Assembly: GCA_964529905.1 (NCBI GenBank)
Contig: CAZGXJ010000003.1
Location: 2,245-66,244 of the forward strand
Length of the DNA: 64,000 nucleotides
From: an uncultured Nitrososphaeria archaeon
GTDB taxonomy: Archaea > Thermoproteota > Nitrososphaeria > Geothermarchaeales > JDFR-13
Direction: 5' to 3'
A program made the translations under genes and the position numbers. The notes under the pieces were generated by a model that saw only the letters and a list, made by a program, of their open reading frames with translations, was not told the origin of the DNA and ran no database searches. Numbering within the stretch: the stretch's first letter is position 1; every line of letters begins with the position of its first letter. Of this stretch, positions 1-64,000 are shown one piece after another.

Positions 1-236
1 GACCTTTGGGATATAGATCTTCAAATCTATATCCAGTTATATTCTACTATATCGCCATATTATCTTCACTATATTTAGCTGGATTAAACCTATATTTACC
101 CATAGCAGAAACATTTATATTTCTATTTACGCCACTCCCCACATTTATATACTTAATCTTTAAAGCCAAGTTCTAATAATGACAATTTAAAAATCGATTT
201 GTGAGATTGAGGTATCTAACGGGAAGGTAGAACAAT

Positions 237-2096
237 ATGGCGGAAGAGAAGGTATCTCTAAAGAGGGAGATTGGTTTACTTGGGTCCTTCTCAATGGGTT
301 TTGCAGATGTAGGTGCAGATGTATTTCTAGCGATAGGAATTGTAGCTTTATATGCAGCTGGATTCAGTCCGCTGGCTTTCCTAATAGCATCTATCTGCTA
401 CATAACAACTGGATTGGTATACGCAGAGTTAAGCGAATTATATCCATATGCAGGTGGAGCTCAGGTATATGGGACAAAGGCTGGCGGAGACTTGATGGGC
501 TTCCTAATGGGTTGGGCCATCCTATTGGATTATGTACTGGACATCGGCCTATTCTCAATAGCTAGCGCTGGATACCTATCATTCATATTTCCCTCGATAA
601 AGAATGAATTAACCATTAATATTGGGTCGATGGAGCTGACCCTAAGTAAAATCGGATTAGTGGCATTCATAATCGTACTATTTCTAATTGGGATAAATAT
701 CCTTGGTATTAAGGAGTCGAGCACATTAAACGTAGTCCTCGTATTGATGACAATAATAACTGAATTATCTGTATTAATCCTCGGCTTCCTATTCGCCTTC
801 GACATAGATACATTCCTATCCCAACTAAACTTCTTTGGAAATCCAGAGCATATAAAGTATGTCTCATATACGGGTCTACTAGATATCAAGACTGAAAACT
901 TTATATTTGGAGTTACACTAGCCATGAGTAGCTTTATAGGTATAGAGTCGATAGCCCAAGCAGCGGAGGAGACTAGGAATCCCTGGAAATATCTCCATAG
1001 AGCCTTTAAAATAGGTATAGTATCAGTAATTATATTTACCCTATCCTTTTCAGTCTTGGGGTTAGGTGTCCTAGGCTGGGAGAACCTAGCAAATGAGGCA
1101 TATAATCCAATAGCCAGTATAGCCAGTAGGATACCTATAATAGGTGGGCTATTTTCACTAGCTGTAGCGTTTGTTGCCTTCGCAATAAACATGGTCTCAA
1201 CAAATACAGGTGTTATAGGGGTCTCAAGAGTCACATATAGCATGTCTAGATTCGAGATGTTACCCAAAATATTTAGTAGGTTACATAGGAAAAGGGCAAC
1301 GCCATATATAAGTATCATAATCTTCAGCCTAATAGGTGGGGCATTAGCATTGACGGGTGAGATACACTTCGTAGCTAGTCTATATAATTTTGGGGCGTTA
1401 CTCAGCTACCTACTAGTAAATATAAGCCATATACAGCTTAGGAAGAAGGATAGCGACGCATACAGAAATTGGAAGACCCCACTAAACATTAGATATAATG
1501 GCGTCGAATATAGTTTAATAGCTGTCCTCGGCGTTATAGCAACTGGTATACTCTTCTCACTAGTCATTATATATCACCCAGATGGGAGGTTCCTAGGCAC
1601 TCTATGGATGTTCATAGGATTAATAGCATTCATAACATATAGGAAGTATAGGGGGCAGAGCATCAGGGCATATATAGCTGCAGAGATCATACCGCCTGCA
1701 ACACCACATCTAAGAACTGGAATATTACTAAATCCAGGGATTAAATTAGATAAAGTGGTTGAGGCGATAAAGATACAGCTTCCAAAGATACATAGAATCT
1801 TCCTATTAGGCCAGATAGATATACCTAACGAGATGTCAGATGTAGATATATATAGATTCAGTAGGGATTTCGAGGAGGATATGCGTAGGTTGAATGAGAC
1901 CTTAAGTGAACTTGGATATAAAACAGAGTATAGGTTAGTCTTAGGTGACGGTAAACTCCTACAAGAAGTTATCAAAGAGTTACATATAGATCAATTAGCC
2001 GTTGTAAGGCCTAAAAGAGCCGGTAGAAAGACATATGATAAGAGGAGATCGGTGTTAAACATAGGCGGGCTAGAGGTTATCCATCTATATATATAG
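237..2096 (+). CDS. APC-family amino acid permease with a C-terminal cytoplasmic Usp-like domain
   Basis: Translation shows about 12 hydrophobic helices and N-terminal motifs typical of APC transporters (SFSMGFADVGADVFL, YAELSELYPYAGGAQVYG). The last ~150 aa are hydrophilic and resemble a universal stress protein (Usp) fold. Confidence 0.7.
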   Translation: MAEEKVSLKREIGLLGSFSMGFADVGADVFLAIGIVALYAAGFSPLAFLIASICYITTGLVYAELSELYPYAGGAQVYGTKAGGDLMGFLMGWAILLDYVLDIGLFSIASAGYLSFIFPSIKNELTINIGSMELTLSKIGLVAFIIVLFLIGINILGIKESSTLNVVLVLMTIITELSVLILGFLFAFDIDTFLSQLNFFGNPEHIKYVSYTGLLDIKTENFIFGVTLAMSSFIGIESIAQAAEETRNPWKYLHRAFKIGIVSVIIFTLSFSVLGLGVLGWENLANEAYNPIASIASRIPIIGGLFSLAVAFVAFAINMVSTNTGVIGVSRVTYSMSRFEMLPKIFSRLHRKRATPYISIIIFSLIGGALALTGEIHFVASLYNFGALLSYLLVNISHIQLRKKDSDAYRNWKTPLNIRYNGVEYSLIAVLGVIATGILFSLVIIYHPDGRFLGTLWMFIGLIAFITYRKYRGQSIRAYIAAEIIPPATPHLRTGILLNPGIKLDKVVEAIKIQLPKIHRIFLLGQIDIPNEMSDVDIYRFSRDFEEDMRRLNETLSELGYKTEYRLVLGDGKLLQEVIKELHIDQLAVVRPKRAGRKTYDKRRSVLNIGGLEVIHLYI

Positions 2097-2118
2097 GCTG
2101 GGGGAAATGTGATATTTT

Positions 2119-2355
2119 ATGAAGGCTATCGTGTTACTAGTCGTCGAACCAAATAAACTTGATGATGTTAGTAAGAAGCTCGCTAAAATACCTCAGGTGA
2201 CTAAGGTATACGAAGTTACAGGTGAATTCGATGTATTGATAGAGGTAGAGTTTGAAAGTATAGATGTGTTTAGCAATATATTGAAGAATGAGATCCTTAA
2301 AATTAATGGTATCAAAATGACCCAAAGTAGTCTAGTTCTAAGTGAGTGGAAGTGA
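2119..2355 (+). CDS. Stand-alone Lrp/AsnC C-terminal (RAM/ACT-like) domain protein
   Basis: The 78-aa product (VYEVTGEFDVLIEVEFESIDVFSNIL) matches the ligand-binding RAM domain of Lrp/AsnC regulators and lacks an HTH. Confidence 0.5.
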   Translation: MKAIVLLVVEPNKLDDVSKKLAKIPQVTKVYEVTGEFDVLIEVEFESIDVFSNILKNEILKINGIKMTQSSLVLSEWK

Positions 2356-2768
2356 AGAGGATATTAATCCCCATCGGTCTATATACTAAGCCTTTCCCAT
2401 ATACATTCCTAAAGGAAATATTTAGGGAACCTGGGAAGGTCGAGATAGTATTATTCACTGTTATAACCCTCCCCCCTACAACCTCACTAGAACAGAACGA
2501 CGTAGTTAAACTACCAATTGTAGAGGATCATAAAAGAAAGCTGGATGAAGTATCGAGTTTCTTTAGGGAGATGGGTTTTGAGGTGATTGAGAAGTTGGTC
2601 TTTGCAAGAGATGTGGTTGAAGCCATCTTAAATGAGGTTTTGGAGAATCCATATGACCTACTGGTACTGGTCAAGAGGAAGAATCTCCCTAGATTTATAG
2701 GTAGAAGTATAAGTAGAGCCTTACTACCCAAAGTACATAAGCCTATACTAATACTAACCATGGATTGA
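2346..2768 (+). CDS. Universal stress protein (UspA)-like
   Basis: 140 aa. N-terminal KRILIPIG and C-terminal G-x-S-x-S-RALL...PILIL resemble the Usp alpha/beta fold motifs. It overlaps the upstream gene by a few nt. Confidence 0.45.
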   Translation: MEVKRILIPIGLYTKPFPYTFLKEIFREPGKVEIVLFTVITLPPTTSLEQNDVVKLPIVEDHKRKLDEVSSFFREMGFEVIEKLVFARDVVEAILNEVLENPYDLLVLVKRKNLPRFIGRSISRALLPKVHKPILILTMD

Positions 2769-2769
2769 G

Positions 2770-3384
2770 ATGACTCAAGATATCTCAAAACTCCCCCCAA
2801 TAAAAAAGTATTTTTTATTGGCGAAGTATTATGGTAGGAACCCCACTAGAGGTTTGATATATTGGGGTGGGGAGCCTATATCCATTGAGGATATAGATAG
2901 ATATTCTAAGATACTAAGCGAAATGGATATACGGCTCAAAATATTGGAGGATTTAATCAGGGGAGTTATACCACCAGATGTAATAGCTGATGCGATAGAT
3001 TGGAAGGGATTTGAGGAGTTGGTCTCTCAGATATTTATGCTTTACGGATATAAGGTGGATAAGAATGTTAGGTTTAAGAGGTTTGAGTATGACATATTAG
3101 CCTTCAAGGAAGATATATTATTCTCGATAGATTGTAAACACTGGGACAGGATTATATATCCCTCTATGGCTGAAAAAATCGTGGATAGCCTCATAAGGAG
3201 AACAGTTAAACTGGATATGCTACCTAAATATAGAGGCTATAGAAAGTATGGCTTAGTAGTTACATTGGTTGAGGGTGGTGTATTAAAACATAGGGGAATA
3301 TACTTCATCCCGATTTATTACCTAAAAAACTTTCTCGAGGAGGTATATACATTGATATTTGAGGGGGAGTTGAAGGAGATATAA
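2770..3384 (+). CDS. PD-(D/E)xK nuclease-fold protein (Hjc/Mrr-like core with an N-terminal extension)
   Basis: The C-terminal half carries a D...(D/E)xK arrangement (EYDILAF ... LFSIDCKHW) like archaeal Holliday-junction resolvase and Mrr catalytic cores. The ~90-aa N-terminal extension has no recognised homology. Confidence 0.45.
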   Translation: MTQDISKLPPIKKYFLLAKYYGRNPTRGLIYWGGEPISIEDIDRYSKILSEMDIRLKILEDLIRGVIPPDVIADAIDWKGFEELVSQIFMLYGYKVDKNVRFKRFEYDILAFKEDILFSIDCKHWDRIIYPSMAEKIVDSLIRRTVKLDMLPKYRGYRKYGLVVTLVEGGVLKHRGIYFIPIYYLKNFLEEVYTLIFEGELKEI

Positions 3385-3385
3385 A

Positions 3386-3559
3386 CTACCTCGCTTTTAT
3401 ATGTATAGCCATATCCCTCCTAGCCTTCTCAATCACCGGGAATCCACATTCAGGACACTTCAGGTTCCTCTCCTTAGATAATCTCTTAGCTGTAAAGATG
3501 GCTCCACATCTGAGACATCTATATTTTATAGCTGTAGTATCCAATCTAATATTCCTCAT
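3386..3559 (-). CDS. rpoP: Small zinc-ribbon protein, RNA polymerase subunit P (Rpo12)-like
   Basis: Hand translation of the minus strand gives a 57-aa ORF: MRNIRLDTTAIKYRCLRCGAIFTAKRLSKERNLKCPECGFPVIEKARRDMAIHIKAR. It has a CxxC-x15-CPxCG zinc ribbon as in archaeal RpoP. It is absent from the ORF track because it is under 60 aa. AT-rich TATA-like sequence lies upstream. Confidence 0.4.
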   Translation of the reverse strand: MRNIRLDTTAIKYRCLRCGAIFTAKRLSKERNLKCPECGFPVIEKARRDMAIHIKAR

Positions 3560-3636
3560 CACACATAACTTTATATTGGGGATATATATAAAGACTACTC
3601 TTATTTAACAGCTTTAGAATCTATAGGTGCTTAAAG

Positions 3637-4779
3637 ATGTTGAGGATAGCGGTGTTTACTCCTACTCTAGAGTCGACAATACTTCTATCCCCCATATATA
3701 TAGAAATCAGTAGGTCAGGCCACACAATCCTATTCTACGATGTTGTTGAGGAGTCTGGATGGTTTGAGAAAGGCCTACAATATATATCCCTCGGATATTC
3801 GAAGCCTAGAAGGGTTTTGAGACATATCACTAGTGACTCATTGATAAATGAGGTTGATAGGATAATCTCTAAGGATGAACCAGATATAGCTGTGTTAGCT
3901 GGTTACTCACCAATAACCCTCAAACTCCTTAATATTTTGAAGAGACTTGGTTTAAAGACTATCCATGTGGAGAGTGGCCTGAGAAATTATAAGGAGGGTT
4001 ATTGGGAGGCCTTGAGACAGGCTATCGACTGGTCAAGTAGATTTAACGTGTTACCATCTAAGAGACATTATGAAAACCTTTATTCAGAAGGTTTTCCTAT
4101 GGAGCAGATGTATATAACCGGCTCTTTATATGTAGACAGCATCTTAACTAATCTAAGTGATGCAATAAAGAAGAGCTCTATATTGGAGGAGCTTAACCTC
4201 TATAGGGATAGATATATCTACAGCTATATATCATCGGATATGGCTGTGGAATATTCAAAATATTTGGGTGAGGCCTCAATCAAACTTGACATAGATATAG
4301 TTCTTCCTCTTCGAAGGAGGGTAAAAGATGTTTTGAAGGATGCTGAGCTATACTATAGATTGATGACTGACTACTATGTCATAGCTATTGAGCAGATCGA
4401 CTATCTAGACCACATAAACCTAATATATAACTCATCTGCAGTCATAACCGATGATCCACGTGTTTCACTCGAGTCAGCCATACTTAAAAAAGATGTATAT
4501 ATTCTTGAAGAGTCAAATGACTTATATGGCCTAATAGACCTAGGAGCGGCGAAACCACTCTCAATTAACGAAGATAAAATACTCGATTTAAAGTGGATGG
4601 GGTCTAAGAGAGATATATCACCTATATTTGGAGGTGGAGAGAGTAGATTCCATGTTTTAGATGCTATTGAAGGATTTTCAAATGCATCATATAGGGATGT
4701 GGAGTGGAGAGGCCTTTATCTAAGGAAGAATGGTGAGTTAATCATCTCAGATGTTAAATACAATTTTGAGGGTGTATAG
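3637..4779 (+). CDS. UDP-N-acetylglucosamine 2-epimerase (WecB)-like
   Basis: 380 aa. The HVESGLRN motif resembles the HVEAGLR(S/T) signature of non-hydrolysing UDP-GlcNAc 2-epimerases, and the length fits. Confidence 0.55.
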   Translation: MLRIAVFTPTLESTILLSPIYIEISRSGHTILFYDVVEESGWFEKGLQYISLGYSKPRRVLRHITSDSLINEVDRIISKDEPDIAVLAGYSPITLKLLNILKRLGLKTIHVESGLRNYKEGYWEALRQAIDWSSRFNVLPSKRHYENLYSEGFPMEQMYITGSLYVDSILTNLSDAIKKSSILEELNLYRDRYIYSYISSDMAVEYSKYLGEASIKLDIDIVLPLRRRVKDVLKDAELYYRLMTDYYVIAIEQIDYLDHINLIYNSSAVITDDPRVSLESAILKKDVYILEESNDLYGLIDLGAAKPLSINEDKILDLKWMGSKRDISPIFGGGESRFHVLDAIEGFSNASYRDVEWRGLYLRKNGELIISDVKYNFEGV

Positions 4780-4782
4780 GAA

Positions 4783-5481
4783 TTGGATAATATATTGATA
4801 CTCCTACCAACCTATAACGAGAGGGATAACCTATCAATACTTATCCCACAGATCTTCAGGGAGTATCCGAATATATCTATATTAGTTATAGATGATGATA
4901 GTAGGGATGGTACAGCTGAATTATTAAAGGGTTTCTCAATGGAATTTCAGGGGTTTAGATATATCATTAGGAAGGGTGAGAGGGGACTGGGGACAGCTTT
5001 ACTAAGAGGTTATGAGGAGGCTATAAAATCTGGATATAAATATTTGATCCAGATGGATGCAGACCTCCAGCATGACCCTAAATACATTAGGGATATCTTG
5101 GATAGGCTTATGGATGGATGCGACCTTGTAATTGCCTCTAGATATGTTAGGGGTGGAGGTATTGAGGGGTGGAGCTTTACTAGAAGACTTATAAGTAGAG
5201 TTGCAAATATCTATGGCAGGTTAGTCCTAGGAATAGACATAAAGGATTTGACAAGCGGTTTTAGAGGCTTCAATATAGAGAGTCTAGGGAAAGTATTTAA
5301 TAAGATTAAATATAGTAGGGGTTATGTTATCCAGGTTGAGGTTGTATATAGGTTTAAGGAGGCTGGTATGAAGATATGTGAGGTCCCATTCATCTTTAGG
5401 GAGAGGAAGAGAGGTAAATCCAAATTAGGGTTTTCAACGATTTTAGAGTTCTTTATAAATATTCTCAGGCTTAAATTATAG
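4783..5481 (+). CDS. GT2 glycosyltransferase, dolichol-phosphate mannosyltransferase-like
   Basis: ILLPTYNERDNL and VIDDDSRDGT motifs (GT-A DxD region) are typical of Dpm1-like enzymes. It sits next to the epimerase-like gene. Confidence 0.75.
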   Translation: MDNILILLPTYNERDNLSILIPQIFREYPNISILVIDDDSRDGTAELLKGFSMEFQGFRYIIRKGERGLGTALLRGYEEAIKSGYKYLIQMDADLQHDPKYIRDILDRLMDGCDLVIASRYVRGGGIEGWSFTRRLISRVANIYGRLVLGIDIKDLTSGFRGFNIESLGKVFNKIKYSRGYVIQVEVVYRFKEAGMKICEVPFIFRERKRGKSKLGFSTILEFFINILRLKL

Positions 5482-5485
5482 TGGA

Positions 5486-6319
5486 ATGAATATATCGATA
5501 GGTTTTATACAGCCTAAAATTAGGTTTGGAGATATAGACTATAACATTGAACGTATAGATACACTTGCATCTAAACTAGATGATTTCGACCTAATTGTTC
5601 TACCTGAACTCGTCTATACAGGATATATATTTCTTAATAGGGAGGAGGCTCTAAGGATTGGGAGGAAGTATAGGGAGAAGATGTATAGCCATATAGAGAA
5701 GTTTTCAGATAGATATTCGGCAGTGGTGGTTGCAGGCTTCCCCGAGGCAACAGATGGTAAGGTATATAACTCAGCCTTTATAGCATATAAGGGTGGTGTC
5801 ATAGATACCTATAGGAAGCTCCATCTATTCTATAGGGAGAAGGAATGGTTTGACCCTGGCGATAAGCCTCTAACTATCTATAAAATAGGGAATATGTTTA
5901 GGCTTGGTGTAATGATATGCTTTGATTGGCGTTTCCCTGAGGTAGCGAGGATACTCTCATTAAAAGGTGCAGATATCATAGCGCATCCCAGTAATCTAGT
6001 ATATGACTATGCATATACCGTAATGTTGGCAAGATCCGTAGAGAATAAGGTATATACGATTACATCTAATAGGGTTGGCATAGATGAGAGGGGTGGGATG
6101 AGGATAAGGTTTAAGGGTATGAGCCAGATAGTCTCTCCGGATATGGAGATACTGTATAGGGGTTATAAGTATAGGGAAGATGCCAAAGTTGTTGAGGTAG
6201 ATGTTAATAGGGCTAGGGACAAGATGGCAACCAAGCTGAACCACCTATTTATGGATAGACGAGTCGAATATTATTCAGATCTCCTTGAGTGGAGGACGGT
6301 GGAGCAGCCGGATGGCTAA
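5486..6319 (+). CDS. Carbon-nitrogen hydrolase (nitrilase superfamily)
   Basis: It has the VLPEL glutamate motif, a lysine region, and the MICFDWRFPE catalytic cysteine motif of the E-K-C triad. Confidence 0.7.
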   Translation: MNISIGFIQPKIRFGDIDYNIERIDTLASKLDDFDLIVLPELVYTGYIFLNREEALRIGRKYREKMYSHIEKFSDRYSAVVVAGFPEATDGKVYNSAFIAYKGGVIDTYRKLHLFYREKEWFDPGDKPLTIYKIGNMFRLGVMICFDWRFPEVARILSLKGADIIAHPSNLVYDYAYTVMLARSVENKVYTITSNRVGIDERGGMRIRFKGMSQIVSPDMEILYRGYKYREDAKVVEVDVNRARDKMATKLNHLFMDRRVEYYSDLLEWRTVEQPDG

Positions 6320-7604
6320 AGAACTTGACCATTTCCTAGGAGAGGAATATTTTAGATTAGTAGGTTCAGGTTTTCTAAAGCCAAAGTTATATGATAGTAT
6401 ATGCGTTAGGTGCAGGGGGCGTCTCCTACTATGTGGTAAACCAGTATGCCCAGTTACACTTGAGTTTAAGATATTGCTCGAGTCATATAGGGATCTATAT
6501 AGGGAAAACGTATCTGGTAATAGTCCTCCAAGCGTATTTATTGGGAGATATGGATATCCCAAGGTAAATATGGGTGTTATGACCCCACCAGAGTCTGGAG
6601 ATACATCTATATATGACTATCCTGAGAAGTGGATAGGCCTAAGTCTAGAAGATATTCTAAGGCTTAGGAGTAGATTATTATATGGTTCTAGGAGGATGCA
6701 TATATCAATAGCATCTCGAGGTGATAGGTATTACCAGGAGATACTTGACATATCATTAGCTAGGGTAAGCCCGGAAGTCGAGCTATATTTTGAGAGGAAG
6801 CCTTATAAGACTTTTGAGATTGATGAGGATATAACTCCATTTGGGCCTAGAGCACCTATTAAGAGTATGAGGCTTGGAACTCTTAAGCTTGATTATAGGG
6901 TTGAGAAGATATCATCTGACTATGATATGAAGGCCTCTGAATCAGTTATAAAGCTATATGAACATGGAGTGGAGATTAGTAGGATATCTAAAGTATTTAG
7001 TGTAGGTGGATTCGGCCTAAGGAAGCTCAGAAGATTAGTCCCAACCAGATGGTCTATAACTGCTGTGGATGATATTATTGGACGTTATCTATATAACATA
7101 GTCAAGGATTTGCCATTGATAGACGGTATATATGTATATGAATATAGTGCTTTGGAGAATAGGTATATAGCGATACTATTCCCAAGTAGATGGATGTATG
7201 AATTTATGGAGGCTTGGTATCCGGGGACATTCTGGAATAGGTTGGGTAGTGATGTAGCTGTGGAGGGTGACCATGAATTTGGTAGGCCTAGGTCTGAATA
7301 TGCGGAGATTGGGGGATGCTATTATGCTGCACGCCTAGCTACACTGGAATATCTTAGGAGGATAGGTAGGCAGGCTGGGGTAATAATATTTAGGGAGGCA
7401 TATCCAGGTTACTACTTCCCAGTTGGTGTATGGAGTGTTAGGGAGAGTGTTAGGAAGATGTTTGGGACAAAGCCTATAGAGTTTAAAGACTTTTCAGAGG
7501 CAGTTGAATACATATTTGCTAGGCTTAGAACCCCTAGATATAGATGGAGGAGCAAGATACTTGACCATATTTTCAGGCAGAGGAAATTAACGGAATATAT
7601 GTGA
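6285..7604 (+). CDS. Nre-family protein (archaeal predicted DNA-repair protein, NreA-like) with an N-terminal Cys4 cluster
   Basis: 439 aa. The N-terminal CVRCRGRLLLCGKPVCP cluster recalls the Nre_N zinc-binding motif. Assignment is from memory of the family signature, not from a search. Confidence 0.45.
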   Translation: MSGGRWSSRMAKELDHFLGEEYFRLVGSGFLKPKLYDSICVRCRGRLLLCGKPVCPVTLEFKILLESYRDLYRENVSGNSPPSVFIGRYGYPKVNMGVMTPPESGDTSIYDYPEKWIGLSLEDILRLRSRLLYGSRRMHISIASRGDRYYQEILDISLARVSPEVELYFERKPYKTFEIDEDITPFGPRAPIKSMRLGTLKLDYRVEKISSDYDMKASESVIKLYEHGVEISRISKVFSVGGFGLRKLRRLVPTRWSITAVDDIIGRYLYNIVKDLPLIDGIYVYEYSALENRYIAILFPSRWMYEFMEAWYPGTFWNRLGSDVAVEGDHEFGRPRSEYAEIGGCYYAARLATLEYLRRIGRQAGVIIFREAYPGYYFPVGVWSVRESVRKMFGTKPIEFKDFSEAVEYIFARLRTPRYRWRSKILDHIFRQRKLTEYM

Positions 7605-7610
7605 TCATAT

Positions 7611-8453
7611 ATGGCGACTAGGAAGCTTAGGTTTGAAGGTAACTACTACTTCCATGAGACCCCCCTACCCGAGATGGATTATAGTATAAATCCGTATTTT
7701 GGATGTGAAGTTGGATGTAAGTATTGCTACACAATATACTATCTAAAGATTAGGGGGTTGGAAGATAGATGGGGGAGTTATGTCGAGGCCAAGGTTTATC
7801 TCCCTAGGATCCTAGCTAGGAATCTACATAAGTTTAAGAAGGGGGCCGTTATAGGTATCGGAACGGCTACAGATCCGTATCAACCTTGGGAGGCTAAACT
7901 TATGCTTACGAGGAGGATATTAAAGATTTTGAGGAGGAGGGGAGATCTACATCTATCTATCCAGACTAGATATCCCCTTATACTCAGGGATATCGATATC
8001 ATCGTTAGTGGTCCTAGTGATGTAGGGACATCTATACCGTCTATGGATAAGAGGTTTAGGGAGGTTTTCGAGCCCAGAGTTCCAAGTCCATATGCCAGGT
8101 TTAAGATGTTGGAGAGGTTCTCAGAATTAGGTGTAGAGACATGGATATATATCGCTCCTATCATCCCATATGTAAATGATTCTCCTGAGAACTTCGAGGA
8201 GATAGTTAGTAACGCGGTTAGATATGGTGTAGATACCATTTATACAGATATTTTTAGGACTAGGATAGGTGTTAAAAAGATTTTTATGGAGGCTCTCGAA
8301 GCATTTGATAGTGAGTTGGCAGTTAAATATCGTGGGTTAAATAGGAGGGATCTCTTTAAGAGGTATGAGGAGATGGTTCCGAAATATAGGGCTATAGCTA
8401 GTTCCTATGGAATAAAATATATAGATGCTATGCCCATGATGTTTAACTATTGA
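7611..8453 (+). CDS. Radical SAM protein, SplB-like (DNA repair photolyase family, COG1533-like)
   Basis: INPYFGCEVGCKYCY holds the CxxxCxxC radical-SAM cluster in the arrangement typical of SPL-like proteins. It is immediately downstream of the Nre-like gene. Confidence 0.6.
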   Translation: MATRKLRFEGNYYFHETPLPEMDYSINPYFGCEVGCKYCYTIYYLKIRGLEDRWGSYVEAKVYLPRILARNLHKFKKGAVIGIGTATDPYQPWEAKLMLTRRILKILRRRGDLHLSIQTRYPLILRDIDIIVSGPSDVGTSIPSMDKRFREVFEPRVPSPYARFKMLERFSELGVETWIYIAPIIPYVNDSPENFEEIVSNAVRYGVDTIYTDIFRTRIGVKKIFMEALEAFDSELAVKYRGLNRRDLFKRYEEMVPKYRAIASSYGIKYIDAMPMMFNY

Positions 8454-9436
8454 TTCTCTAAGTATGATAGAATCTTCTTGACATATCTATTTATAGCTTC
8501 CAATCCATGACTAGTCCTAACTATTTTTGATAGGAATCTTTCTCCATCCTCCATAACTACATCTCTATAATATTTAAGGAAATATTCCCCAGACTTTGTT
8601 AGATATGTATCAATATTTATCCCACTATCTTTAATCACTTCTCCATAGATATATCCAATTATATGTGGTAATGTTATTAGATATGCCATCGCATATTCAT
8701 GTATATCTAAGTCACTATATATTACTCTAAAACCCATCTCTCTAAATAGATCCGCTATTGTCGATGCTTCATCCATCCTATCTTCTATAGGAATTATGAT
8801 TATCCTCTCCCCATGATGTGTTGAGATGTTTGGCCCGAATAATGGATGTATGCTACATACATTTACATAGTGTGGGAAGCTCTTCAATATATTTATTACC
8901 TCATCCTTTATAGTCGCTATATCAAAGATATATTTATCTCTGAAACCATACCTAACTATGAGAGACTTAATTCTTTTTAAAACGTTGGATATGCTATATA
9001 GATCTGTAGCTACCATTATGTATTCAGACTTATCCAACAATTCATTCATCGATTTACATATCTTCCCTTTTTCACTATCGTATTTCTTCGGGTCTATATC
9101 GTAGATATATACATCTAGATATTCCCGAAATATTCTAGTGAATAATTTACCCATCCTCCCATATCCAATTATCCCTATTGAGCCATCCAATCTATTGGGT
9201 ATATAATGCCTCTCCTGAATCCTCTTTGAATGCTCCAATATCTTCTTAAATATTTCTCTATATATCCCTGCTTTATTTAGAATCTCCTCCTCCCGCTTTA
9301 TATCCTCTATTGGTATGCCTAAATTCCTCTTAATCCTTCCTATTTCACTGGCTATAGCCATCCTCCTATCTAGAAGCTCTAAAATTTTCTCGTCTATCTT
9401 ATCTATCTCATTCCTAAGTTTTTTAAGGTTATCCAT
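8447..9436 (-). CDS. tyrA: Bifunctional chorismate mutase / prephenate dehydrogenase
   Basis: N-terminal AroQ chorismate mutase helices (LRNEIDKIDEKILELLDRRMAIASEIGRIK), followed by the GIIGYGRMG Rossmann motif of prephenate dehydrogenase. It is the last gene of the aro operon. Confidence 0.75.
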   Translation of the reverse strand: MDNLKKLRNEIDKIDEKILELLDRRMAIASEIGRIKRNLGIPIEDIKREEEILNKAGIYREIFKKILEHSKRIQERHYIPNRLDGSIGIIGYGRMGKLFTRIFREYLDVYIYDIDPKKYDSEKGKICKSMNELLDKSEYIMVATDLYSISNVLKRIKSLIVRYGFRDKYIFDIATIKDEVINILKSFPHYVNVCSIHPLFGPNISTHHGERIIIIPIEDRMDEASTIADLFREMGFRVIYSDLDIHEYAMAYLITLPHIIGYIYGEVIKDSGINIDTYLTKSGEYFLKYYRDVVMEDGERFLSKIVRTSHGLEAINRYVKKILSYLENQ

Positions 9437-10529
9437 TACCTATATCACCCATATATTTTTCATAGGCTAGCCATCTGAGTAGGTGGTCTGCAATCACAAT
9501 AGCTGATACACTCTCTATTATCGGTACTGCTCTTATTGCTATACATGGGTCAAATCTCCCCTTTAGACGTATATCCACTTCCCTAAATTCCCTTAGGTCT
9601 ACTGTCCTCTGCCGTTTATATATCGAGGGTGTCGGCTTGAATACTACTCTAAATTTTATCGGCATACCATTTGATATCCCCCCGTTTATTCCGCCAGAAT
9701 TATTTGTTCTAGTTATTATCCTACCATTGGAAACCCTAAACTCATCGTTTGCCTCGCTCCCTCTCAACCTACCTAGTTTGAATCCTAGCCCAAACTCTAT
9801 CCCCTTAACCCCAGGTATCAGGAATATTGCCTTCGCAAGATCCCCATCTAATGTATCAATGGGAGGTTCTCCAAGCCCTATAGGTACATTTAATATGATG
9901 CCTTCTACCACTCCACCTATGCTATCTCCATCTCTCCTAACGTTCTCAATGTATCTATATATTTCTTCAGCCATATCCATTCTTGCGCATCTCACCGGGT
10001 TTCTATATACATTCCTCTCTATATCCTCAATTTCTACATCCTCCCCCACGACTAGTTTACCTACTGAGTATGTATGGGCTAATACTTTAATTCCGAATCC
10101 CTCAATAACCTTTTTTGCTATTGCCCCTGCGGCCACCATTCCAGCTGTCAATCTTCCCGAGAATATTCCACCTCCCCTATAATCGTTGTATCCATGATAT
10201 TTCATATATGCAGTGTAGTCTGCATGACTCGGTCGAGGTCTAAAGCGTATTTCTTCATAGTGTCTTGAGTCTACATCTTTATTATATATAAATATATTTA
10301 TCGGAGCTCCAGTTGTATATCCATTGAATATACCTGATAAAACATCGAATGTATCTTCTTCAATCCTCTGTGTAGATATCTTTGGATCCCTAATCCTCCT
10401 CTTCTCCAACTCCCTCCTGATATCTACATCCATAATCTTTATCCCAGGTGGGCATCCATATATCAAGGTTCCAATCCCCCTGCCATGGCTTTCACCATAG
10501 AATGTTACTTTAAACATTTTACCCAGCAA
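9429..10529 (-). CDS. aroC: Chorismate synthase
   Basis: N-terminus FKVTFYGESHGRGIGTLIYGCPPG and overall length are diagnostic. Confidence 0.9.
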   Translation of the reverse strand: MLGKMFKVTFYGESHGRGIGTLIYGCPPGIKIMDVDIRRELEKRRIRDPKISTQRIEEDTFDVLSGIFNGYTTGAPINIFIYNKDVDSRHYEEIRFRPRPSHADYTAYMKYHGYNDYRGGGIFSGRLTAGMVAAGAIAKKVIEGFGIKVLAHTYSVGKLVVGEDVEIEDIERNVYRNPVRCARMDMAEEIYRYIENVRRDGDSIGGVVEGIILNVPIGLGEPPIDTLDGDLAKAIFLIPGVKGIEFGLGFKLGRLRGSEANDEFRVSNGRIITRTNNSGGINGGISNGMPIKFRVVFKPTPSIYKRQRTVDLREFREVDIRLKGRFDPCIAIRAVPIIESVSAIVIADHLLRWLAYEKYMGDIGNG

Positions 10530-11781
10530 ACATATTCACCTCCACACCCAAACCTTTTACAAGATTTAGGAATGTGGGATATGAATCCGATATAACCTCG
10601 GTATTCAATATTTTTGAGGGTTTATCTAGGAAGAGGGATGCCGTTATGAATGCTAGAGCTATTCTATGATCTCCAAAGGAGTTGAATACGCCATTCCTTG
10701 GCCTCCCCCCTTTAATAATGATCATGTCATCCTCTCCATATACCTCTATACCCATCCTCCTTAGGTTATATATTGTGGTATACCTCCTATCCGTCTCCTT
10801 AAACTTCGTATGGTATACCCCTCTAATCACCGATGTTCCCTTGGAATAAGCAGCTAATACGGCTGTCGGTGGTAATAGATCTGGTGAATCCCTTAGATCC
10901 GCCTCAAACCCCTCCAGAAAACCTTTCTCTACATTTAATTCATCTTTATTCCAATGTACAGTTGCCCCTGCATCCCTTAAAATATCTATAAATTTTTTGT
11001 CGGGATGTGGATCTACTTTATCCAATCCCTTTATCTTTATTGATCCTCCTAATGCGCCTATTAACATTAGATATGCTGCGGATGAATAGTCTCCAGGTAT
11101 CCTTCTTTCTCCTATTGACAATTCGGACTCCTCTACATGGAAATACCTATATCCCCCTCTATAGATCTTTACACCATATTCCCTGAGACACCTCACCGTT
11201 ATATCTATATATCCTCTAGAGACTACATCGTTTATGACCTCTACGGTTAGCCCGATCTTCGTACCCATTATAAGCAATGATGTTATGTATTGTGAAGATA
11301 TGTCTCCAGATATCTTAACATATTTCTTCCTAATCCTTCCTCCATATATCTTAACGGGTAGTTTATAATCCCTAGATATAGTCCTTACACCTATCTCCTC
11401 TAGAGACTTTAATAGGTCTTTCATCGGTCTCCTCCTTAATTGGGGTTCACCATCTATTATAGTCTCTCCATTTACTAGGGATGCTACACCTATGGATATC
11501 CTAGCTGTAGTTCCAGATCTAATACAGTGGACTATATTTTTTGGTTGTATAGGCTTTCCTATTCCATGGATCTCAGGTAGTTTAACTACGCCACCAAACA
11601 TGTTTACAGCATTTATAGATGCTTCTGTATCGGTTGATATTAATGGGTTGTAAACCATATTTATACCTTTTGAGAGTAGGGAGAGGAATAGATATCTATG
11701 TGTATAGCTTTTTGAGGGTGGTGCATATACTGATGTATTAACCTCTTTAATTGGTGATATCTCGATATTTATGGATATCAC
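10519..11781 (-). CDS. aroA: 3-phosphoshikimate 1-carboxyvinyltransferase (EPSP synthase)
   Basis: PSKSYTHRYLFLSLLSKG and the length of 420 aa fit. Confidence 0.9.
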   Translation of the reverse strand: MISINIEISPIKEVNTSVYAPPSKSYTHRYLFLSLLSKGINMVYNPLISTDTEASINAVNMFGGVVKLPEIHGIGKPIQPKNIVHCIRSGTTARISIGVASLVNGETIIDGEPQLRRRPMKDLLKSLEEIGVRTISRDYKLPVKIYGGRIRKKYVKISGDISSQYITSLLIMGTKIGLTVEVINDVVSRGYIDITVRCLREYGVKIYRGGYRYFHVEESELSIGERRIPGDYSSAAYLMLIGALGGSIKIKGLDKVDPHPDKKFIDILRDAGATVHWNKDELNVEKGFLEGFEADLRDSPDLLPPTAVLAAYSKGTSVIRGVYHTKFKETDRRYTTIYNLRRMGIEVYGEDDMIIIKGGRPRNGVFNSFGDHRIALAFITASLFLDKPSKILNTEVISDSYPTFLNLVKGLGVEVNMFAG

Positions 11782-12608
11782 CTCGTAGAGGTAAGTATAT
11801 ACCTATATCCCATAAGTCCATCTATGTATCGGATCATCTCCTCCATCCCACCATCAATCATATACATCGCTGGGCCCTTACCGGATAGACCAGCTGTTAA
11901 TGGGTTAAGTTTTAGAGAGGTTAGTAGAGGATCTAAATCGTATCCGAATGCTGAGGCATAGACAAGGCCATTCAATATTGCGGCATCCATCCAGAATCCC
12001 CTTTTAAATAGGTCTATAGCCCTCTCTACTGGTTTTCTTAACATTTTGAATTCCATGTCAATATATCTCCGCGTAGGATTTCTAGATTCTCGGTAGAATA
12101 TTAATACCTCCCCATTAATATTGGCCCCTCTATAAAGTATCTTCCTATTGTAATTGTCTGTAAATACTATCCCTCCATATAGAGAAGCAGCAGCATCATC
12201 TAATGCTCCCGTCTTTGATACTCCAGCTTTTAGAGAGGTATCTACATTTAACCTTAGTATATCCCATGATTCATAGTCCAGACCTATATAGTCATATAAA
12301 GCGATTATCAATGCATTTGCAACTGAGCTACTGCTTTTCAAACCTATTTCCGGAGGTATATCGGTATATATATTTATCTCCAAATTATCTTTCAATCCAT
12401 ATATACGCCTGAATTCCTCGATAATGGTTTCCACAAGCTTATGATCTATCATCAACAATTCTCCATTTAAGTAGCTTTTTATAGTGTCTTCACCAGTCTT
12501 TCTTACATATACCTCAGTCTTTAAATCTATACCTAGCGCCGCCCCAAAACCAGTTGCAAATGCGTTTATAATTGTTACCGCGCCATGTGATTCTCCGTAT
12601 CCCTCCAT
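11778..12608 (-). CDS. aroK: Shikimate kinase, archaeal GHMP-kinase type
   Basis: The GHMP-type glycine-rich region and position in the aro operon fit the archaeal shikimate kinase family. Confidence 0.8.
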   Translation of the reverse strand: MEGYGESHGAVTIINAFATGFGAALGIDLKTEVYVRKTGEDTIKSYLNGELLMIDHKLVETIIEEFRRIYGLKDNLEINIYTDIPPEIGLKSSSSVANALIIALYDYIGLDYESWDILRLNVDTSLKAGVSKTGALDDAAASLYGGIVFTDNYNRKILYRGANINGEVLIFYRESRNPTRRYIDMEFKMLRKPVERAIDLFKRGFWMDAAILNGLVYASAFGYDLDPLLTSLKLNPLTAGLSGKGPAMYMIDGGMEEMIRYIDGLMGYRYILTSTR

Positions 12609-13468
12609 ATATATCCACCTCTAACTAAGTATCGCCTTAACTCAGTTGCATCTATGGTTTTTCCGAACCATATCTTTACAGCTTCTAGAGCTTGATATAT
12701 TAACATCCATAGTCCATCTATCGATAATCCACCTTTCTCTAAAGCGGATCTTAGGAGGGGAGTTTTCAGGGGTCTATATACCATGTCAAAATATATTATT
12801 CCCTCGACTATCAAGTCTTCCGGTATGATGCTTCCCCTAGTATCCATACCTACAGGAGTCGCATTTACTACTAGATCTGCCTTCCTAAGGAGTGATTTCA
12901 GGTATTCCCTATTCAAAGGATATATATCTATCTCAAACCCAAATCTTTCAAACCTTTTTTTAACTTTAAGGGCATTTTCAAATGTCCTATTCAACGCTAC
13001 GACTCTTTTCGAGATGTCTTTCAAGGCATATATTGCAGCCCTCCCAGCCCCCCCTACACCTATTACGATGGCTCTATCCAAATTTTTTATATTGAAATGT
13101 TCTAAAGATTTTTTGACTCCTATCCAGTCTGTATTATATCCAATAAATCCCTTGTTTCCCTTCTTAACAGTATTTACAGCATCTATTATCTCTACTTCTT
13201 TAGATATCCCATTTAGAAATTGTATCACCACTTTTTTCAAAGGCATGGTAACGTTGAATCCATCATATATTCTTAGTATGTGTGATAGCCTCTCTCCTAG
13301 TCTATCTATCTTGACCTCCTCCAAAGTGTATTCAGCATCTATATTTAATTTATTGAAGGTATAAGCCATTATAACTGGGCTTAAACTATGGGATATGGGA
13401 TATCCTATCAGACAGTATCTATGTCTAGCCATCTCCATATACCTCCTCCAACTTCCTGATAAATTCAT
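12575..13468 (-). CDS. aroE: Shikimate 5-dehydrogenase
   Basis: YCLIGYPISHSLSP substrate-binding motif and GVGGAGRAA NADP-binding motif. Confidence 0.85.
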   Translation of the reverse strand: MNLSGSWRRYMEMARHRYCLIGYPISHSLSPVIMAYTFNKLNIDAEYTLEEVKIDRLGERLSHILRIYDGFNVTMPLKKVVIQFLNGISKEVEIIDAVNTVKKGNKGFIGYNTDWIGVKKSLEHFNIKNLDRAIVIGVGGAGRAAIYALKDISKRVVALNRTFENALKVKKRFERFGFEIDIYPLNREYLKSLLRKADLVVNATPVGMDTRGSIIPEDLIVEGIIYFDMVYRPLKTPLLRSALEKGGLSIDGLWMLIYQALEAVKIWFGKTIDATELRRYLVRGGYIWRDTENHMAR

Positions 13469-14114
13469 GATAACTTGTCTGCCCAGGGGCTGTGTAGTAG
13501 TTCTTATAGGATGTATATGTTATATAACCTCCAAGTATGATACTGATATACCTAGTTTCGATTCCCTTAATCCCCATATTGAAGGCTATAAGTGGTGGCC
13601 CTTCAAGATGTCTTAATAAAAACTCAATTATTCTACAGTTGTCTTCCCTCTCCCTGGTTCTACACACCACCTTTATTACATCAGGATCATAATTCAATAT
13701 CCTATTATATATCCGCTCCAATTCATCCATATCAGGTGTATATTCTATGTTGTGATACGACACTATTATTCCTACTCCTTTCTTCATCGCATATCCCACT
13801 ATCCTCTCTGTTATTCCAGTGTCCAATCCTATATCAATATATAAAGGTTGGAGGTCCACCAAATTGACGTATTTATGGTATAGTTCATCAGGTGGGCCTA
13901 TGTAGGATCCACCCTCCATATATGTCCTAATCGTGAATATAGTCCTCTTTAATAGCTTCCTAGGATATTGATCTTTAAAGCGGTCAAAATCGTTAAAGTT
14001 ATCTAGTCTAACCTCTATCATAGGTTCGGAAGGTATTTCATCTAGAATATTATGTAAGTCTCTCAGGTCTTTAGGCATTATCGATATACATATCTTATTG
14101 TATATATCTCTCAT
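13425..14114 (-). CDS. aroD: 3-dehydroquinate dehydratase, type I
   Basis: 229 aa with a TIM-barrel pattern, flanked by aroE and aroB. Confidence 0.8.
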   Translation of the reverse strand: MRDIYNKICISIMPKDLRDLHNILDEIPSEPMIEVRLDNFNDFDRFKDQYPRKLLKRTIFTIRTYMEGGSYIGPPDELYHKYVNLVDLQPLYIDIGLDTGITERIVGYAMKKGVGIIVSYHNIEYTPDMDELERIYNRILNYDPDVIKVVCRTREREDNCRIIEFLLRHLEGPPLIAFNMGIKGIETRYISIILGGYITYTSYKNYYTAPGQTSYHEFIRKLEEVYGDG

Positions 14115-15153
14115 TTAGGATCTCCTTTAATTCATTCTCTTCTATCTGGTATACTCCCCATTCTCCTATGTCCCTGAGTAGGATAAATGTAGGTTTTCCC
14201 GCCCAATTTTTCTTATCCATCTTTATCCAGGGTATGAGGGCTGTTAGATCTATATCTATCCCATATCTCTGTTTATACCTCCTAAGTATATCTAATACTT
14301 CATAGTACTTATCGAATCCAACCTTTATCCTGCTTATATATGATTCTAAAGCTATTCCTATGGATACGGCTTCACCGTGGGGAATGTTATAGTCTAGATA
14401 TGCCTCCAATGCATGGCCAACTGTATGTCCGAAGTTTAGACATCTCCTTAATCCCTTCTCCTTGAAATCCTTGTGGATTATTGATAGTTTGAAGTTTATG
14501 CTTAGAAACAAGATCTCGTCGAATATCCTCTTATCTTCCAATGTCCTCTCTAAACTATTTCTATAGAGAAGTCTATATAGTTTTCCATTGGATATTAGTG
14601 AATGTTTAATTATTTCTGAGAAGCCTTCGATCAATAATTTTTTTGGTAAGGTATCCAATAGATCAGGGTCGATTAGGGTGGCTATGGGTATATGGAATGA
14701 ACCTATTATGTTTTTACCCATGAAATCTATCCCTGTCTTCCCCCCTATCGAGGAGTCTGCCTGAGCTAGTAGAGTTGTAGGTATGTTGATCCAATCTATG
14801 CCTCTCATATATGTAGAGGATATGAATCCAGTTAAGTCGCCTATCCCACCTCCTCCTATGGCAACCAACAATGATTTCCTATTAAATTCATTAACATATA
14901 GCTCCCTCCATATGTCTATGGCCTGTTCTATATTTTTAGCCTTTCTTGGATCTTTAACGGTATAGATTAGTTCAGGTTTAACATCTCTTGTTATATCTTT
15001 TAGCCATCTTAGACCCATTCTATATATCTCTCCATCAACTATAAAACCTGTCTTGCTCGGGTTTATGTTCTCTATCAAATCTTTCAATGTATATATTGAT
15101 CCACGTCCAAATATCACCTTACCCGTTAGATGTCTCAACTCTTTAATAGACAT
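14095..15153 (-). CDS. aroB: 3-dehydroquinate synthase
   Basis: GGGGIGDLTGFISSTYMRGIDWINIPTTLLAQADSSIGGKTGIDF glycine-rich NAD-binding motif. Confidence 0.85.
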   Translation of the reverse strand: MSIKELRHLTGKVIFGRGSIYTLKDLIENINPSKTGFIVDGEIYRMGLRWLKDITRDVKPELIYTVKDPRKAKNIEQAIDIWRELYVNEFNRKSLLVAIGGGGIGDLTGFISSTYMRGIDWINIPTTLLAQADSSIGGKTGIDFMGKNIIGSFHIPIATLIDPDLLDTLPKKLLIEGFSEIIKHSLISNGKLYRLLYRNSLERTLEDKRIFDEILFLSINFKLSIIHKDFKEKGLRRCLNFGHTVGHALEAYLDYNIPHGEAVSIGIALESYISRIKVGFDKYYEVLDILRRYKQRYGIDIDLTALIPWIKMDKKNWAGKPTFILLRDIGEWGVYQIEENELKEILNERYIQ

Positions 15154-15932
15154 CTCCTCACCTCCGATACTAATTCTCTATACATATCTGGGGTGATCTG
15201 TTGTTTTGAGTCGGATAAAGCATTATCCGGGTCTGGATGGACCTCAACCATTAATCCATCTGGACCTATACATGCACTTGCCTTTGCTAGAGGTATGACT
15301 AGGTTCCTCCTCCCTGCTGGGTGTGATACATCCACTATTATTGGTAGATGTGTCCTCTCTCTCAGTGATGGGACTGCTGCGATATCTAAGGTAAATCTAC
15401 TGTGTTTGACAAATGTCCTTATCCCTCTTTCGCATAGGATGACATCTTCATTTCCATTACTCATAATGTATTCCGCGGCATAGAGCCACTCATCCAATGT
15501 CGCAGATAATCCCCTCTTAAGTAGGATAGGTCTATCTATTTTTCCAAGTTCTTTTAAGAATGGATAGTTATACATATTTCTTGCTCCGACTTGAATTATA
15601 TCCAGATCTTCTCCATACTTCTCTAACTGCCTAATATCCAGAATCTCACTTACGATTGGTATCCCATATCTCTCCCTTATCTTCCTAAGTATCTTTATAC
15701 CTTCTTCTCCAAGACCTTGGAATGTGTATGGTGATGTTCGAGGTTTAAAGGCTCCTCCTCTCAGTATATCTATTCCAATCTCTATTAATTGATCTACTAC
15801 CTCTTCCATCTGCTCCATACTCTCGACTGAGCAGGGCCCAGCTATGAATATAAATCCTTCTCCTATTTTTACATCTCCAACCTCTATAACGGTCTTCTCT
15901 TTATATTCTTTGGAGGTATATCTAAAGCCCAT
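15135..15932 (-). CDS. aroG: 3-deoxy-7-phosphoheptulonate (DAHP) synthase, class I-beta (KDO8PS-like)
   Basis: IAGPCSVES, a KPRTSPY-like motif, and position at the head of the shikimate genes. Confidence 0.85.
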   Translation of the reverse strand: MGFRYTSKEYKEKTVIEVGDVKIGEGFIFIAGPCSVESMEQMEEVVDQLIEIGIDILRGGAFKPRTSPYTFQGLGEEGIKILRKIRERYGIPIVSEILDIRQLEKYGEDLDIIQVGARNMYNYPFLKELGKIDRPILLKRGLSATLDEWLYAAEYIMSNGNEDVILCERGIRTFVKHSRFTLDIAAVPSLRERTHLPIIVDVSHPAGRRNLVIPLAKASACIGPDGLMVEVHPDPDNALSDSKQQITPDMYRELVSEVRRCLLKS

Positions 15933-16890
15933 TTAATATCACCAATATTTTCTTGGAGAGTTGTTCAGGGGTTAACCCCATATATCTAAGGAGGTCTATA
16001 TAGTTTAGTTCCCCAACTCCAAATCTATCTTCTATACCTAGTCTAAAGACATATTTAGGACTTGTCATAGATAGGTACTCGGCTATAGCGGATCCTAACC
16101 CACAGTATACGCTGTGGTCCTCAATAACGAAGATGGGGTTATCCACATCTTTTAATACCTCCCTATCCAAAGGTTTTATTGTATGCATATCTACAACTCT
16201 GGCTCTATATCCCCTTCTCCTCAATAGTTTAGATACCTCCAATGCTATAGGAGTCATTGATCCATGGGATACTAGTGTAAGGTCCTCTCCATCCATCAAT
16301 ATATTGGCTTTACCAAGTATAACCTCATCCTCCTCTTCATAAATCTTAGTGGCATTATCCCTACCGAGTCTAATATATGCGGGCCCATCTAAATCTATCA
16401 CCTGTCTTAATAGGCTCTTAGTTGATATAATATCGGAGGGAGACACTACTTTAAAGTTTGGGAGTATCCTCATCAAACCTATATCTTCAAGGCATTGGTG
16501 AGATGCTCCGTCTAGAAAATCTGAGAGGCCTGAATGTGTACCAATTATCTTTACATTTAGACTATCTCTAGCAATGGTATTTCTAATCTGTTCCCATCCC
16601 CTCATTATAAACATTGAATATGAAATTATAAGTGGTATTTTTCCTCCTATAGCCAAACCAGCGGCTGTTCCTATTGCATCCTGTTCACTTATACCTACCT
16701 GTATAAATCGATCTGGATATCTCTCCTTGAAATAGTGGCTCTTTGTGGATTTGGAGAGGTCCGTATCTACTACATATAGATCTCTATATATCATACCAAT
16801 ATCTACCAAGGTCCTACCTAAAACCTCCCTAAAACTACCACTAAAATCCAGCATATCAAATACCCCTTGAATATCTATCAGCTGGGCCAT
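15922..16890 (-). CDS. Transketolase, C-terminal subunit (pyrimidine-binding plus C-terminal domains)
   Basis: 322 aa, the typical split-transketolase C-terminal section (GISEQDAIGTAAGLAIGGKIPL). Confidence 0.85.
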   Translation of the reverse strand: MAQLIDIQGVFDMLDFSGSFREVLGRTLVDIGMIYRDLYVVDTDLSKSTKSHYFKERYPDRFIQVGISEQDAIGTAAGLAIGGKIPLIISYSMFIMRGWEQIRNTIARDSLNVKIIGTHSGLSDFLDGASHQCLEDIGLMRILPNFKVVSPSDIISTKSLLRQVIDLDGPAYIRLGRDNATKIYEEEDEVILGKANILMDGEDLTLVSHGSMTPIALEVSKLLRRRGYRARVVDMHTIKPLDREVLKDVDNPIFVIEDHSVYCGLGSAIAEYLSMTSPKYVFRLGIEDRFGVGELNYIDLLRYMGLTPEQLSKKILVILNGL

Positions 16891-17873
16891 GTATCAACAA
16901 TTAATGCCTTGGGTGTTCCACATATCTCGGAGAATTTTGATAAGCTAGAGATAATCTTTTTCACATTATTGGGTATTCTATCAACCAACCATCCAAAGGA
17001 TCTTAGCCTCTCCTCAATAGATTCTTTCACCTTTATATCTTCGGTATATCCCGTTAACTGGTGGAAGTTCCTATCTATAAGTAGTATTATGTTATCTAGT
17101 TTATGGCTTGAAGCTGTGGATAATGCCTCCCAAAACATACCCTCATCCAATTCCCCATCACCCATAATTACATATACATCATCCATTATACCCTCACTTT
17201 TAAGGGCTATAGCCAATCCATTTGCAATTGATAATCCCTGGCCCAGTGAACCTGTTGACACCATAACCAATGGACAGCCCTTAACAGGGTGTGTCTGTAT
17301 AAAAGATTTCGATGTGAATGCCCCTTTAAAATCGATATCCCTTAACAATCCATAATGTTTTAATACCGCATATAGAGCTGGAGCGGCATGCCCCTTACTT
17401 AAAACAATTCTAGTATCCCAAATATCCCTACCTAACAATTTCCTTGTCTCGAATATTGAATATATGATGTTCAGGGAGGTTATTGATGAAAAACTGTGGA
17501 AACCGTTGACCATCCTCAGTAAATCTCTCAATATATGATTTACACTGTTAATACCATCCATAGCCTCCTTTTCTGTACGATCTACTTCACATTCTAACCC
17601 AACTACTTTCACTACTTTATATCCAAGCCCAGTCAATCTAACCATCTTCTTTCCATTCCATCCTACTCTCTCTATTAATCCCCATTCTAGGAGACTTTTA
17701 GAATTAAACTTTAGTGTTGACAGTGGTATTCCCTTTTCCTCCGATATTCTATGGAGGATCCATGTAAGTGATCTATTACTGGTCTCTGCAACCCTCCTTA
17801 GGATCTCTATATGCTTATCATTTAAGACCTTTAGGAGGAAGGGTCTGACTTCATCCTCCGTGAACCTATTCAT
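16878..17873 (-). CDS. Transketolase N-terminal (TPP-binding) subunit with a fused N-terminal winged-helix domain
   Basis: Residues ~105-331 carry SKGHAAPALY and the GDGE...EG..WEA...N TPP-binding motif. Residues 1-100 form a winged HTH-like segment (LLKVLNDKHIEILRRVAETSNRSLTWILHRISEEKGIPLSTLKFNSKSLLEWGLIERV) with no stop separating it from the enzyme part. Confidence 0.75.
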   Translation of the reverse strand: MNRFTEDEVRPFLLKVLNDKHIEILRRVAETSNRSLTWILHRISEEKGIPLSTLKFNSKSLLEWGLIERVGWNGKKMVRLTGLGYKVVKVVGLECEVDRTEKEAMDGINSVNHILRDLLRMVNGFHSFSSITSLNIIYSIFETRKLLGRDIWDTRIVLSKGHAAPALYAVLKHYGLLRDIDFKGAFTSKSFIQTHPVKGCPLVMVSTGSLGQGLSIANGLAIALKSEGIMDDVYVIMGDGELDEGMFWEALSTASSHKLDNIILLIDRNFHQLTGYTEDIKVKESIEERLRSFGWLVDRIPNNVKKIISSLSKFSEICGTPKALIVDTWPS

Positions 17874-17976
17874 AGATATTGGCGTTTCATCACCTTTCCA
17901 CCATAGATAGCTCGTTAAAGAAAATGGTATATATTAAGATATTTAAAGTTTTTGGGCAATCCAGTTTGACCATAAG

Positions 17977-19116
17977 TTAGTCAAGGCTGTTTAACAGATC
18001 CTCTATTCTTTCTAATCCTTCATAAATATCCTCCTCATATATCCCAGCTGAGAACCTTATGAAATCGTTATATCCACCGAAGGATGAACCAGGCGCTACC
18101 CCAACATATTTTTCGTAGACTAACCTATATATAAATTCATTAATCTTATCCTTCTCTAGAGGTGGCTTTGCAAATATATAGAAGGTTGCCTTAGGCTCCA
18201 CGAATTTGAACCCAAGTCTCCTTAATCCTTTAGATAGGATATTGACTCTTTTTCCATATATCCTCCTAACCCTCTCCACATATCCATCATCGTTTAAAGC
18301 TTCTATACCTGCATATTGTATAAATTCGGGGATATTCGTATAGGAATACTGGGCTATCCTTGCCAATCTATTAATGATCTCATCCTTTGCAACAACCCAT
18401 CCCAGCCTAAATCCCGTTAGTCCATGGCTTTTAGATAGGCTGAAGAGCACTACTGCCTTCTCATATTCATATCCAAGTATTGAACTATGCCTATTTCCTC
18501 TATCTAGGATGGTCTCAAAGTACACCTCATCGCTTATTATATATGCATCCTTCTCAGCGACTATATCCATTATAGTGTCTAAAATATTTTTTGGATAAAT
18601 TGCTCCCGTTGGATTGACTGGATTATTTAGTATTAAGAGGTGGAAATCAAGCTCTTCTAATTTATTTAATGAGTCATGGGGTATCCATCCATCTTCAAAT
18701 CTAGTTCCTATTGTCTCGATCTTGATGTTATACATATTCAATATTCCTCTATATGCGCTCCAAGAGGGATCTATTAATATAGCGTTCGATATCTCTCTCC
18801 TGTTCAATTCTATAAACATTTTTAAACCAGATTTACTTCCAGGTGTAACCAATATTTCATCTATACCTTTTTCTATACCGAGTTTCCTCCATAAGTAATT
18901 TAATATTTCCCTCCTAAACTCATATAGGCCATATGGACTTCCATAATGTATATATCCATCCAAAGTTTTTCTATACAAAACATCTATTATCCTTTTATTT
19001 ATGGGTAGATATGGGTCTCCAACCTCGAAATGTATAACCTTTAATCCCCTCCTCTCCATATCCTTAATGGCGTTGAATATATCATAGTGGGATAATCCCC
19101 TACCATATACCGCCAT
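17977..19116 (-). CDS. PLP-dependent aminotransferase class I/II (probable aromatic/aspartate aminotransferase)
   Basis: LSKSHGLTGFRLGW pyridoxal-lysine motif. It is the first gene of the co-directional aro cluster. Confidence 0.8.
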   Translation of the reverse strand: MAVYGRGLSHYDIFNAIKDMERRGLKVIHFEVGDPYLPINKRIIDVLYRKTLDGYIHYGSPYGLYEFRREILNYLWRKLGIEKGIDEILVTPGSKSGLKMFIELNRREISNAILIDPSWSAYRGILNMYNIKIETIGTRFEDGWIPHDSLNKLEELDFHLLILNNPVNPTGAIYPKNILDTIMDIVAEKDAYIISDEVYFETILDRGNRHSSILGYEYEKAVVLFSLSKSHGLTGFRLGWVVAKDEIINRLARIAQYSYTNIPEFIQYAGIEALNDDGYVERVRRIYGKRVNILSKGLRRLGFKFVEPKATFYIFAKPPLEKDKINEFIYRLVYEKYVGVAPGSSFGGYNDFIRFSAGIYEEDIYEGLERIEDLLNSLD

Positions 19117-19312
19117 AAATAAAGGGATAGAAACAGAAAGATATTTATCAGTTAGTTTTGGAAATGATTTATTGAACTGATGATAATAGTAAATTGAAGA
19201 AGATTTATAAATTTTATTAGGATATATATATCCATGAATCTTTATTATCTCCTAATTATGAAATAAATATATCTATATTTATTTATATGATTGAAAAATT
19301 ATTATTAATGAG
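19117..19312. promoter_or_regulatory. AT-rich divergent intergenic region, likely carrying promoters for the aro operon (minus) and stomatin/NfeD operon (plus)
   Basis: 196 bp of mostly A/T with several TTTATA/TATATA-like boxes. Divergent gene starts lie at 19116 (minus) and 19313 (plus). Confidence 0.3.
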
Positions 19313-20206
19313 ATGAATCTGGATAACTATGTTTTACAAGTTGTAATTGATGTAGGTAGTATAATCTTGGCGATAGTCATAGTGGCGGTACTAGTTCTCC
19401 TACTCAACGCCTCTATACGAGTAGTAAGGGAGTATGAGAGGGTGGTAGTATTTAGGCTTGGTAGAGCTATAGGAGTTAAGGGTCCTGGCGTAGTCTTCCT
19501 AATACCATTCATTGATAGGCCTGTTAAGGTTGATCTTAGGGAGCAGTTTATAGAGGTCTCTAGGCAGACATGTATAACTAGGGATAATGCACCTGTAGAT
19601 ATAGATTTTCTAATATACTTTAAAGTTTTGGATCCCCTCGGAAGCGTCTTAAACGTTAGGGATTTTAAAGGGGCTGCAACCGGTATTGCAACTACAACCC
19701 TTAGAGCGGTTATAGGTGATATTGATCTGGACTCTGTATTGGCTAGGAGGGAGGAGATAAACAATATTTTGAGGGTTAAGCTGGATGAAGTGACTGGTAG
19801 ATGGGGTGTAAAGATAACTACGGTTGAGATTAGGGAGATAACGCCTCCTAAGGATGTTCAGGAGGCGATGATTCGCCAGATGAGTGCTGAGCGTAATAGA
19901 AGGGCTATGGTGACAGAGGCTGAAGGTAAGAAGGAGTCTGCTATTAGGGTTGCTGAGGGTGAGAAGGAAGGTGCTATTTTAAGGGCTGAGGGTGAGAGGC
20001 AAGCCCTTATTCTAAAGGCTGAGGGATATGCACTAGCCCTTAAAAAGATTCTAGAGGTCGCCAAGGAGCTTGACAAAAATACTATGGCTCTCCAGTATAT
20101 GGAGGTTTTAAAGGAGATGGCTAAGGGTGAAGCCACCAAGATAGTATTACCACTTGAGCTAACTAAATTAATTGAGGATATGAAGAATTTCTTTAGTGGA
20201 GAGTAG
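19313..20206 (+). CDS. Stomatin / SPFH (band 7) family protein
   Basis: N-terminal TM helix, then VVREYERVVVFRLGR...VVFLIPFIDR PHB-domain motifs, and a C-terminal coiled-coil. Confidence 0.85.
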   Translation: MNLDNYVLQVVIDVGSIILAIVIVAVLVLLLNASIRVVREYERVVVFRLGRAIGVKGPGVVFLIPFIDRPVKVDLREQFIEVSRQTCITRDNAPVDIDFLIYFKVLDPLGSVLNVRDFKGAATGIATTTLRAVIGDIDLDSVLARREEINNILRVKLDEVTGRWGVKITTVEIREITPPKDVQEAMIRQMSAERNRRAMVTEAEGKKESAIRVAEGEKEGAILRAEGERQALILKAEGYALALKKILEVAKELDKNTMALQYMEVLKEMAKGEATKIVLPLELTKLIEDMKNFFSGE

Positions 20207-20212
20207 AGGGGT

Positions 20213-21469
20213 GTGATGAGGGGAGTCAAACTCTTTATCTCAATATTTTTAATATCCATAACTGTAAATCTGTTTATATCCTCAGGCATAGCTATATCTG
20301 ATGAGCTCCTACTAATTAGGATAGATGGGACTATAGATGCCGGATATAGCGATCTAGTTAATAGAAGGTTATCTAAAGTATTGCCTGGCCAACCTGTATT
20401 AATAGTTTTGAAGACGAATGGCGGATATCTAAAGCCTACACAGGATATTGTATATGCGATAGTTAACTCACCTGGAAATGTAACTGTATATATACCTCCA
20501 GGGGGATACGCTTATTCGGCTGGGGCATATATAGCTATATCCTCTGATATACTCGCTATGGCACCTGGATCCGTAATAGGATCAGCTGAACCTAGGGATT
20601 TAACAGGTGGATCCGATCCGAAGGTCGTTAATGCAATGGCAGAATGGATAGCTAGCCTAGCCGAAGCTAGAGGTAGAAATGTTTCTGCAGCTGAATCTAT
20701 GGTTAGAGAAAATCAAGACTTTACCGCTAGTGAGGCATATAGATACGGGATCGCCGATATATTGGCTCAAGATATCTCTCAACTACTTAAAATCCTTGGA
20801 TGGGATGGATACAATATAGTTGAGGTTAAGAGGGATACCAGAAGCCAATTACTAAGTCTATTATCCAATCCCCTATTAGCTGGTATCCTCCTAGACCTAG
20901 CTGCGATATTAATTTTGGTGGAGCTTATCCATCCAACATATATTGGCTTTATAGTAGCTGTAACACTACTTGTCCTATCCTTCCTAGGTCTAGGTTATCT
21001 AGGTGCAGATGCAACAGCTATAGTATTGCTTCTACTCGGAATCTCAGCTATTATTATGGAGACATGGGTTGGGGAGGGTGAATTGGCTACGGCGGGAGCC
21101 ATTCTAAGTGCTATTGGGATTGTAATGCTATATAGATCTGAGCATTTTATATGGACATTCAACTATCGATTATTCGTATTTGGAGGATTAGTAATTATAG
21201 TATCTTTAGTGGGTTTCCTCGGGTTTTATCTACATAAAATCAAGGAGGTTATCATGAGGGGGAAGAGCCCACTAGATCTAGATGTTTTGATCGGTAAGAC
21301 TGGCGTAGTTAAGGAGGAGATTAGACCGGGTAAGATGGGTGTAGTATTAGTCGAATCTGATCTCTGGAGTGCTGTTTCCGATGAAGAGATCGGGGTGGGT
21401 GAGAAGATAGAGGTAGTAGGTATAGAAGGAGTTATTCTAAAGGTCAGAAGGATAAAAACTAGGTCTTAA
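20213..21469 (+). CDS. NfeD-like membrane-bound serine protease (stomatin operon partner protein) with a C-terminal OB-fold domain
   Basis: ClpP-class fold with a YSAGAYIAISSD serine-nucleophile region, central TM helices, and a C-terminal NfeD OB domain. It is immediately downstream of the stomatin gene. Confidence 0.8.
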   Translation: MMRGVKLFISIFLISITVNLFISSGIAISDELLLIRIDGTIDAGYSDLVNRRLSKVLPGQPVLIVLKTNGGYLKPTQDIVYAIVNSPGNVTVYIPPGGYAYSAGAYIAISSDILAMAPGSVIGSAEPRDLTGGSDPKVVNAMAEWIASLAEARGRNVSAAESMVRENQDFTASEAYRYGIADILAQDISQLLKILGWDGYNIVEVKRDTRSQLLSLLSNPLLAGILLDLAAILILVELIHPTYIGFIVAVTLLVLSFLGLGYLGADATAIVLLLLGISAIIMETWVGEGELATAGAILSAIGIVMLYRSEHFIWTFNYRLFVFGGLVIIVSLVGFLGFYLHKIKEVIMRGKSPLDLDVLIGKTGVVKEEIRPGKMGVVLVESDLWSAVSDEEIGVGEKIEVVGIEGVILKVRRIKTRS

Positions 21470-22631
21470 TCTCCAGATTTTTGATAAGTTTCTTAACCTC
21501 TTCTTCAGCCTCCTTATAATATTGTATAATTAATTGGTCTCCACTTCTTAACTTCCAACCTTTTATAGGTGGGTTTAGATACCAATATCCACCTCTCTTC
21601 AATGCCAATATATCTACCCCGAATTTACTTAGGTTTAGCTGGGCTATCTCCTTTCCATCCAGTATATCCGGAATCTTTAAAACTATATATCTTTCATCGG
21701 TCTTCTCAAGTATACGTTCAATAATTGGGTGGGGCGAACCGCCTTTTCTAATGCTATATGTCATATCTATCGCTGCATCCGCTAAATATTCACATGAATC
21801 TATAAACTCTATAAGCGCCAATTTCTCTTTGTTAGATAGTTGGCTATCCTCCATAACATTCAACTTTAACTCCTCCGTGATCTCATCTATTGTCTCCTCC
21901 ATCGACTCTAACTCATAGGCCAGATCCTTTGAGGATGTGAATAATGTGCTATAGGCAATATCGATCATGAACTCACTTAGATTCTTTATATAGATGATGT
22001 TTTCAAGTATATCTCTATTTAACTTCAAACCACTTGCCTCCTTCTCCACTCCATGGAGTCTCAAAACTTTCCTAATAGTACTTGTTAATCCTTTAATATA
22101 GAGTTTATCTCCCTTATATAATGTGAAGTCTTCAGATGGGGATATTATAAATCTACCGCTTCTCCTCACAGCGACTACATCGAAGACTTCCTGAATATCT
22201 TCATAAATCTCTTTAATAGTCTTTGATATAAATGGACTATTCTCATCTACTTCGAATACGAAGATAAAGTTGGTAGCACTATTTATAAATAGATAGTCTC
22301 CAATATCTATGGTTAGATGTTCATGGGCTAGTTTGGCTATATCTAGGCTTACCTCACTTATCTTATCGACCGAGGAGACCATATCAAATACAGATAACAT
22401 CTTAGTTGCGTCTTCCCCATCTCTAGTAGCTAAGGAGGCCTGCATTATCAATAGACTCTTTAAATAATCTATCTTATCGTCCAACATCTCCATCTCTACA
22501 TATAGAGACTCATCTCTAAAGAATACGCTGCAGAAGGCGAGACTCATCATGATCTGAGAAAGGTTTTTTAGTCTTATCAAGAGGTCTGTCAATGGTATAG
22601 GTTTATATTCTATCTTATCCTCCCCAGCCAA
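21459..22631 (-). CDS. PhoU-like helical domains combined with two TrkA-C (RCK_C) domains
   Basis: Two segments match the RCK_C pattern: ...VRRSGRFIISPSEDFTLYKGDKLYIKG and ...LKRGGYWYLNPPIKGWKLRSGDQLII. Each is preceded by an alpha-helical PhoU-like region. Confidence 0.55.
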   Translation of the reverse strand: MAGEDKIEYKPIPLTDLLIRLKNLSQIMMSLAFCSVFFRDESLYVEMEMLDDKIDYLKSLLIMQASLATRDGEDATKMLSVFDMVSSVDKISEVSLDIAKLAHEHLTIDIGDYLFINSATNFIFVFEVDENSPFISKTIKEIYEDIQEVFDVVAVRRSGRFIISPSEDFTLYKGDKLYIKGLTSTIRKVLRLHGVEKEASGLKLNRDILENIIYIKNLSEFMIDIAYSTLFTSSKDLAYELESMEETIDEITEELKLNVMEDSQLSNKEKLALIEFIDSCEYLADAAIDMTYSIRKGGSPHPIIERILEKTDERYIVLKIPDILDGKEIAQLNLSKFGVDILALKRGGYWYLNPPIKGWKLRSGDQLIIQYYKEAEEEVKKLIKNLEIKT

Positions 22632-22663
22632 TCTCTATATACACCTCTCCAAAACAAAATTAT

Positions 22664-22732
22664 ATGGGGGGATATAGATATCTTTAAATACATTTTTAAA
22701 TGTATATCTCCCCCTCCCCTCCAAAGATTTTT
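22664..22732. promoter_or_regulatory. Imperfect extended palindrome in a divergent promoter region
   Basis: ggggggatatagatatctttaAATACATTTttAAATGTATatctccccctcccc. The core has perfect 8-bp inverted arms (22688-22695 and 22698-22705) separated by 2 bp, flanked by G-run / C-run arms. Confidence 0.4.
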
Positions 22733-22760
22733 AACTATTCATCCATATAATATATATGGC

Positions 22761-23747
22761 ATGTCCACAAAAGAAGTTATAAAGATTCCGGATAGGATAG
22801 TTAAACAGCTGCTGAACGCCCATTATGGAGTATATAACCATTCAACTGTTGAGATATGTCACTGGACTAAGAAGAGTGTGAAGAATCAAGGTGTATGTTA
22901 CAAGAGGGTATTCTACGGCATCGATAGCCATAGATGTGTGGAATTTAGTCCTGCTGGTATGATGTGTACAATGAAATGTATCTTCTGTTGGAGGCCAATG
23001 GAGTTTATGAAGAAGGTTATAATGACAGAAGATGAGGTTGATGATCCTATAGATTTGATGAATGGTTTGATGAAGGAGAGGGCTAGATTAATGAGTGGAT
23101 ATCCAGGTATGCCAGGAGTCGATCTTAGGAGGCTTGAAGAATCTAAAATACCTACTCATTATGCAATCTCTCTATCGGGTGAACCTACTCTCTACCCTAA
23201 ACTTCCCGAGCTGGTCAAATATTTAAAGAGTCTACCATCGACTAGAAGTATATATATTGTATCAAATGGTCTCCAACCAGATATGATTGAGAGGTTGATG
23301 GAGGAGGACGCCCTCCCCACACAGTTATATATATCAATGTCTGCACCTAATGAGGAGTTGATGTATAAGATAGATAAGCCTCTATATCCAGATGCATGGG
23401 ATAGATATATAAGGTCTCTAGAGCTGTTATCCCAGGTAAATACTAGGACTGTTATCAGGATGACTATGATTAAAGATGTTAATGCATTGGATGAATATAT
23501 CCCAGAATATATTGAGCTTCTAAAGATCGCTAATCCCCATTTTATCGAGGTTAAGAGCTATATGCATCTAGGTTATTCAACTAAGAGGCTTAGAAAGAGT
23601 AACATGATGAGCTTCGAGGAGATTAAGAGGTTTGCAAGGAAGATTCTAAAGGGTTTAGATGGGTATAGATATATGGATGACTATCCACCTTCAAGGATAT
23701 CTGTGTTACAGAATATGGTTAGATATGTGGATAGATGGATACCCTAA
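22761..23747 (+). CDS. taw1: tRNA 4-demethylwyosine synthase (radical SAM, Taw1/TYW1 family)
   Basis: An N-terminal cysteine cluster followed by the CTMKCIFCWRP radical-SAM motif. Length and architecture are typical of archaeal Taw1. Confidence 0.8.
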   Translation: MSTKEVIKIPDRIVKQLLNAHYGVYNHSTVEICHWTKKSVKNQGVCYKRVFYGIDSHRCVEFSPAGMMCTMKCIFCWRPMEFMKKVIMTEDEVDDPIDLMNGLMKERARLMSGYPGMPGVDLRRLEESKIPTHYAISLSGEPTLYPKLPELVKYLKSLPSTRSIYIVSNGLQPDMIERLMEEDALPTQLYISMSAPNEELMYKIDKPLYPDAWDRYIRSLELLSQVNTRTVIRMTMIKDVNALDEYIPEYIELLKIANPHFIEVKSYMHLGYSTKRLRKSNMMSFEEIKRFARKILKGLDGYRYMDDYPPSRISVLQNMVRYVDRWIP

Positions 23748-23885
23748 TACATTACTTAAGCTATAAAGCTGATAAAAAATTTTTTAAGATAATACGCTGG
23801 GTCGACGATTGGTCAGCCTAATAACCCTTTAATATTTTTAATTTCGATATTGAGATATGTGTACATACCTTGGGAGGTTTAACTA

Positions 23886-25682
23886 ATGTGGGATATTGAA
23901 TCTTTTAAAAATGGTTTAGAATATCTTGATGGTCTATATAGGGATAGGCTTGATAAGATTAGGGATCTAGACATTGACACTGGTGATCTGATACGTGGTT
24001 TGAACGTTGGAGATGCTAAGAAGTATCTTCTGGAATACTTTGGTGAGGGTGAATATAAGGCCCTAGGTATAGATGGATCGATGGAGTATACGGTGGGGCT
24101 AGACGTTATAACAATGTTTGTAGCTGTAGCTGGATATACGTTAAAATTTAGGATTGGTAGGGAGGGTGACATAACTCTCAACTTCAGCGATGTCGAGAAG
24201 ATGGATGCATATAGCATATTTAAGGTTATCCCATTCTGGTTTGAAGATCTAAATGCGTTTAGTGGCGTATCAAATCTATTAGATGATAGGTCCCTAGGTA
24301 AGAGTATAGAATCTATACCTAGGAGTGTCATGACTTTCGGGGAATTCCTATTTGCATATCGAGCGTTGAAATCGGGAGATATCAAAATAGTATTTTTGGA
24401 TAGACCTATTGCAAGTAGCTATGGCCCATATTTCAGAGATGCTAGGGAGCTTATCCTCAGATATAGAGGGGGGATATTTACGTCTGAAGGCTCACCTCTA
24501 GGCCCCATACCCCTAAGAGACCTCTATCTAGCTATATATTTTGGTCCGGACCCCTCAATGATCTCTATCGAGTATAGACCTGGATATAAGATGCATTATA
24601 TTATAAATAAGATGGTTAATTTAGCCTATGAAACTGGTTCAGAGGAGATAGATGTACATATGTTGATGAAGTATCTACCTGATAGGGTCTCAATCGATAG
24701 GCTTTTAAAGAAGCTGGATCAATTTAATAATGAGTTTTTGGATGGATCCTTGATAGATGACATATCACTAAATAGGGTTGTCCTTAACAGGGGTATATAT
24801 AGGTATTGGGATAACGCCTTTAAACTTGTCGATGTCTTTACTAGGTCTCTTCTATATGGGGGTGTGGGTCAGCACCCTCTATATATCAATGGGAAACCCA
24901 TGACTGTCAAAGAGATAAACACATTAACCCTTTTACTATTATATGAGTTGAAACGGGTTGAGGAGGAGGTCGGGGGATTAATTATAGGTATTGGTAAGGA
25001 TACATCCGTTACTGATTTGAATAGGTCTGTAATACCATATCTAAAGAGTGTCGGAAGCTCGATAAACATAGAGACGGTCTCGACAAAGTCGGATAGGAAT
25101 ATGTTAAATATTTTATCGGCACTATTTAGGGATAAATTCCCTACTCCATGGAGGACAGCTGGATATGATAATATATTCTCGAGTCTAATACACGACGGCT
25201 CAGACCTTATACCTGCTAGGAGAAAGGCAGGAGTATCAAGTCTACTTGTTAGAAACTATTTCCAGCTTAGAGAGGTTAGATATCTGGATGACCTATATAT
25301 ACGTAGCCCCATATTCTTCTACGATAGATTCATAAGGGATGGAGACAAGAATTTTATGAGGGATGTAGAACTTAGGCATGTCACAGGTAAATATAGGTCT
25401 AAGATATATCTAGAGTTCCCAGAATCCAATCCATTGGATAACATGATCCTCTATATACTTAGAGCTTTTGATAATGACCAGATAATAGAATCGGCTGGCC
25501 ATAACTATCTACTATTTATAGCTGATAAGGAGGTTAAAAGGATGATTAAAACAATAAGGTCTTCAGTATCTAAAGTTGTTGAGAATACTATGTATAGAAT
25601 GATTAGGAGGTATAACATATACATACTTACAAAGAGTTTTAGGGAGTATAGGGCTCAACTCGAGAGGAGGCGGAGGAGATGA
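23886..25682 (+). CDS. NurA-like nuclease, large divergent paralogue (598 aa)
   Basis: The ordered motifs recall the NurA family: ALGIDGSMEY (the DGS aspartate motif near the N-terminus), an acidic residue about 55 aa later (FWFEDL), VFLDRPI (like the llDGpL motif), and GIGKDTS (like GxSK(D/T)S). The stop overlaps the next gene's start (ATGA), suggesting translational coupling. Confidence 0.5.
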   Translation: MWDIESFKNGLEYLDGLYRDRLDKIRDLDIDTGDLIRGLNVGDAKKYLLEYFGEGEYKALGIDGSMEYTVGLDVITMFVAVAGYTLKFRIGREGDITLNFSDVEKMDAYSIFKVIPFWFEDLNAFSGVSNLLDDRSLGKSIESIPRSVMTFGEFLFAYRALKSGDIKIVFLDRPIASSYGPYFRDARELILRYRGGIFTSEGSPLGPIPLRDLYLAIYFGPDPSMISIEYRPGYKMHYIINKMVNLAYETGSEEIDVHMLMKYLPDRVSIDRLLKKLDQFNNEFLDGSLIDDISLNRVVLNRGIYRYWDNAFKLVDVFTRSLLYGGVGQHPLYINGKPMTVKEINTLTLLLLYELKRVEEEVGGLIIGIGKDTSVTDLNRSVIPYLKSVGSSINIETVSTKSDRNMLNILSALFRDKFPTPWRTAGYDNIFSSLIHDGSDLIPARRKAGVSSLLVRNYFQLREVRYLDDLYIRSPIFFYDRFIRDGDKNFMRDVELRHVTGKYRSKIYLEFPESNPLDNMILYILRAFDNDQIIESAGHNYLLFIADKEVKRMIKTIRSSVSKVVENTMYRMIRRYNIYILTKSFREYRAQLERRRRR

Positions 25683-27445
25683 GGATAGAAAACTTATTTG
25701 ATGAGTTGGATGGAAGACTGGAGGCAAAGGTCAGGGATTATAAAATTGAGAGTGTGAGGTTCCAATTCCACGGGGAGCTCTCGATATTATCGGAGGGTAT
25801 AGCATATATAGACGCGGAATTCGATCTCGATATATTCGATAGACTTCATAAACCAGCTATTATTGGTGTCGAGAGGATGGTTGGTGATTCCCTATGGTAT
25901 ACAATCTTCGAGGTTACATCCGTTAAGGCATACCATTTGGAGATGGGAAGTCTTCAGCCTGATATTCCTCCACTACTTAAATGGGATACTTTGGAGAGGA
26001 TTAGGGAGAGCTGGTATGGAGGCGGTGAGAATTGGATGTCAATCATAGCTGTGAATACGGGATATAGAATTAGGTATTACGATGATGGTGAGGTGGAAGT
26101 TATAAAGGATAATCTAAGCCCATTGATAGGGTCTAAAGCCCATTTAATGAGTGCTGAGCTATATGGCCTACTCATTAATAAGCCTACTACCACATCAATA
26201 AATATAGGTAGGATAGTCGGATATGACTTAGATACCTCTATAGATATATATGCATTGTTTAGGTATCACACAGGTATATTTGGTTATACAGGAACTGGGA
26301 AATCAAATTTAATATCCGTATTGATTAGGGAGGCCATAAATCGACTTGACGATTTAGCAGTAGTCGTTATAGATATCTCAGGCGAATACCCTATCAACCT
26401 ATTGGATCTCCTATCTGAGGTAGGTGAAATATATCTGGATCCATCTATACCTATGGATAGATTTGTCGAGACGACTATATATCCAGAGACATTTGGGGAT
26501 CTATTGAAGCGAAACAATATTGATCCGGAAAATGTATTGGAGGTTTTAAGAGGTATACCTAAGAAATATCTGGAGTCTACACCCCAGTATCTAACAGTGT
26601 ATCATACCATTGAAAGTATTAAGGAGGCTATAGGGAAGGTCCATCCACATCTAAAGCTTCCACTTGAAAGGATTAGGAGGATCCTATATGGATACGACTT
26701 CGACCAATATGTATATGAAATTAGGGATATCTCGACTAATGACTGGAATGAGATTATAGCCACCATTAACTTTGTAAATAGCCAGATTAAGAGGTCCACA
26801 GCTGTGAAGGATCTCTTAAATGGTTTACTGGCAACCATGCAGGTTAAACCCGAGGAGGGTGATAGGAATCCTACCACGTATCAACTATCAAAGAAAATAT
26901 TGTTCGGCGGAGATAAGCGACTATATTTAATCTACTATCCAGAGGCTAACCATGCTAGGGAGTTAATATATAAACTTATAAAGACACTCTTCAATTTCAG
27001 GAAGCGAATGTCTGGTGGTAGAAACATTTTATTGGTTGTGGATGAGGCCCACGAATTTATGCCTAGGGACTCTAAGAAGGAGAATTTTACGTTATACTCT
27101 AGTGAGGCATTAGAGCTCCTATTTAGACAGGGGAGGAAGTATGGAATAGGTGGTTGGATAGCTACTCAGAGGGTTGCCCATCTAAATACAAATATACTCC
27201 AACAGCTCCATAGCTACTTCATATCCGTACTACCTAGATCATATGATAGGAGTGTGATAGCGGATACCTTCTCGATAAGTAAGAGTGTAGTAGATAATGT
27301 AGTTAACTTTGATAAGGGTGAATGGCTATTTATGAGCCATGTAGCTACTAGATATCCCAGTATACCTGTCCGGATCAAAGCTAATAATAATGAGGAGATA
27401 TTAATTAAATGGCTTATATCTAAATGTGGAAATATTAACTCATGA
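25679..27445 (+). CDS. HerA-like ATPase (FtsK/HerA superfamily, DUF87-type)
   Basis: Walker A GYTGTGKSN, Walker B LLVVDEAHEF, and an ATQR...ILQQ segment matching the HerA TQRP...Q region. The ~190-aa N-terminal domain probably corresponds to the HAS barrel. Confidence 0.75.
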   Translation: MRIENLFDELDGRLEAKVRDYKIESVRFQFHGELSILSEGIAYIDAEFDLDIFDRLHKPAIIGVERMVGDSLWYTIFEVTSVKAYHLEMGSLQPDIPPLLKWDTLERIRESWYGGGENWMSIIAVNTGYRIRYYDDGEVEVIKDNLSPLIGSKAHLMSAELYGLLINKPTTTSINIGRIVGYDLDTSIDIYALFRYHTGIFGYTGTGKSNLISVLIREAINRLDDLAVVVIDISGEYPINLLDLLSEVGEIYLDPSIPMDRFVETTIYPETFGDLLKRNNIDPENVLEVLRGIPKKYLESTPQYLTVYHTIESIKEAIGKVHPHLKLPLERIRRILYGYDFDQYVYEIRDISTNDWNEIIATINFVNSQIKRSTAVKDLLNGLLATMQVKPEEGDRNPTTYQLSKKILFGGDKRLYLIYYPEANHARELIYKLIKTLFNFRKRMSGGRNILLVVDEAHEFMPRDSKKENFTLYSSEALELLFRQGRKYGIGGWIATQRVAHLNTNILQQLHSYFISVLPRSYDRSVIADTFSISKSVVDNVVNFDKGEWLFMSHVATRYPSIPVRIKANNNEEILIKWLISKCGNINS

Positions 27446-27533
27446 TATATATATGAGGAATGTAAATGACTATATGTGAGTAATATCTCCATAATAGCAG
27501 TAGTATAATAATATAATATGGGAGGCGTATGGA

Positions 27534-27944
27534 ATGAAGGAGGTTAAAGAGTTAAGGGAGTCTTCTCCTGAGATTTATCCAGTTGATATAGGATTAGTTG
27601 TTAACGAGATAATAAAGATGATTGAGGAGTCTAAAGAGATTAGGTTTAGGAAAGGGAGTGTAAGCAAGGTTATAGAGTTGGGTCAGGCGGATGGAGATAA
27701 CTCATGGAGATATTTTCTAACGTATTATCCATCTACCGGTGACTTTACGATCTCATTAAAGAGGTTTAAAAACCAGTCAAACTCATTCGCTATTTTAAAG
27801 ATAACTGATAAGATTACAGAGGTTGAATCTTTTGAAGATTTCATTGAGAGGGTTGGTAAAGCATATCTAATTTTAAAGGATTTGAAGAAGAGATATTTGA
27901 AGAGGGAGATTGAGGAGGTAAAAAAGAGGAAGCAGCTTATTTAG
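27534..27944 (+). CDS. Hypothetical protein (136 aa), possible accessory component of the NurA/HerA-like module
   Basis: Same strand, 88 bp downstream of the HerA-like gene, and before the convergent RNR gene. No recognisable motif. Charged C-terminal helix. Confidence 0.3.
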   Translation: MKEVKELRESSPEIYPVDIGLVVNEIIKMIEESKEIRFRKGSVSKVIELGQADGDNSWRYFLTYYPSTGDFTISLKRFKNQSNSFAILKITDKITEVESFEDFIERVGKAYLILKDLKKRYLKREIEEVKKRKQLI

Positions 27945-30572
27945 CTAGGCTACGACACAGGCTGTCCATCCACAGTCTAGGCATTTGAGGCAATCTTCAC
28001 TATATATCAGTGCCTCACTTCCACATTCAGGACATGTTAAGATCTTACCCTTTTTACGGGAAGATATATCAGATTCTTGAGCCCTTGTAGTCAGCTGTAT
28101 AGTTGCCTGAGCCAATACTGTGTTGACTCCTGAAAGGGTAGGCTTCTCTATTCCGAGACTCTCTAATAGATCTAACGTCTTATTTTCCACGATGTCAAAA
28201 TATTTACCTCTTTTCTGGCTTGGGGTAACTAGAACCTGGACAGTCTTAGACCCATCTCTATAAATGGTTATTCCTTTTACCCCTAGTCTATAGCTGAATA
28301 GATATGCCTTCTCAACATCATCTACAGTTACCCAGTTGGGCATATTGATCGTCTTGCTTATCGACTCTGTTATCCATAACCCCGCTTCATACTGCATCCT
28401 AATATGGTCCCACCAAGGAATATCATATGCGACTGGAAATACCTTCTTTAAATCGTCGGGTATCTCATCTAATCCCTGTAGACTCCCTCCATTGTCAGCT
28501 ATCTTCTTCAATATATCTTCCCTGTATAAGCCCTTCTCCTTTAATTGTCTCTCGAACTCTAGGTCTGTGTAGAAGAATACACCTACGGTTACCCTCTTTT
28601 CATATACTAATGCAAATATCGGCTCTATACCAGATGAGACGTCGACCAGCATGGATATCGATCCCGTAGGTGCAATTGTTGATACACCTACATTCCTAAT
28701 TCCATACTTCCTTATCTCCTCCACCAAACCATCCCAGTCAAGGGTCCATATGTCTCTCCTATAGTATCCTCCAACTGGCATCTGGCCATCTCTATATCCA
28801 CTCTTCTCATATAGTGGGAATACCCCCCTCGTCTTGGCCCTCTCCACACTCTTCTTCATCGCATAGTATGTCAGATGCTCTGTAACCTTTCTGGTAAATT
28901 TAAAGCCTTCTTCACTATGATATGGAATCTTCAATGCGGCTAATGTATCAGCTAGCCCCATTATCCCTAGACCTACCCTTCTTAGGGATATCGTTCTCTC
29001 CTCAATCTTCTCAATTGGGTATTTGTTTACATCGATTACATTGTCTAGGAATTCATAAGCCGTCTCAACTGTTTTATGGAAGGCATCCCAGTCAAACCAT
29101 GTAGATCCATCTTCATTAAACCTTACAAAAGCATATAGATTTATACTTCCAAGATTACATGACTCATATGGATATAGAGGTTCCTCTGAACATGGGTTGG
29201 TGCTTCTAATTAGCCCCAGGGAATTCTTCATCACGTTATATGCATTTATCTTGTCTAGAAATAATAATCCTGGATCTCCTGTCTTCCAGGCATATTCAGC
29301 TATTAACCTAAATAAGTTCCTAGCTCTAACCCTCTTAACCTCCAGACCAGATCTGGGATTTATAAGTGGATATTCTCCATCCCTATCCAAAGTCTCCATA
29401 AACTTGTCATTTATCATTACCGATATATTGAAGTTTTCTAGTATACCCTCCTCTTCCTTAGCCCTTATAAATTTCTCTATGTCTGGGTGCCATACCTCTA
29501 ATATACCCATATTAGCCCCTCTCCTCTTCCCGCCTTGTTTTATGACGTCGGTTATCGTATCTATAATCCTCATGAAGGATACCGGCCCACTGGCCACGCC
29601 GGAGGTCGATGAAACTATATCTCCCTCAGGTCTCAGCTTACTATAGTTAATACCTACGCCTCCCCCGCTCTTAAATATCATTGCAGCGTCCTTTGCTGCC
29701 TGCATTATACTCTCGAGATCGTCATCCATATCTAATACGAAGCATGCTGAAAGCTGTCCAAGTCTAGTTCCAGCATTGAAGAGAGTAGGTGAGTTAGGCA
29801 TAAATCTCTTGCTTACCATTAAATCGTAGTATTCCATCATCTTTTCAGCATATTTAGAAAATTCTCCCCTCTCCAACATAGATAGGAATTCGCTCCATGA
29901 TACCTTCATCTTCCCCTCTCTATTCAACCTATCATATAGATACTTCATCCTCTCTAGATGATATCTATTCCAAAATATCCTTTCTCCATTGTCCAGGCTG
30001 AAGCCATATTTATATTCATGCTCTTCAGGATTAAACTCCTCTTCTTCATGGATATTCTGTCTCCCCTCTTTATCATATACTCTTGGGTCATACAATAGAT
30101 CCGGTATCACGATCGTCATCGCGACTCTCTGGAATAACTGTTTTGGACTTTCAATTACCTTCCCCTCATCATCTTTTAATAGGTACCTAGCCGCAAGTAG
30201 TCTTATAGCATTTAAGCTAAACTTTTTATCAACTTCATCTAATTTATCCTTGTTTAGGAGCAACATCTTCTCCTTTCTAATCTTCTCCCTTTCCTTTCTA
30301 TAGAGTATATAGTTTTTAGCGACCTCATAGAGGTCAAATTTTACTAGGCTAAATTCCACTATATCCTGTATCTCCTCAACTGTGGGTATTCCCTCCTCGC
30401 CATACTTTTCATTTAATATTTCAACGATATACACCAATACTTTATTCAGGGTATCCACATCATATTTATCGGCGCTGAGCATAGCCTTCTTTATCGCGTT
30501 CCTTATCCTATTCAGATCGAAGTCAACTATCCTACCATCTCTCTTAACTATTTTCTTAACTAAAACCTTCAT
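27945..30572 (-). CDS. nrdJ: Ribonucleoside-diphosphate/triphosphate reductase, class II (adenosylcobalamin-dependent), with an ATP-cone and a C-terminal zinc ribbon
   Basis: N-terminal ATP-cone (VKRDGRIVDFDLNRIRNAIKKA), active-site STNPCSEEPL, and C-terminal CPECG...CLDCG ribbon. At 875 aa there is no sign of an intein. Confidence 0.85.
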   Translation of the reverse strand: MKVLVKKIVKRDGRIVDFDLNRIRNAIKKAMLSADKYDVDTLNKVLVYIVEILNEKYGEEGIPTVEEIQDIVEFSLVKFDLYEVAKNYILYRKEREKIRKEKMLLLNKDKLDEVDKKFSLNAIRLLAARYLLKDDEGKVIESPKQLFQRVAMTIVIPDLLYDPRVYDKEGRQNIHEEEEFNPEEHEYKYGFSLDNGERIFWNRYHLERMKYLYDRLNREGKMKVSWSEFLSMLERGEFSKYAEKMMEYYDLMVSKRFMPNSPTLFNAGTRLGQLSACFVLDMDDDLESIMQAAKDAAMIFKSGGGVGINYSKLRPEGDIVSSTSGVASGPVSFMRIIDTITDVIKQGGKRRGANMGILEVWHPDIEKFIRAKEEEGILENFNISVMINDKFMETLDRDGEYPLINPRSGLEVKRVRARNLFRLIAEYAWKTGDPGLLFLDKINAYNVMKNSLGLIRSTNPCSEEPLYPYESCNLGSINLYAFVRFNEDGSTWFDWDAFHKTVETAYEFLDNVIDVNKYPIEKIEERTISLRRVGLGIMGLADTLAALKIPYHSEEGFKFTRKVTEHLTYYAMKKSVERAKTRGVFPLYEKSGYRDGQMPVGGYYRRDIWTLDWDGLVEEIRKYGIRNVGVSTIAPTGSISMLVDVSSGIEPIFALVYEKRVTVGVFFYTDLEFERQLKEKGLYREDILKKIADNGGSLQGLDEIPDDLKKVFPVAYDIPWWDHIRMQYEAGLWITESISKTINMPNWVTVDDVEKAYLFSYRLGVKGITIYRDGSKTVQVLVTPSQKRGKYFDIVENKTLDLLESLGIEKPTLSGVNTVLAQATIQLTTRAQESDISSRKKGKILTCPECGSEALIYSEDCLKCLDCGWTACVVA

Positions 30573-30727
30573 ATGGATATCCCTCAGAGAAATTGCTCGG
30601 TATTAAATATAGATAGTATTTCAAGATATTTAGCTCTCTAAATAAGGGGAGGGGTGAGTGAATGTAAATCATATATACCTCATTCAATTCATAAATGTTA
30701 TATAAATATAAAAATTAAACTTTCTAT

Positions 30728-32089
30728 CTAATCGCCCATTTCGGGGAGCTCCTTTATAAGACCTCTCTTCATTAACTCCTTTAGAGTCTCCCTACTATTC
30801 CTAATTATGGTTATAGCTCTCTCCCATAACTCATCCCTGGAATATTTAACCCTGGCTATCCCCTCCTTTATACTTTCCAGTGCTACAGCTACAGCTACCC
30901 TTGGATATACTTCCCACTCCTCCATAGAGGGAACTATATATTCTTCATGGATTCCCTTCTCCTCGGCATACTCAGCTAATGCCTTTGCAGCTACTACACA
31001 CATCATATCAGTAATGGTTTTTGCCCTGACATCTAGGACTCCCCTAAATATTCCAGGGAATCCTAGGCTATTATTTATCTGATTGGGAAAGTCGGATCTA
31101 CCTGTAGCGACTATTCTTGCTCCAGCCTCTTTAGCCTCCCAAGGCCATATCTCTGGGACAGGGTTAGCGGTTGCGAATACTATTGGGTCATCCGACATTA
31201 TCTTTATCCACTCCTTCTTAATCACATTTGGCCCCGGCCTAGAAGCCCCGATAACTACATCTGCCCCTCTAAAGGCGTCTTCAATCTTCTCAATCATATC
31301 TGGATTTGTCTTTTCAGCCAGCCTATATTTCCATGGATTTTTCTCCTTCTTAAGTATATCCTTCCTTCCAGCATGTATAACACCTTTACTATCTATTAAA
31401 TACATATGCTCAGGCTTTGCACCGGCTAACATTAATACTTCCGCGGCCTTCGTATTGGCGGCGCCCACGCCGAATAGGACTATCTTAATCTCATCCATCT
31501 TTTTACCAACTATTTTCAAGGAGTTTATCAATCCAGCTAATATTACCGTTGCGGTTCCCTGCTGATCATCATGCCATACAGGAATACTTAACCTCTTCCT
31601 AGCCTCCTCTAATATATAGAAACATTTTGGTTTCTCTATATCCTCGAGATTAATCCCACCGAATGAAGGCTCTATCCATTCGAGGAATCGGATGATCTCG
31701 AATGGGTCATGGGTCCTAATACTTAGGGGGATCGCATCTACACCACCTAAATATTTAAAGAGTAGGGCCTTCCCCTCCATAACAGGTAATCCAGCCTCTG
31801 GACCTATATTTCCAAGTCCCAATACCCGAGAACCATCTGTAACTATGGCAACGGTATTTCCCCTATTAGTATATTCAAACGATTTATCTATATCATCTCT
31901 GATTTCCTCCGATACAGACGCTACACCTGGTGTATACCATATGTCAAAATCAGATAATCCCCTCACGGGGCATTTAGGTATTGTCTGTATTTTACCACCA
32001 TAATATTTATGTAGATATGGAGATATCCTACCCGGCTTTTCAGCCTTCTCAATCAATTTTTTAATATCCTCCTCCACTCTCGACACCAC
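30728..32089 (-). CDS. NAD(P)-dependent malic enzyme
   Basis: PVWHDDQQGTATVILAGLINSL and VLFGVGAANTKAAEVL Rossmann motif. 453 aa. Confidence 0.85.
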   Translation of the reverse strand: MVSRVEEDIKKLIEKAEKPGRISPYLHKYYGGKIQTIPKCPVRGLSDFDIWYTPGVASVSEEIRDDIDKSFEYTNRGNTVAIVTDGSRVLGLGNIGPEAGLPVMEGKALLFKYLGGVDAIPLSIRTHDPFEIIRFLEWIEPSFGGINLEDIEKPKCFYILEEARKRLSIPVWHDDQQGTATVILAGLINSLKIVGKKMDEIKIVLFGVGAANTKAAEVLMLAGAKPEHMYLIDSKGVIHAGRKDILKKEKNPWKYRLAEKTNPDMIEKIEDAFRGADVVIGASRPGPNVIKKEWIKIMSDDPIVFATANPVPEIWPWEAKEAGARIVATGRSDFPNQINNSLGFPGIFRGVLDVRAKTITDMMCVVAAKALAEYAEEKGIHEEYIVPSMEEWEVYPRVAVAVALESIKEGIARVKYSRDELWERAITIIRNSRETLKELMKRGLIKELPEMGD

Positions 32090-32190
32090 AATATAAAAAA
32101 CTTATGTGTAGGCATAGTATGGAATAATAGTATAAATAGTATATTTCAATTTATGGATTGGTTTTAGGCTTGAGCCGTAGGGTTGATTAT

Positions 32191-32688
32191 CTACCTATAT
32201 TGATATATTCTTGCTATAAACTCGTTTAAATTCTTAGACTTAATCAATTCTTCTAAGGCCTTATCGCCACCCATAAGTTTTACAGCCTCCTCAAATGTCT
32301 CTAGGAATCTTAGCTGGACGGTATCCTCAGGTCCGCATCCCCTAATCCTAATGAATTTATTGTAGGCTTCATCCAATGTATAACCTTTTAGAATTAGGAA
32401 TGCTATGGATACTGTCCCAGTTCTCCCACATCCAGCTCTACAATGTAGATACACTTTCTTACCCGTATTCAATAGTGCATTGATCGTCTTCAATGCATAT
32501 CCTATATTCCAAATGGGCTCTACATTGAAGTCTAAAATGTCGAAGCAATAGTTATCAACCTCCCTATTGATATATGGCTTTGCACCACAGTCTAGAGATA
32601 TAATTGCATCAATCTCTAAATCATCTAGAAATATTTTCCCTGGTCCGACGAATAATCCCTTATATATTTCTATAGGCATAATACTCAA
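32191..32688 (-). CDS. Protein tyrosine / dual-specificity phosphatase
   Basis: VYLHCRAGCGRTGT contains the CX5R P-loop (HCxxGxxRT). Confidence 0.75.
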   Translation of the reverse strand: MSIMPIEIYKGLFVGPGKIFLDDLEIDAIISLDCGAKPYINREVDNYCFDILDFNVEPIWNIGYALKTINALLNTGKKVYLHCRAGCGRTGTVSIAFLILKGYTLDEAYNKFIRIRGCGPEDTVQLRFLETFEEAVKLMGGDKALEELIKSKNLNEFIARIYQYR

Positions 32689-32731
32689 TATATCTAAATA
32701 TGGATTAGATAAATCTTTAGGGTGATGGGGG

Positions 32732-32947
32732 ATGGATGTGGAGAATATAAGTATACCTAAGTCTCTATATAATAGGATCTTGAAGATTGCGGAGGACCTA
32801 GACGTTAATGTTAATGAATTAATTATTGATATGTTGAGGGAGGCGGTGTCTAGATATGAGGAGGAGATCGGATCACGTTTAGAGCTGTCTGAGGAGGAGG
32901 TTAAAAAGATTAAGGATAGGCTTAGGAGTCTAGGCTATCTAGACTAA
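32732..32947 (+). CDS. Small RHH/CopG-like protein with a C-terminal RLRSLGYL tail (paralogue of 40283-40492)
   Basis: 71 aa. N-terminal alternating beta-strand plus helix (NISIPKSLYNRILKIAEDL), acidic linker, and C-terminal EEEVKKIKDRLRSLGYLD. It ends 2 nt before the sat start. Confidence 0.4.
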   Translation: MDVENISIPKSLYNRILKIAEDLDVNVNELIIDMLREAVSRYEEEIGSRLELSEEEVKKIKDRLRSLGYLD

Positions 32948-32948
32948 G

Positions 32949-34109
32949 GTGGATATTGATATGGTTAGTAGGCCCCATGGTGGGAGGCTTGTTGAAAGGA
33001 TATTGTCTCCTGAGAAGATTGAGAAGATCTTGGGGGAGTTGGGGGAGTATGAAGCGTTGGAGGTTGACGATGTAAGATATAGGGATGTAGAGAACCTTGG
33101 ATATGGAATATATAGTCCCCTCACAGGTTTTATAGATTCGGTTGAGCTGGATAGCATACTAAATAACATGAGGCTTACAAACGATCTTCCATGGACAATC
33201 CCAATTATATTAGATGTTGACGGGTCTTTTAGGAATAGGTTTGGGCCTGGTGATGAAATCATACTTAAATATAGTGGTAAACCTATCGCTAGGCTACATA
33301 TAAGTGAGATTTATAGATATGATAAGAAGGAGTTTGTGGAGAAAGTCTTTAAGACAAGAGATGTTAATCATCCAGGTGTGAAGACGTTATATGGATATGG
33401 AGATTATCTCGTTGCTGGTGATATAGAATATATCCCCTCCTATGACGATGGATATCAAAACTATTTCCTATCTCCTAAGGAGACTAGGGTATTGTTTAGG
33501 GAGAGGAGGTGGGAAACAATAGTTGCTTTTCAGACTAGGAATGTCCCACATCTAGGGCATGAATATGTACAGAAGACTGCCTTGACATTTGTAGACGGCC
33601 TATTTATAAATCCTGTTATTGGTAGGAAGAAGAGGGGTGATTTCAGGGATGAAGTTATCCTAGATGCATATAAGACATTGATTAAATATTATTATCCAAG
33701 GGATTCTGTTATCCTGAGTATAGTGAGATATGGTATGAGATATGCAGGTCCTAGAGAGGCTATCCACCATGCAATTATGAGGAAGAACTTTGGCGCCACC
33801 CACTTTATCGTGGGTAGGGACCATGCAGGGGTGGGTAATTATTATGGTAGGTATGAGGCTCAGGAGATATTTAAGGAATTCCCAGATCTAGGTATCACAC
33901 CCTTCTTCTTTAAGGAATTCTTCTACTGTAGGGGATGTGGAGGAATGTCTAATGAACGTATATGCCCCCATAGGGTTGAGGATAGGATCTATATTAGTGG
34001 GACTAAGATTAGGGAGAGCCTTAAAAAGGGGGTTCTCCCACCTAGTGAGATGATGAGGAGAGAGGTCGCCGAGACGATTTTGAGATATGGTGATCCATTT
34101 GTCAGGTGA
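32949..34109 (+). CDS. sat: Sulfate adenylyltransferase (ATP sulfurylase)
   Basis: QTRNVPHLGHEY and IVGRDHAGVG signature motifs. 386 aa. Confidence 0.85.
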   Translation: MDIDMVSRPHGGRLVERILSPEKIEKILGELGEYEALEVDDVRYRDVENLGYGIYSPLTGFIDSVELDSILNNMRLTNDLPWTIPIILDVDGSFRNRFGPGDEIILKYSGKPIARLHISEIYRYDKKEFVEKVFKTRDVNHPGVKTLYGYGDYLVAGDIEYIPSYDDGYQNYFLSPKETRVLFRERRWETIVAFQTRNVPHLGHEYVQKTALTFVDGLFINPVIGRKKRGDFRDEVILDAYKTLIKYYYPRDSVILSIVRYGMRYAGPREAIHHAIMRKNFGATHFIVGRDHAGVGNYYGRYEAQEIFKEFPDLGITPFFFKEFFYCRGCGGMSNERICPHRVEDRIYISGTKIRESLKKGVLPPSEMMRREVAETILRYGDPFVR

Positions 34110-35118
34110 ATCTGGTATACTAAAGGATTTAGTGGGTTCCAAACCCCTAATTATTTTCCATTGGGATGCAGATGGAATCACCTCTACAAGTCTGTTGAAG
34201 AATTTTCTAGAGCTAGATCCATATCTATATGTCCCCAGGATAGGCTTCTATTTAATAGATTTGGATGAGGTTTCGATGTTTAAGGGTTTTGACAATATCT
34301 TCATTGTAGATTTCGGTGTTGAGACCCCTATTTTAGAGAGATTGGGAGATAGATTTGGATGTGAAGTCTTCGTGTTTGACCATCATCATAGGAGACATTC
34401 AAAGAAAATCAAGATATTCAACTATTTAGTGGATGGAAGGCCGTATCCATCTGAGTCTGTCATGGTAACGGAGTTGCTCCATCTCGAACCCAATCTACTA
34501 ACTGTATTAGGGTATGTTGGAGACCTATTTGATAGGGCCCTCAACGATAGATATTCTTATATTCTAAAACATGTAGAATCCAGATATGGATATGAGTATA
34601 GTTCTATTAAATATATGGTTGACCTAATACAATCCAACTATGTATTCCAAGATAGGGATGAGATAATTAGATCTGTCGATTATCTAATCGATTCTCTAGA
34701 GGATCCAAATATCATCTTTGAGAATGATTTATGGAAGGCTAGATATAATGAGATGATGGATACCATAGATAGGCTTCGAGATATGGAGCCTATAAAAATG
34801 GGTAGGGTGTTATTCTTCGAGGTTAAAGAAAGTTTATATATTACCTCATATATAGGCCGGGATCTAGCTAAGAAGTATCGTGGATACTATGTCTTAGTGG
34901 GTTTTCCAAACCTCTCGGATGGATATTCCCAGATATATTTAAGGATAGATGGGGAGCCAGATATAAGTTTTAGAGATTTGATCGCTGAGTTGAATAATCT
35001 TGGGCTCTATGCAGGTGGGAAGGAGAGGGTCTTAGGAGTATTTATGGAGAAAGATAGATATAGAGAGGTTATTAATCATATACTTAAAAAGTTGGGTGTA
35101 GGAGATGGTATGTGGTAA
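34087..35118 (+). CDS. DHH-family phosphoesterase (candidate NrnA-like pAp phosphatase/oligoribonuclease)
   Basis: DHH motifs HWDADG and VFVFDHHH. It lies between sat and cysC, a context where 3'-phosphoadenosine-5'-phosphate phosphatases occur. Confidence 0.6.
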   Translation: MVIHLSGESGILKDLVGSKPLIIFHWDADGITSTSLLKNFLELDPYLYVPRIGFYLIDLDEVSMFKGFDNIFIVDFGVETPILERLGDRFGCEVFVFDHHHRRHSKKIKIFNYLVDGRPYPSESVMVTELLHLEPNLLTVLGYVGDLFDRALNDRYSYILKHVESRYGYEYSSIKYMVDLIQSNYVFQDRDEIIRSVDYLIDSLEDPNIIFENDLWKARYNEMMDTIDRLRDMEPIKMGRVLFFEVKESLYITSYIGRDLAKKYRGYYVLVGFPNLSDGYSQIYLRIDGEPDISFRDLIAELNNLGLYAGGKERVLGVFMEKDRYREVINHILKKLGVGDGMW

Positions 35119-35637
35119 GGGATTTGTCATATGGCTAACTGGTATTCCAGGCTCAGGTAAAACTACTTTGGCCAAGAGACTAAAAAGTTTTCTTGAGGAG
35201 AGGGGATTATGTGTTGAACACTTAGACGGTGATGAGTTAGGCCATGGCTAAGTCCCGAGGCGGGATTTTCAAGGGGGGGAAGGGGTAGGCACCTAAGAAG
35301 AGGCGCTTTTGTATCCCATCTTCTAGCTAGAAACGGTGTCATAGTTATAGCATCCTTCGTCTCACCCTATAGAGAGACTAGAGATGTGGCTAGAAGCCTA
35401 AATAGAGGTAGGTTTATAGAGGTATATGTAAAATGTCCAGTTGAAGTGGCCATTAAGAGGGATCCTAAAGGATTATATAAGAAGGCTTTGAGGGGTGAGA
35501 TTAAAGATATGACTGGTATACAGGATATATATGAGCCGCCGGAGAATCCCGAGATCATAGTTGAGACAGATAAGGAGTCGGTCGATGAATCACTTAATAA
35601 GATAATTGACTTTCTGATTCGGAACAGTTATATTTAA
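35105..35637 (+). pseudogene. cysC: Adenylylsulfate (APS) kinase with an apparent single-nucleotide frameshift near 35238-35240
   Basis: The frame from ATG 35105 encodes MVCGKGFVIWLTGIPGSGKTTLAKRLKSFLEERGLCVEHLDGDEL (P-loop) and hits TAA at 35249-35251. The -1 frame continues with RPWLSPEAGFSRGGRGRHLRRGAFVSHLLARNGVIVIASFVSPYRETRD...FIEVYVKCPVEVAIKRDPKGLYKKALRGEIKDMTGIQDIYEPPENPEIIVETD to stop 35637. Joined, the two segments align colinearly with APS kinases, with one missing nucleotide. Confidence 0.6.
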
Positions 35638-35640
35638 GAG

Positions 35641-37044
35641 GTGGTATATCTGAAGAAGAGATTATTTGTGTTCGGTTTAGATGCGGCTCCTCCAAGCCTA
35701 CTCTTCCGAGACTTCCTACCATACTTACCAAACTTCCAAAAAGTCCTGAAACATTCTATATACGGGGAGATGAGGAGCTGCGACCCACCTATAACGGTCC
35801 CAGCATGGATGGTTATGATGACTGGTAGAGAGCCTGGGGAACTGGGTCTATATGGTTTTAGACATAGGAAGGGATATAGTTACAAAGATATAGTACTCCC
35901 ATCTAGTAGGGATGTCAAGGTTGATAGGGTTTGGGATATCCTAGGTAAAAATAATTATAAGAGTTTTATTATGGGTGTTCCCCCTTCATATCCACCTTAT
36001 AAGATTAATGGATGGCTTATAAGCTGTTTCTTGACACCAGATGATACGACGACATTTACATATCCATTGACTTTGAAGTATGAGGTTAAGAAGATAGTTG
36101 ATAGATATATATTTGACGTTCCTTTTCGCAGGGAGGATAGGGACTGGGTGTTGGACAATATAAATTTAATGACTGATATACACTCTAAAGTCGCTTTAAA
36201 GATGGCTAAAAGCAAGCCTTGGGACTTCTTCATGTATATGGAGATCGGATTAGATAGGGTTCAACATGCATTCTGGAAATACATGGATAGGAGTCATGTA
36301 AGATATGAGGAACACCCTAGATACTCGAAGGCGATTCTAAATTACTATATTAAGCTTGATAAGATCCTTGGAGAGATATTGGAGGTTGTAGGTGACTCAG
36401 ATATTTTAATCGTCTCTGATCATGGTGCTAAGAAGATGGATGGAGCTTTTGCAATAAATGAATGGCTTATGGATAGGGGGTATCTAAAGGTGAGGGATAG
36501 AGATATTAGGCCTAGGACTAGGTTATCCGATGTAGATATTGATTGGAGTGAAACCATTGCATGGGGCTGGGGTGGATATTATGGTAGGTTATTTATAAAT
36601 GTCGAGGGTAGGGAGGAGTCAGGAATAGTTTCTTGGGATGAATATAATGATATCTTAAGTAGATTGGCTAAGGAGGTATCCTCTATAAGGGGCCCGAATA
36701 AAGAGGTATGGAATAACATTGTATACCGTCCAAGGGATCTATATAGAGAGTTAAGAGGTAATCCACCTGACCTCATGATATATTTCGACGATCTAAACTG
36801 GAGATCAGCTGGGACTATTGGATATGATACTCCATATCTTGAGGAGAACGATACAGGTCCGGATGATGCAGTCCATGACTATAACGGTATATTTATATGG
36901 TATTCCAAGAGATTTAATTCACCCATTAATATTGGGGAAGTATCGATATATGATATAGCCCCCACAATATTGGGATACTATGATCTAACACCTCCAGATG
37001 TAAGGGGTAATGTTATAGAGGAGATAGTTAGATATATGTCTTAA
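35641..37044 (+). CDS. Alkaline-phosphatase-superfamily protein, type I phosphodiesterase/nucleotide pyrophosphatase-like
   Basis: The metal-site/nucleophile region DPPITVPAWMVMMTG resembles the D-x-x-T...TG motif of NPP/AP-superfamily enzymes. 467 aa. Last gene of the sat cluster. Confidence 0.5.
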   Translation: MVYLKKRLFVFGLDAAPPSLLFRDFLPYLPNFQKVLKHSIYGEMRSCDPPITVPAWMVMMTGREPGELGLYGFRHRKGYSYKDIVLPSSRDVKVDRVWDILGKNNYKSFIMGVPPSYPPYKINGWLISCFLTPDDTTTFTYPLTLKYEVKKIVDRYIFDVPFRREDRDWVLDNINLMTDIHSKVALKMAKSKPWDFFMYMEIGLDRVQHAFWKYMDRSHVRYEEHPRYSKAILNYYIKLDKILGEILEVVGDSDILIVSDHGAKKMDGAFAINEWLMDRGYLKVRDRDIRPRTRLSDVDIDWSETIAWGWGGYYGRLFINVEGREESGIVSWDEYNDILSRLAKEVSSIRGPNKEVWNNIVYRPRDLYRELRGNPPDLMIYFDDLNWRSAGTIGYDTPYLEENDTGPDDAVHDYNGIFIWYSKRFNSPINIGEVSIYDIAPTILGYYDLTPPDVRGNVIEEIVRYMS

Positions 37045-37080
37045 GTTACATAGCTAGATAATTATCTCCAAAAGGAGTCA

Positions 37081-37770
37081 TCATATATTTATCTCCTTCC
37101 TCATATAGGCTATGAAGGATATGAATATTATGACAAGCGATATGAATAAAGTTATATACTCTAGTACATACCATCTCAATGTGAGATAGTCTATATACCT
37201 TGTAGCGGTTAGGGGACCTATAAAAAAGGTAATAATTGAGGCGATAGGATCTAGTTTATAGTTGAGCGATCTCGCCCTATTTAGGAGGATTGGGGGTATA
37301 TAAGGAAGTAGTAGGAAGACTATTGATAGGTATATAAAAGCCCCCCTATAAGATGGTAGGAGGAATGAGACGGATATAAATGCTAGATATATAACTATCT
37401 TAAGGTTAAGTGGTGAAAGATATAAAAATCCATCTTCATGGGTTGATATTACCAGGTTTAGAGGTATAACTATAAGTAGGTTTATTAATAGGAATGTTAC
37501 TATCCTCCCTATGAATGTGTCGGCCATACTTCCAAATATATTTATCTCGAATGCCTCAACCCTAGGCTCTCTATATAGAAATATAGAGATTACAAGTACT
37601 ATTATTGGGAGTATAGCCATATCTACATCTAGGATAAAGATATCTAATAACTCATTTCTCCCTATAAATGGGACTGTTATCAATGTAGGTAATAGGTATA
37701 ATATTGAGATAAAGGGATGTATAAAGACATCTTTAAAATACCATTTGATCGACCTAAGGATTTTCTGCAT
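37081..37770 (-). CDS. Polytopic membrane protein (putative permease component of an ABC system)
   Basis: 229 aa with about 6 hydrophobic helices. It overlaps the upstream ABC ATPase gene. Confidence 0.4.
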   Translation of the reverse strand: MQKILRSIKWYFKDVFIHPFISILYLLPTLITVPFIGRNELLDIFILDVDMAILPIIVLVISIFLYREPRVEAFEINIFGSMADTFIGRIVTFLLINLLIVIPLNLVISTHEDGFLYLSPLNLKIVIYLAFISVSFLLPSYRGAFIYLSIVFLLLPYIPPILLNRARSLNYKLDPIASIITFFIGPLTATRYIDYLTLRWYVLEYITLFISLVIIFISFIAYMRKEINI

Positions 37771-38638
37771 ATATCCATCTCCTCAATCCAGCTCTCCTAT
37801 ATCCAATTATAGATCCATTATTTAGAAGCTCATATAGAATGTCCATATCCTCTAATTTAATCAGTAGATGTGTCCCGAAATCCGCTAAAATATTCAGTTT
37901 TTGATATATCATATCTACTACATCTCTATCTACGAGAACTTCATAAATTCCCTCAGTAAATATATCCCTCTTATCTCCGACCCATCTAACCCTACCATCA
38001 CTAATAATCATTAATTTCTCTGATAATACCTCAGCCTCCTCTATTACATGGGTTGTAAAGATAATCCCACCTCTATCCTTCATAACATCGTAGAAAACCC
38101 TTCTATATTTAATATCTAGATTTGATAGTGGTTCATCTAGAATCGCTATCTTATCTCGATATATTATTAGGCTTATCAATAGGGATAATATTTGAGACTG
38201 CCCACTACTTAATTCATATAGTCTCTTTTCCATTATATCATTTAATGGAAGGTCGTCTCCATAATTATCTAAAATGTTTCTCAATCCATCTTTGCCTATG
38301 AGTATATTTAGGATATCTCTTACTCTTAATGCCAAATTATATCTCGGTTTCTCAAAAGTATATGTTATATAGTTATATATTCTCCATCTATTAGAATATG
38401 GTTCTATACCGTTAATATAGGCTTTACCAGATGTAGGCCGTCTAATACCAGATAGTATGGTCAGGAATGTGGTCTTCCCAGATCCGTTCGGACCTACAAT
38501 AGCTATTATATTCCCTGATATCTCTAGATTTAGGTTGTCTAATGCAACCACTCTACCGAATACCTTCCTAAGTTTAACAGCTTTGATGTTAACCATCTTA
38601 CCTCCTCCTAATATGTAGGACGAACATGATGATTGCAA
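37754..38638 (-). CDS. ABC transporter ATP-binding protein
   Basis: Walker A GPNGSGKTT, LSSGQ signature (YELSSGQSQIL), and Walker B ILDEP. Confidence 0.85.
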   Translation of the reverse strand: MQSSCSSYILGGGKMVNIKAVKLRKVFGRVVALDNLNLEISGNIIAIVGPNGSGKTTFLTILSGIRRPTSGKAYINGIEPYSNRWRIYNYITYTFEKPRYNLALRVRDILNILIGKDGLRNILDNYGDDLPLNDIMEKRLYELSSGQSQILSLLISLIIYRDKIAILDEPLSNLDIKYRRVFYDVMKDRGGIIFTTHVIEEAEVLSEKLMIISDGRVRWVGDKRDIFTEGIYEVLVDRDVVDMIYQKLNILADFGTHLLIKLEDMDILYELLNNGSIIGYRRAGLRRWIYAENP

Positions 38639-39608
38639 CAGCCGTTATTACCTCACTTAAAGGTGTCAGACCTATATATAATGTGATTAATCCTAACAGC
38701 CATTCCTGTGATCTAGGGGATATATTTGTATTATAAAGTATCAATTTTTCCCAGTATATGTCAATGGATAGGTTTGCTATATTCCTATATGCATCCCTTA
38801 TAAATGATAGGAAGTCAATATTAAACGTATCTATAAGCATATTTATTATTGGCCCTCCATTTAGATAAATTATCCTACTTAACCTCTCTTCTTTAAAGTC
38901 GTTTGCATAGTCCGATGAGAAGTGGTAGAGAATATATCCATTATCCATTTTTAGGTATGACAGGAACGTTCCTCCATCATATCTATCTCTGAGAAAACCA
39001 CATTTAATGTCGCTATAATATAGCGGAGCCTCACCAATTAATACATCATCATTCAATAGGTAGAACCCAGCCACATATTTCCTGGGTACACCGAATATAG
39101 ATGGTGAGCCGGATAAATCTCCAAATAATATCTTTCCAGGTGATTCACATATGAATATTTTAAGGCTGTACTCAGATACCATTTCCTTTGATGAGGTTGG
39201 GAATAATACCTTTATCATTGGGTGATCCCTATCAACCTGCAGTTCTCTTATAAATATGACCCTCTCTTCGGAGAAGTTAAATATATCCCCTGCTATAAAT
39301 CCGTCTGCTATATCTGTATTGTTAACAACCTTTATCCATATTTCCGCATAACTATCACTAAATGATATATTCAATTTGAAGATGTAATGCCTCGATAAAG
39401 AATTAATAATATGGGTTTCATTATATGTACCTTCAAAAAATATTCTTCCATAATATGTAAACCTTGCCCCATTTTCTATCCCATGTTTGGAAGAGAAATA
39501 TTTAATATATGCCATAGCATATGGAGCTAATATGATTGTGAAGAGTAATAGGAGTAATACCATCCCCACAACTAGATATGTAGATATCCTCATATCCAGA
39601 CACCACAC
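38598..39608 (-). CDS. Membrane-anchored extracytoplasmic protein of unknown function
   Basis: N-terminal and C-terminal TM helices bracket a ~280-aa beta-rich hydrophilic domain. Same operon as the ABC ATPase. Confidence 0.35.
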   Translation of the reverse strand: MWCLDMRISTYLVVGMVLLLLLFTIILAPYAMAYIKYFSSKHGIENGARFTYYGRIFFEGTYNETHIINSLSRHYIFKLNISFSDSYAEIWIKVVNNTDIADGFIAGDIFNFSEERVIFIRELQVDRDHPMIKVLFPTSSKEMVSEYSLKIFICESPGKILFGDLSGSPSIFGVPRKYVAGFYLLNDDVLIGEAPLYYSDIKCGFLRDRYDGGTFLSYLKMDNGYILYHFSSDYANDFKEERLSRIIYLNGGPIINMLIDTFNIDFLSFIRDAYRNIANLSIDIYWEKLILYNTNISPRSQEWLLGLITLYIGLTPLSEVITAVAIIMFVLHIRRR

Positions 39609-39666
39609 CTTAAGAATAAATAATTATAAAAATTATTGTCAATCAAACTATGAAAATTTTATCAGA

Positions 39667-40161
39667 TTAACCTGCCTGCCCTTCGAAGAACTTTCTCAAG
39701 AATCTATATGCATCCTCTAGGGCATCGATTATTGAATATCTTACATTATCCACTTCATAATATACTACATACCTTACTACATAGTTTCCATAAGTCTTCA
39801 ACTTTACTATATTCTTTCCACTGAAGTTGATATTCCACGATCCCTGATTCCATCGAGTAACCTCTTTCACAATATGGGGACTTATCGTTTCACTATATGT
39901 ACTTGCTGATGCGAAGCATGTTATACACCACCAAGCTACCCATGCTTCATGACGTGTATAGCTTAGGAATGTGTCGAAGGTAGATGGATTTATAAGTATC
40001 CCCTTCACCGTGGTTTTTACATGTGTAGCCTCCCATCCAAGATAATTTACTGTATAAACTTTAAGGGTTACCTCCATTCCCGACTGGCTATATACATATA
40101 GAATATGAGGCATTAGGAGGAGAAGAATGGATATCATTAATAGACCCTTTTTGGACCTCAT
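39667..40161 (-). CDS. Secreted/extracytoplasmic hypothetical protein
   Basis: N-terminal signal-anchor (LLMISILLLLMPHILYVYS). First structural gene after the small RHH-like gene. Confidence 0.3.
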   Translation of the reverse strand: MRSKKGLLMISILLLLMPHILYVYSQSGMEVTLKVYTVNYLGWEATHVKTTVKGILINPSTFDTFLSYTRHEAWVAWWCITCFASASTYSETISPHIVKEVTRWNQGSWNINFSGKNIVKLKTYGNYVVRYVVYYEVDNVRYSIIDALEDAYRFLRKFFEGQAG

Positions 40162-40189
40162 ATCTATTTAAATCTATTTAAATCTATTC
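40162..40189. repeat. 10-bp tandem repeat (atctatttaa x2.8) in the 5' region of gene 39667-40161
   Basis: Directly visible: atctatttaa atctatttaa atctattc. Confidence 0.5.
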
Positions 40190-40282
40190 TCTATACAATA
40201 TTAGTAATCTATCAATCTATAGATATGGAAAATTAGAAAAATAAGAAATGTAAATATAGTCTATTATGTCTTATATATTTCT

Positions 40283-40492
40283 CTATAGGTAGCCTAGGCT
40301 TCTTAGCCTCTCCTTAATCTCTTCCTCCTCTTCCGGTGTATATACCTTCTCCTCTTCTCCAAGCGTCTCCCTTATGATGAATTCCAGCAGCTCCTCGGGT
40401 GATTTAAATTCTCCTTCACTCTCCTTTACTGTCTTTACTAGGAGGTCATATACCTCCTTTGAAATCTCTATCTTCACTTTCTCATCACTCAT
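40283..40492 (-). CDS. Small RHH/CopG-like protein with a C-terminal RLRSLGYL tail (paralogue of 32732-32947)
   Basis: 69 aa. KVKIEISKEVYDLLVKTV N-terminus, acidic linker, and C-terminal EEEEIKERLRSLGYL, nearly identical to the tail of the 71-aa protein upstream of sat. Confidence 0.4.
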   Translation of the reverse strand: MSDEKVKIEISKEVYDLLVKTVKESEGEFKSPEELLEFIIRETLGEEEKVYTPEEEEEIKERLRSLGYL

Positions 40493-40635
40493 ATATCATC
40501 ATTATAAAAGTATAGGTAGGATGGTAATAAAGCATACATATCTATGTGGTACTAAATACTTCAAACCTAATTTCCAATACATGTCATCTTCTTTATTGGA
40601 AATCTTATAAAGTATTTAAATCATTATAACATTCC

Positions 40636-40947
40636 ATGAGGATCAGGATCATATACGTAACTATAGGTCTTAGGGATGCACCCCGTTTCTCTAGAGAACT
40701 GGTGGAGAGGAGGTTGGCCGCCTGTGTAAATATAGTGAGAGTTACCTCGATTTATAGATGGAAGGGGGAAGTGGAGGAGGATGAGGAAGCTCTATTAATT
40801 ATCAAGACTTTTGAAGATAGGGTTGAGGAGTTGAAGAGATATATCCTTGAGAATCATCCATATGAACTTCCCGAATTTATAGTTATTTCCCCATCAGATG
40901 TTTATAAGGAATATGGCGACTGGGTTATTGATTCATGCTCCATATAA
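40636..40947 (+). CDS. cutA: Divalent-cation tolerance protein CutA
   Basis: RLAACVNI...SIYRWKGEVEEDEEALLIIKT...HPYELPEFI is the CutA1 signature pattern. Confidence 0.75.
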   Translation: MRIRIIYVTIGLRDAPRFSRELVERRLAACVNIVRVTSIYRWKGEVEEDEEALLIIKTFEDRVEELKRYILENHPYELPEFIVISPSDVYKEYGDWVIDSCSI

Positions 40948-42402
40948 CTATTCCCTTGGTATAAATATGTCATGCGGCCTCAACTCCGATATGCCTTGAG
41001 GCGGTACATAAGCGAATCTCGCTTTGTTCCACATCTCAGGAATATTTTTTGCCCCTACATACCCCATTGCAGCCTGTAGTCCACCGATCAACTCCTTCAC
41101 CACATCTGAGACCCTCCCTCTATATGGTACCCATCCCTCGATACCCTCATCAATATCCTTTGATGGTTTTGAATATCTATCTAGTCCAGCTCTCTTACTC
41201 CTAGCCCTTGCACTACCCATTCCATAATATTCCTTATAATATTTACCCTGTATGGCTATTAACCTTCCAGGACTCTCTTTAGTCCCTGCAAATATGTTCC
41301 CCATCATTACGGCAGATGCTCCTGCGGCTAGGGCTAAGGCTATATCTCCTGTATTCCTTATCCCTCCATCAGCTATTATAGGTATCTCTCCATGTAACCC
41401 AAGTTCCTCTAAAGCTTCAGAAGCCATTATAGTTGCATAGAAGGTGGGTGCAGCGACCTTCGTAACTACGCTCGTAGTACAGATTGAGCCGCTACCCATC
41501 CCAATCCTTAAGCCTGAGACGTTTTCTATCCTTGATAAGGCCTCTAATACACCTTCCTTAGTTCCTAAGTTTCCTATAACTATATCAGCGTTTACATATT
41601 TAGCTAGTTTAGACGTTGCATTGATAACGTTTTCATTGTGGAAATGGGCTACATCTATTACTAGGATATCTACATATCTATCGAGTTTCTTGGCTCTCTC
41701 AATATCATATGGAGATACAGCTGCCCCGACCAATAGCCTTCCCTCCTTATCTCTGCTAGCATTGGGATATCTCCCCCTCAACTCCAGGTCTTTAAATGTT
41801 ATCAAGCCTTTAAGCCTCCAATTATCATCTATAATTGGTAGCTTCTCAATTTTATGTATCTGCATCAACTCCTTAGCCTCATCTATAGAGACTTCATCCT
41901 TCGCAACTATTAATCTATCTCGAGGAGTCATTACATCTCTAATATATAGGTTTTTATCTGAATACCTTACATCCCTCCATGTAACTATACCTACCAACCT
42001 ATCCCCATTCTCGACAACGGGTAATCCATGGATATCCATCCTATTCATAATATTGATTGCCTCTGATACAGTTGTATCTGGTCTAATAACTATTACATCC
42101 CTGATAATCATAGATTCTGCCCTTTTAACCCGTCTAGCCATCTCCACCTGCTCATCAACACTACAATTTCTATGTAGAATACCCAATCCTCCCTCTCTAG
42201 CAAGTGCTATAGCCAAGTCTGGACCTGTAACTGTGTCCATTGGGGATGAGATGAAGGGCAGGTTTATCCTAATATTTTTCGTTACTTTAGTCTCTAAGGA
42301 GATCTCTCTAGGCTCAACATCTGATTTACCAGGCAATAATATAACATCGTTGAATGTATATGCTATAGGCATATTTACAAGTTTGTTTAAAAATCTTCCC
42401 AT
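40948..42402 (-). CDS. guaB: Inosine-5'-monophosphate dehydrogenase with a CBS pair
   Basis: N-terminal [16 protein letters not shown] domains, the catalytic Cys loop [15 protein letters not shown], and C-terminal [12 protein letters not shown]. Confidence 0.9.
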
Positions 42403-42634
42403 CTATATCACCAAATATTGATATTATTAATACACTAGACATAGTAGCTATATTAATCTTTCGCTTCAATCTTTTAGAATGTTAATTGATGCCAAACCTA
42501 ATTATATAGTGGATGTGAGAGCACGAGTTATGTATACTCGTTTTTCCGGTTCTATTCAGCATAAAACACCTTTTTAGGATAAGATGGATCACTGTTTTTT
42601 CCTAGCTTTATGTATGGATGTAGGATTTTAGTTT

Positions 42635-42838
42635 ATGGAGGGAATTATGGATGTTGTGGTAAGAATTGATAGAAAGGGACATATATTAATTCCAAGGAAG
42701 ATAAAGGAGGCCTTAGGTATTAAGGAGAGACAGCCTATTAGAGTTAATGTAGTTGGCAATAAGATAGTTTTAACCCCTTTGAAGGATATTGAGGATGTAT
42801 ATTATAACTCTATAGAAGTAGGTCTAGGATTACTTTAA
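42635..42838 (+). CDS. vapB: AbrB/SpoVT-family (swapped-hairpin) antitoxin, orphan VapB-like
   Basis: VVRIDRKGHILIPRKIKEALGIKERQPIRVNV. No intact PIN gene follows. About 670 bp of non-coding DNA lies downstream. Confidence 0.5.
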   Translation: MEGIMDVVVRIDRKGHILIPRKIKEALGIKERQPIRVNVVGNKIVLTPLKDIEDVYYNSIEVGLGLL

Positions 42839-43510
42839 CTATTTCGTCTAGACTATAGTGAGCTAGGTCTTTTGGGTTGGCAACTTCACTTAACTCTACG
42901 GAGTAGGATAAATCCTCATTCCAAAGGGTAGATCCCATGGCATAGAATACCCTGAACCATTCTATCTACCGCATATTAAGTTCTTGGACCACCATATTCC
43001 CATATCCATAGCGCTCATTATAAGTGGTAACTTAAGTGGTAATTCTTGAGGGACGGCTTAAGATATTATATCATGAAATCGCTACTTCTAGTCTTCCCAA
43101 TACTTTATTATCTCCTACATGAAATCTATCCCTAGGATTTGTGGTCTATAGAAACTAAGTCTCGACGAGTAATGTATAAATCGAGCTTCAACACGGTGAT
43201 CTTATCACATTCAAACTCATATGGATTATTTTGTTTTAGCTAAAAAGATGCTTAAACAAATTATTTATGTAATTATCTGGTTAAAGATGGTTGTCAATCT
43301 TCAATATTTCCAATCTCTAATGGGTTATTCCTACTGGATAGACAGTATGATATAGGAAGATGGTTTGTAAAAATAGAATTAAGTATATCAGTTTGTTATA
43401 TCAATATTTTTAAATATATCGTTTCTAGGAAGGTCTAATAAGCTGTAAATATATTTCTTTTCCTATTTTTTAACCGTTTTATTTATATATTTTTTAGGCC
43501 TTTTTTTTGG

Positions 43511-44314
43511 GTGATGTATTTGGGTATGGTTATTAGGTTTTCAGCTTTTCTCCTTCTTTTAACAATAGTTTTCTTTAGTTTTGGTTATGCTATTTGGTAT
43601 CCATCTATTAGGAGGTATAGACCTGTTATTGGTGGAGTTAAGTATATGTCTGTAAGGGTATATATTGATGGTGATATATCTGAGCCCTATGGGAACTGTA
43701 CTATTGGATATATTGGGAGAGATATGTATGGTAGGAGATATATTGTCTCTGCTTCCCACTGTTTTAACTGGACTAGATCTGGGGTTGGCTGGATATGGAC
43801 CATGCACCAGCCGAAACTATATAGTAATGAGAGGTATGGATATATAGGTAGCCTATCATTTATAAACCAATATGTAGATGCAGCCTTCATATCCCCAATA
43901 ACAAATACAAGAGCAAAAATACTGACAAAACTACCAAGTGGAACACCATACAAAGCAAAAGTAGTAAACTATTACCACATATCAGAAATCAAAAACAATA
44001 TCTTAAAGAATAAAATAATTTTAAAGACTGGATATAGTAGCGGTGTTACTAGAGGTAGTTTCATAGGTTATAGACAAGTTCTATACCTAGCTGGACGGCC
44101 ACTATATTATGTCGTTTTGATCGATATTCCAACACAAGATGGGGATAGCGGTGGGCCTTCATACACCGCTAAATGGGTATTTCAGAGGGGGAGAAGATAC
44201 TATGTATTAAACCTGATAGGGATACTTTCTGCAAATCCCTATTATGCGTGGTTCATATCTGTACATGGTATTGAGTTGATGACAGGCGTTAAACCTATAA
44301 CATATAATGTTTAG
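43511..44314 (+). CDS. Trypsin-like (S1 family) serine protease with an N-terminal signal anchor
   Basis: His-Asp-Ser triad in canonical order: VSASHCF (like TAAHC), VDAAFISP, GDSGGP. N-terminal hydrophobic segment. 267 aa. Confidence 0.6.
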   Translation: MMYLGMVIRFSAFLLLLTIVFFSFGYAIWYPSIRRYRPVIGGVKYMSVRVYIDGDISEPYGNCTIGYIGRDMYGRRYIVSASHCFNWTRSGVGWIWTMHQPKLYSNERYGYIGSLSFINQYVDAAFISPITNTRAKILTKLPSGTPYKAKVVNYYHISEIKNNILKNKIILKTGYSSGVTRGSFIGYRQVLYLAGRPLYYVVLIDIPTQDGDSGGPSYTAKWVFQRGRRYYVLNLIGILSANPYYAWFISVHGIELMTGVKPITYNV

Positions 44315-44317
44315 GGG

Positions 44318-45490
44318 GTGGGATGTGGTATGGAGATAAAATATGTTGTTTTAATATCCCTCCTCATAGGAGTATTATCTTCACCATATCTAGTATATGG
44401 AGTCGATAGGAATAGGTTGGATTATAAAGTTGAGGTATATTTGCTTGATGTAAATAATATCTTCGATAAGTATGGAGATCTATACATACTGAGGAATGAG
44501 TATATTTATCCAGAGAATTTTGTATCGGTTAGTGGACAGATATGGATATCTATCAAGGGTCTAAATGATTGGGATCCAAATGGACATCCATATTTAGAGG
44601 GCTTCACCCTAGATTCAGATATAGGTAATTATTCCGATAACTATTTTTGGAAGAGGATTAGGTGGGATATCTACACATATGTTAAAGACTTGGGATATAG
44701 AGATATCTATGTTGGTATAGCTGGTAATTTAATAGAGATTTCGATTGGCGGAGGGGCTGATCCAAATGACTTATTGAATAACGTTGATGCCATCGGAGAT
44801 ATTTATATGAATTGGATAGGAAAGGCTTTAAAGGCTTTAGAAAGAGAAGGTTTCTATCTACCAATTGATAAATTCCTAGATGGTATAAATAATAGAATTA
44901 GGATAGTTATATTAGAGACGCCTTTCAAAAGATATACGGATAATTTCTCCCTGGATCTCGAACATATCTCAATAACGGATCCCTCAAATATCTATCCAAA
45001 ATATGGATTTATTATCCAGGCAATGGGTCCGGAGACATACTTCGGCGTATATTCGATTGAGATACCTGTGGCATGTGTAGATCCAACATTTAACGTGGAA
45101 TATAATCTATCATCTATAACCGATATACTTGGAAGTATAAGGGAGATAAAAAATGCCTTGTTTGGATATGAAAAGGAGGTTATCATAATACCCACTAAGA
45201 AATGCTATAACGGAAATCCATTTACAGGTCCCGGCTCGGAGGATATAGAAAATAGGGCGAAGGATATAGAACTTTATAAACCTATCCTAGTGAAAGTTAT
45301 TAATTATGGATATGTAGTAGATACCCCAGTAGAGACTAAAGATTCTACTAAAGACTTAATGGATCAAAAACCAAAAGCCGACATAGACATGTCTCAAATA
45401 AAATGGGGTTTAGAATTATTTTTAGCTAGTATAATAGGAATAACTGGATTAATAATCATATTAATATACATATTTAAATCTAAGGGGTAA
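44318..45490 (+). CDS. Cell-surface protein of unknown function (signal peptide, C-terminal TM anchor)
   Basis: N-terminal signal sequence, a ~340-aa hydrophilic domain, and a C-terminal LELFLASIIGITGLIIILIYIF anchor followed by KSKG. It is 4 bp downstream of the S1 protease gene. Confidence 0.35.
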   Translation: MGCGMEIKYVVLISLLIGVLSSPYLVYGVDRNRLDYKVEVYLLDVNNIFDKYGDLYILRNEYIYPENFVSVSGQIWISIKGLNDWDPNGHPYLEGFTLDSDIGNYSDNYFWKRIRWDIYTYVKDLGYRDIYVGIAGNLIEISIGGGADPNDLLNNVDAIGDIYMNWIGKALKALEREGFYLPIDKFLDGINNRIRIVILETPFKRYTDNFSLDLEHISITDPSNIYPKYGFIIQAMGPETYFGVYSIEIPVACVDPTFNVEYNLSSITDILGSIREIKNALFGYEKEVIIIPTKKCYNGNPFTGPGSEDIENRAKDIELYKPILVKVINYGYVVDTPVETKDSTKDLMDQKPKADIDMSQIKWGLELFLASIIGITGLIIILIYIFKSKG

Positions 45491-46230
45491 GGATATGTAA
45501 GCCATACTATTACCCAACATATGACCTATTCATTTTTAGATGTATTCCAAAGAAGTTCCGACAATATGCTGGGGCTCATAAGTGATATAGTAATTTAGTA
45601 TGGAGATAAGATCTAGTTTCCAATTGGGAGATAGCACATTTAATAATCTAAAATAATTTTATTCGATGTGAATGAGGGCTAATATACCTTGTTGAATATA
45701 TCCAGTAGTCTATCCAAACTGTATAAGTAATTCTAACCATCATATATGTTTTAGAGACGATGGCTCTAAAATCGAATTCCCAATAAAAAAATCTCCGCCT
45801 TATCCATACTTACTATATCCTACATTTGGATTCTTGAAACTTATAGTAAACCATCAATACATTAATTCATCATCTATATTTTTTAACAAGTGATCCCATC
45901 TTAAGTGGTTAGACTCCCTAACTGTTGCACCCCGTCCTATGAAGTCAGTTGTATATGAAGCTAGAAATATTTATTCTGAGAATATTTCAGGTAAGAGGTT
46001 TGAGTATATATTATAGTGCTAGATAGAATAATTCAGTCATACTAAACAGCTTATCGGGTGGCCCTAACATATTTATTAATATGGTTATTCCCTCTCAATA
46101 TGCATGGAGGTGGATCGGTCTCTACATCTAAGGAATACTAATTGAAATATTCTTATCTAATCTAGAGTTAAGGTTATTTATAGGGTTGAGACTGGGGATA
46201 TTCTTATAGTGAATATCAAATTTATATGAT

Positions 46231-46641
46231 TCATCCTGTCTTAATGTATCCTTTGTATTTAGATTTCATGACTTTATCCTTAAACTTCTCATCAAACGTG
46301 TTAAGAAGGTCTTCTCTATATATCGCTGTAGCTAAATATACCGAGTCATATATAGTTATTCCCAATTCAACCGCCAATTCTAAGGCCTTATCAATTACCT
46401 CTATAGAATTTATTAATTCAATATATCCCACTATATCCTTCATTATCTTAATTAATTCAACCGCCTCATCAATGCTAATCCTTCGATATAGATATACATG
46501 TTTCCAAACCACATTCATAGATTCTGGAATAATTAGATCGGGAGCTATTATCTCTCCAGTATAAAATATCTTTTTAGCTTCATCAAAGAATTCATCTCTC
46601 ACTAAATAACTAGCTAATACCGATGCATCTATTATAGGCAT
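46231..46641 (-). CDS. vapC: PIN-domain toxin VapC
   Basis: N-terminal MPIIDASVLASYL with the conserved Asp, and 136 aa. It overlaps the upstream antitoxin gene by 1 nt. Confidence 0.7.
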   Translation of the reverse strand: MPIIDASVLASYLVRDEFFDEAKKIFYTGEIIAPDLIIPESMNVVWKHVYLYRRISIDEAVELIKIMKDIVGYIELINSIEVIDKALELAVELGITIYDSVYLATAIYREDLLNTFDEKFKDKVMKSKYKGYIKTG

Positions 46642-46874
46642 TACCTCTCCCTATCCTCCCTAATAAGGATCCAGCTAGGCTTTACGCTACCTCTAGATAC
46701 AAACCTTGAGTTTAACTCCTCAACCCTTTTTAAAGCTCTCCTATATAATTCAGCTTTAACCCTCTCCTCAATAAACCTCCTAATCTCCTTACTCCACTCA
46801 ATATCAACTCTCTCCATATCCTCCCTAAGCGACCTAGGTAGTCTAATTGTATATACAACCATATCTTTACCCAT
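46641..46874 (-). CDS. vapB: VapB-type antitoxin (putative)
   Basis: 77-aa basic protein immediately upstream of and overlapping the PIN gene. The DNA-binding fold is unclear. Confidence 0.45.
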   Translation of the reverse strand: MGKDMVVYTIRLPRSLREDMERVDIEWSKEIRRFIEERVKAELYRRALKRVEELNSRFVSRGSVKPSWILIREDRER

Positions 46875-48005
46875 ATAAAAACCATAATATGATAAAGTAA
46901 TATAAAAGTGTAATACAAATTTAAAATACCTAAAAACTCAATTTTTGGATCATGAAGATACTGTCATATGCTTATTTCTCCAACATTTGTTAATCATGTA
47001 AAATTAAGGAATAGAAGTTGGAACCACACTAAATTCATGTTCTATTATTATTTTGAATCCTTTTTCTATATGATTATTTTTTATTTTATATGGATTTCCT
47101 CCAAATTATCTTTTTGAGGTTTTCCTTATAAACAATTTGATTTCTTCGAATATCTATGTCGTTCCCCCTATAGATGAAATACTATGGATCTCTTCTCTCC
47201 TGTTATTCATTTCTCATTTATATCACAATTCTCAACCTTTAAAAGTGTTGATTCACATGTTGGGTACACATTCTTTACAAATCCCAACACCTTTCCATCT
47301 ATCTCATGCTTCTTAATAATTAGTTTAATGACCCTTAATACTACTCTCAATTAGGACTCTGATATTAGAATGTTTCTTAGGTAACTCCAATAGATTTACT
47401 TAAATTAAGTTTTTGAATAACTTTATTGAACTATTAATCACATCTCAATTTCATTAGTATAACTCATTTGGATATAATCAAGGAGGACATATATCAATTT
47501 AAACATACCTACTTAAGGGAATGTTAGCCATATTCTCCGTCAGTTTATGAAATAATATCAGGTAGGCATAATCAGGATTATAAGAATTACCATGGTTCGT
47601 CTTATTCTTCCTTTAAATCCAATCCCACCATCTAAATATCATTAACTGCAACATCATATTCAGAGACGAGTTCTTTAATATGTTATTTAGTAAGTTCCTT
47701 TAATTGCCAACTCCTCATTTAATCAACTAATTTAAGCCAGTATATTAGTATTCTTGTATACTCAGTTGTCTCAGGAGATCCTAAAGTTGTAAAACATAAC
47801 CAGGAGGTTTCTTAATATCCTGGCTGCCTTTTTAGTTAGATCTGGATGGCTCCGATATACTTTTCATCTTCTTCTATTATCCTAGTTATTATATATGCTC
47901 TACAGATATCTCACCATAGACTTTGGTCAGATATGGAGGCCATCATTGTATCTTCATCGAAGTTAAATCCCTATAATGTTTTTAACCTAGGTTAGTCTTC
48001 CCTCC

Positions 48006-48515
48006 TCATATCTCTATCTCTTTTAGAAACCTAACCCCAAGCCTCCTCAACTCATCTAAAACTGGCTCCATCTCCTTCTCAACACTCCTAAAAACTGGTG
48101 TGGCTTTGAGCCTCTCAGCTGCGGCGATAACATAGCAGTCTGATAAAGCTATGTGTAGGAGCTTCTTTAACTCTCCCGCTCTAACAATTATTTCATCTTC
48201 CATATCGATCACTTTAGCCTTTGCCTTAACCCACTCAACATAGTTTAATGCCTCATCATTTGGATCATGTATTCCAGCTGCTTCATAGATCTTTGAGGCA
48301 ATATATAGCGTCTCGCTTAACGTAAGAGGGGTTATGAGTAGTTCTACCTCTCCTGCCGTCGACCTATTAAATATCTCGTCCACTTTAGGTCTATATACTG
48401 ATCTAAGCACTATATATTCTACCAACACACTCGTATCAAGCACCAGTCTCCTCACGCCGTAGCATCCCCCTATACTTCCCCAGCTCAAGACGATACTCTT
48501 CCCCAAGCAACTCAT
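48006..48515 (-). CDS. vapC: PIN-domain toxin VapC
   Basis: LVLDTSVLVEYI N-terminal PIN motif. It overlaps the AbrB-type antitoxin gene. Confidence 0.65.
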   Translation of the reverse strand: MSCLGKSIVLSWGSIGGCYGVRRLVLDTSVLVEYIVLRSVYRPKVDEIFNRSTAGEVELLITPLTLSETLYIASKIYEAAGIHDPNDEALNYVEWVKAKAKVIDMEDEIIVRAGELKKLLHIALSDCYVIAAAERLKATPVFRSVEKEMEPVLDELRRLGVRFLKEIEI

Positions 48516-48687
48516 TAACTAATCCGGGGTCTACATCTACCACCTTAGGCTTCAAAGTCCTTATAACTAGCCTGTTCCCCCTAACCTCTATAAGGACCTC
48601 ATCCCCCTCCCTTATACCAACCTTCTCCCTTAGCCTCTTAGGCAATATCAAAACACCCTTCTTCCTGACCTTAAGCACAATCCTCAT
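48436..48687 (-). CDS. vapB: AbrB/SpoVT-family antitoxin VapB
   Basis: MRIVLKVRKKGVLILPKRLREKVGIREGDEVLIEVRGNRLVI swapped-hairpin motif. Confidence 0.65.
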   Translation of the reverse strand: MRIVLKVRKKGVLILPKRLREKVGIREGDEVLIEVRGNRLVIRTLKPKVVDVDPGLVNELLGEEYRLELGKYRGMLRREETGA

Positions 48688-48849
48688 AACGATACAAAAA
48701 TGTTAAACCATCTATATAAAGTTTACCATTTTCTAAGCTATCCAACTTTTATAAATAGAATAACGATATGGAATTGTCTAACAAACACTGACAAGGGAAG
48801 CACTACCCAATACCTCTGATCCATCATAAGAAAAGGCTAAACCCAACAT

Positions 48850-49170
48850 TAGAACTTCATACTAATAAAATAGATAGAATTATGTAACTCTTCTCTGCCT
48901 TCTACATGGTGCGAAGTCCAACCATACCTGAATCTAGAAGCTTGTAACTCCTCTCTAATAATATTCAAGATAACAGCATTATTATGTTCTGGTGTATGGC
49001 ACTTAGTATTATCTAATTTGTATAAATACCCTCTACCAAGTTTATCCCTAAAACCTCTATCTCCGCTTCACTCCCTAGTTTTATAACCTCTGATATTAAG
49101 AACATATGTCGATATTCTAAGTCTAACAATACTCAAAGCTCCCTTCCCGCCTCCTAAATGATGCTCAAAA
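48850..49170 (-). pseudogene. Possible decayed IS605-family tnpB (OrfB) C-terminal fragment
   Basis: Minus-strand translation gives ...GRGYLYKLDNTKCHTPEHNNAVILNIIREEL..., resembling the TnpB zinc-finger / RuvC-III region (C..H.D.NAA.NI). It is interrupted by stops and no intact ORF exists. Coordinates are approximate. Confidence 0.25.
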
Positions 49171-49586
49171 TTCTTTTAGTCAGCCCTACAGCCCTATACA
49201 TATCGTTAATATTTATGCTAACTATCCAAAATATTCTTAAAGCCGATATTAACTAGAATCACCCTCAACACTTAATAGCCTTAAATGTCTTGTCTGTATA
49301 TCCCCCTCTATAAACAATATAAAAATATTCTTAGATGATTATGTCGAGGAATAAATTTTGAGGCTGGTTTGAGGAAGTTATATATATGGAAACGCGGGAA
49401 TAAAGAATAGTACCTTCCCGTTTCCATTGTTATCTAGCGGATATCCAAGGAAAATTTAAACAAATGGGAGTAAGGAAGTAATATAGATTCAAGAATGACC
49501 TAGTGAAAGCTTGTAACACTTATTAAAACGGTATCTACCTGGAGTTGTTGAAATTGAGATATAAACCGATCCTCGTTTTTGATAAC

Positions 49587-49638
49587 CAGAGACTATATAT
49601 TTAATCATTTATTCATTCTACCGTCTTCTCATCATCCC
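49587..49638. repeat. 52-nt direct repeat, copy 1 (47/52 identical to copy 2; 28-nt perfect core attcattctaccgtcttctcatcatccc)
   Basis: Direct comparison with 52307-52358. Confidence 0.7.
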
Positions 49639-50098
49639 TATACAGAATTCTATCTCGTCCCATATCCATGTTTATTGGTATTTGCACCAGTAGAATGTCC
49701 TCTCCCCATATATCGACTTGGATTAGAAGATAATATTCTCTCTGTATTCCTCACATTTACCTTTATATTTATTGAAGACTTTTACTGATGGTTTTATCAT
49801 CTTTCTTCTCAGCTTTAGGTCCACCTCAAACTCTAATATTTATCCTATGTCTCTCTGAGAAGTATTTTTAATAGCTAACCAAATGTCATTCCTATATTTA
49901 ACCTTTAGAAAAATGATATTATGTATATCCATTAGTATAACTACATTTATATAATTCATGTCTTTCAAGGATTCTTTGACATCCCAAACCTATGGGGAAG
50001 GACTATTTCAGATATATCTCTTCAATCTAATCCCCTTATTTTATCTATAGGTCTATAGCCTGTAATTCGACCCTTCATAAATAATTTACTGAGAAATT

Positions 50099-50491
50099 TT
50101 ATGGGATTATAACCTTAAGTCCAAGGTTTTCGAAGATTGTGTAGTGTCTCTTATCAAAGGTTAGAAGGGGAGCTTGGTATTTAAGAGCTGTAGCTGCAAT
50201 AATTAAATCTGCCTCAGGAATGTTTATTCCTCTAGAGCTAAGCTCTACATCAATCTCTAAAGTCTTCATAATTTGTTCTTGATCTGGCCACACAATATCG
50301 CCTAGAGAATCGAGAATCTTTTTGGCCTTCTCAATATCCCAATTGAGCCTCATATATCCATATAAATACTCATATACAACTGGGAAGGGGATGAGAACCT
50401 GGTTCTCAAGTATATACTTGGATAGCTCCTTTCTGCCTCTGTCCAGAAGTTCTATAAGGAATGAAGTATCTACTACGACCTTCTCAACCAC
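50099..50491 (-). CDS. vapC: PIN-domain toxin VapC
   Basis: MVEKVVVDTSFLIELL PIN N-terminus. 130 aa. Confidence 0.7.
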   Translation of the reverse strand: MVEKVVVDTSFLIELLDRGRKELSKYILENQVLIPFPVVYEYLYGYMRLNWDIEKAKKILDSLGDIVWPDQEQIMKTLEIDVELSSRGINIPEADLIIAATALKYQAPLLTFDKRHYTIFENLGLKVIIP

Positions 50492-50724
50492 CTACCCCTC
50501 TCCCTCTTCTCCTTTACTACCTCAATTAACCGTTCAACATCTGATTCAGACTTCAACTCTCTCCATGCCTCCTCCAATGCCCTTATCTTACCATATCTAT
50601 CATTATTTCTAATTAAGATCATTATAACCTCTTCTAAACTATCTACACCATATTTTCTCTTTAACTCTTTCAATGACTCCACCAACTCCCTATTTACAAG
50701 AATAGTCGTCTTCTCACGTTTCAT
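50473..50724 (-). CDS. vapB: Putative antitoxin paired with VapC
   Basis: 83-aa charged protein overlapping the PIN gene start. Fold not assigned. Confidence 0.4.
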   Translation of the reverse strand: MKREKTTILVNRELVESLKELKRKYGVDSLEEVIMILIRNNDRYGKIRALEEAWRELKSESDVERLIEVVKEKRERGRWLRRS

Positions 50725-51105
50725 TACATATATAGTTATATCACTATATCAATATATAAATATATCAATACCGAAAGATATGTTAAAGCTTTGATTTTTT
50801 TTCCCATATTTAGAGATTAGAGACTCTATCCATAATTATTTTTGAGAGTTAGTCCCTTATTTCCTACTATATCTTTTTTATAATGGTAAGTGAGAAAATG
50901 ATCGTAGGGTCCTAATATAAAAGTGTTATAAGTGATTTGGCAAGTTATAGTGGAGGATAACAATACGTTAAGAAGACCAGCCTATTAAAGGAATATGTAG
51001 AACATCGCTTTAACTGTAGGGATAAAATAGCAGACTTCCCAAAATTACCTAGCCTCTTTAAAACAATTTATAATTACTTATAATGATTTAATTAGAACGT
51101 AATTA

Positions 51106-51522
51106 CTATTTCTTCCGTTCCTTGGCTATTATGGATTTAACTGTTTCGTCTAGGTCATAGTAGATTAAGTCGTTTAATATGGCTATTGCTGCATGTATCG
51201 AGTCGAAGAATGTAAGTTCATGGTACTTAAGCCTTAACTCAGCTGCGTAAGCTAATTCCTTCAATCCCAGTGGTGGATACCGTGGCTTGGAGTATCTCGT
51301 AACTATGTTATCTATAGCCTTAAGGGCTTCCTGCACCTCTTTATCTCCGAGACCGTGAGCCCTCATCACGAGTGATAATTCTATAGGGGCCACAGGCGAT
51401 ACATATAGGACGATATCCCTACTCTTAGCCGCCTCCAATATTTTAAGAGCCCATCTATGATACTTATCCTTAGGGTTTAAAGCTATCATAAACCCTGTCT
51501 CGACAAGAACTTTTGGGTTCAC
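51106..51522 (-). CDS. vapC: PIN-domain toxin VapC
   Basis: MNPKVLVETGFMIAL and 138 aa. Confidence 0.7.
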   Translation of the reverse strand: MNPKVLVETGFMIALNPKDKYHRWALKILEAAKSRDIVLYVSPVAPIELSLVMRAHGLGDKEVQEALKAIDNIVTRYSKPRYPPLGLKELAYAAELRLKYHELTFFDSIHAAIAILNDLIYYDLDETVKSIIAKERKK

Positions 51523-51526
51523 TGTT

Positions 51527-51766
51527 TCAACCCTTAACCTCCTTCATAGCCTCCTTCTCAGCGAGTCTTCTCAAGTCCCGCTCAAATGTTAAGTCACCAA
51601 ATATCCTCTCCAACTTTCTAAATGGATCTTCACTTTTCATAAGAATAATTCTACTTCCTTGGATTGAGAGAATCAGCTCCTCCCCCTCCCTAATGCCAAG
51701 AGCATCTCTAACTTCCTTCGGTAGAACTATCCTCCCCCTAGTATCGACGCGCACCCGTGTATACAT
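51527..51766 (-). CDS. vapB: AbrB/SpoVT-family antitoxin VapB
   Basis: RVRVDTRGRIVLPKEVRDALGIREGEELIL. Confidence 0.65.
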   Translation of the reverse strand: MYTRVRVDTRGRIVLPKEVRDALGIREGEELILSIQGSRIILMKSEDPFRKLERIFGDLTFERDLRRLAEKEAMKEVKG

Positions 51767-52306
51767 AATCCCACAAAATTATATAATGGATCCCACAAAA
51801 TAAATTTTTCCCATGAAATCAAAGGAAAAACCCCTCCAACTATCTGAGCATATGTGAGTCATTCAGAACTATTTCATATCATACATCGTAAATTATGACG
51901 AATATTACTTTAAAATATTCTAAAACATGTATATCCTAGGAACTTCAATTGAGTCCGTTATTGGGACAATAATATCATGATTATAGGATGCCTTTTACTA
52001 TCCTCCCATATTAGATCTTCCTAATCTATATAAACAGAGAATAAGCGGAACAACTAATGGAATTCGCTCAAAGAGGTGAGGAAAAGCACTTATTACTGTA
52101 AAAATACAAGGAAAGGAAGAAATTAATATCCACCAAATCACAACTTTCTCATATGAAATATAATCTTTCACCAGCATGTCTTATGTAACTGGACGGTATC
52201 CCCGCATGGCCAGGATCTCAAGAACAGATTATGTTTATATCTATAAGGAATCCTTTAGTAGACAGTCAAAAAGAAATAAAGAATCTATATCAAGAGTCTA
52301 TTAGGT

Positions 52307-52358
52307 CAGAGACTCTATCTCTAATCATCGATTCATTCTACCGTCTTCTCATCATCCC
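52307..52358. repeat. 52-nt direct repeat, copy 2
   Basis: cagagactctatctctaatcatcgattcattctaccgtcttctcatcatccc, matching 49587-49638. Confidence 0.7.
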
Positions 52359-52445
52359 AAGAATTAAATCATATCATAGGCTTAAATAGGATATATCCAT
52401 ATTTCAATTCTCTTTAAATTTTTATTTTCCGAATTTTTTATAATC

Positions 52446-53237
52446 ATGAGTCTCAAAAGGATCGATTTATCTCTTGGTGAACGTCTACTATATCCCTCTA
52501 AACCTATTGTAGTTTCGGCAGAATATGATGGTGAAGTCTCAGCGATGTTTGCTAGTTGGTGGACTCAACTATCTTTTAAACCATTTCTAATCGGGGTTGC
52601 CATCGGTCCTGAGAGGTATACATATAAGCTTGCATCTAAGGCTGGTAAATATGGGTTAAACCTTCTAGGCTTCGACGATGTAGTTAAGGCTCCATATCTA
52701 GGTGATGTATCTACTAGGTTTATGAAGGATAAACTGAGGAGAGGAGGATTTAAAATATTTTATGGTGAGGAGTTAGGTGTCCCATTGATAGAGTCTGCAT
52801 ATATAGCTATAGAGGTCTCTCTACGGGATATATGTGTAGTCGGAGACCATGACCTATTTATAGGTGAGGTATACTCCATATATGCATCGGATCTGATAGG
52901 CGAGGATGGCCTATGGAATGTCAATGAGTTGAGGCCTATCTTCTATATGGGTCGGTTTTGGAAGGGTAAGAAGATGTATAGGAGATTTGTGACTTGGAAC
53001 AGTGTTAATATCTCAAATATTGAGTATGCCCCATACCCACTGAAGAACCTATCATTTAAGAGAAGCAACCTGAGGAAGAAGATATTTAATGTCTTGAAGA
53101 GTTATGGGGAGCTTAAAAGGGAAGATGCATTGGAGATCGTCTCGAAGATCTTAGGTGAATATGGAATAGGAGTGGAAGATGCGGTATATTATTTGGAGGA
53201 GGCTGTTAGAAACGATATAGTAAAAATTATTGAGTAA
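52446..53237 (+). CDS. Flavin reductase-like (FMN-binding split-barrel) domain protein with a C-terminal extension
   Basis: The N-terminal ~160 aa fit the flavin reductase-like domain pattern (SWWTQLSFKPFLIGVAI). The ~100-aa C-terminal extension is unassigned. Confidence 0.55.
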   Translation: MSLKRIDLSLGERLLYPSKPIVVSAEYDGEVSAMFASWWTQLSFKPFLIGVAIGPERYTYKLASKAGKYGLNLLGFDDVVKAPYLGDVSTRFMKDKLRRGGFKIFYGEELGVPLIESAYIAIEVSLRDICVVGDHDLFIGEVYSIYASDLIGEDGLWNVNELRPIFYMGRFWKGKKMYRRFVTWNSVNISNIEYAPYPLKNLSFKRSNLRKKIFNVLKSYGELKREDALEIVSKILGEYGIGVEDAVYYLEEAVRNDIVKIIE

Positions 53238-53238
53238 A

Positions 53239-54018
53239 TTAATCATATTTTTGGCATCGTGGACAGTAGAAAGTCTTCCTATTGATATCCTTTTGAATAT
53301 AGAATACTATCTTCTCACCACATTCTTCACAGAAACCCTTATATTTATTATATACCTTTAAGAGGGGTTTTAGCCTTCCACCTCTCAACTTGAGATTTAA
53401 CCACTCCCTAGAGAGATTTACCGATGTCTCTATAATCCTTATAATATCATCCATATTAAGACTGTCTATGGGCCTCTCAGGATGTATTTTACATCGATAT
53501 AATATCTCATTCCTAAGTATATTGCCTATGCCAGATATATATTCTTGGCTCAGTAAGGCTTTTGAAACAGATATCCCTTCCAGGCTCCTCAATCTATTAA
53601 CAGCTTCATTAATGTCCCAGTCATCCCTTAAAGGATCTGGACCATATCTCATCTTAATATTGTTGACAATATTCTTGGCCATCCCGATCTCAACTATCGG
53701 TGCATTATAGACTACAAGTTTATATTCATCTGTATCGATCTTTAACCTAATCCTCTTAAAGGGCTTCTTCAAATCCTCCTCTATCTTCTGGATATGTATA
53801 GTTCCATATAGCATTAAGTGGAGTCTAATGGCATATCCATCTATAAATATAAGGATATTCTTCCCATATGCCTCGGAATTACTAATAGTCCTTCCTACCA
53901 ACTCTCTAGGGTCTATATCCAACCTTCTACTCTTCACATATATATCCCTAATCTCCCTATTCCTAAGGGTGTTGCCTATATCATAGGCGAATTTATGTGC
54001 TGTAGGTCCTTCAACCAT
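53239..54018 (-). CDS. Fpg/Nei-family DNA glycosylase (H2TH plus zinc finger) with Val at position 2
   Basis: H2TH motif SQEYISGIGNILRNEILYRCKIHP and C-terminal zinc finger CEECG...FYCPRCQ. The N-terminus is MVEGP rather than MPELP. Confidence 0.75.
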   Translation of the reverse strand: MVEGPTAHKFAYDIGNTLRNREIRDIYVKSRRLDIDPRELVGRTISNSEAYGKNILIFIDGYAIRLHLMLYGTIHIQKIEEDLKKPFKRIRLKIDTDEYKLVVYNAPIVEIGMAKNIVNNIKMRYGPDPLRDDWDINEAVNRLRSLEGISVSKALLSQEYISGIGNILRNEILYRCKIHPERPIDSLNMDDIIRIIETSVNLSREWLNLKLRGGRLKPLLKVYNKYKGFCEECGEKIVFYIQKDINRKTFYCPRCQKYD

Positions 54019-54087
54019 ATATAAGGCTATAATATGTGGTCCAACTACTTATAGATACTTAGATACATTTAAGTATTAAAATCATTT

Positions 54088-54714
54088 TTATCTTCCTATT
54101 ACCCTATCAAGGATCTTCCTCTCAGCTCTTCTTAGTATTTCGGATACAGCCCTGGGACTAATATCAAGTATCTCACTTAGCTTCTCAAGCGTTATACGTC
54201 TGGGTATGTCATAGTACCCAAGTCTATATGCCAATTCGATAACCTCCCTCTGTCTCTGAGTAAGTATTACATTCTCCATTCTATGTTGAATCTTCTCTAT
54301 CTCATATTCCATGCTGGAATCTTCAAGTATTCTTAGGAGTCTCCTCAATGTCTTATGGCTATCTAGTAGTAGGACCCACCTCATCATACCATTCTCCCTC
54401 ATAGATACCTCAACCAAATTATGCTCAGCTAATGTTGTCGATCTACATGGACAGTTAACAGTCTTAACCATAAATAGGTATGTATTCTCACCTAGTGAGG
54501 CCGTCTTTATACTCTTGACATACGGAAGCCTCTTAATCCTCCTGCATAATTCATTTAGATTTGGATTTCCAGGGATATGTAGTCTTGCTAATGCAGATAT
54601 CTGTCTCTTACCAGAGGGTATACATTGTAGAAGCTTGACATCGGAGGATTCGGTAACCCTTAATATATCTAGCCATGGACACTTAACCTTTATAGATAAT
54701 GTTACCCTTAACAT
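54088..54714 (-). CDS. HTH transcriptional regulator (C-terminal HTH_10/Bat-like DNA-binding domain)
   Basis: C-terminal RQREVIELAYRLGYYDIPRRITLEKLSEILDISPRAVSEILRRAERKIL. Confidence 0.5.
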   Translation of the reverse strand: MLRVTLSIKVKCPWLDILRVTESSDVKLLQCIPSGKRQISALARLHIPGNPNLNELCRRIKRLPYVKSIKTASLGENTYLFMVKTVNCPCRSTTLAEHNLVEVSMRENGMMRWVLLLDSHKTLRRLLRILEDSSMEYEIEKIQHRMENVILTQRQREVIELAYRLGYYDIPRRITLEKLSEILDISPRAVSEILRRAERKILDRVIGR

Positions 54715-54916
54715 CTACCAACAATTAATATATAGATACATATAAAATATTTATTCCCCTAATACGTTAGGGAGGAACTAGAAGATAATTAATCATATTT
54801 GAACCCTATTATTTTCATAGAGGGATAATATATATTATTTATAGATGTACTTATATGAAGTAGTATTTCAGTTTTGAAGTATAGCCCTTATGTCAATACA
54901 TTAAAAAATTAAATAT

Positions 54917-55615
54917 TTGATGAATCTAGAGGATTTAGTTCTACATCATAGGGCTTTAGATGCTCCCTTGATGCCTTCTAAGGAGTGGTGGGGAATATTC
55001 AACTTATTTACTACTATCGCCATTGTAATAGGGTCGATAGTCATAGGGTCCCTTATAATCGCAGCGGTTAAATATAGATATAGGGAAGGCCAGCCAGAGC
55101 CTAGTGACTCTATTAAACCGGGTAGAGTTCCTAGTGAGAGGGGAGGGCCTAAGGTAATCATAGTTATAACACTTATAGTAGTGGTAGCATTGATGATGGC
55201 TGAAGGCAGTACATTTACTGTATATGATACATACCAAAAATTTGCTGAATCCTCTATGGAGAACGGAGATGTATTAAAGATAGAGGTTACTGCTTTTCAA
55301 TGGGACTGGAGGTTTAAATATCCCAATGGTGTCGAGACGGTCGGTGAGGTATATATTCCTGAGGATACCCCCGTCCTCTTTATAGTTACAAGTATCGACG
55401 TCAAACACAAATTTGGTATACCTGAGTTGAAGACTGGTGTAGACGCTATACCGGATGACATGGGATATCTATGGCTATACGTCGAGGATCCTGGCGAATA
55501 TGAGATTAGATGTTATGAATTATGTGGTGTTGGCCATACATTCATGACTGGTAAGTTGAAGGTATTATCAGGACAGGAATTCGTTAATTGGTATTCCTCT
55601 ATGGGGGGTGGTTAA
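54917..55615 (+). CDS. Heme-copper oxidase subunit II (cupredoxin, CuA-type; SoxH-like)
   Basis: N-terminal TM helices and a CYELCGVGHTFM CuA-site-like motif. Confidence 0.75.
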   Translation: MMNLEDLVLHHRALDAPLMPSKEWWGIFNLFTTIAIVIGSIVIGSLIIAAVKYRYREGQPEPSDSIKPGRVPSERGGPKVIIVITLIVVVALMMAEGSTFTVYDTYQKFAESSMENGDVLKIEVTAFQWDWRFKYPNGVETVGEVYIPEDTPVLFIVTSIDVKHKFGIPELKTGVDAIPDDMGYLWLYVEDPGEYEIRCYELCGVGHTFMTGKLKVLSGQEFVNWYSSMGGG

Positions 55616-57949
55616 ATGACAGAGGTAAATATTAGAGAGTGGATTATGACTACAGACCATAAGAAGATTGGGATACTATATATAATAACGGCATTATATT
55701 TCGGGTTCTTGGGAGGAACGCTGGGTTTTCTGATTAGGCAGCAGTTGATGTATCCAGAAAATAATTTACTAACTCCACAGATCTATAACCAGATAGTAAC
55801 GGTTCACGGCCTTGTTATGGTCCTATGGTTCGTATCTCCACTTGCCTTTGGACTGGCAAACTTCGTTATACCCTTACAGATTGGGGCGAGAGACCTCGCC
55901 TTTCCTAGGCTAAATGCCCTTAGCTATTGGCTCTTCCTATTCAGCGGTCTCCTAGCCGCAGTTACATTCTTTCTACCTGGAGGTACAATTGATACTGGAT
56001 GGACGGTATATGCACCGCTAAACACCGCTAAATATTCTCCGCAACCCGGTCTAACCCTAGCGGGTATAGCGTTATTGATGCTTATAGCATCGGTGACACT
56101 AGGCACTATAAACTTTACAGTTACGATAATTAAGATGAGGGCTCCAGGAGTTACGTGGAGTAGGCTACCCATGTTTACGTGGGGTATACTCCTCACAGTA
56201 TTACTTATGCTATATGCATTTCCATCGGTAACAGCTGGTGTAATATTATTGGCTGTAGACCGGGTTTTAGGGACTACATGGTATCTAAGTCCTGAGGGTG
56301 GAGATTTATTATGGGAGAATCTATTTTGGTTCTTTGGGCATCCAGAGGTCTATATAGTGCTCTTCCCAGGCCTCTTCGCGGCTTTAGAGGTTATAGAGAC
56401 CTTCACAGGCCGGCCTCTATATGGGAGAAAATACATAATTGGAGCTGCAGCGACTGCTTTCCTATTGAGCCTAATAGTATGGGGTCATCATATGTATACA
56501 ACTACTATACCTCCCCTGATAAAGAAGTTCTTCGTAGCCGGTACCATGGCCATATCCTGGCCCTTCGGGATAATAACTATATTAGCTATAATCTCGATCG
56601 TTGGTGGGAGGGTAAGGTTTAATACGCCTATGTTGTTTGCCTTAACATCTATAGCTTTATTCGTCATAGGAGGTGAGACTGGAATATATAACGCATCGGT
56701 ATTCCTAAATTACCATATCAGGGGGACCTACTGGGTAACGGCTCATCTACATTATCAATTGGCAGGGGCAACCATGTTTGGGATTATAGCCGCTCTATAT
56801 TACTGGTATCCAAAGATTACTGGGAAGATGTATAATGAGAAGTTGGGTAAGCTCCACTGGCTAATATCTACGATAGGTTTTAACCTCTTATACTTCCCCA
56901 TGTTCCTCCTACTGGATATGCCTAGGAGGATATATACATACGATGCTGTAACTGGATGGGCTCCCTATAACTTCTACGCCACTATCGGCTCAATAATATT
57001 CTTCTTAGGCCACTTACTCGTAGGGCTACCCAACTTAATATACTCAGCCGTAAAAGGTAGGCCTGCAGGGCCTAATCCATGGGGTGCATGGACCATTGAA
57101 TGGACGATACCTTCACCACCTCCACCCCATAATTTCGACACTATTCCTGATCTTAGAAGTGGAAGCGTAGTATATCTAAACGGTGGTTCTGTTAATGTGG
57201 CACACCATGAGAAGCTCAGTATCACACCCTTCACACTATCACTTGGACTATTCATATTCTTCTTAGGATTTATGACGTTCCTTCCACTTGCACTGGTAGG
57301 TGTAGCCATATTCCTCATAGGACTGTTTAAATGGTATGTAGATGATATATCCGATAGATATGTCTCGGAGGAGCCAGAGGGGTTAGAGGAATATCCCTAT
57401 ATAGGAGTGGCGAAGGAGAAGCTCGGTACATGGGTCTTTCTGGCCTCAGAGATACTCCTCTTCGGAGCATTGATAGGGTCGTATCTCTTCGTGAGGGCTA
57501 ACAGCTCAACATGGCCAGTTGGATATGCAGTTCATGATGTCTCAATAGGATTTATAAATACAATTATACTACTAACCTCAAGCCTTTCAATGGCCCTTGC
57601 CCTAGCATATATAAGGAAAGATGATGTTAAGGGGACGGCAGGAGCGCTCGCAATGACCCTAATATTGGGTCTCCTCTTCCTAATCATAAAGGCTTTTGAG
57701 TGGAGCAAGCTATATGAGGAAGGATTCACGCTTACAAGTGGTCTCCCAGCCGTTACCTATTACACAGTGACTGGCGCCCATGCGGCTCATGTTATTGCGG
57801 GTCTATTCGGAATATCATACTTAATACTAAAGACATTGAAGGGAGGCTATAGTTCTAGAGATTATAATGGTATATGGAATGTGGGGCTATACTGGCATAT
57901 GGTGGATATTGTATGGGTCTTCCTCTTCCCATTATTCTACCTTATATGA
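55616..57949 (+). CDS. Heme-copper oxidase subunit I fused to subunit III (SoxM-like)
   Basis: WFFGHPEVYIVLFPG and further His-ligand motifs of subunit I. The 777-aa length with a C-terminal subunit-III-like helical bundle matches the Sulfolobales SoxM architecture. Confidence 0.9.
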   Translation: MTEVNIREWIMTTDHKKIGILYIITALYFGFLGGTLGFLIRQQLMYPENNLLTPQIYNQIVTVHGLVMVLWFVSPLAFGLANFVIPLQIGARDLAFPRLNALSYWLFLFSGLLAAVTFFLPGGTIDTGWTVYAPLNTAKYSPQPGLTLAGIALLMLIASVTLGTINFTVTIIKMRAPGVTWSRLPMFTWGILLTVLLMLYAFPSVTAGVILLAVDRVLGTTWYLSPEGGDLLWENLFWFFGHPEVYIVLFPGLFAALEVIETFTGRPLYGRKYIIGAAATAFLLSLIVWGHHMYTTTIPPLIKKFFVAGTMAISWPFGIITILAIISIVGGRVRFNTPMLFALTSIALFVIGGETGIYNASVFLNYHIRGTYWVTAHLHYQLAGATMFGIIAALYYWYPKITGKMYNEKLGKLHWLISTIGFNLLYFPMFLLLDMPRRIYTYDAVTGWAPYNFYATIGSIIFFLGHLLVGLPNLIYSAVKGRPAGPNPWGAWTIEWTIPSPPPPHNFDTIPDLRSGSVVYLNGGSVNVAHHEKLSITPFTLSLGLFIFFLGFMTFLPLALVGVAIFLIGLFKWYVDDISDRYVSEEPEGLEEYPYIGVAKEKLGTWVFLASEILLFGALIGSYLFVRANSSTWPVGYAVHDVSIGFINTIILLTSSLSMALALAYIRKDDVKGTAGALAMTLILGLLFLIIKAFEWSKLYEEGFTLTSGLPAVTYYTVTGAHAAHVIAGLFGISYLILKTLKGGYSSRDYNGIWNVGLYWHMVDIVWVFLFPLFYLI

Positions 57950-58220
57950 GGTGGGAGGCATGGAGGAAGAGACATTATATGTATCTATATGGAGCATATT
58001 AATATTCTTCACGGTATTAGAGGTAGCTTCATTAATGTTCGGCTTTTCATATCTCCTAATAGCAGGTCTAATCATCCTTTTAGCAGGTGGAAAGGCCGTG
58101 TTGATAGCCCTATATTATCAGCATCTGAGGCATGAGACATCATATCTAGTCGCTATACCTATATTTGCATTCGCTATGTTAATCGCTCTCGTAACTATAT
58201 CGATTGCTGGTATTCTATAA
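57867..58220 (+). CDS. Small hydrophobic oxidase-associated subunit (putative)
   Basis: 117 aa with 3 TM helices, located between the oxidase I+III gene and the cupredoxin gene. The start is uncertain. Confidence 0.35.
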   Translation: MVYGMWGYTGIWWILYGSSSSHYSTLYEVGGMEEETLYVSIWSILIFFTVLEVASLMFGFSYLLIAGLIILLAGGKAVLIALYYQHLRHETSYLVAIPIFAFAMLIALVTISIAGIL

Positions 58221-58716
58221 GGTGGTATATATGAAGGCATCTATACTCGCCATACTACTGTCAGTATTGGGGCTAGGTATCTGGTTGGCATTAGCCCTAG
58301 TAATATTAGTTCCAGGTCTACAGCCACCATTGACTGGGCAGCCATCAACCTTAACCCCCAACAAGGAATTCACACTATATCTTGGAGAGATTAACAACGA
58401 ATTTGCATTCGGATTCTCACCAGATTCATTATCCGTCCCAGGACCAGACATAGTTGTGGAGAGAGGGGATATAGTGAAGATATCATTAATAAATATAGGT
58501 AGGATCCCACATGCATTCGGCATAGGCTTCTCCCCTACTTCACAGACAGAATACGTCTTCGAGGGATCTGAAATACCGGGTGGCAAAGCTATTCCACCTG
58601 GTGGAGAGGCTGAAGTAATATTTATCGCTAATCAAGTAGGTGAATTCTACTATATATGTACAGTTCCAGGGCATCCTGAGAACGGTATGTGGGGGCATTT
58701 CATAGTTAATCCCTAA
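58204..58716 (+). CDS. Blue copper protein, sulfocyanin/plastocyanin-like (SoxE-like)
   Basis: N-terminal TM anchor and a type-1 copper site YYICTVPGHPENGMWGHF (C-x2-PGH-x3-GM). Confidence 0.65.
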   Translation: MLVFYKVVYMKASILAILLSVLGLGIWLALALVILVPGLQPPLTGQPSTLTPNKEFTLYLGEINNEFAFGFSPDSLSVPGPDIVVERGDIVKISLINIGRIPHAFGIGFSPTSQTEYVFEGSEIPGGKAIPPGGEAEVIFIANQVGEFYYICTVPGHPENGMWGHFIVNP

Positions 58717-58734
58717 CTATCTTTTTACATTTAT

Positions 58735-60162
58735 CTACTCTACACAACACGGCATCAAATCAATCCTCCTTATAAATGCCTGGGCCGAAGCCTTAACCAA
58801 TTCAGATACTGTTGGGAATACCTGGATTACATCTATTACATCCCCAACTCTATATCCATGTTTAATATATAGGGATCCCTGTAGGATGATCTCAGATGCA
58901 TAGGGGGATAAGACGTGTAGCCCCTTTATAACACCTGTATATGGATCAACAATTATCTTTGCATATCCCTCAGTATTGTTTAATATGGAGGATTTAGGCA
59001 TATTTTTAAATCTTACTCCTCTACAGGCACATGCACCCAGCCTATCCATAACCTCCTTCTCAGTTAGACCTACATATGCTAGTTCAGGATCGGTAAATAC
59101 TACTACGGGTATTGATCCATAATCGATTGGGGTTGGGTTATTCCCAGTCATACTTATAGCAGCCACTACACCTTCCCTAGCTGCTATCGTCTCTAGTAGG
59201 GCTGGTTTGGGAGATCCAGCCACATCTCCAGCAGCATATATGTTGGGATTAGATGTCTCCATCTTCTCATTTACCTTTATAAAGCCTCTCCCATCAACCC
59301 TAACACCCGCATTTTCCAATCTCAAAGCATCTGTATTAGGTTTCCTCCCAGTAGCTATGAATAGCATCTCAGCATCAATAAACAATTTGCCTTCGTTACC
59401 TGATGCCTCAACAACAATCTCTCCATTTTTCTTTTCCACCTTCACAACCCTCGTCTTGAAATGGAATTTGACACCTTCTCTCGATAAGATGTCTACAAGC
59501 ATCCTCGATATCTCAGGTTCAGTGGATGGTATAGGCCTGTCTAAAACCTCGATTACATGTACGTCTACACCTAGCCTAGCGAATGCCTGTGAGAGTTCTA
59601 ATCCAATGGCTCCTGAGCCTACAACAACCATTTTAGATGGTATATCCTCAATCATCCATATGTTATCAGTCGTATAATATTTTACATTCTCAATACCCTC
59701 AATAATTGGGATAAATGGCCTAGAACCAGTAGCTATAAGAATCTTTCCACCTTCAACTATATTCTCTCCATCCCCTTCAACAATGATTTTATTCGGTGAT
59801 TGGAATCTCGCATATCCCTCAATAAAATCCACGTTTTCATAGTTCTTCAATATCTCTTCATACTTATCCCTTCTTAATCTATTTACTAACTCCCTGATTG
59901 AAGAGAATATCTTCTCAGTATCTATATTGAACTCCCTCACCTCCACTCCTCTATCTATAAACCTATTTAGATTCTTTACATGTTTGGCAATTTCAATAAT
60001 TGTTTTTGAGGGTACACATCCAGTATTTACACATGTACCCCCTAAGGGACCCTTTGAAACGAGTAGGATATTCGATTTTCCATCTGTCAACTCACTTATC
60101 TTTACTATTGATGAGAAGCCTGCAGCACCTCCACCTATAACTATATAGTCATATTTCTTCAT
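58735..60162 (-). CDS. merA: Class I pyridine nucleotide-disulfide oxidoreductase, probable mercuric reductase MerA (no HMA domain)
   Basis: GGTCVNTGCVPSK redox-active disulfide. Both FAD and NAD Rossmann motifs. C-terminal vicinal cysteines (...MPCCVE), characteristic of MerA rather than dihydrolipoamide dehydrogenase. Confidence 0.55.
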   Translation of the reverse strand: MKKYDYIVIGGGAAGFSSIVKISELTDGKSNILLVSKGPLGGTCVNTGCVPSKTIIEIAKHVKNLNRFIDRGVEVREFNIDTEKIFSSIRELVNRLRRDKYEEILKNYENVDFIEGYARFQSPNKIIVEGDGENIVEGGKILIATGSRPFIPIIEGIENVKYYTTDNIWMIEDIPSKMVVVGSGAIGLELSQAFARLGVDVHVIEVLDRPIPSTEPEISRMLVDILSREGVKFHFKTRVVKVEKKNGEIVVEASGNEGKLFIDAEMLFIATGRKPNTDALRLENAGVRVDGRGFIKVNEKMETSNPNIYAAGDVAGSPKPALLETIAAREGVVAAISMTGNNPTPIDYGSIPVVVFTDPELAYVGLTEKEVMDRLGACACRGVRFKNMPKSSILNNTEGYAKIIVDPYTGVIKGLHVLSPYASEIILQGSLYIKHGYRVGDVIDVIQVFPTVSELVKASAQAFIRRIDLMPCCVE

Positions 60163-60242
60163 GTATCTAGTAGATTCCCCGAATTAGATATAAATGGAAT
60201 TAATCAGCTATGTGTATCTCCCCCTTACCCCTACAAATTTTT

Positions 60243-61244
60243 TCAAAGTGGTGTTAATGCTGTATTTAGATCAATAATCATCTCACCGATATCCGCAGAA
60301 TATTCACATATTCTCTTACCACTATCCAATATTGTATTTAAATGTATTATATTCTCCATTGTAAGTGTCTCCACCTTCCTTAAATCATGTGATATGTTAT
60401 CATATTTTTTGGCGGCCTCCTTCACCCTAGATATTATCTCATTTGCTAGTTTCAAATCCTTCTTTATATATGCATGGTATACTGAGGTGAATATCTCACT
60501 GGTTATATGTAGAAGTGCGTATATTCTCTCCCTTAAATATAGACCCTTTATATCACCCATCTCCATAATCGTATATGCTATTCTCGCGGTATGGTCTACT
60601 ATCCTTTCTAGTGCCTTAGCCATCATAGAGGTTATTATTATCCAGTTTGTATCGACCTTTCCAGACTTTGTCTTCCTAATCATACGTAAGGTATATAAAT
60701 ATAGTCTATCCATATCATCATCGCTCTGTATAATAAACTTGGCGTTCGCCTCGTTAAGACTTATAAATGTCTCTGGCAATGTACTCACTAAGATCTTACC
60801 GAGTTTAAACATTCTGGTTAAGGCAATGTCAAGAGATAATTCCCTCTCCCTTACTAGGGACCTCATCTCAATACTATTCACATCTTCATCTATCACCTCG
60901 AATCCAATCATCTTCTTCATCATCAGCCTCTTTATTAAAGTTCTAAGGTTTTCATTTAATGGCTCAGCCTCTATACGTATTATATCATATCCAGCTAGAT
61001 AGTGGGAAATTATTAGTCTCTCAAGAAGTTTTGGATCTATATCATTTGCCTTTATTATAGCTCTCTCATCAAACTTATCCCCTTCAATGTAGATCGTTAT
61101 TAAATTTTCTTCAACATTTAAGGCGAGGAAATCGCCATCTCTTAACCCATGTTTCTCAATCCACCATTTAGGTAGGGATATTATATATGTAGATCCACCT
61201 GTCCTCTGTATCTTCCTATGTATAATCTTTGTATCCTCCATCAT
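60243..61244 (-). CDS. PhoU-like phosphate uptake regulator with an N-terminal AbrB/SpoVT-like domain
   Basis: N-terminal KIQRTGGSTYIISLPKWWIEKHGLRDGDFLALNV swapped-hairpin motif, followed by PhoU-like helical repeats. Divergent from pstSCA. Confidence 0.55.
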   Translation of the reverse strand: MMEDTKIIHRKIQRTGGSTYIISLPKWWIEKHGLRDGDFLALNVEENLITIYIEGDKFDERAIIKANDIDPKLLERLIISHYLAGYDIIRIEAEPLNENLRTLIKRLMMKKMIGFEVIDEDVNSIEMRSLVRERELSLDIALTRMFKLGKILVSTLPETFISLNEANAKFIIQSDDDMDRLYLYTLRMIRKTKSGKVDTNWIIITSMMAKALERIVDHTARIAYTIMEMGDIKGLYLRERIYALLHITSEIFTSVYHAYIKKDLKLANEIISRVKEAAKKYDNISHDLRKVETLTMENIIHLNTILDSGKRICEYSADIGEMIIDLNTALTPL

Positions 61245-61318
61245 TTCTATATAGTATATATAGTACTCTATATAATTAAAACCCTTTCTATATAGATGAC
61301 TCCCAGATATAATTAGAT

Positions 61319-62374
61319 ATGGTTATGGCTGTGAGCAACGCTAGGCTGTTGATGTTCTCGATATTCGTTGCATTTATATTTGGGATACCGATCGGTGCGA
61401 CCATTCACGATATATATAGTGGTAATAGATATGTAGATCTTACCAGTGGTTCTAGGGGGTTATCTCCTTCATTGTCAGGTGATATCTATATAGATGGTTC
61501 AAGTACTGTATATCCGATTACTGAATATATTGCATCTCTATATATGGATAAGAATCCAGAGGTAAATGTATATGTAGGTATATCTGGTACTGGAGGTGGA
61601 TTTAAAAGGTTTGTCAATGGTGAGACTGATATAAACGATGCATCTAGAAGGATTAAGGATAGTGAGATGGAGTTGGCTATGGATAATGGGGTGGAATACG
61701 TTGTAATACCAGTAGCGATAGATGGGATAGCTATAGTTGTTAATAAGGATAACTACTGGGTTGATTACCTTACTTTGGAAGAGTTGAGGATGTTATGGAG
61801 CCCAGATTCTAAGATTACTAAGTGGAGTGATATTAGGCCGGAATGGCCAGATAAACCCATTAAACTCTATGGCCCAGGCCCAGATTCAGGTACATTCGAC
61901 TTCTTCACAGAGCATGTGGTGGGGGAGGCAGGGGCCTCCAGGATAGATTATGTAGCAAGTGAGGATGATAACTTCATTGTACAGGGAGTAGCTAACGATC
62001 TATATGCATTGGGGTACTTCGGATATGCATATTACATTGAGAATAAGGATAAGTTAAAGGCTGTACCTATAGATGCTGGAGAAGGCCCTATAGAGCCCAC
62101 CATTGAAAACATAATATCATTTAAATATCCATTAAGTAGGCTTCTATACCTATATGTAAACCGAGCCTATCTAGAATCCAAGCCCCAATTGAAGGACTTC
62201 ATCCTATTCTATTTAAGGAATGCCTATGAAGCAGCGTCCTATGTGGGATATGTTCCATTCCCAAAGAGCTATTACGACGCGGCATATGCCTTAATAGATA
62301 ATGGGGTATACATAGGTTTGGAGGAGCTTGCACTTAAATGGGCTCCATCGATAACCCAGTCTAGAGATGAATGA
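61319..62374 (+). CDS. pstS: Phosphate ABC transporter substrate-binding protein
   Basis: Signal anchor and GSSTVYPITEYIAS phosphate-binding motif. Confidence 0.8.
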   Translation: MVMAVSNARLLMFSIFVAFIFGIPIGATIHDIYSGNRYVDLTSGSRGLSPSLSGDIYIDGSSTVYPITEYIASLYMDKNPEVNVYVGISGTGGGFKRFVNGETDINDASRRIKDSEMELAMDNGVEYVVIPVAIDGIAIVVNKDNYWVDYLTLEELRMLWSPDSKITKWSDIRPEWPDKPIKLYGPGPDSGTFDFFTEHVVGEAGASRIDYVASEDDNFIVQGVANDLYALGYFGYAYYIENKDKLKAVPIDAGEGPIEPTIENIISFKYPLSRLLYLYVNRAYLESKPQLKDFILFYLRNAYEAASYVGYVPFPKSYYDAAYALIDNGVYIGLEELALKWAPSITQSRDE

Positions 62375-63272
62375 ATCTATTTATTGGGAGAAGCTTAGGA
62401 GGGAGAAGATATTCAAGTTTTTACCCCTATTAGCTAGTGCTCTCCCCGCATTCTTCTTCTTCATAATAATATCTTTTATCACGTTTGAATCTATGGAGTT
62501 CTTCTCTAGAGTAGATATACTGGAATTCTTTACAGGATTTAAATGGTCTGCACTATTTAAGGATAAGAGTTTTGGCTCCGTCCCCCTTCTATGGTCATCA
62601 TTTGTTATCGCAGGTATAGCTATATTTATCAGCAGTATATTTGGTTTGGGGAGTGCGATTTATATAAGTGAGTATGCATCGGAGAAGTCCCGTAGAATAT
62701 TAAAACCTATGATAGAACTACTTGCAACTGTCCCTACAGTAGTATATGGATTCTTCGCTCTTCAATATGTAACGCCATTTCTAAAGATATTCCTAAAGGA
62801 CATTGAAGTATATAATGCCTTATCAGCTGGAATAATGATGGGTATTATGATTACTCCAATAATATCTTCCCTAGCAGATGATGCACTGTATAATGTTCCC
62901 TACTCCCTTAGGATGGCAGCCTACTCTCTAGGAGCTAGGAAGTCTCAGGCAATTCTAAAAATAGTGTTTAGGGCTGCTCTACCCGGAATTGTCTCTGCCT
63001 ATATATTGGCATTTGCAAGGGCGATTGGAGAGACGATGATAGTTGCTATAGCTGCAGGCTCAAGACCAGTATTTACATTAAATATATTGGAGTCTATGCA
63101 GACGATGACAGGCTATATCGCACAGGTAGCTACAGGAGATGCGCCCTTCGGGACAATTGAATATTATAGTCTATTCGGCATAGCCCTATACCTCCTAGCT
63201 ATAGTCCTAATCTTCATCCTAATCGCCCTCTATATAAGTAGAAGGTTTTCATATGCAGCCTCTAGGATGTGA
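62367..63272 (+). CDS. pstC: Phosphate ABC transporter permease PstC
   Basis: 6-TM permease with an EAA-like loop (AYSLGARKSQAILKIVFRAALPGI). Confidence 0.8.
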   Translation: MNESIYWEKLRREKIFKFLPLLASALPAFFFFIIISFITFESMEFFSRVDILEFFTGFKWSALFKDKSFGSVPLLWSSFVIAGIAIFISSIFGLGSAIYISEYASEKSRRILKPMIELLATVPTVVYGFFALQYVTPFLKIFLKDIEVYNALSAGIMMGIMITPIISSLADDALYNVPYSLRMAAYSLGARKSQAILKIVFRAALPGIVSAYILAFARAIGETMIVAIAAGSRPVFTLNILESMQTMTGYIAQVATGDAPFGTIEYYSLFGIALYLLAIVLIFILIALYISRRFSYAASRM

Positions 63273-63278
63273 TGGTTT

Positions 63279-64000
63279 ATGGAGAGAATACTTAAATATT
63301 TCTCAATGATCTCCCTCATAACCCCAATATTAATCTTAGCATTCTTATTGGTGGAAGTCTTTATATCAGGTTTCAGATTTATCTCATTAGATTTTATATT
63401 AGGTATGCCTTCATACAGGCCTGAGGATATGGGCATATTACCGGCTATCATCGGTTCAATATATATCGTAGGTATGTCAAGCATAATCTCCTTTTTAATG
63501 GGCCTCGGATTATCCATCTATCTCGTGGAATTTGTGGAGAGTAGTAGAGTTAAAGAGTTTGTATACTTCATAGTAGATATATTGGCTGGAGTTCCATCCG
63601 TAATATATGGTTTGGTGGGTTTAGGCTTTATAGGATACCTTCTTGGAGCTGGGAGAAGTGTGTTGACTGGCGTAATTACCATGTCATTCTTAATACTCCC
63701 TCTAACAGTTGTGGCGACGTTAGAGGCATTTAGAGCCATCCCAGACTCATTGAAGATGGCTGCATATTCTCTTGGTGCATCGAGGCTTGAAGTAGTTGAG
63801 AAAATCCTCATTCCTTTAGGAATATCTAGGGCCTTGACTGGAAGTATATTGGCTGTTGCAAGGGCTCTCGGTGAGGCCGCCCCAATCCTGATTATTAGCG
63901 GCTTATTATTTACCAAGAGTATACCAATAAGTCTGTTTGACAATTTTACAGTATTGCCTCTCCTCATTTTCAACCTTGTGACTAGGCCGCAGGAGATATA
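63279..64000 (+). CDS. pstA: Phosphate ABC transporter permease PstA (3' end truncated by the window edge)
   Basis: Hand translation from ATG 63279 gives MERILKYFSMISLITPILILAFLL...AAYSLGASRLEVVEKILIPLGISRALTGSILAVARALGEAAP, with an EAA loop. The ORF runs off the window end. Confidence 0.75.
   Translation, partial: MERILKYFSMISLITPILILAFLLVEVFISGFRFISLDFILGMPSYRPEDMGILPAIIGSIYIVGMSSIISFLMGLGLSIYLVEFVESSRVKEFVYFIVDILAGVPSVIYGLVGLGFIGYLLGAGRSVLTGVITMSFLILPLTVVATLEAFRAIPDSLKMAAYSLGASRLEVVEKILIPLGISRALTGSILAVARALGEAAPILIISGLLFTKSIPISLFDNFTVLPLLIFNLVTRPQEI

What the first reader, a model, noticed from the sequence alone, without database searches (positions are those of the whole stretch)
23886..27944. 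Non-canonical NurA-like nuclease plus HerA-like ATPase gene pair, translationally coupled and outside the mre11-rad50 context
The first gene (598 aa) carries the ordered NurA signatures: GIDGS, a downstream acidic residue, FLDRP (like llDGpL), and GKDTS (like SK(D/T)S). The second gene (588 aa) is a clear FtsK/HerA ATPase with Walker A GYTGTGKS, Walker B VVDEAH and an ATQR...Q motif. The stop and start overlap (ATGA). A 136-aa ORF of unknown function follows on the same strand.

Canonical archaeal herA and nurA lie in a herA-mre11-rad50-nurA operon, and those proteins are smaller (about 500 and 340 aa). Here the order is nurA-then-herA, both proteins are enlarged, no mre11 or rad50 is present, and the neighbours are housekeeping genes (taw1 and nrdJ).

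This looks like a paralogous nuclease-ATPase machine. It could be a dedicated DNA end-processing or repair module. By analogy with bacterial HerA-partnered systems (for example HerA with Sir2 or DUF4297, and stand-alone NurA/HerA pairs implicated in phage defence), it could instead be an uncharacterised archaeal defence module.
Basis: partly seen in the sequence, partly recalled or inferred. Interest (0 to 1): 0.85.

Follow-up and report, generated by a model that had tools for sequence, protein, structure and literature searches.

The report
Divergent stand-alone NurA–HerA nuclease–ATPase pair
The two overlapping genes encode a DNA-cutting enzyme (NurA type, unusually long, with an inserted DNA-binding-like domain) and its ring-shaped motor partner (HerA); the pair is stably inherited in many uncultured archaea and labelled only "hypothetical" in databases, so it is a new variant of a known DNA-end-processing machine rather than a new kind of system.

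Summary
Window 23886-25682 (598 aa) and 25679-27445 (588 aa) are real genes that overlap by ATGA.

NurA-then-HerA is kept in 78 of 80 related loci across Geothermarchaeota, Nitrososphaeria, Bathyarchaeia, Methanomethylicia, Brockarchaeota and Culexarchaeia. The two proteins co-evolve (r 0.96). The neighbours are housekeeping genes, and local synteny survives down to 39% identity. I found no adjacent mre11/rad50, no viral contigs and almost no CRISPR arrays.

The extra length of the NurA is mainly a winged-helix insertion plus terminal helices. HerA is not enlarged compared with euryarchaeal HerA.

Distant branches of the same ~600-aa NurA family sit inside a type III-A CRISPR locus, a dnd cluster, and SIR2 or TGT/DUF6884 islands. 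The HerA's best model is the "type III coevolved" HerA.

The most likely function is a chromosomal DNA-end processing (repair) machine. A fixed defence role is the main rival. I could not test whether the same genomes also carry a canonical herA/nurA.

The parts
23886..25682 (+). Long NurA-like nuclease gene (598 aa)
24066..24080 (+). GIDGS motif with catalytic Asp63 (codon 24072-24074), on the first long beta strand
   Evidence: D63 is invariant in 97 of 97 full-length family members. It corresponds in order and secondary-structure element to PfNurA Asp51 (PMC3300031; secondary structure).
24342..24344 (+). Catalytic Glu153 in helix 134-163
   Evidence: Invariant in 97 of 97. Equivalent to PfNurA Glu105 on helix H3.
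24393..24407 (+). FLDRP motif with catalytic Asp172 (codon 24399-24401), at the end of strand 166-171
   Evidence: D172 is invariant in 97 of 97. Equivalent to PfNurA Asp126 on strand S4; the E-to-D spacing is 19 residues against 21 in PfNurA.
24588..24785 (+). Winged-helix-like insertion (about aa 235-300) within a larger helical insertion (about aa 176-362) in the NurA core
   Evidence: The AF2 secondary structure reads H235-250, E254-256, H257-261, H270-284, E290-293, E297-300. Family members give weak HTH-type Pfam hits (MarR_2, HTH_Mga, HTH_11, HTH_24, TrmB); the A1 profile's weak PDB matches to HTH-type proteins fall at profile positions 246-309. The domain boundaries are inferred.
24993..25007 (+). 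GKDTS motif (K371, D372 invariant)
   Evidence: K371 and D372 are invariant in 97 of 97; T373 is T or S. The motif follows strand 365-370 of the RNase H-like sheet.
25497..25538 (+). C-terminal GHNxLLxxADKxVK motif with Asp547 (codon 25524-25526), the probable fourth metal ligand
   Evidence: G538 is invariant in 97 of 97 and D547 in 96 of 97; H539 is H in 62 and Y in 34. The motif sits at the start of the C-terminal helix 541-575, where PfNurA has His411. That position is Asp in TmNurA and Ago. Assigning D547 rather than H539 as the ligand is an inference.
25679..25682 (+). ATGA stop/start overlap (translational coupling), preceded by the purine-rich GGAGGCGGAGGAG
   Evidence: The same 4-nt overlap occurs in 31 of 79 related pairs, and 71 of 79 overlap or are no more than 10 nt apart.
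25679..27445 (+). HerA-family hexameric ATPase/translocase gene (588 aa)
   Evidence: Pfam DUF87, 61.2 bits against a cut-off of 23.2. PADLOC HerA 'Type III coevolved', 129 bits. NCBIfam HerA equivalogs score 52-71 bits, far below their cut-offs of 800-970. phmmer against PDB: SsoHerA 4d2i E 1e-14, with Walker A, Walker B, the RK(Y/F)G segment and (S/T)QR all aligned.
26282..26308 (+). Walker A, GYTGTGKSN (aa 202-210)
   Evidence: Aligned to TGSGKSN of SsoHerA.
27029..27052 (+). Walker B, LLVVDEAH (aa 451-458); followed by QGRKYG (27128-27145) and ATQR (27161-27172)
   Evidence: Aligned to IEEAH, REGRKFG and SQR of SsoHerA.
27534..27944 (+). 136-aa conserved protein of unknown function, 88 nt downstream, with its own Shine-Dalgarno-like GGGAGG and an AT-rich upstream stretch; probably not part of the module
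   Evidence: Homologues occur only in L001, L002 (partial), L003 and L054, at 39-69% identity. These are the same loci that share the whole downstream neighbourhood. No Pfam, NCBIfam, PADLOC or PHROG hit. The single-sequence AF2 model has pLDDT 68 and has no significant PDB match.
23748..23885 (+). Intergenic region upstream of nurA: AT-rich stretches (possible archaeal TATA/BRE) and GGGAGGT starting at 23872, 8 nt before the ATG
   Evidence: Read directly from the sequence. Promoter function is inferred and was not tested.

Best explanation
The two genes encode a NurA-HerA type machine. By analogy with solved HerA-NurA complexes, a hexameric HerA ATPase ring pushes double-stranded DNA from an end into a dimer of the NurA-fold nuclease, whose two-metal D-E-D-D sites then cut the strands.

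This copy belongs to a distinct 'long NurA' subfamily of about 600 aa: a NurA core plus a winged-helix-like insertion and extra terminal helices. In the clade that contains the window, the pair is a vertically inherited chromosomal housekeeping module of uncultured Thermoproteota. It most likely processes broken or stalled-fork DNA ends for recombinational repair, physically unlinked from Mre11-Rad50, as in Deinococcus-type and Nitrosocaldus-type gene arrangements.

Shown: the fold, the intact active site, the HerA motifs, obligate pairing and co-evolution, stable synteny, and housekeeping neighbourhoods.

Inferred: complex formation, DNA-end specificity, the repair role, and a DNA-binding or regulatory role for the winged-helix insertion.
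For: Fold and active site:
- D63, E153 and D172 are invariant in 97 of 97 family representatives and D547 in 96 of 97. They lie on the same structural elements as PfNurA D51/E105/D126/H411.

HerA:
- DUF87 is above the Pfam cut-off, and the ATPase motifs align with SsoHerA.

Pairing:
- The pair is kept, NurA first and HerA second, in 78 of 80 loci.
- 71 of 79 gene junctions overlap or are no more than 10 nt apart.
- The pairwise identity matrices of the two proteins correlate at r 0.96; 0 of 999 Mantel permutations reach that value.

Context:
- Immediate neighbours in the 80 loci are transporters, Taw1, TrkA, peptidases and biosynthetic enzymes. Large ORFs nearby are thermosome, RNR, Lhr and Topo VI. 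There are few defence hits.
- Only 1 of 80 loci has a CRISPR-like array.
- No relative was found on 2.9 million viral contigs.
- The block SPFH-NfeD-TrkA/PhoU-Taw1-[pair] is retained in six genomes, down to 39% NurA identity. A second block with a nearby thermosome gene is shared by 19 Nitrososphaerales-type loci.
- The pair's GC content is 0.387 against 0.379 for the window.

Precedent: in Ca. Nitrosocaldus cavascurensis the annotated repair pair is nurA NCAV_1103 next to herA NCAV_1104, with mre11-rad50 at NCAV_1257-1258 (PMC5797428 supplement).
Against: - Every branch outside the core clade whose context I looked at is in a defence or mobile-element setting, apart from one locus (L088): type III-A CRISPR (L081), a dnd cluster (L086), SIR2/ORC-like (L082), and integrase/HNH/TGT/MazG/DUF6884 (L084, L085, L089, L090).
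- The HerA scores about twice as high on the CRISPR type III 'coevolved' HerA profile (129 bits) as on the repair HerA equivalogs (61-71 bits).
- The family is small, with 299 representatives among 1.84 billion. It was found in 137 of the 185,579 species genomes scanned, with a single strict peptide pattern, which suggests a patchy distribution. A universally required repair factor would not be patchy.
- I could not check whether the same genomes also hold a canonical herA/nurA. If they do, this pair has some other, specialised job.
- I could not confirm that the Nitrosocaldus pair belongs to this subfamily. Every core-clade member that carries a name is a 'hypothetical protein' from a MAG.
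Confidence: 0.5

Rival explanations
1. The pair is a fixed, chromosomally 'domesticated' innate defence module. The HerA ring loads on free ends of foreign DNA and the long NurA degrades it, with the winged-helix insertion sensing a DNA feature or a signal. It would be related in mechanism to the CRISPR type III-associated NurA/HerA, the Dnd-linked TdpAB-like pairs, and the HerA-Sir2 and HerA-DUF4297 systems.
For: - The closest HerA profile is PADLOC PDLC01055, 'HerA, Type III coevolved'. That cluster was defined on Caldicellulosiruptor HerA (PMC6546367).
- A Caldicellulosiruptor 616-aa homologue of the NurA, with its HerA, lies between csm genes and csm6 (L081).
- Other branches lie in a dnd cluster (L086), or next to SIR2, DUF6884, TGT, HNH or an integrase.
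- The species distribution is patchy.
Against: - In the window's clade there is no third conserved partner and no enrichment of defence genes among 138 flanking genes.
- A CRISPR-like array occurs in only 1 of 80 loci.
- No viral or mobile-element signature was found.
- Gene order is conserved with housekeeping genes down to 39% identity, which is unlike the rapid turnover of defence islands.
- Base composition matches the flanks.
Confidence: 0.3
2. The pair is a trans-acting accessory of a type III CRISPR-Cas system encoded elsewhere in the genome, a 'Cas-NurA/Cas-HerA' that has drifted away from its cas locus.
For: - The pair shows family-level kinship with the type III coevolved NurA/HerA.
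- CRISPR-associated nurA-herA paralogues are known in Thermoproteales, other crenarchaea and aigarchaea (PMC3396285, PMC3973734, PMC6546367).
Against: - There is no cas gene or array in the 64-kb window.
- Only 1 of 80 related loci has an array within 8 kb.
- No csm6/CARF gene lies beside the pair, whereas the CRISPR-linked pairs are physically embedded with csm6.
Confidence: 0.07
3. The pair performs another HerA/FtsK-type DNA-pumping function with a nuclease attached, for example chromosome resolution or segregation at division, or processing of imported DNA, rather than repair or defence.
For: - HerA belongs to the FtsK-HerA superfamily. NCBIfam CedD (a DNA-import ATPase) scores about as well as the repair HerA models, 60 against 61-71 bits.
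- A role for archaeal HerA outside end resection has been discussed (PMC12977600).
Against: - The obligate partner is a NurA nuclease with an intact active site.
- No Ced or membrane components are adjacent.
Confidence: 0.08

Closest known systems
Archaeal HerA-NurA DNA end-resection complex (S. solfataricus NurA 2YGK and HerA 4D2I; T. kodakarensis complex 9X1L; P. furiosus NurA)
   Same: - The order of catalytic residues is the same, D...E...D...(H/D).
- The partner is HerA, with Walker A/B, RK(Y/F)G and (S/T)QR motifs aligned to SsoHerA.
- The two genes are adjacent and co-transcribed.
   Different: - Sequence identity is only about 13%. Neither the protein nor a family profile finds any solved NurA by sequence.
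- There is no Pfam NurA hit for the window protein.
- NurA is about 600 aa instead of 340-450, with a winged-helix insertion and extra N- and C-terminal helices.
- The pair is not next to mre11-rad50, here or in 80 related loci.
- HerA scores 61-71 bits against NCBIfam equivalog cut-offs of 800-970.
Type III CRISPR-associated ('coevolved') NurA/HerA pair (Bernick 2012; Vestergaard 2014; Shah 2018 clusters 57/58)
   Same: - It is the best-scoring HerA profile (PDLC01055, 129 bits).
- The Caldicellulosiruptor hydrothermalis pair inside a type III-A locus has a 616-aa NurA. The family profile recovers it nearly full length, at an E-value of about 1e-31 for its 50%-identity cluster representative P0200.
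- The gene order is the same, NurA then HerA.
   Different: - That branch is only about 17% identical to the window protein and falls in a separate clade.
- The window's clade has no cas, csm6 or CRISPR linkage.
TdpAB (PDB 8WET) and Dnd-linked HerA/NurA-like pairs
   Same: - A member of the group closest to the core clade (P0145) lies between dndB and dndA/E/D/C (L086).
   Different: - There are no dnd genes in the window or among the neighbours of the 80 loci.
- The TdpB chain in 8wet is 358 aa and lacks the long architecture.
- What TdpAB does rests on my own recollection (a phosphorothioate-dependent restriction system); I did not check it here.
Bacterial NurA-HerA (Deinococcus radiodurans 7F6D; Thermus thermophilus)
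   Same: - It is a stand-alone nurA-herA operon that works without an adjacent mre11-rad50 (PMC12977600).
   Different: - It belongs to a different lineage.
- Its NurA is shorter (the 7f6d_G chain is 332 aa).
HerA-Sir2 and HerA-DUF4297 anti-phage systems
   Same: Both use a HerA-family hexameric ATPase as scaffold and motor for an effector (PDB hits 8xau, 8j4u, 8ziq).
   Different: - The effector here is a NurA nuclease, not Sir2 or DUF4297.
- HerA similarity is weak (E 1e-7 to 1e-9).
- NCBIfam anti-phage HerA equivalogs score 52-66 bits against cut-offs of 800-850.

Membership tests
NurA nuclease family (Pfam PF09376; RNase H/PIWI-like fold) | Three-dimensional fold matching solved NurA structures | tested here: met
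   [not shown]
NurA nuclease family (Pfam PF09376; RNase H/PIWI-like fold) | Conserved metal-binding D, E, D and C-terminal H/D in the correct order and on the correct secondary-structure elements | tested here: met
   D63, E153 and D172 are invariant in 97 of 97 and D547 in 96 of 97. Placement relies on the predicted secondary structure compared with PfNurA D51/E105/D126/H411. No residue-level structural superposition was available.
NurA nuclease family (Pfam PF09376; RNase H/PIWI-like fold) | Significant match to the Pfam NurA profile | tested here: not met
   The window protein has no NurA hit at E <= 1. 15 of 29 homologues do hit it, best E 1.5e-6, so the link by sequence is only transitive.
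NurA nuclease family (Pfam PF09376; RNase H/PIWI-like fold) | Dimer with a central channel; Mn2+-dependent 5'-3' exo/endonuclease activity stimulated by HerA | not testable with these tools
   This needs a multimer model or biochemistry.
HerA ATPase (FtsK-HerA superfamily, Pfam DUF87 PF01935) | DUF87 profile match above the gathering threshold, with Walker A, Walker B, arginine-finger region and sensor motif | tested here: met
   61.2 bits against a cut-off of 23.2. The motifs align with SsoHerA.
Canonical DSB-repair HerA orthologue (NCBIfam NF040819 / NF040937 equivalogs) | Score above the curated equivalog cut-off | tested here: not met
   70.6 bits against 970, and 60.6 bits against 800.
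Canonical herA-mre11-rad50-nurA operon of thermophilic archaea | Physical clustering with mre11 and rad50 | tested here: not met
   No Metallophos/SMC-type neighbours in the scanned ORFs of the window. None among the 138 immediate neighbours or the 78 large ORFs of the 80 related loci.
Canonical herA-mre11-rad50-nurA operon of thermophilic archaea | Being the only herA/nurA of the genome (orthologue versus paralogue) | not testable with these tools
Type III CRISPR-associated NurA/HerA accessory pair | Sequence affinity to the 'Type III coevolved' clusters | tested here: met
   HerA scores 129 bits, E 4e-38, on PDLC01055, its best PADLOC model. The family profile recovers the CRISPR-embedded Caldicellulosiruptor NurA. 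No PADLOC model hits the window's NurA, and only two A1 members give marginal hits to unrelated models.
Type III CRISPR-associated NurA/HerA accessory pair | Location within or next to type III cas genes, csm6 or a CRISPR array | tested here: not met
   No array or cas gene in the window. An array lies within 8 kb in only 1 of 80 loci, L072.
Known HerA-partnered anti-phage systems (Sir2-HerA, HerA-DUF4297, NCBIfam HerA_antiphage) | Sir2 or DUF4297 partner, and an equivalog-level HerA match | tested here: not met
   The partner is a NurA. HerA_antiphage scores 66.4 bits against 800, and HerA_antiphage_2 scores 52.4 bits against 850.
Defence-island resident | Enrichment of known defence genes in the neighbourhood, with a variable genomic position | tested here: not met
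   PADLOC hits among the 138 neighbours are sparse and mostly cross-hits, such as Taw1 matching pVip. Synteny is conserved. This holds for the core clade only; distant clades are in such islands.

The most novel reading that the evidence does not exclude
The ~600-aa winged-helix-bearing NurA and its HerA form an unrecognised, anciently conserved nuclease-translocase of the Nitrososphaeria/Bathyarchaeia-type archaea that works independently of Mre11-Rad50. It would be either the chromosomal ancestor from which the CRISPR type III-, Dnd- and TGT/DUF6884-linked defence nuclease motors were recruited, or a defence module that became permanently fixed as a genome-guarding function alongside a canonical repair pair.
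Probability: 0.25. Interest if true: 0.6.

Novelty: new variant of a known kind. Interest (0 to 1): 0.42.

Why it matters
NurA-HerA is the archaeal counterpart of the eukaryotic long-range resection enzymes. It is essential in Sulfolobus and Thermococcus, yet its real cellular role is still debated (PMC12977600).

This subfamily is invisible to standard annotation: every named member is a 'hypothetical protein'. It nevertheless appears to be the form carried by several large, uncultured archaeal classes.

The same subfamily spans housekeeping loci and several defence settings (type III CRISPR, dnd, SIR2, TGT/DUF6884). It is therefore a good case for asking how repair nuclease-motor complexes are recruited into immunity, or the reverse.

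In practical terms, the result gives a correct annotation for about 300 protein clusters and a defined active site to mutate.

Tried and rejected
- Direct sequence routes to NurA failed. Pfam, NCBIfam, PADLOC and PHROGs give nothing for the 598-aa protein. Neither phmmer nor a 29-sequence profile against PDB sequences finds any NurA. Only structure comparison and hits through homologues made the link.
- A second homologue search with the alignment returned the same 28 proteins and added nothing.
- The afdb50 fold library was not available.
- The viral-contig scan found no relative.
- The 136-aa ORF stayed uncharacterised. The single-sequence model has pLDDT 68 and has no significant PDB match; PUR-alpha/Whirly-like folds appear only at probability below 0.5. 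I therefore treat it as a lineage-specific neighbour and not as a third component.
- I considered that this is the same pair annotated as the HR nurA-herA in Ca. Nitrosocaldus. I could not verify this, because no named member comes from a cultivated or closed genome.
- I considered a CRISPR accessory role and rejected it as the main explanation, because arrays and cas genes are absent from the window and from 79 of 80 loci.
- A literature search for TdpA/TdpB returned only unrelated papers.

Full report
**1. What is in the sequence**

The first two overlap by ATGA, preceded by a purine-rich stretch. A Shine-Dalgarno-like GGGAGGT lies 8 nt before the first ATG, behind an AT-rich intergenic region. 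Every quoted motif is present.

The region has the same base composition as the rest of the window, 0.387 against 0.379 GC. The upstream gene is Taw1. The downstream gene, on the opposite strand, is an ATP-cone ribonucleotide reductase.

The other window ORFs I scanned, the 30 longest of about 80 with at least 100 aa, encode ordinary chromosomal functions or have no Pfam hit. They include shikimate pathway enzymes, SPFH/NfeD, malic enzyme, ATP sulfurylase, IMP dehydrogenase, haem-copper oxidase, phosphate transport, Nre and an Fpg/Nei glycosylase. None is mre11, rad50, cas or a second herA/nurA, and there is no CRISPR array.

**2. The 588-aa protein is a HerA**

- Pfam DUF87 ('Helicase HerA central domain') scores 61 bits against a cut-off of 23.
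- phmmer against PDB sequences finds S. solfataricus HerA first (E 1e-14). Walker A, Walker B, the RK(Y/F)G segment and the (S/T)QR motif all align.
- It is not an equivalog of any curated HerA. The NCBIfam repair, anti-phage and CedD models all score 52-71 bits against cut-offs of 600-970.
- Its best profile anywhere is PADLOC PDLC01055, 'HerA, Type III coevolved' (129 bits).
- Its length is normal for a euryarchaeal HerA (the Thermococcus chain is 592 aa). The claim that HerA is enlarged therefore does not hold.

**3. The 598-aa protein is a NurA, shown by structure rather than by sequence**

The protein hits nothing in Pfam, NCBIfam, PADLOC or PDB sequences. A profile of 29 homologues also fails to find any solved NurA. 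However, 15 of the 29 homologues give weak Pfam NurA hits, best E 1.5e-6.

In 97 full-length representatives of the whole family, D63, E153, D172, K371, D372 and G538 are invariant, and D547 is conserved in 96 of 97. D63 lies on the first long strand, E153 on the following long helix, D172 at the end of the next core strand, and D547 at the start of the C-terminal helix. This is the arrangement of Asp51, Glu105, Asp126 and His411 in P. furiosus NurA. The last of these positions is Asp in TmNurA and Argonaute (PMC3300031). The active site is therefore under purifying selection.

The extra roughly 250 residues, relative to the 339-aa Sulfolobus enzyme, are:
- an N-terminal helix;
- a large insertion between the D172 strand and the next core strand, containing a winged-helix-like unit at about aa 235-300 (secondary structure; weak HTH-type Pfam hits in members);
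- long C-terminal helices.

**4. Distribution and context of the window's clade**

A scan of one genome per GTDB species found 137 relatives, of which the best 80 were fetched. They come from Geothermarchaeota, many Nitrososphaeria/Thaumarchaeota MAGs, Bathyarchaeia, Methanomethylicia, Brockarchaeota, Culexarchaeia and unclassified Thermoproteota. The closest, at 55-58% identity, are Geothermarchaeota-type MAGs, so the window probably comes from that lineage.

- HerA follows NurA on the same strand in 78 of 80 loci. One exception ends at the contig edge.
- 31 of 79 junctions have the same 4-nt overlap, and 71 of 79 overlap or are within 10 nt.
- Pairwise identities of the two proteins across 69 complete pairs correlate at r 0.96, and 0 of 999 Mantel permutations reach that value.
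- No third gene family accompanies the pair. The next most common neighbour family occurs in only 19 loci and is the thermosome.
- The 138 immediate neighbours are dominated by transporters, TrkA, Taw1, peptidases and biosynthetic enzymes. The 78 large ORFs nearby show no Rad50/SMC family. PADLOC hits are sparse and mostly cross-hits.
- Only one locus has a CRISPR-like array within 8 kb.
- No relative occurs in the viral contig collection.
- The block SPFH-NfeD-TrkA/PhoU-Taw1-[NurA-HerA] is kept in six genomes, down to 39% NurA identity. One of these is Ca. Scotarchaeum JdFR-13.

This is the signature of a vertically inherited chromosomal operon, not of a defence island.

**5. The wider family tells a different story**

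An exhaustive profile search of 1.84 billion representative proteins finds only 299 relatives. The full-length ones are all about 570-660 aa, so the long architecture defines the family. Clustering and a rough neighbour-joining tree separate a core clade (54 representatives, including the window) from several outer groups at 17-23% identity. I looked up the genomic context of members of those outer groups.

| Locus | Context of the NurA-HerA pair |
|---|---|
| L081 (Caldicellulosiruptor hydrothermalis) | Between csm1-5 and a csm6/APE2256 gene of a type III-A locus, with arrays |
| L086 | Between dndB and dndA/E/D/C |
| L082, L083 (Thermoplasmataceae) | Next to a SIR2/ORC-like protein, DUF6884 and a methyltransferase, among many small ORFs |
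| L085 | With an integrase, HNH, TGT and MazG |
| L084 | With a second DUF87 protein, a PLD-type protein, TGT and MazG |
| L089, L090 | With DUF6884 and TGT |
| L088 | Plain housekeeping setting |

This agrees with the HerA profile result. The 'Type III coevolved' HerA and NurA clusters of Shah et al. were defined on Caldicellulosiruptor and Vulcanisaeta genes (PMC6546367). CRISPR-linked nurA-herA paralogues have been known since Bernick et al. 2012, who also showed that Pyrobaculum species carry at least three nurA-herA pairs (PMC3396285; PMC3973734).

**6. Interpretation**

That the pair forms an ATP-driven translocase-nuclease acting on DNA ends is a safe inference from the fold, the active site, the obligate pairing and the solved complexes of relatives.

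What it is used for is less certain. For the window's clade I favour a housekeeping DNA-end or fork processing role (confidence about 0.5). The reasons are stable synteny, the housekeeping neighbourhood, native base composition, and the much stronger structural match to the Sulfolobus repair NurA than to any defence-linked relative.

Separation from mre11-rad50 is not an argument against repair. In Ca. Nitrosocaldus cavascurensis the annotated repair genes are nurA NCAV_1103 and herA NCAV_1104, adjacent and in this order, with mre11-rad50 about 150 genes away (PMC5797428 supplement). The Deinococcus pair works without Mre11-Rad50 in the same operon (PMC12977600).

The main rival is a fixed defence or genome-guarding role (about 0.3). 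It draws on the defence contexts of the outer clades, the profile affinity to the CRISPR-coevolved HerA, and the apparently patchy species distribution.

The decisive test is whether the same genomes also contain a canonical herA/nurA and mre11/rad50.

**7. The 136-aa ORF**

It is a real, conserved gene (39-69% identity in L001, L003 and L054). However, it occurs only in the closest relatives, which share the entire downstream neighbourhood. It has its own ribosome-binding site and an AT-rich upstream region. It matches no family, and its low-confidence model has no significant structural neighbour. I do not count it as part of the module.

**8. Novelty and score**

NurA-HerA pairs, stand-alone pairs and paralogous pairs are all known. 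What is new:
- a compact, unannotated subfamily, in which every named member is a 'hypothetical protein';
- its long, winged-helix-bearing NurA;
- its stable presence in several uncultured archaeal classes;
- its kinship with defence-embedded pairs.

That makes it a new variant of a known kind. It would be of moderate interest to specialists in archaeal repair and in defence-system evolution. Interest: 0.42.

Noticed in passing
L082:6475-14954, L083, L089:9001-14051, L090:237-5556, L084, L085: In the distant clades of the long-NurA family, the NurA-HerA pair recurs with DUF6884 (H2O2_YaaD-like) and TGT (tRNA-guanine-transglycosylase/DpdA-like) genes. MazG, HNH, an integrase or a SIR2/ORC-like protein are sometimes present too. 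This looks like a candidate defence or DNA-modification system built around the pair.
   Followed up: partly
L086:6668-19675: A 645-aa long NurA and a 694-aa HerA sit between dndB and a dndA-like desulfurase/dndE/dndD/dndC/dndB cluster. This suggests a phosphorothioate-linked nuclease motor, like TdpAB but with the long NurA architecture.
   Followed up: partly
L081:1061-16589: In Caldicellulosiruptor hydrothermalis the type III-A locus carries the long NurA-HerA pair, flanked on both sides by ATPase_2/DUF234 genes and followed by a Cas_APE2256 (Csm6-type) gene.
   Followed up: partly
window 27534-27944: The 136-aa lineage-specific protein has a predicted helix, four-stranded sheet and long C-terminal helix. 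PUR-alpha/Whirly-type nucleic-acid-binding folds appear among its non-significant structural matches (probability below 0.5).
   Followed up: partly
window 38598-39608 (-), 43511-44314 (+), 44318-45490 (+): Three sizeable ORFs (336, 267 and 390 aa) have no Pfam match at E <= 1e-4. The latter two are adjacent on the same strand.
   Followed up: no
window about 44000-52400: This is the lowest-GC part of the window (0.315-0.368) and has few ORFs of 100 aa or more between about 45.5 and 52.4 kb. It could hold short genes, RNA genes or a foreign insert.
   Followed up: no
window 52304-52359 (-): A C/D-box small RNA matches Rfam sR20 right at the gathering score (44.1 bits against 44). It is the only Rfam hit in the window. 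ARAGORN found no tRNA genes.
   Followed up: no
window 6285-7604 (+) and 53239-54018 (-): Other DNA-repair-related genes lie in the window: an archaeal Nre protein (Nre_N + Nre_C) and an Fpg/Nei-type DNA glycosylase.
   Followed up: no
window 55616-57949 (+): A single 777-aa ORF fuses haem-copper oxidase subunit I (COX1) with a subunit III (COX3) domain, which indicates an aerobic lifestyle for the source organism.
   Followed up: no
window 19952-20025: A 33-bp tandem repeat (2.2 copies, 80% matches) lies inside the 3' part of the SPFH/Band 7 gene.
   Followed up: no
L072:13700-14200: This is the only one of the 80 core-clade loci with a CRISPR-like array (at least 7 repeats). The array begins about 2.3 kb downstream of the HerA gene.
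   Followed up: no
L011, L012, L016, L022, L023, L025-L027, L030, L039, L042, L046-L048, L055, L059, L060, L069, L077: In 19 Nitrososphaerales-type loci a thermosome (Cpn60/TCP-1) gene lies a few kb upstream of the pair. This is a second conserved synteny block. Three other loci have an Lhr-type repair helicase nearby.
   Followed up: partly
window 23879-24385 (-): A 168-aa TTG-start ORF lies antisense to the conserved 5' end of the NurA gene. It is most likely spurious.
   Followed up: no
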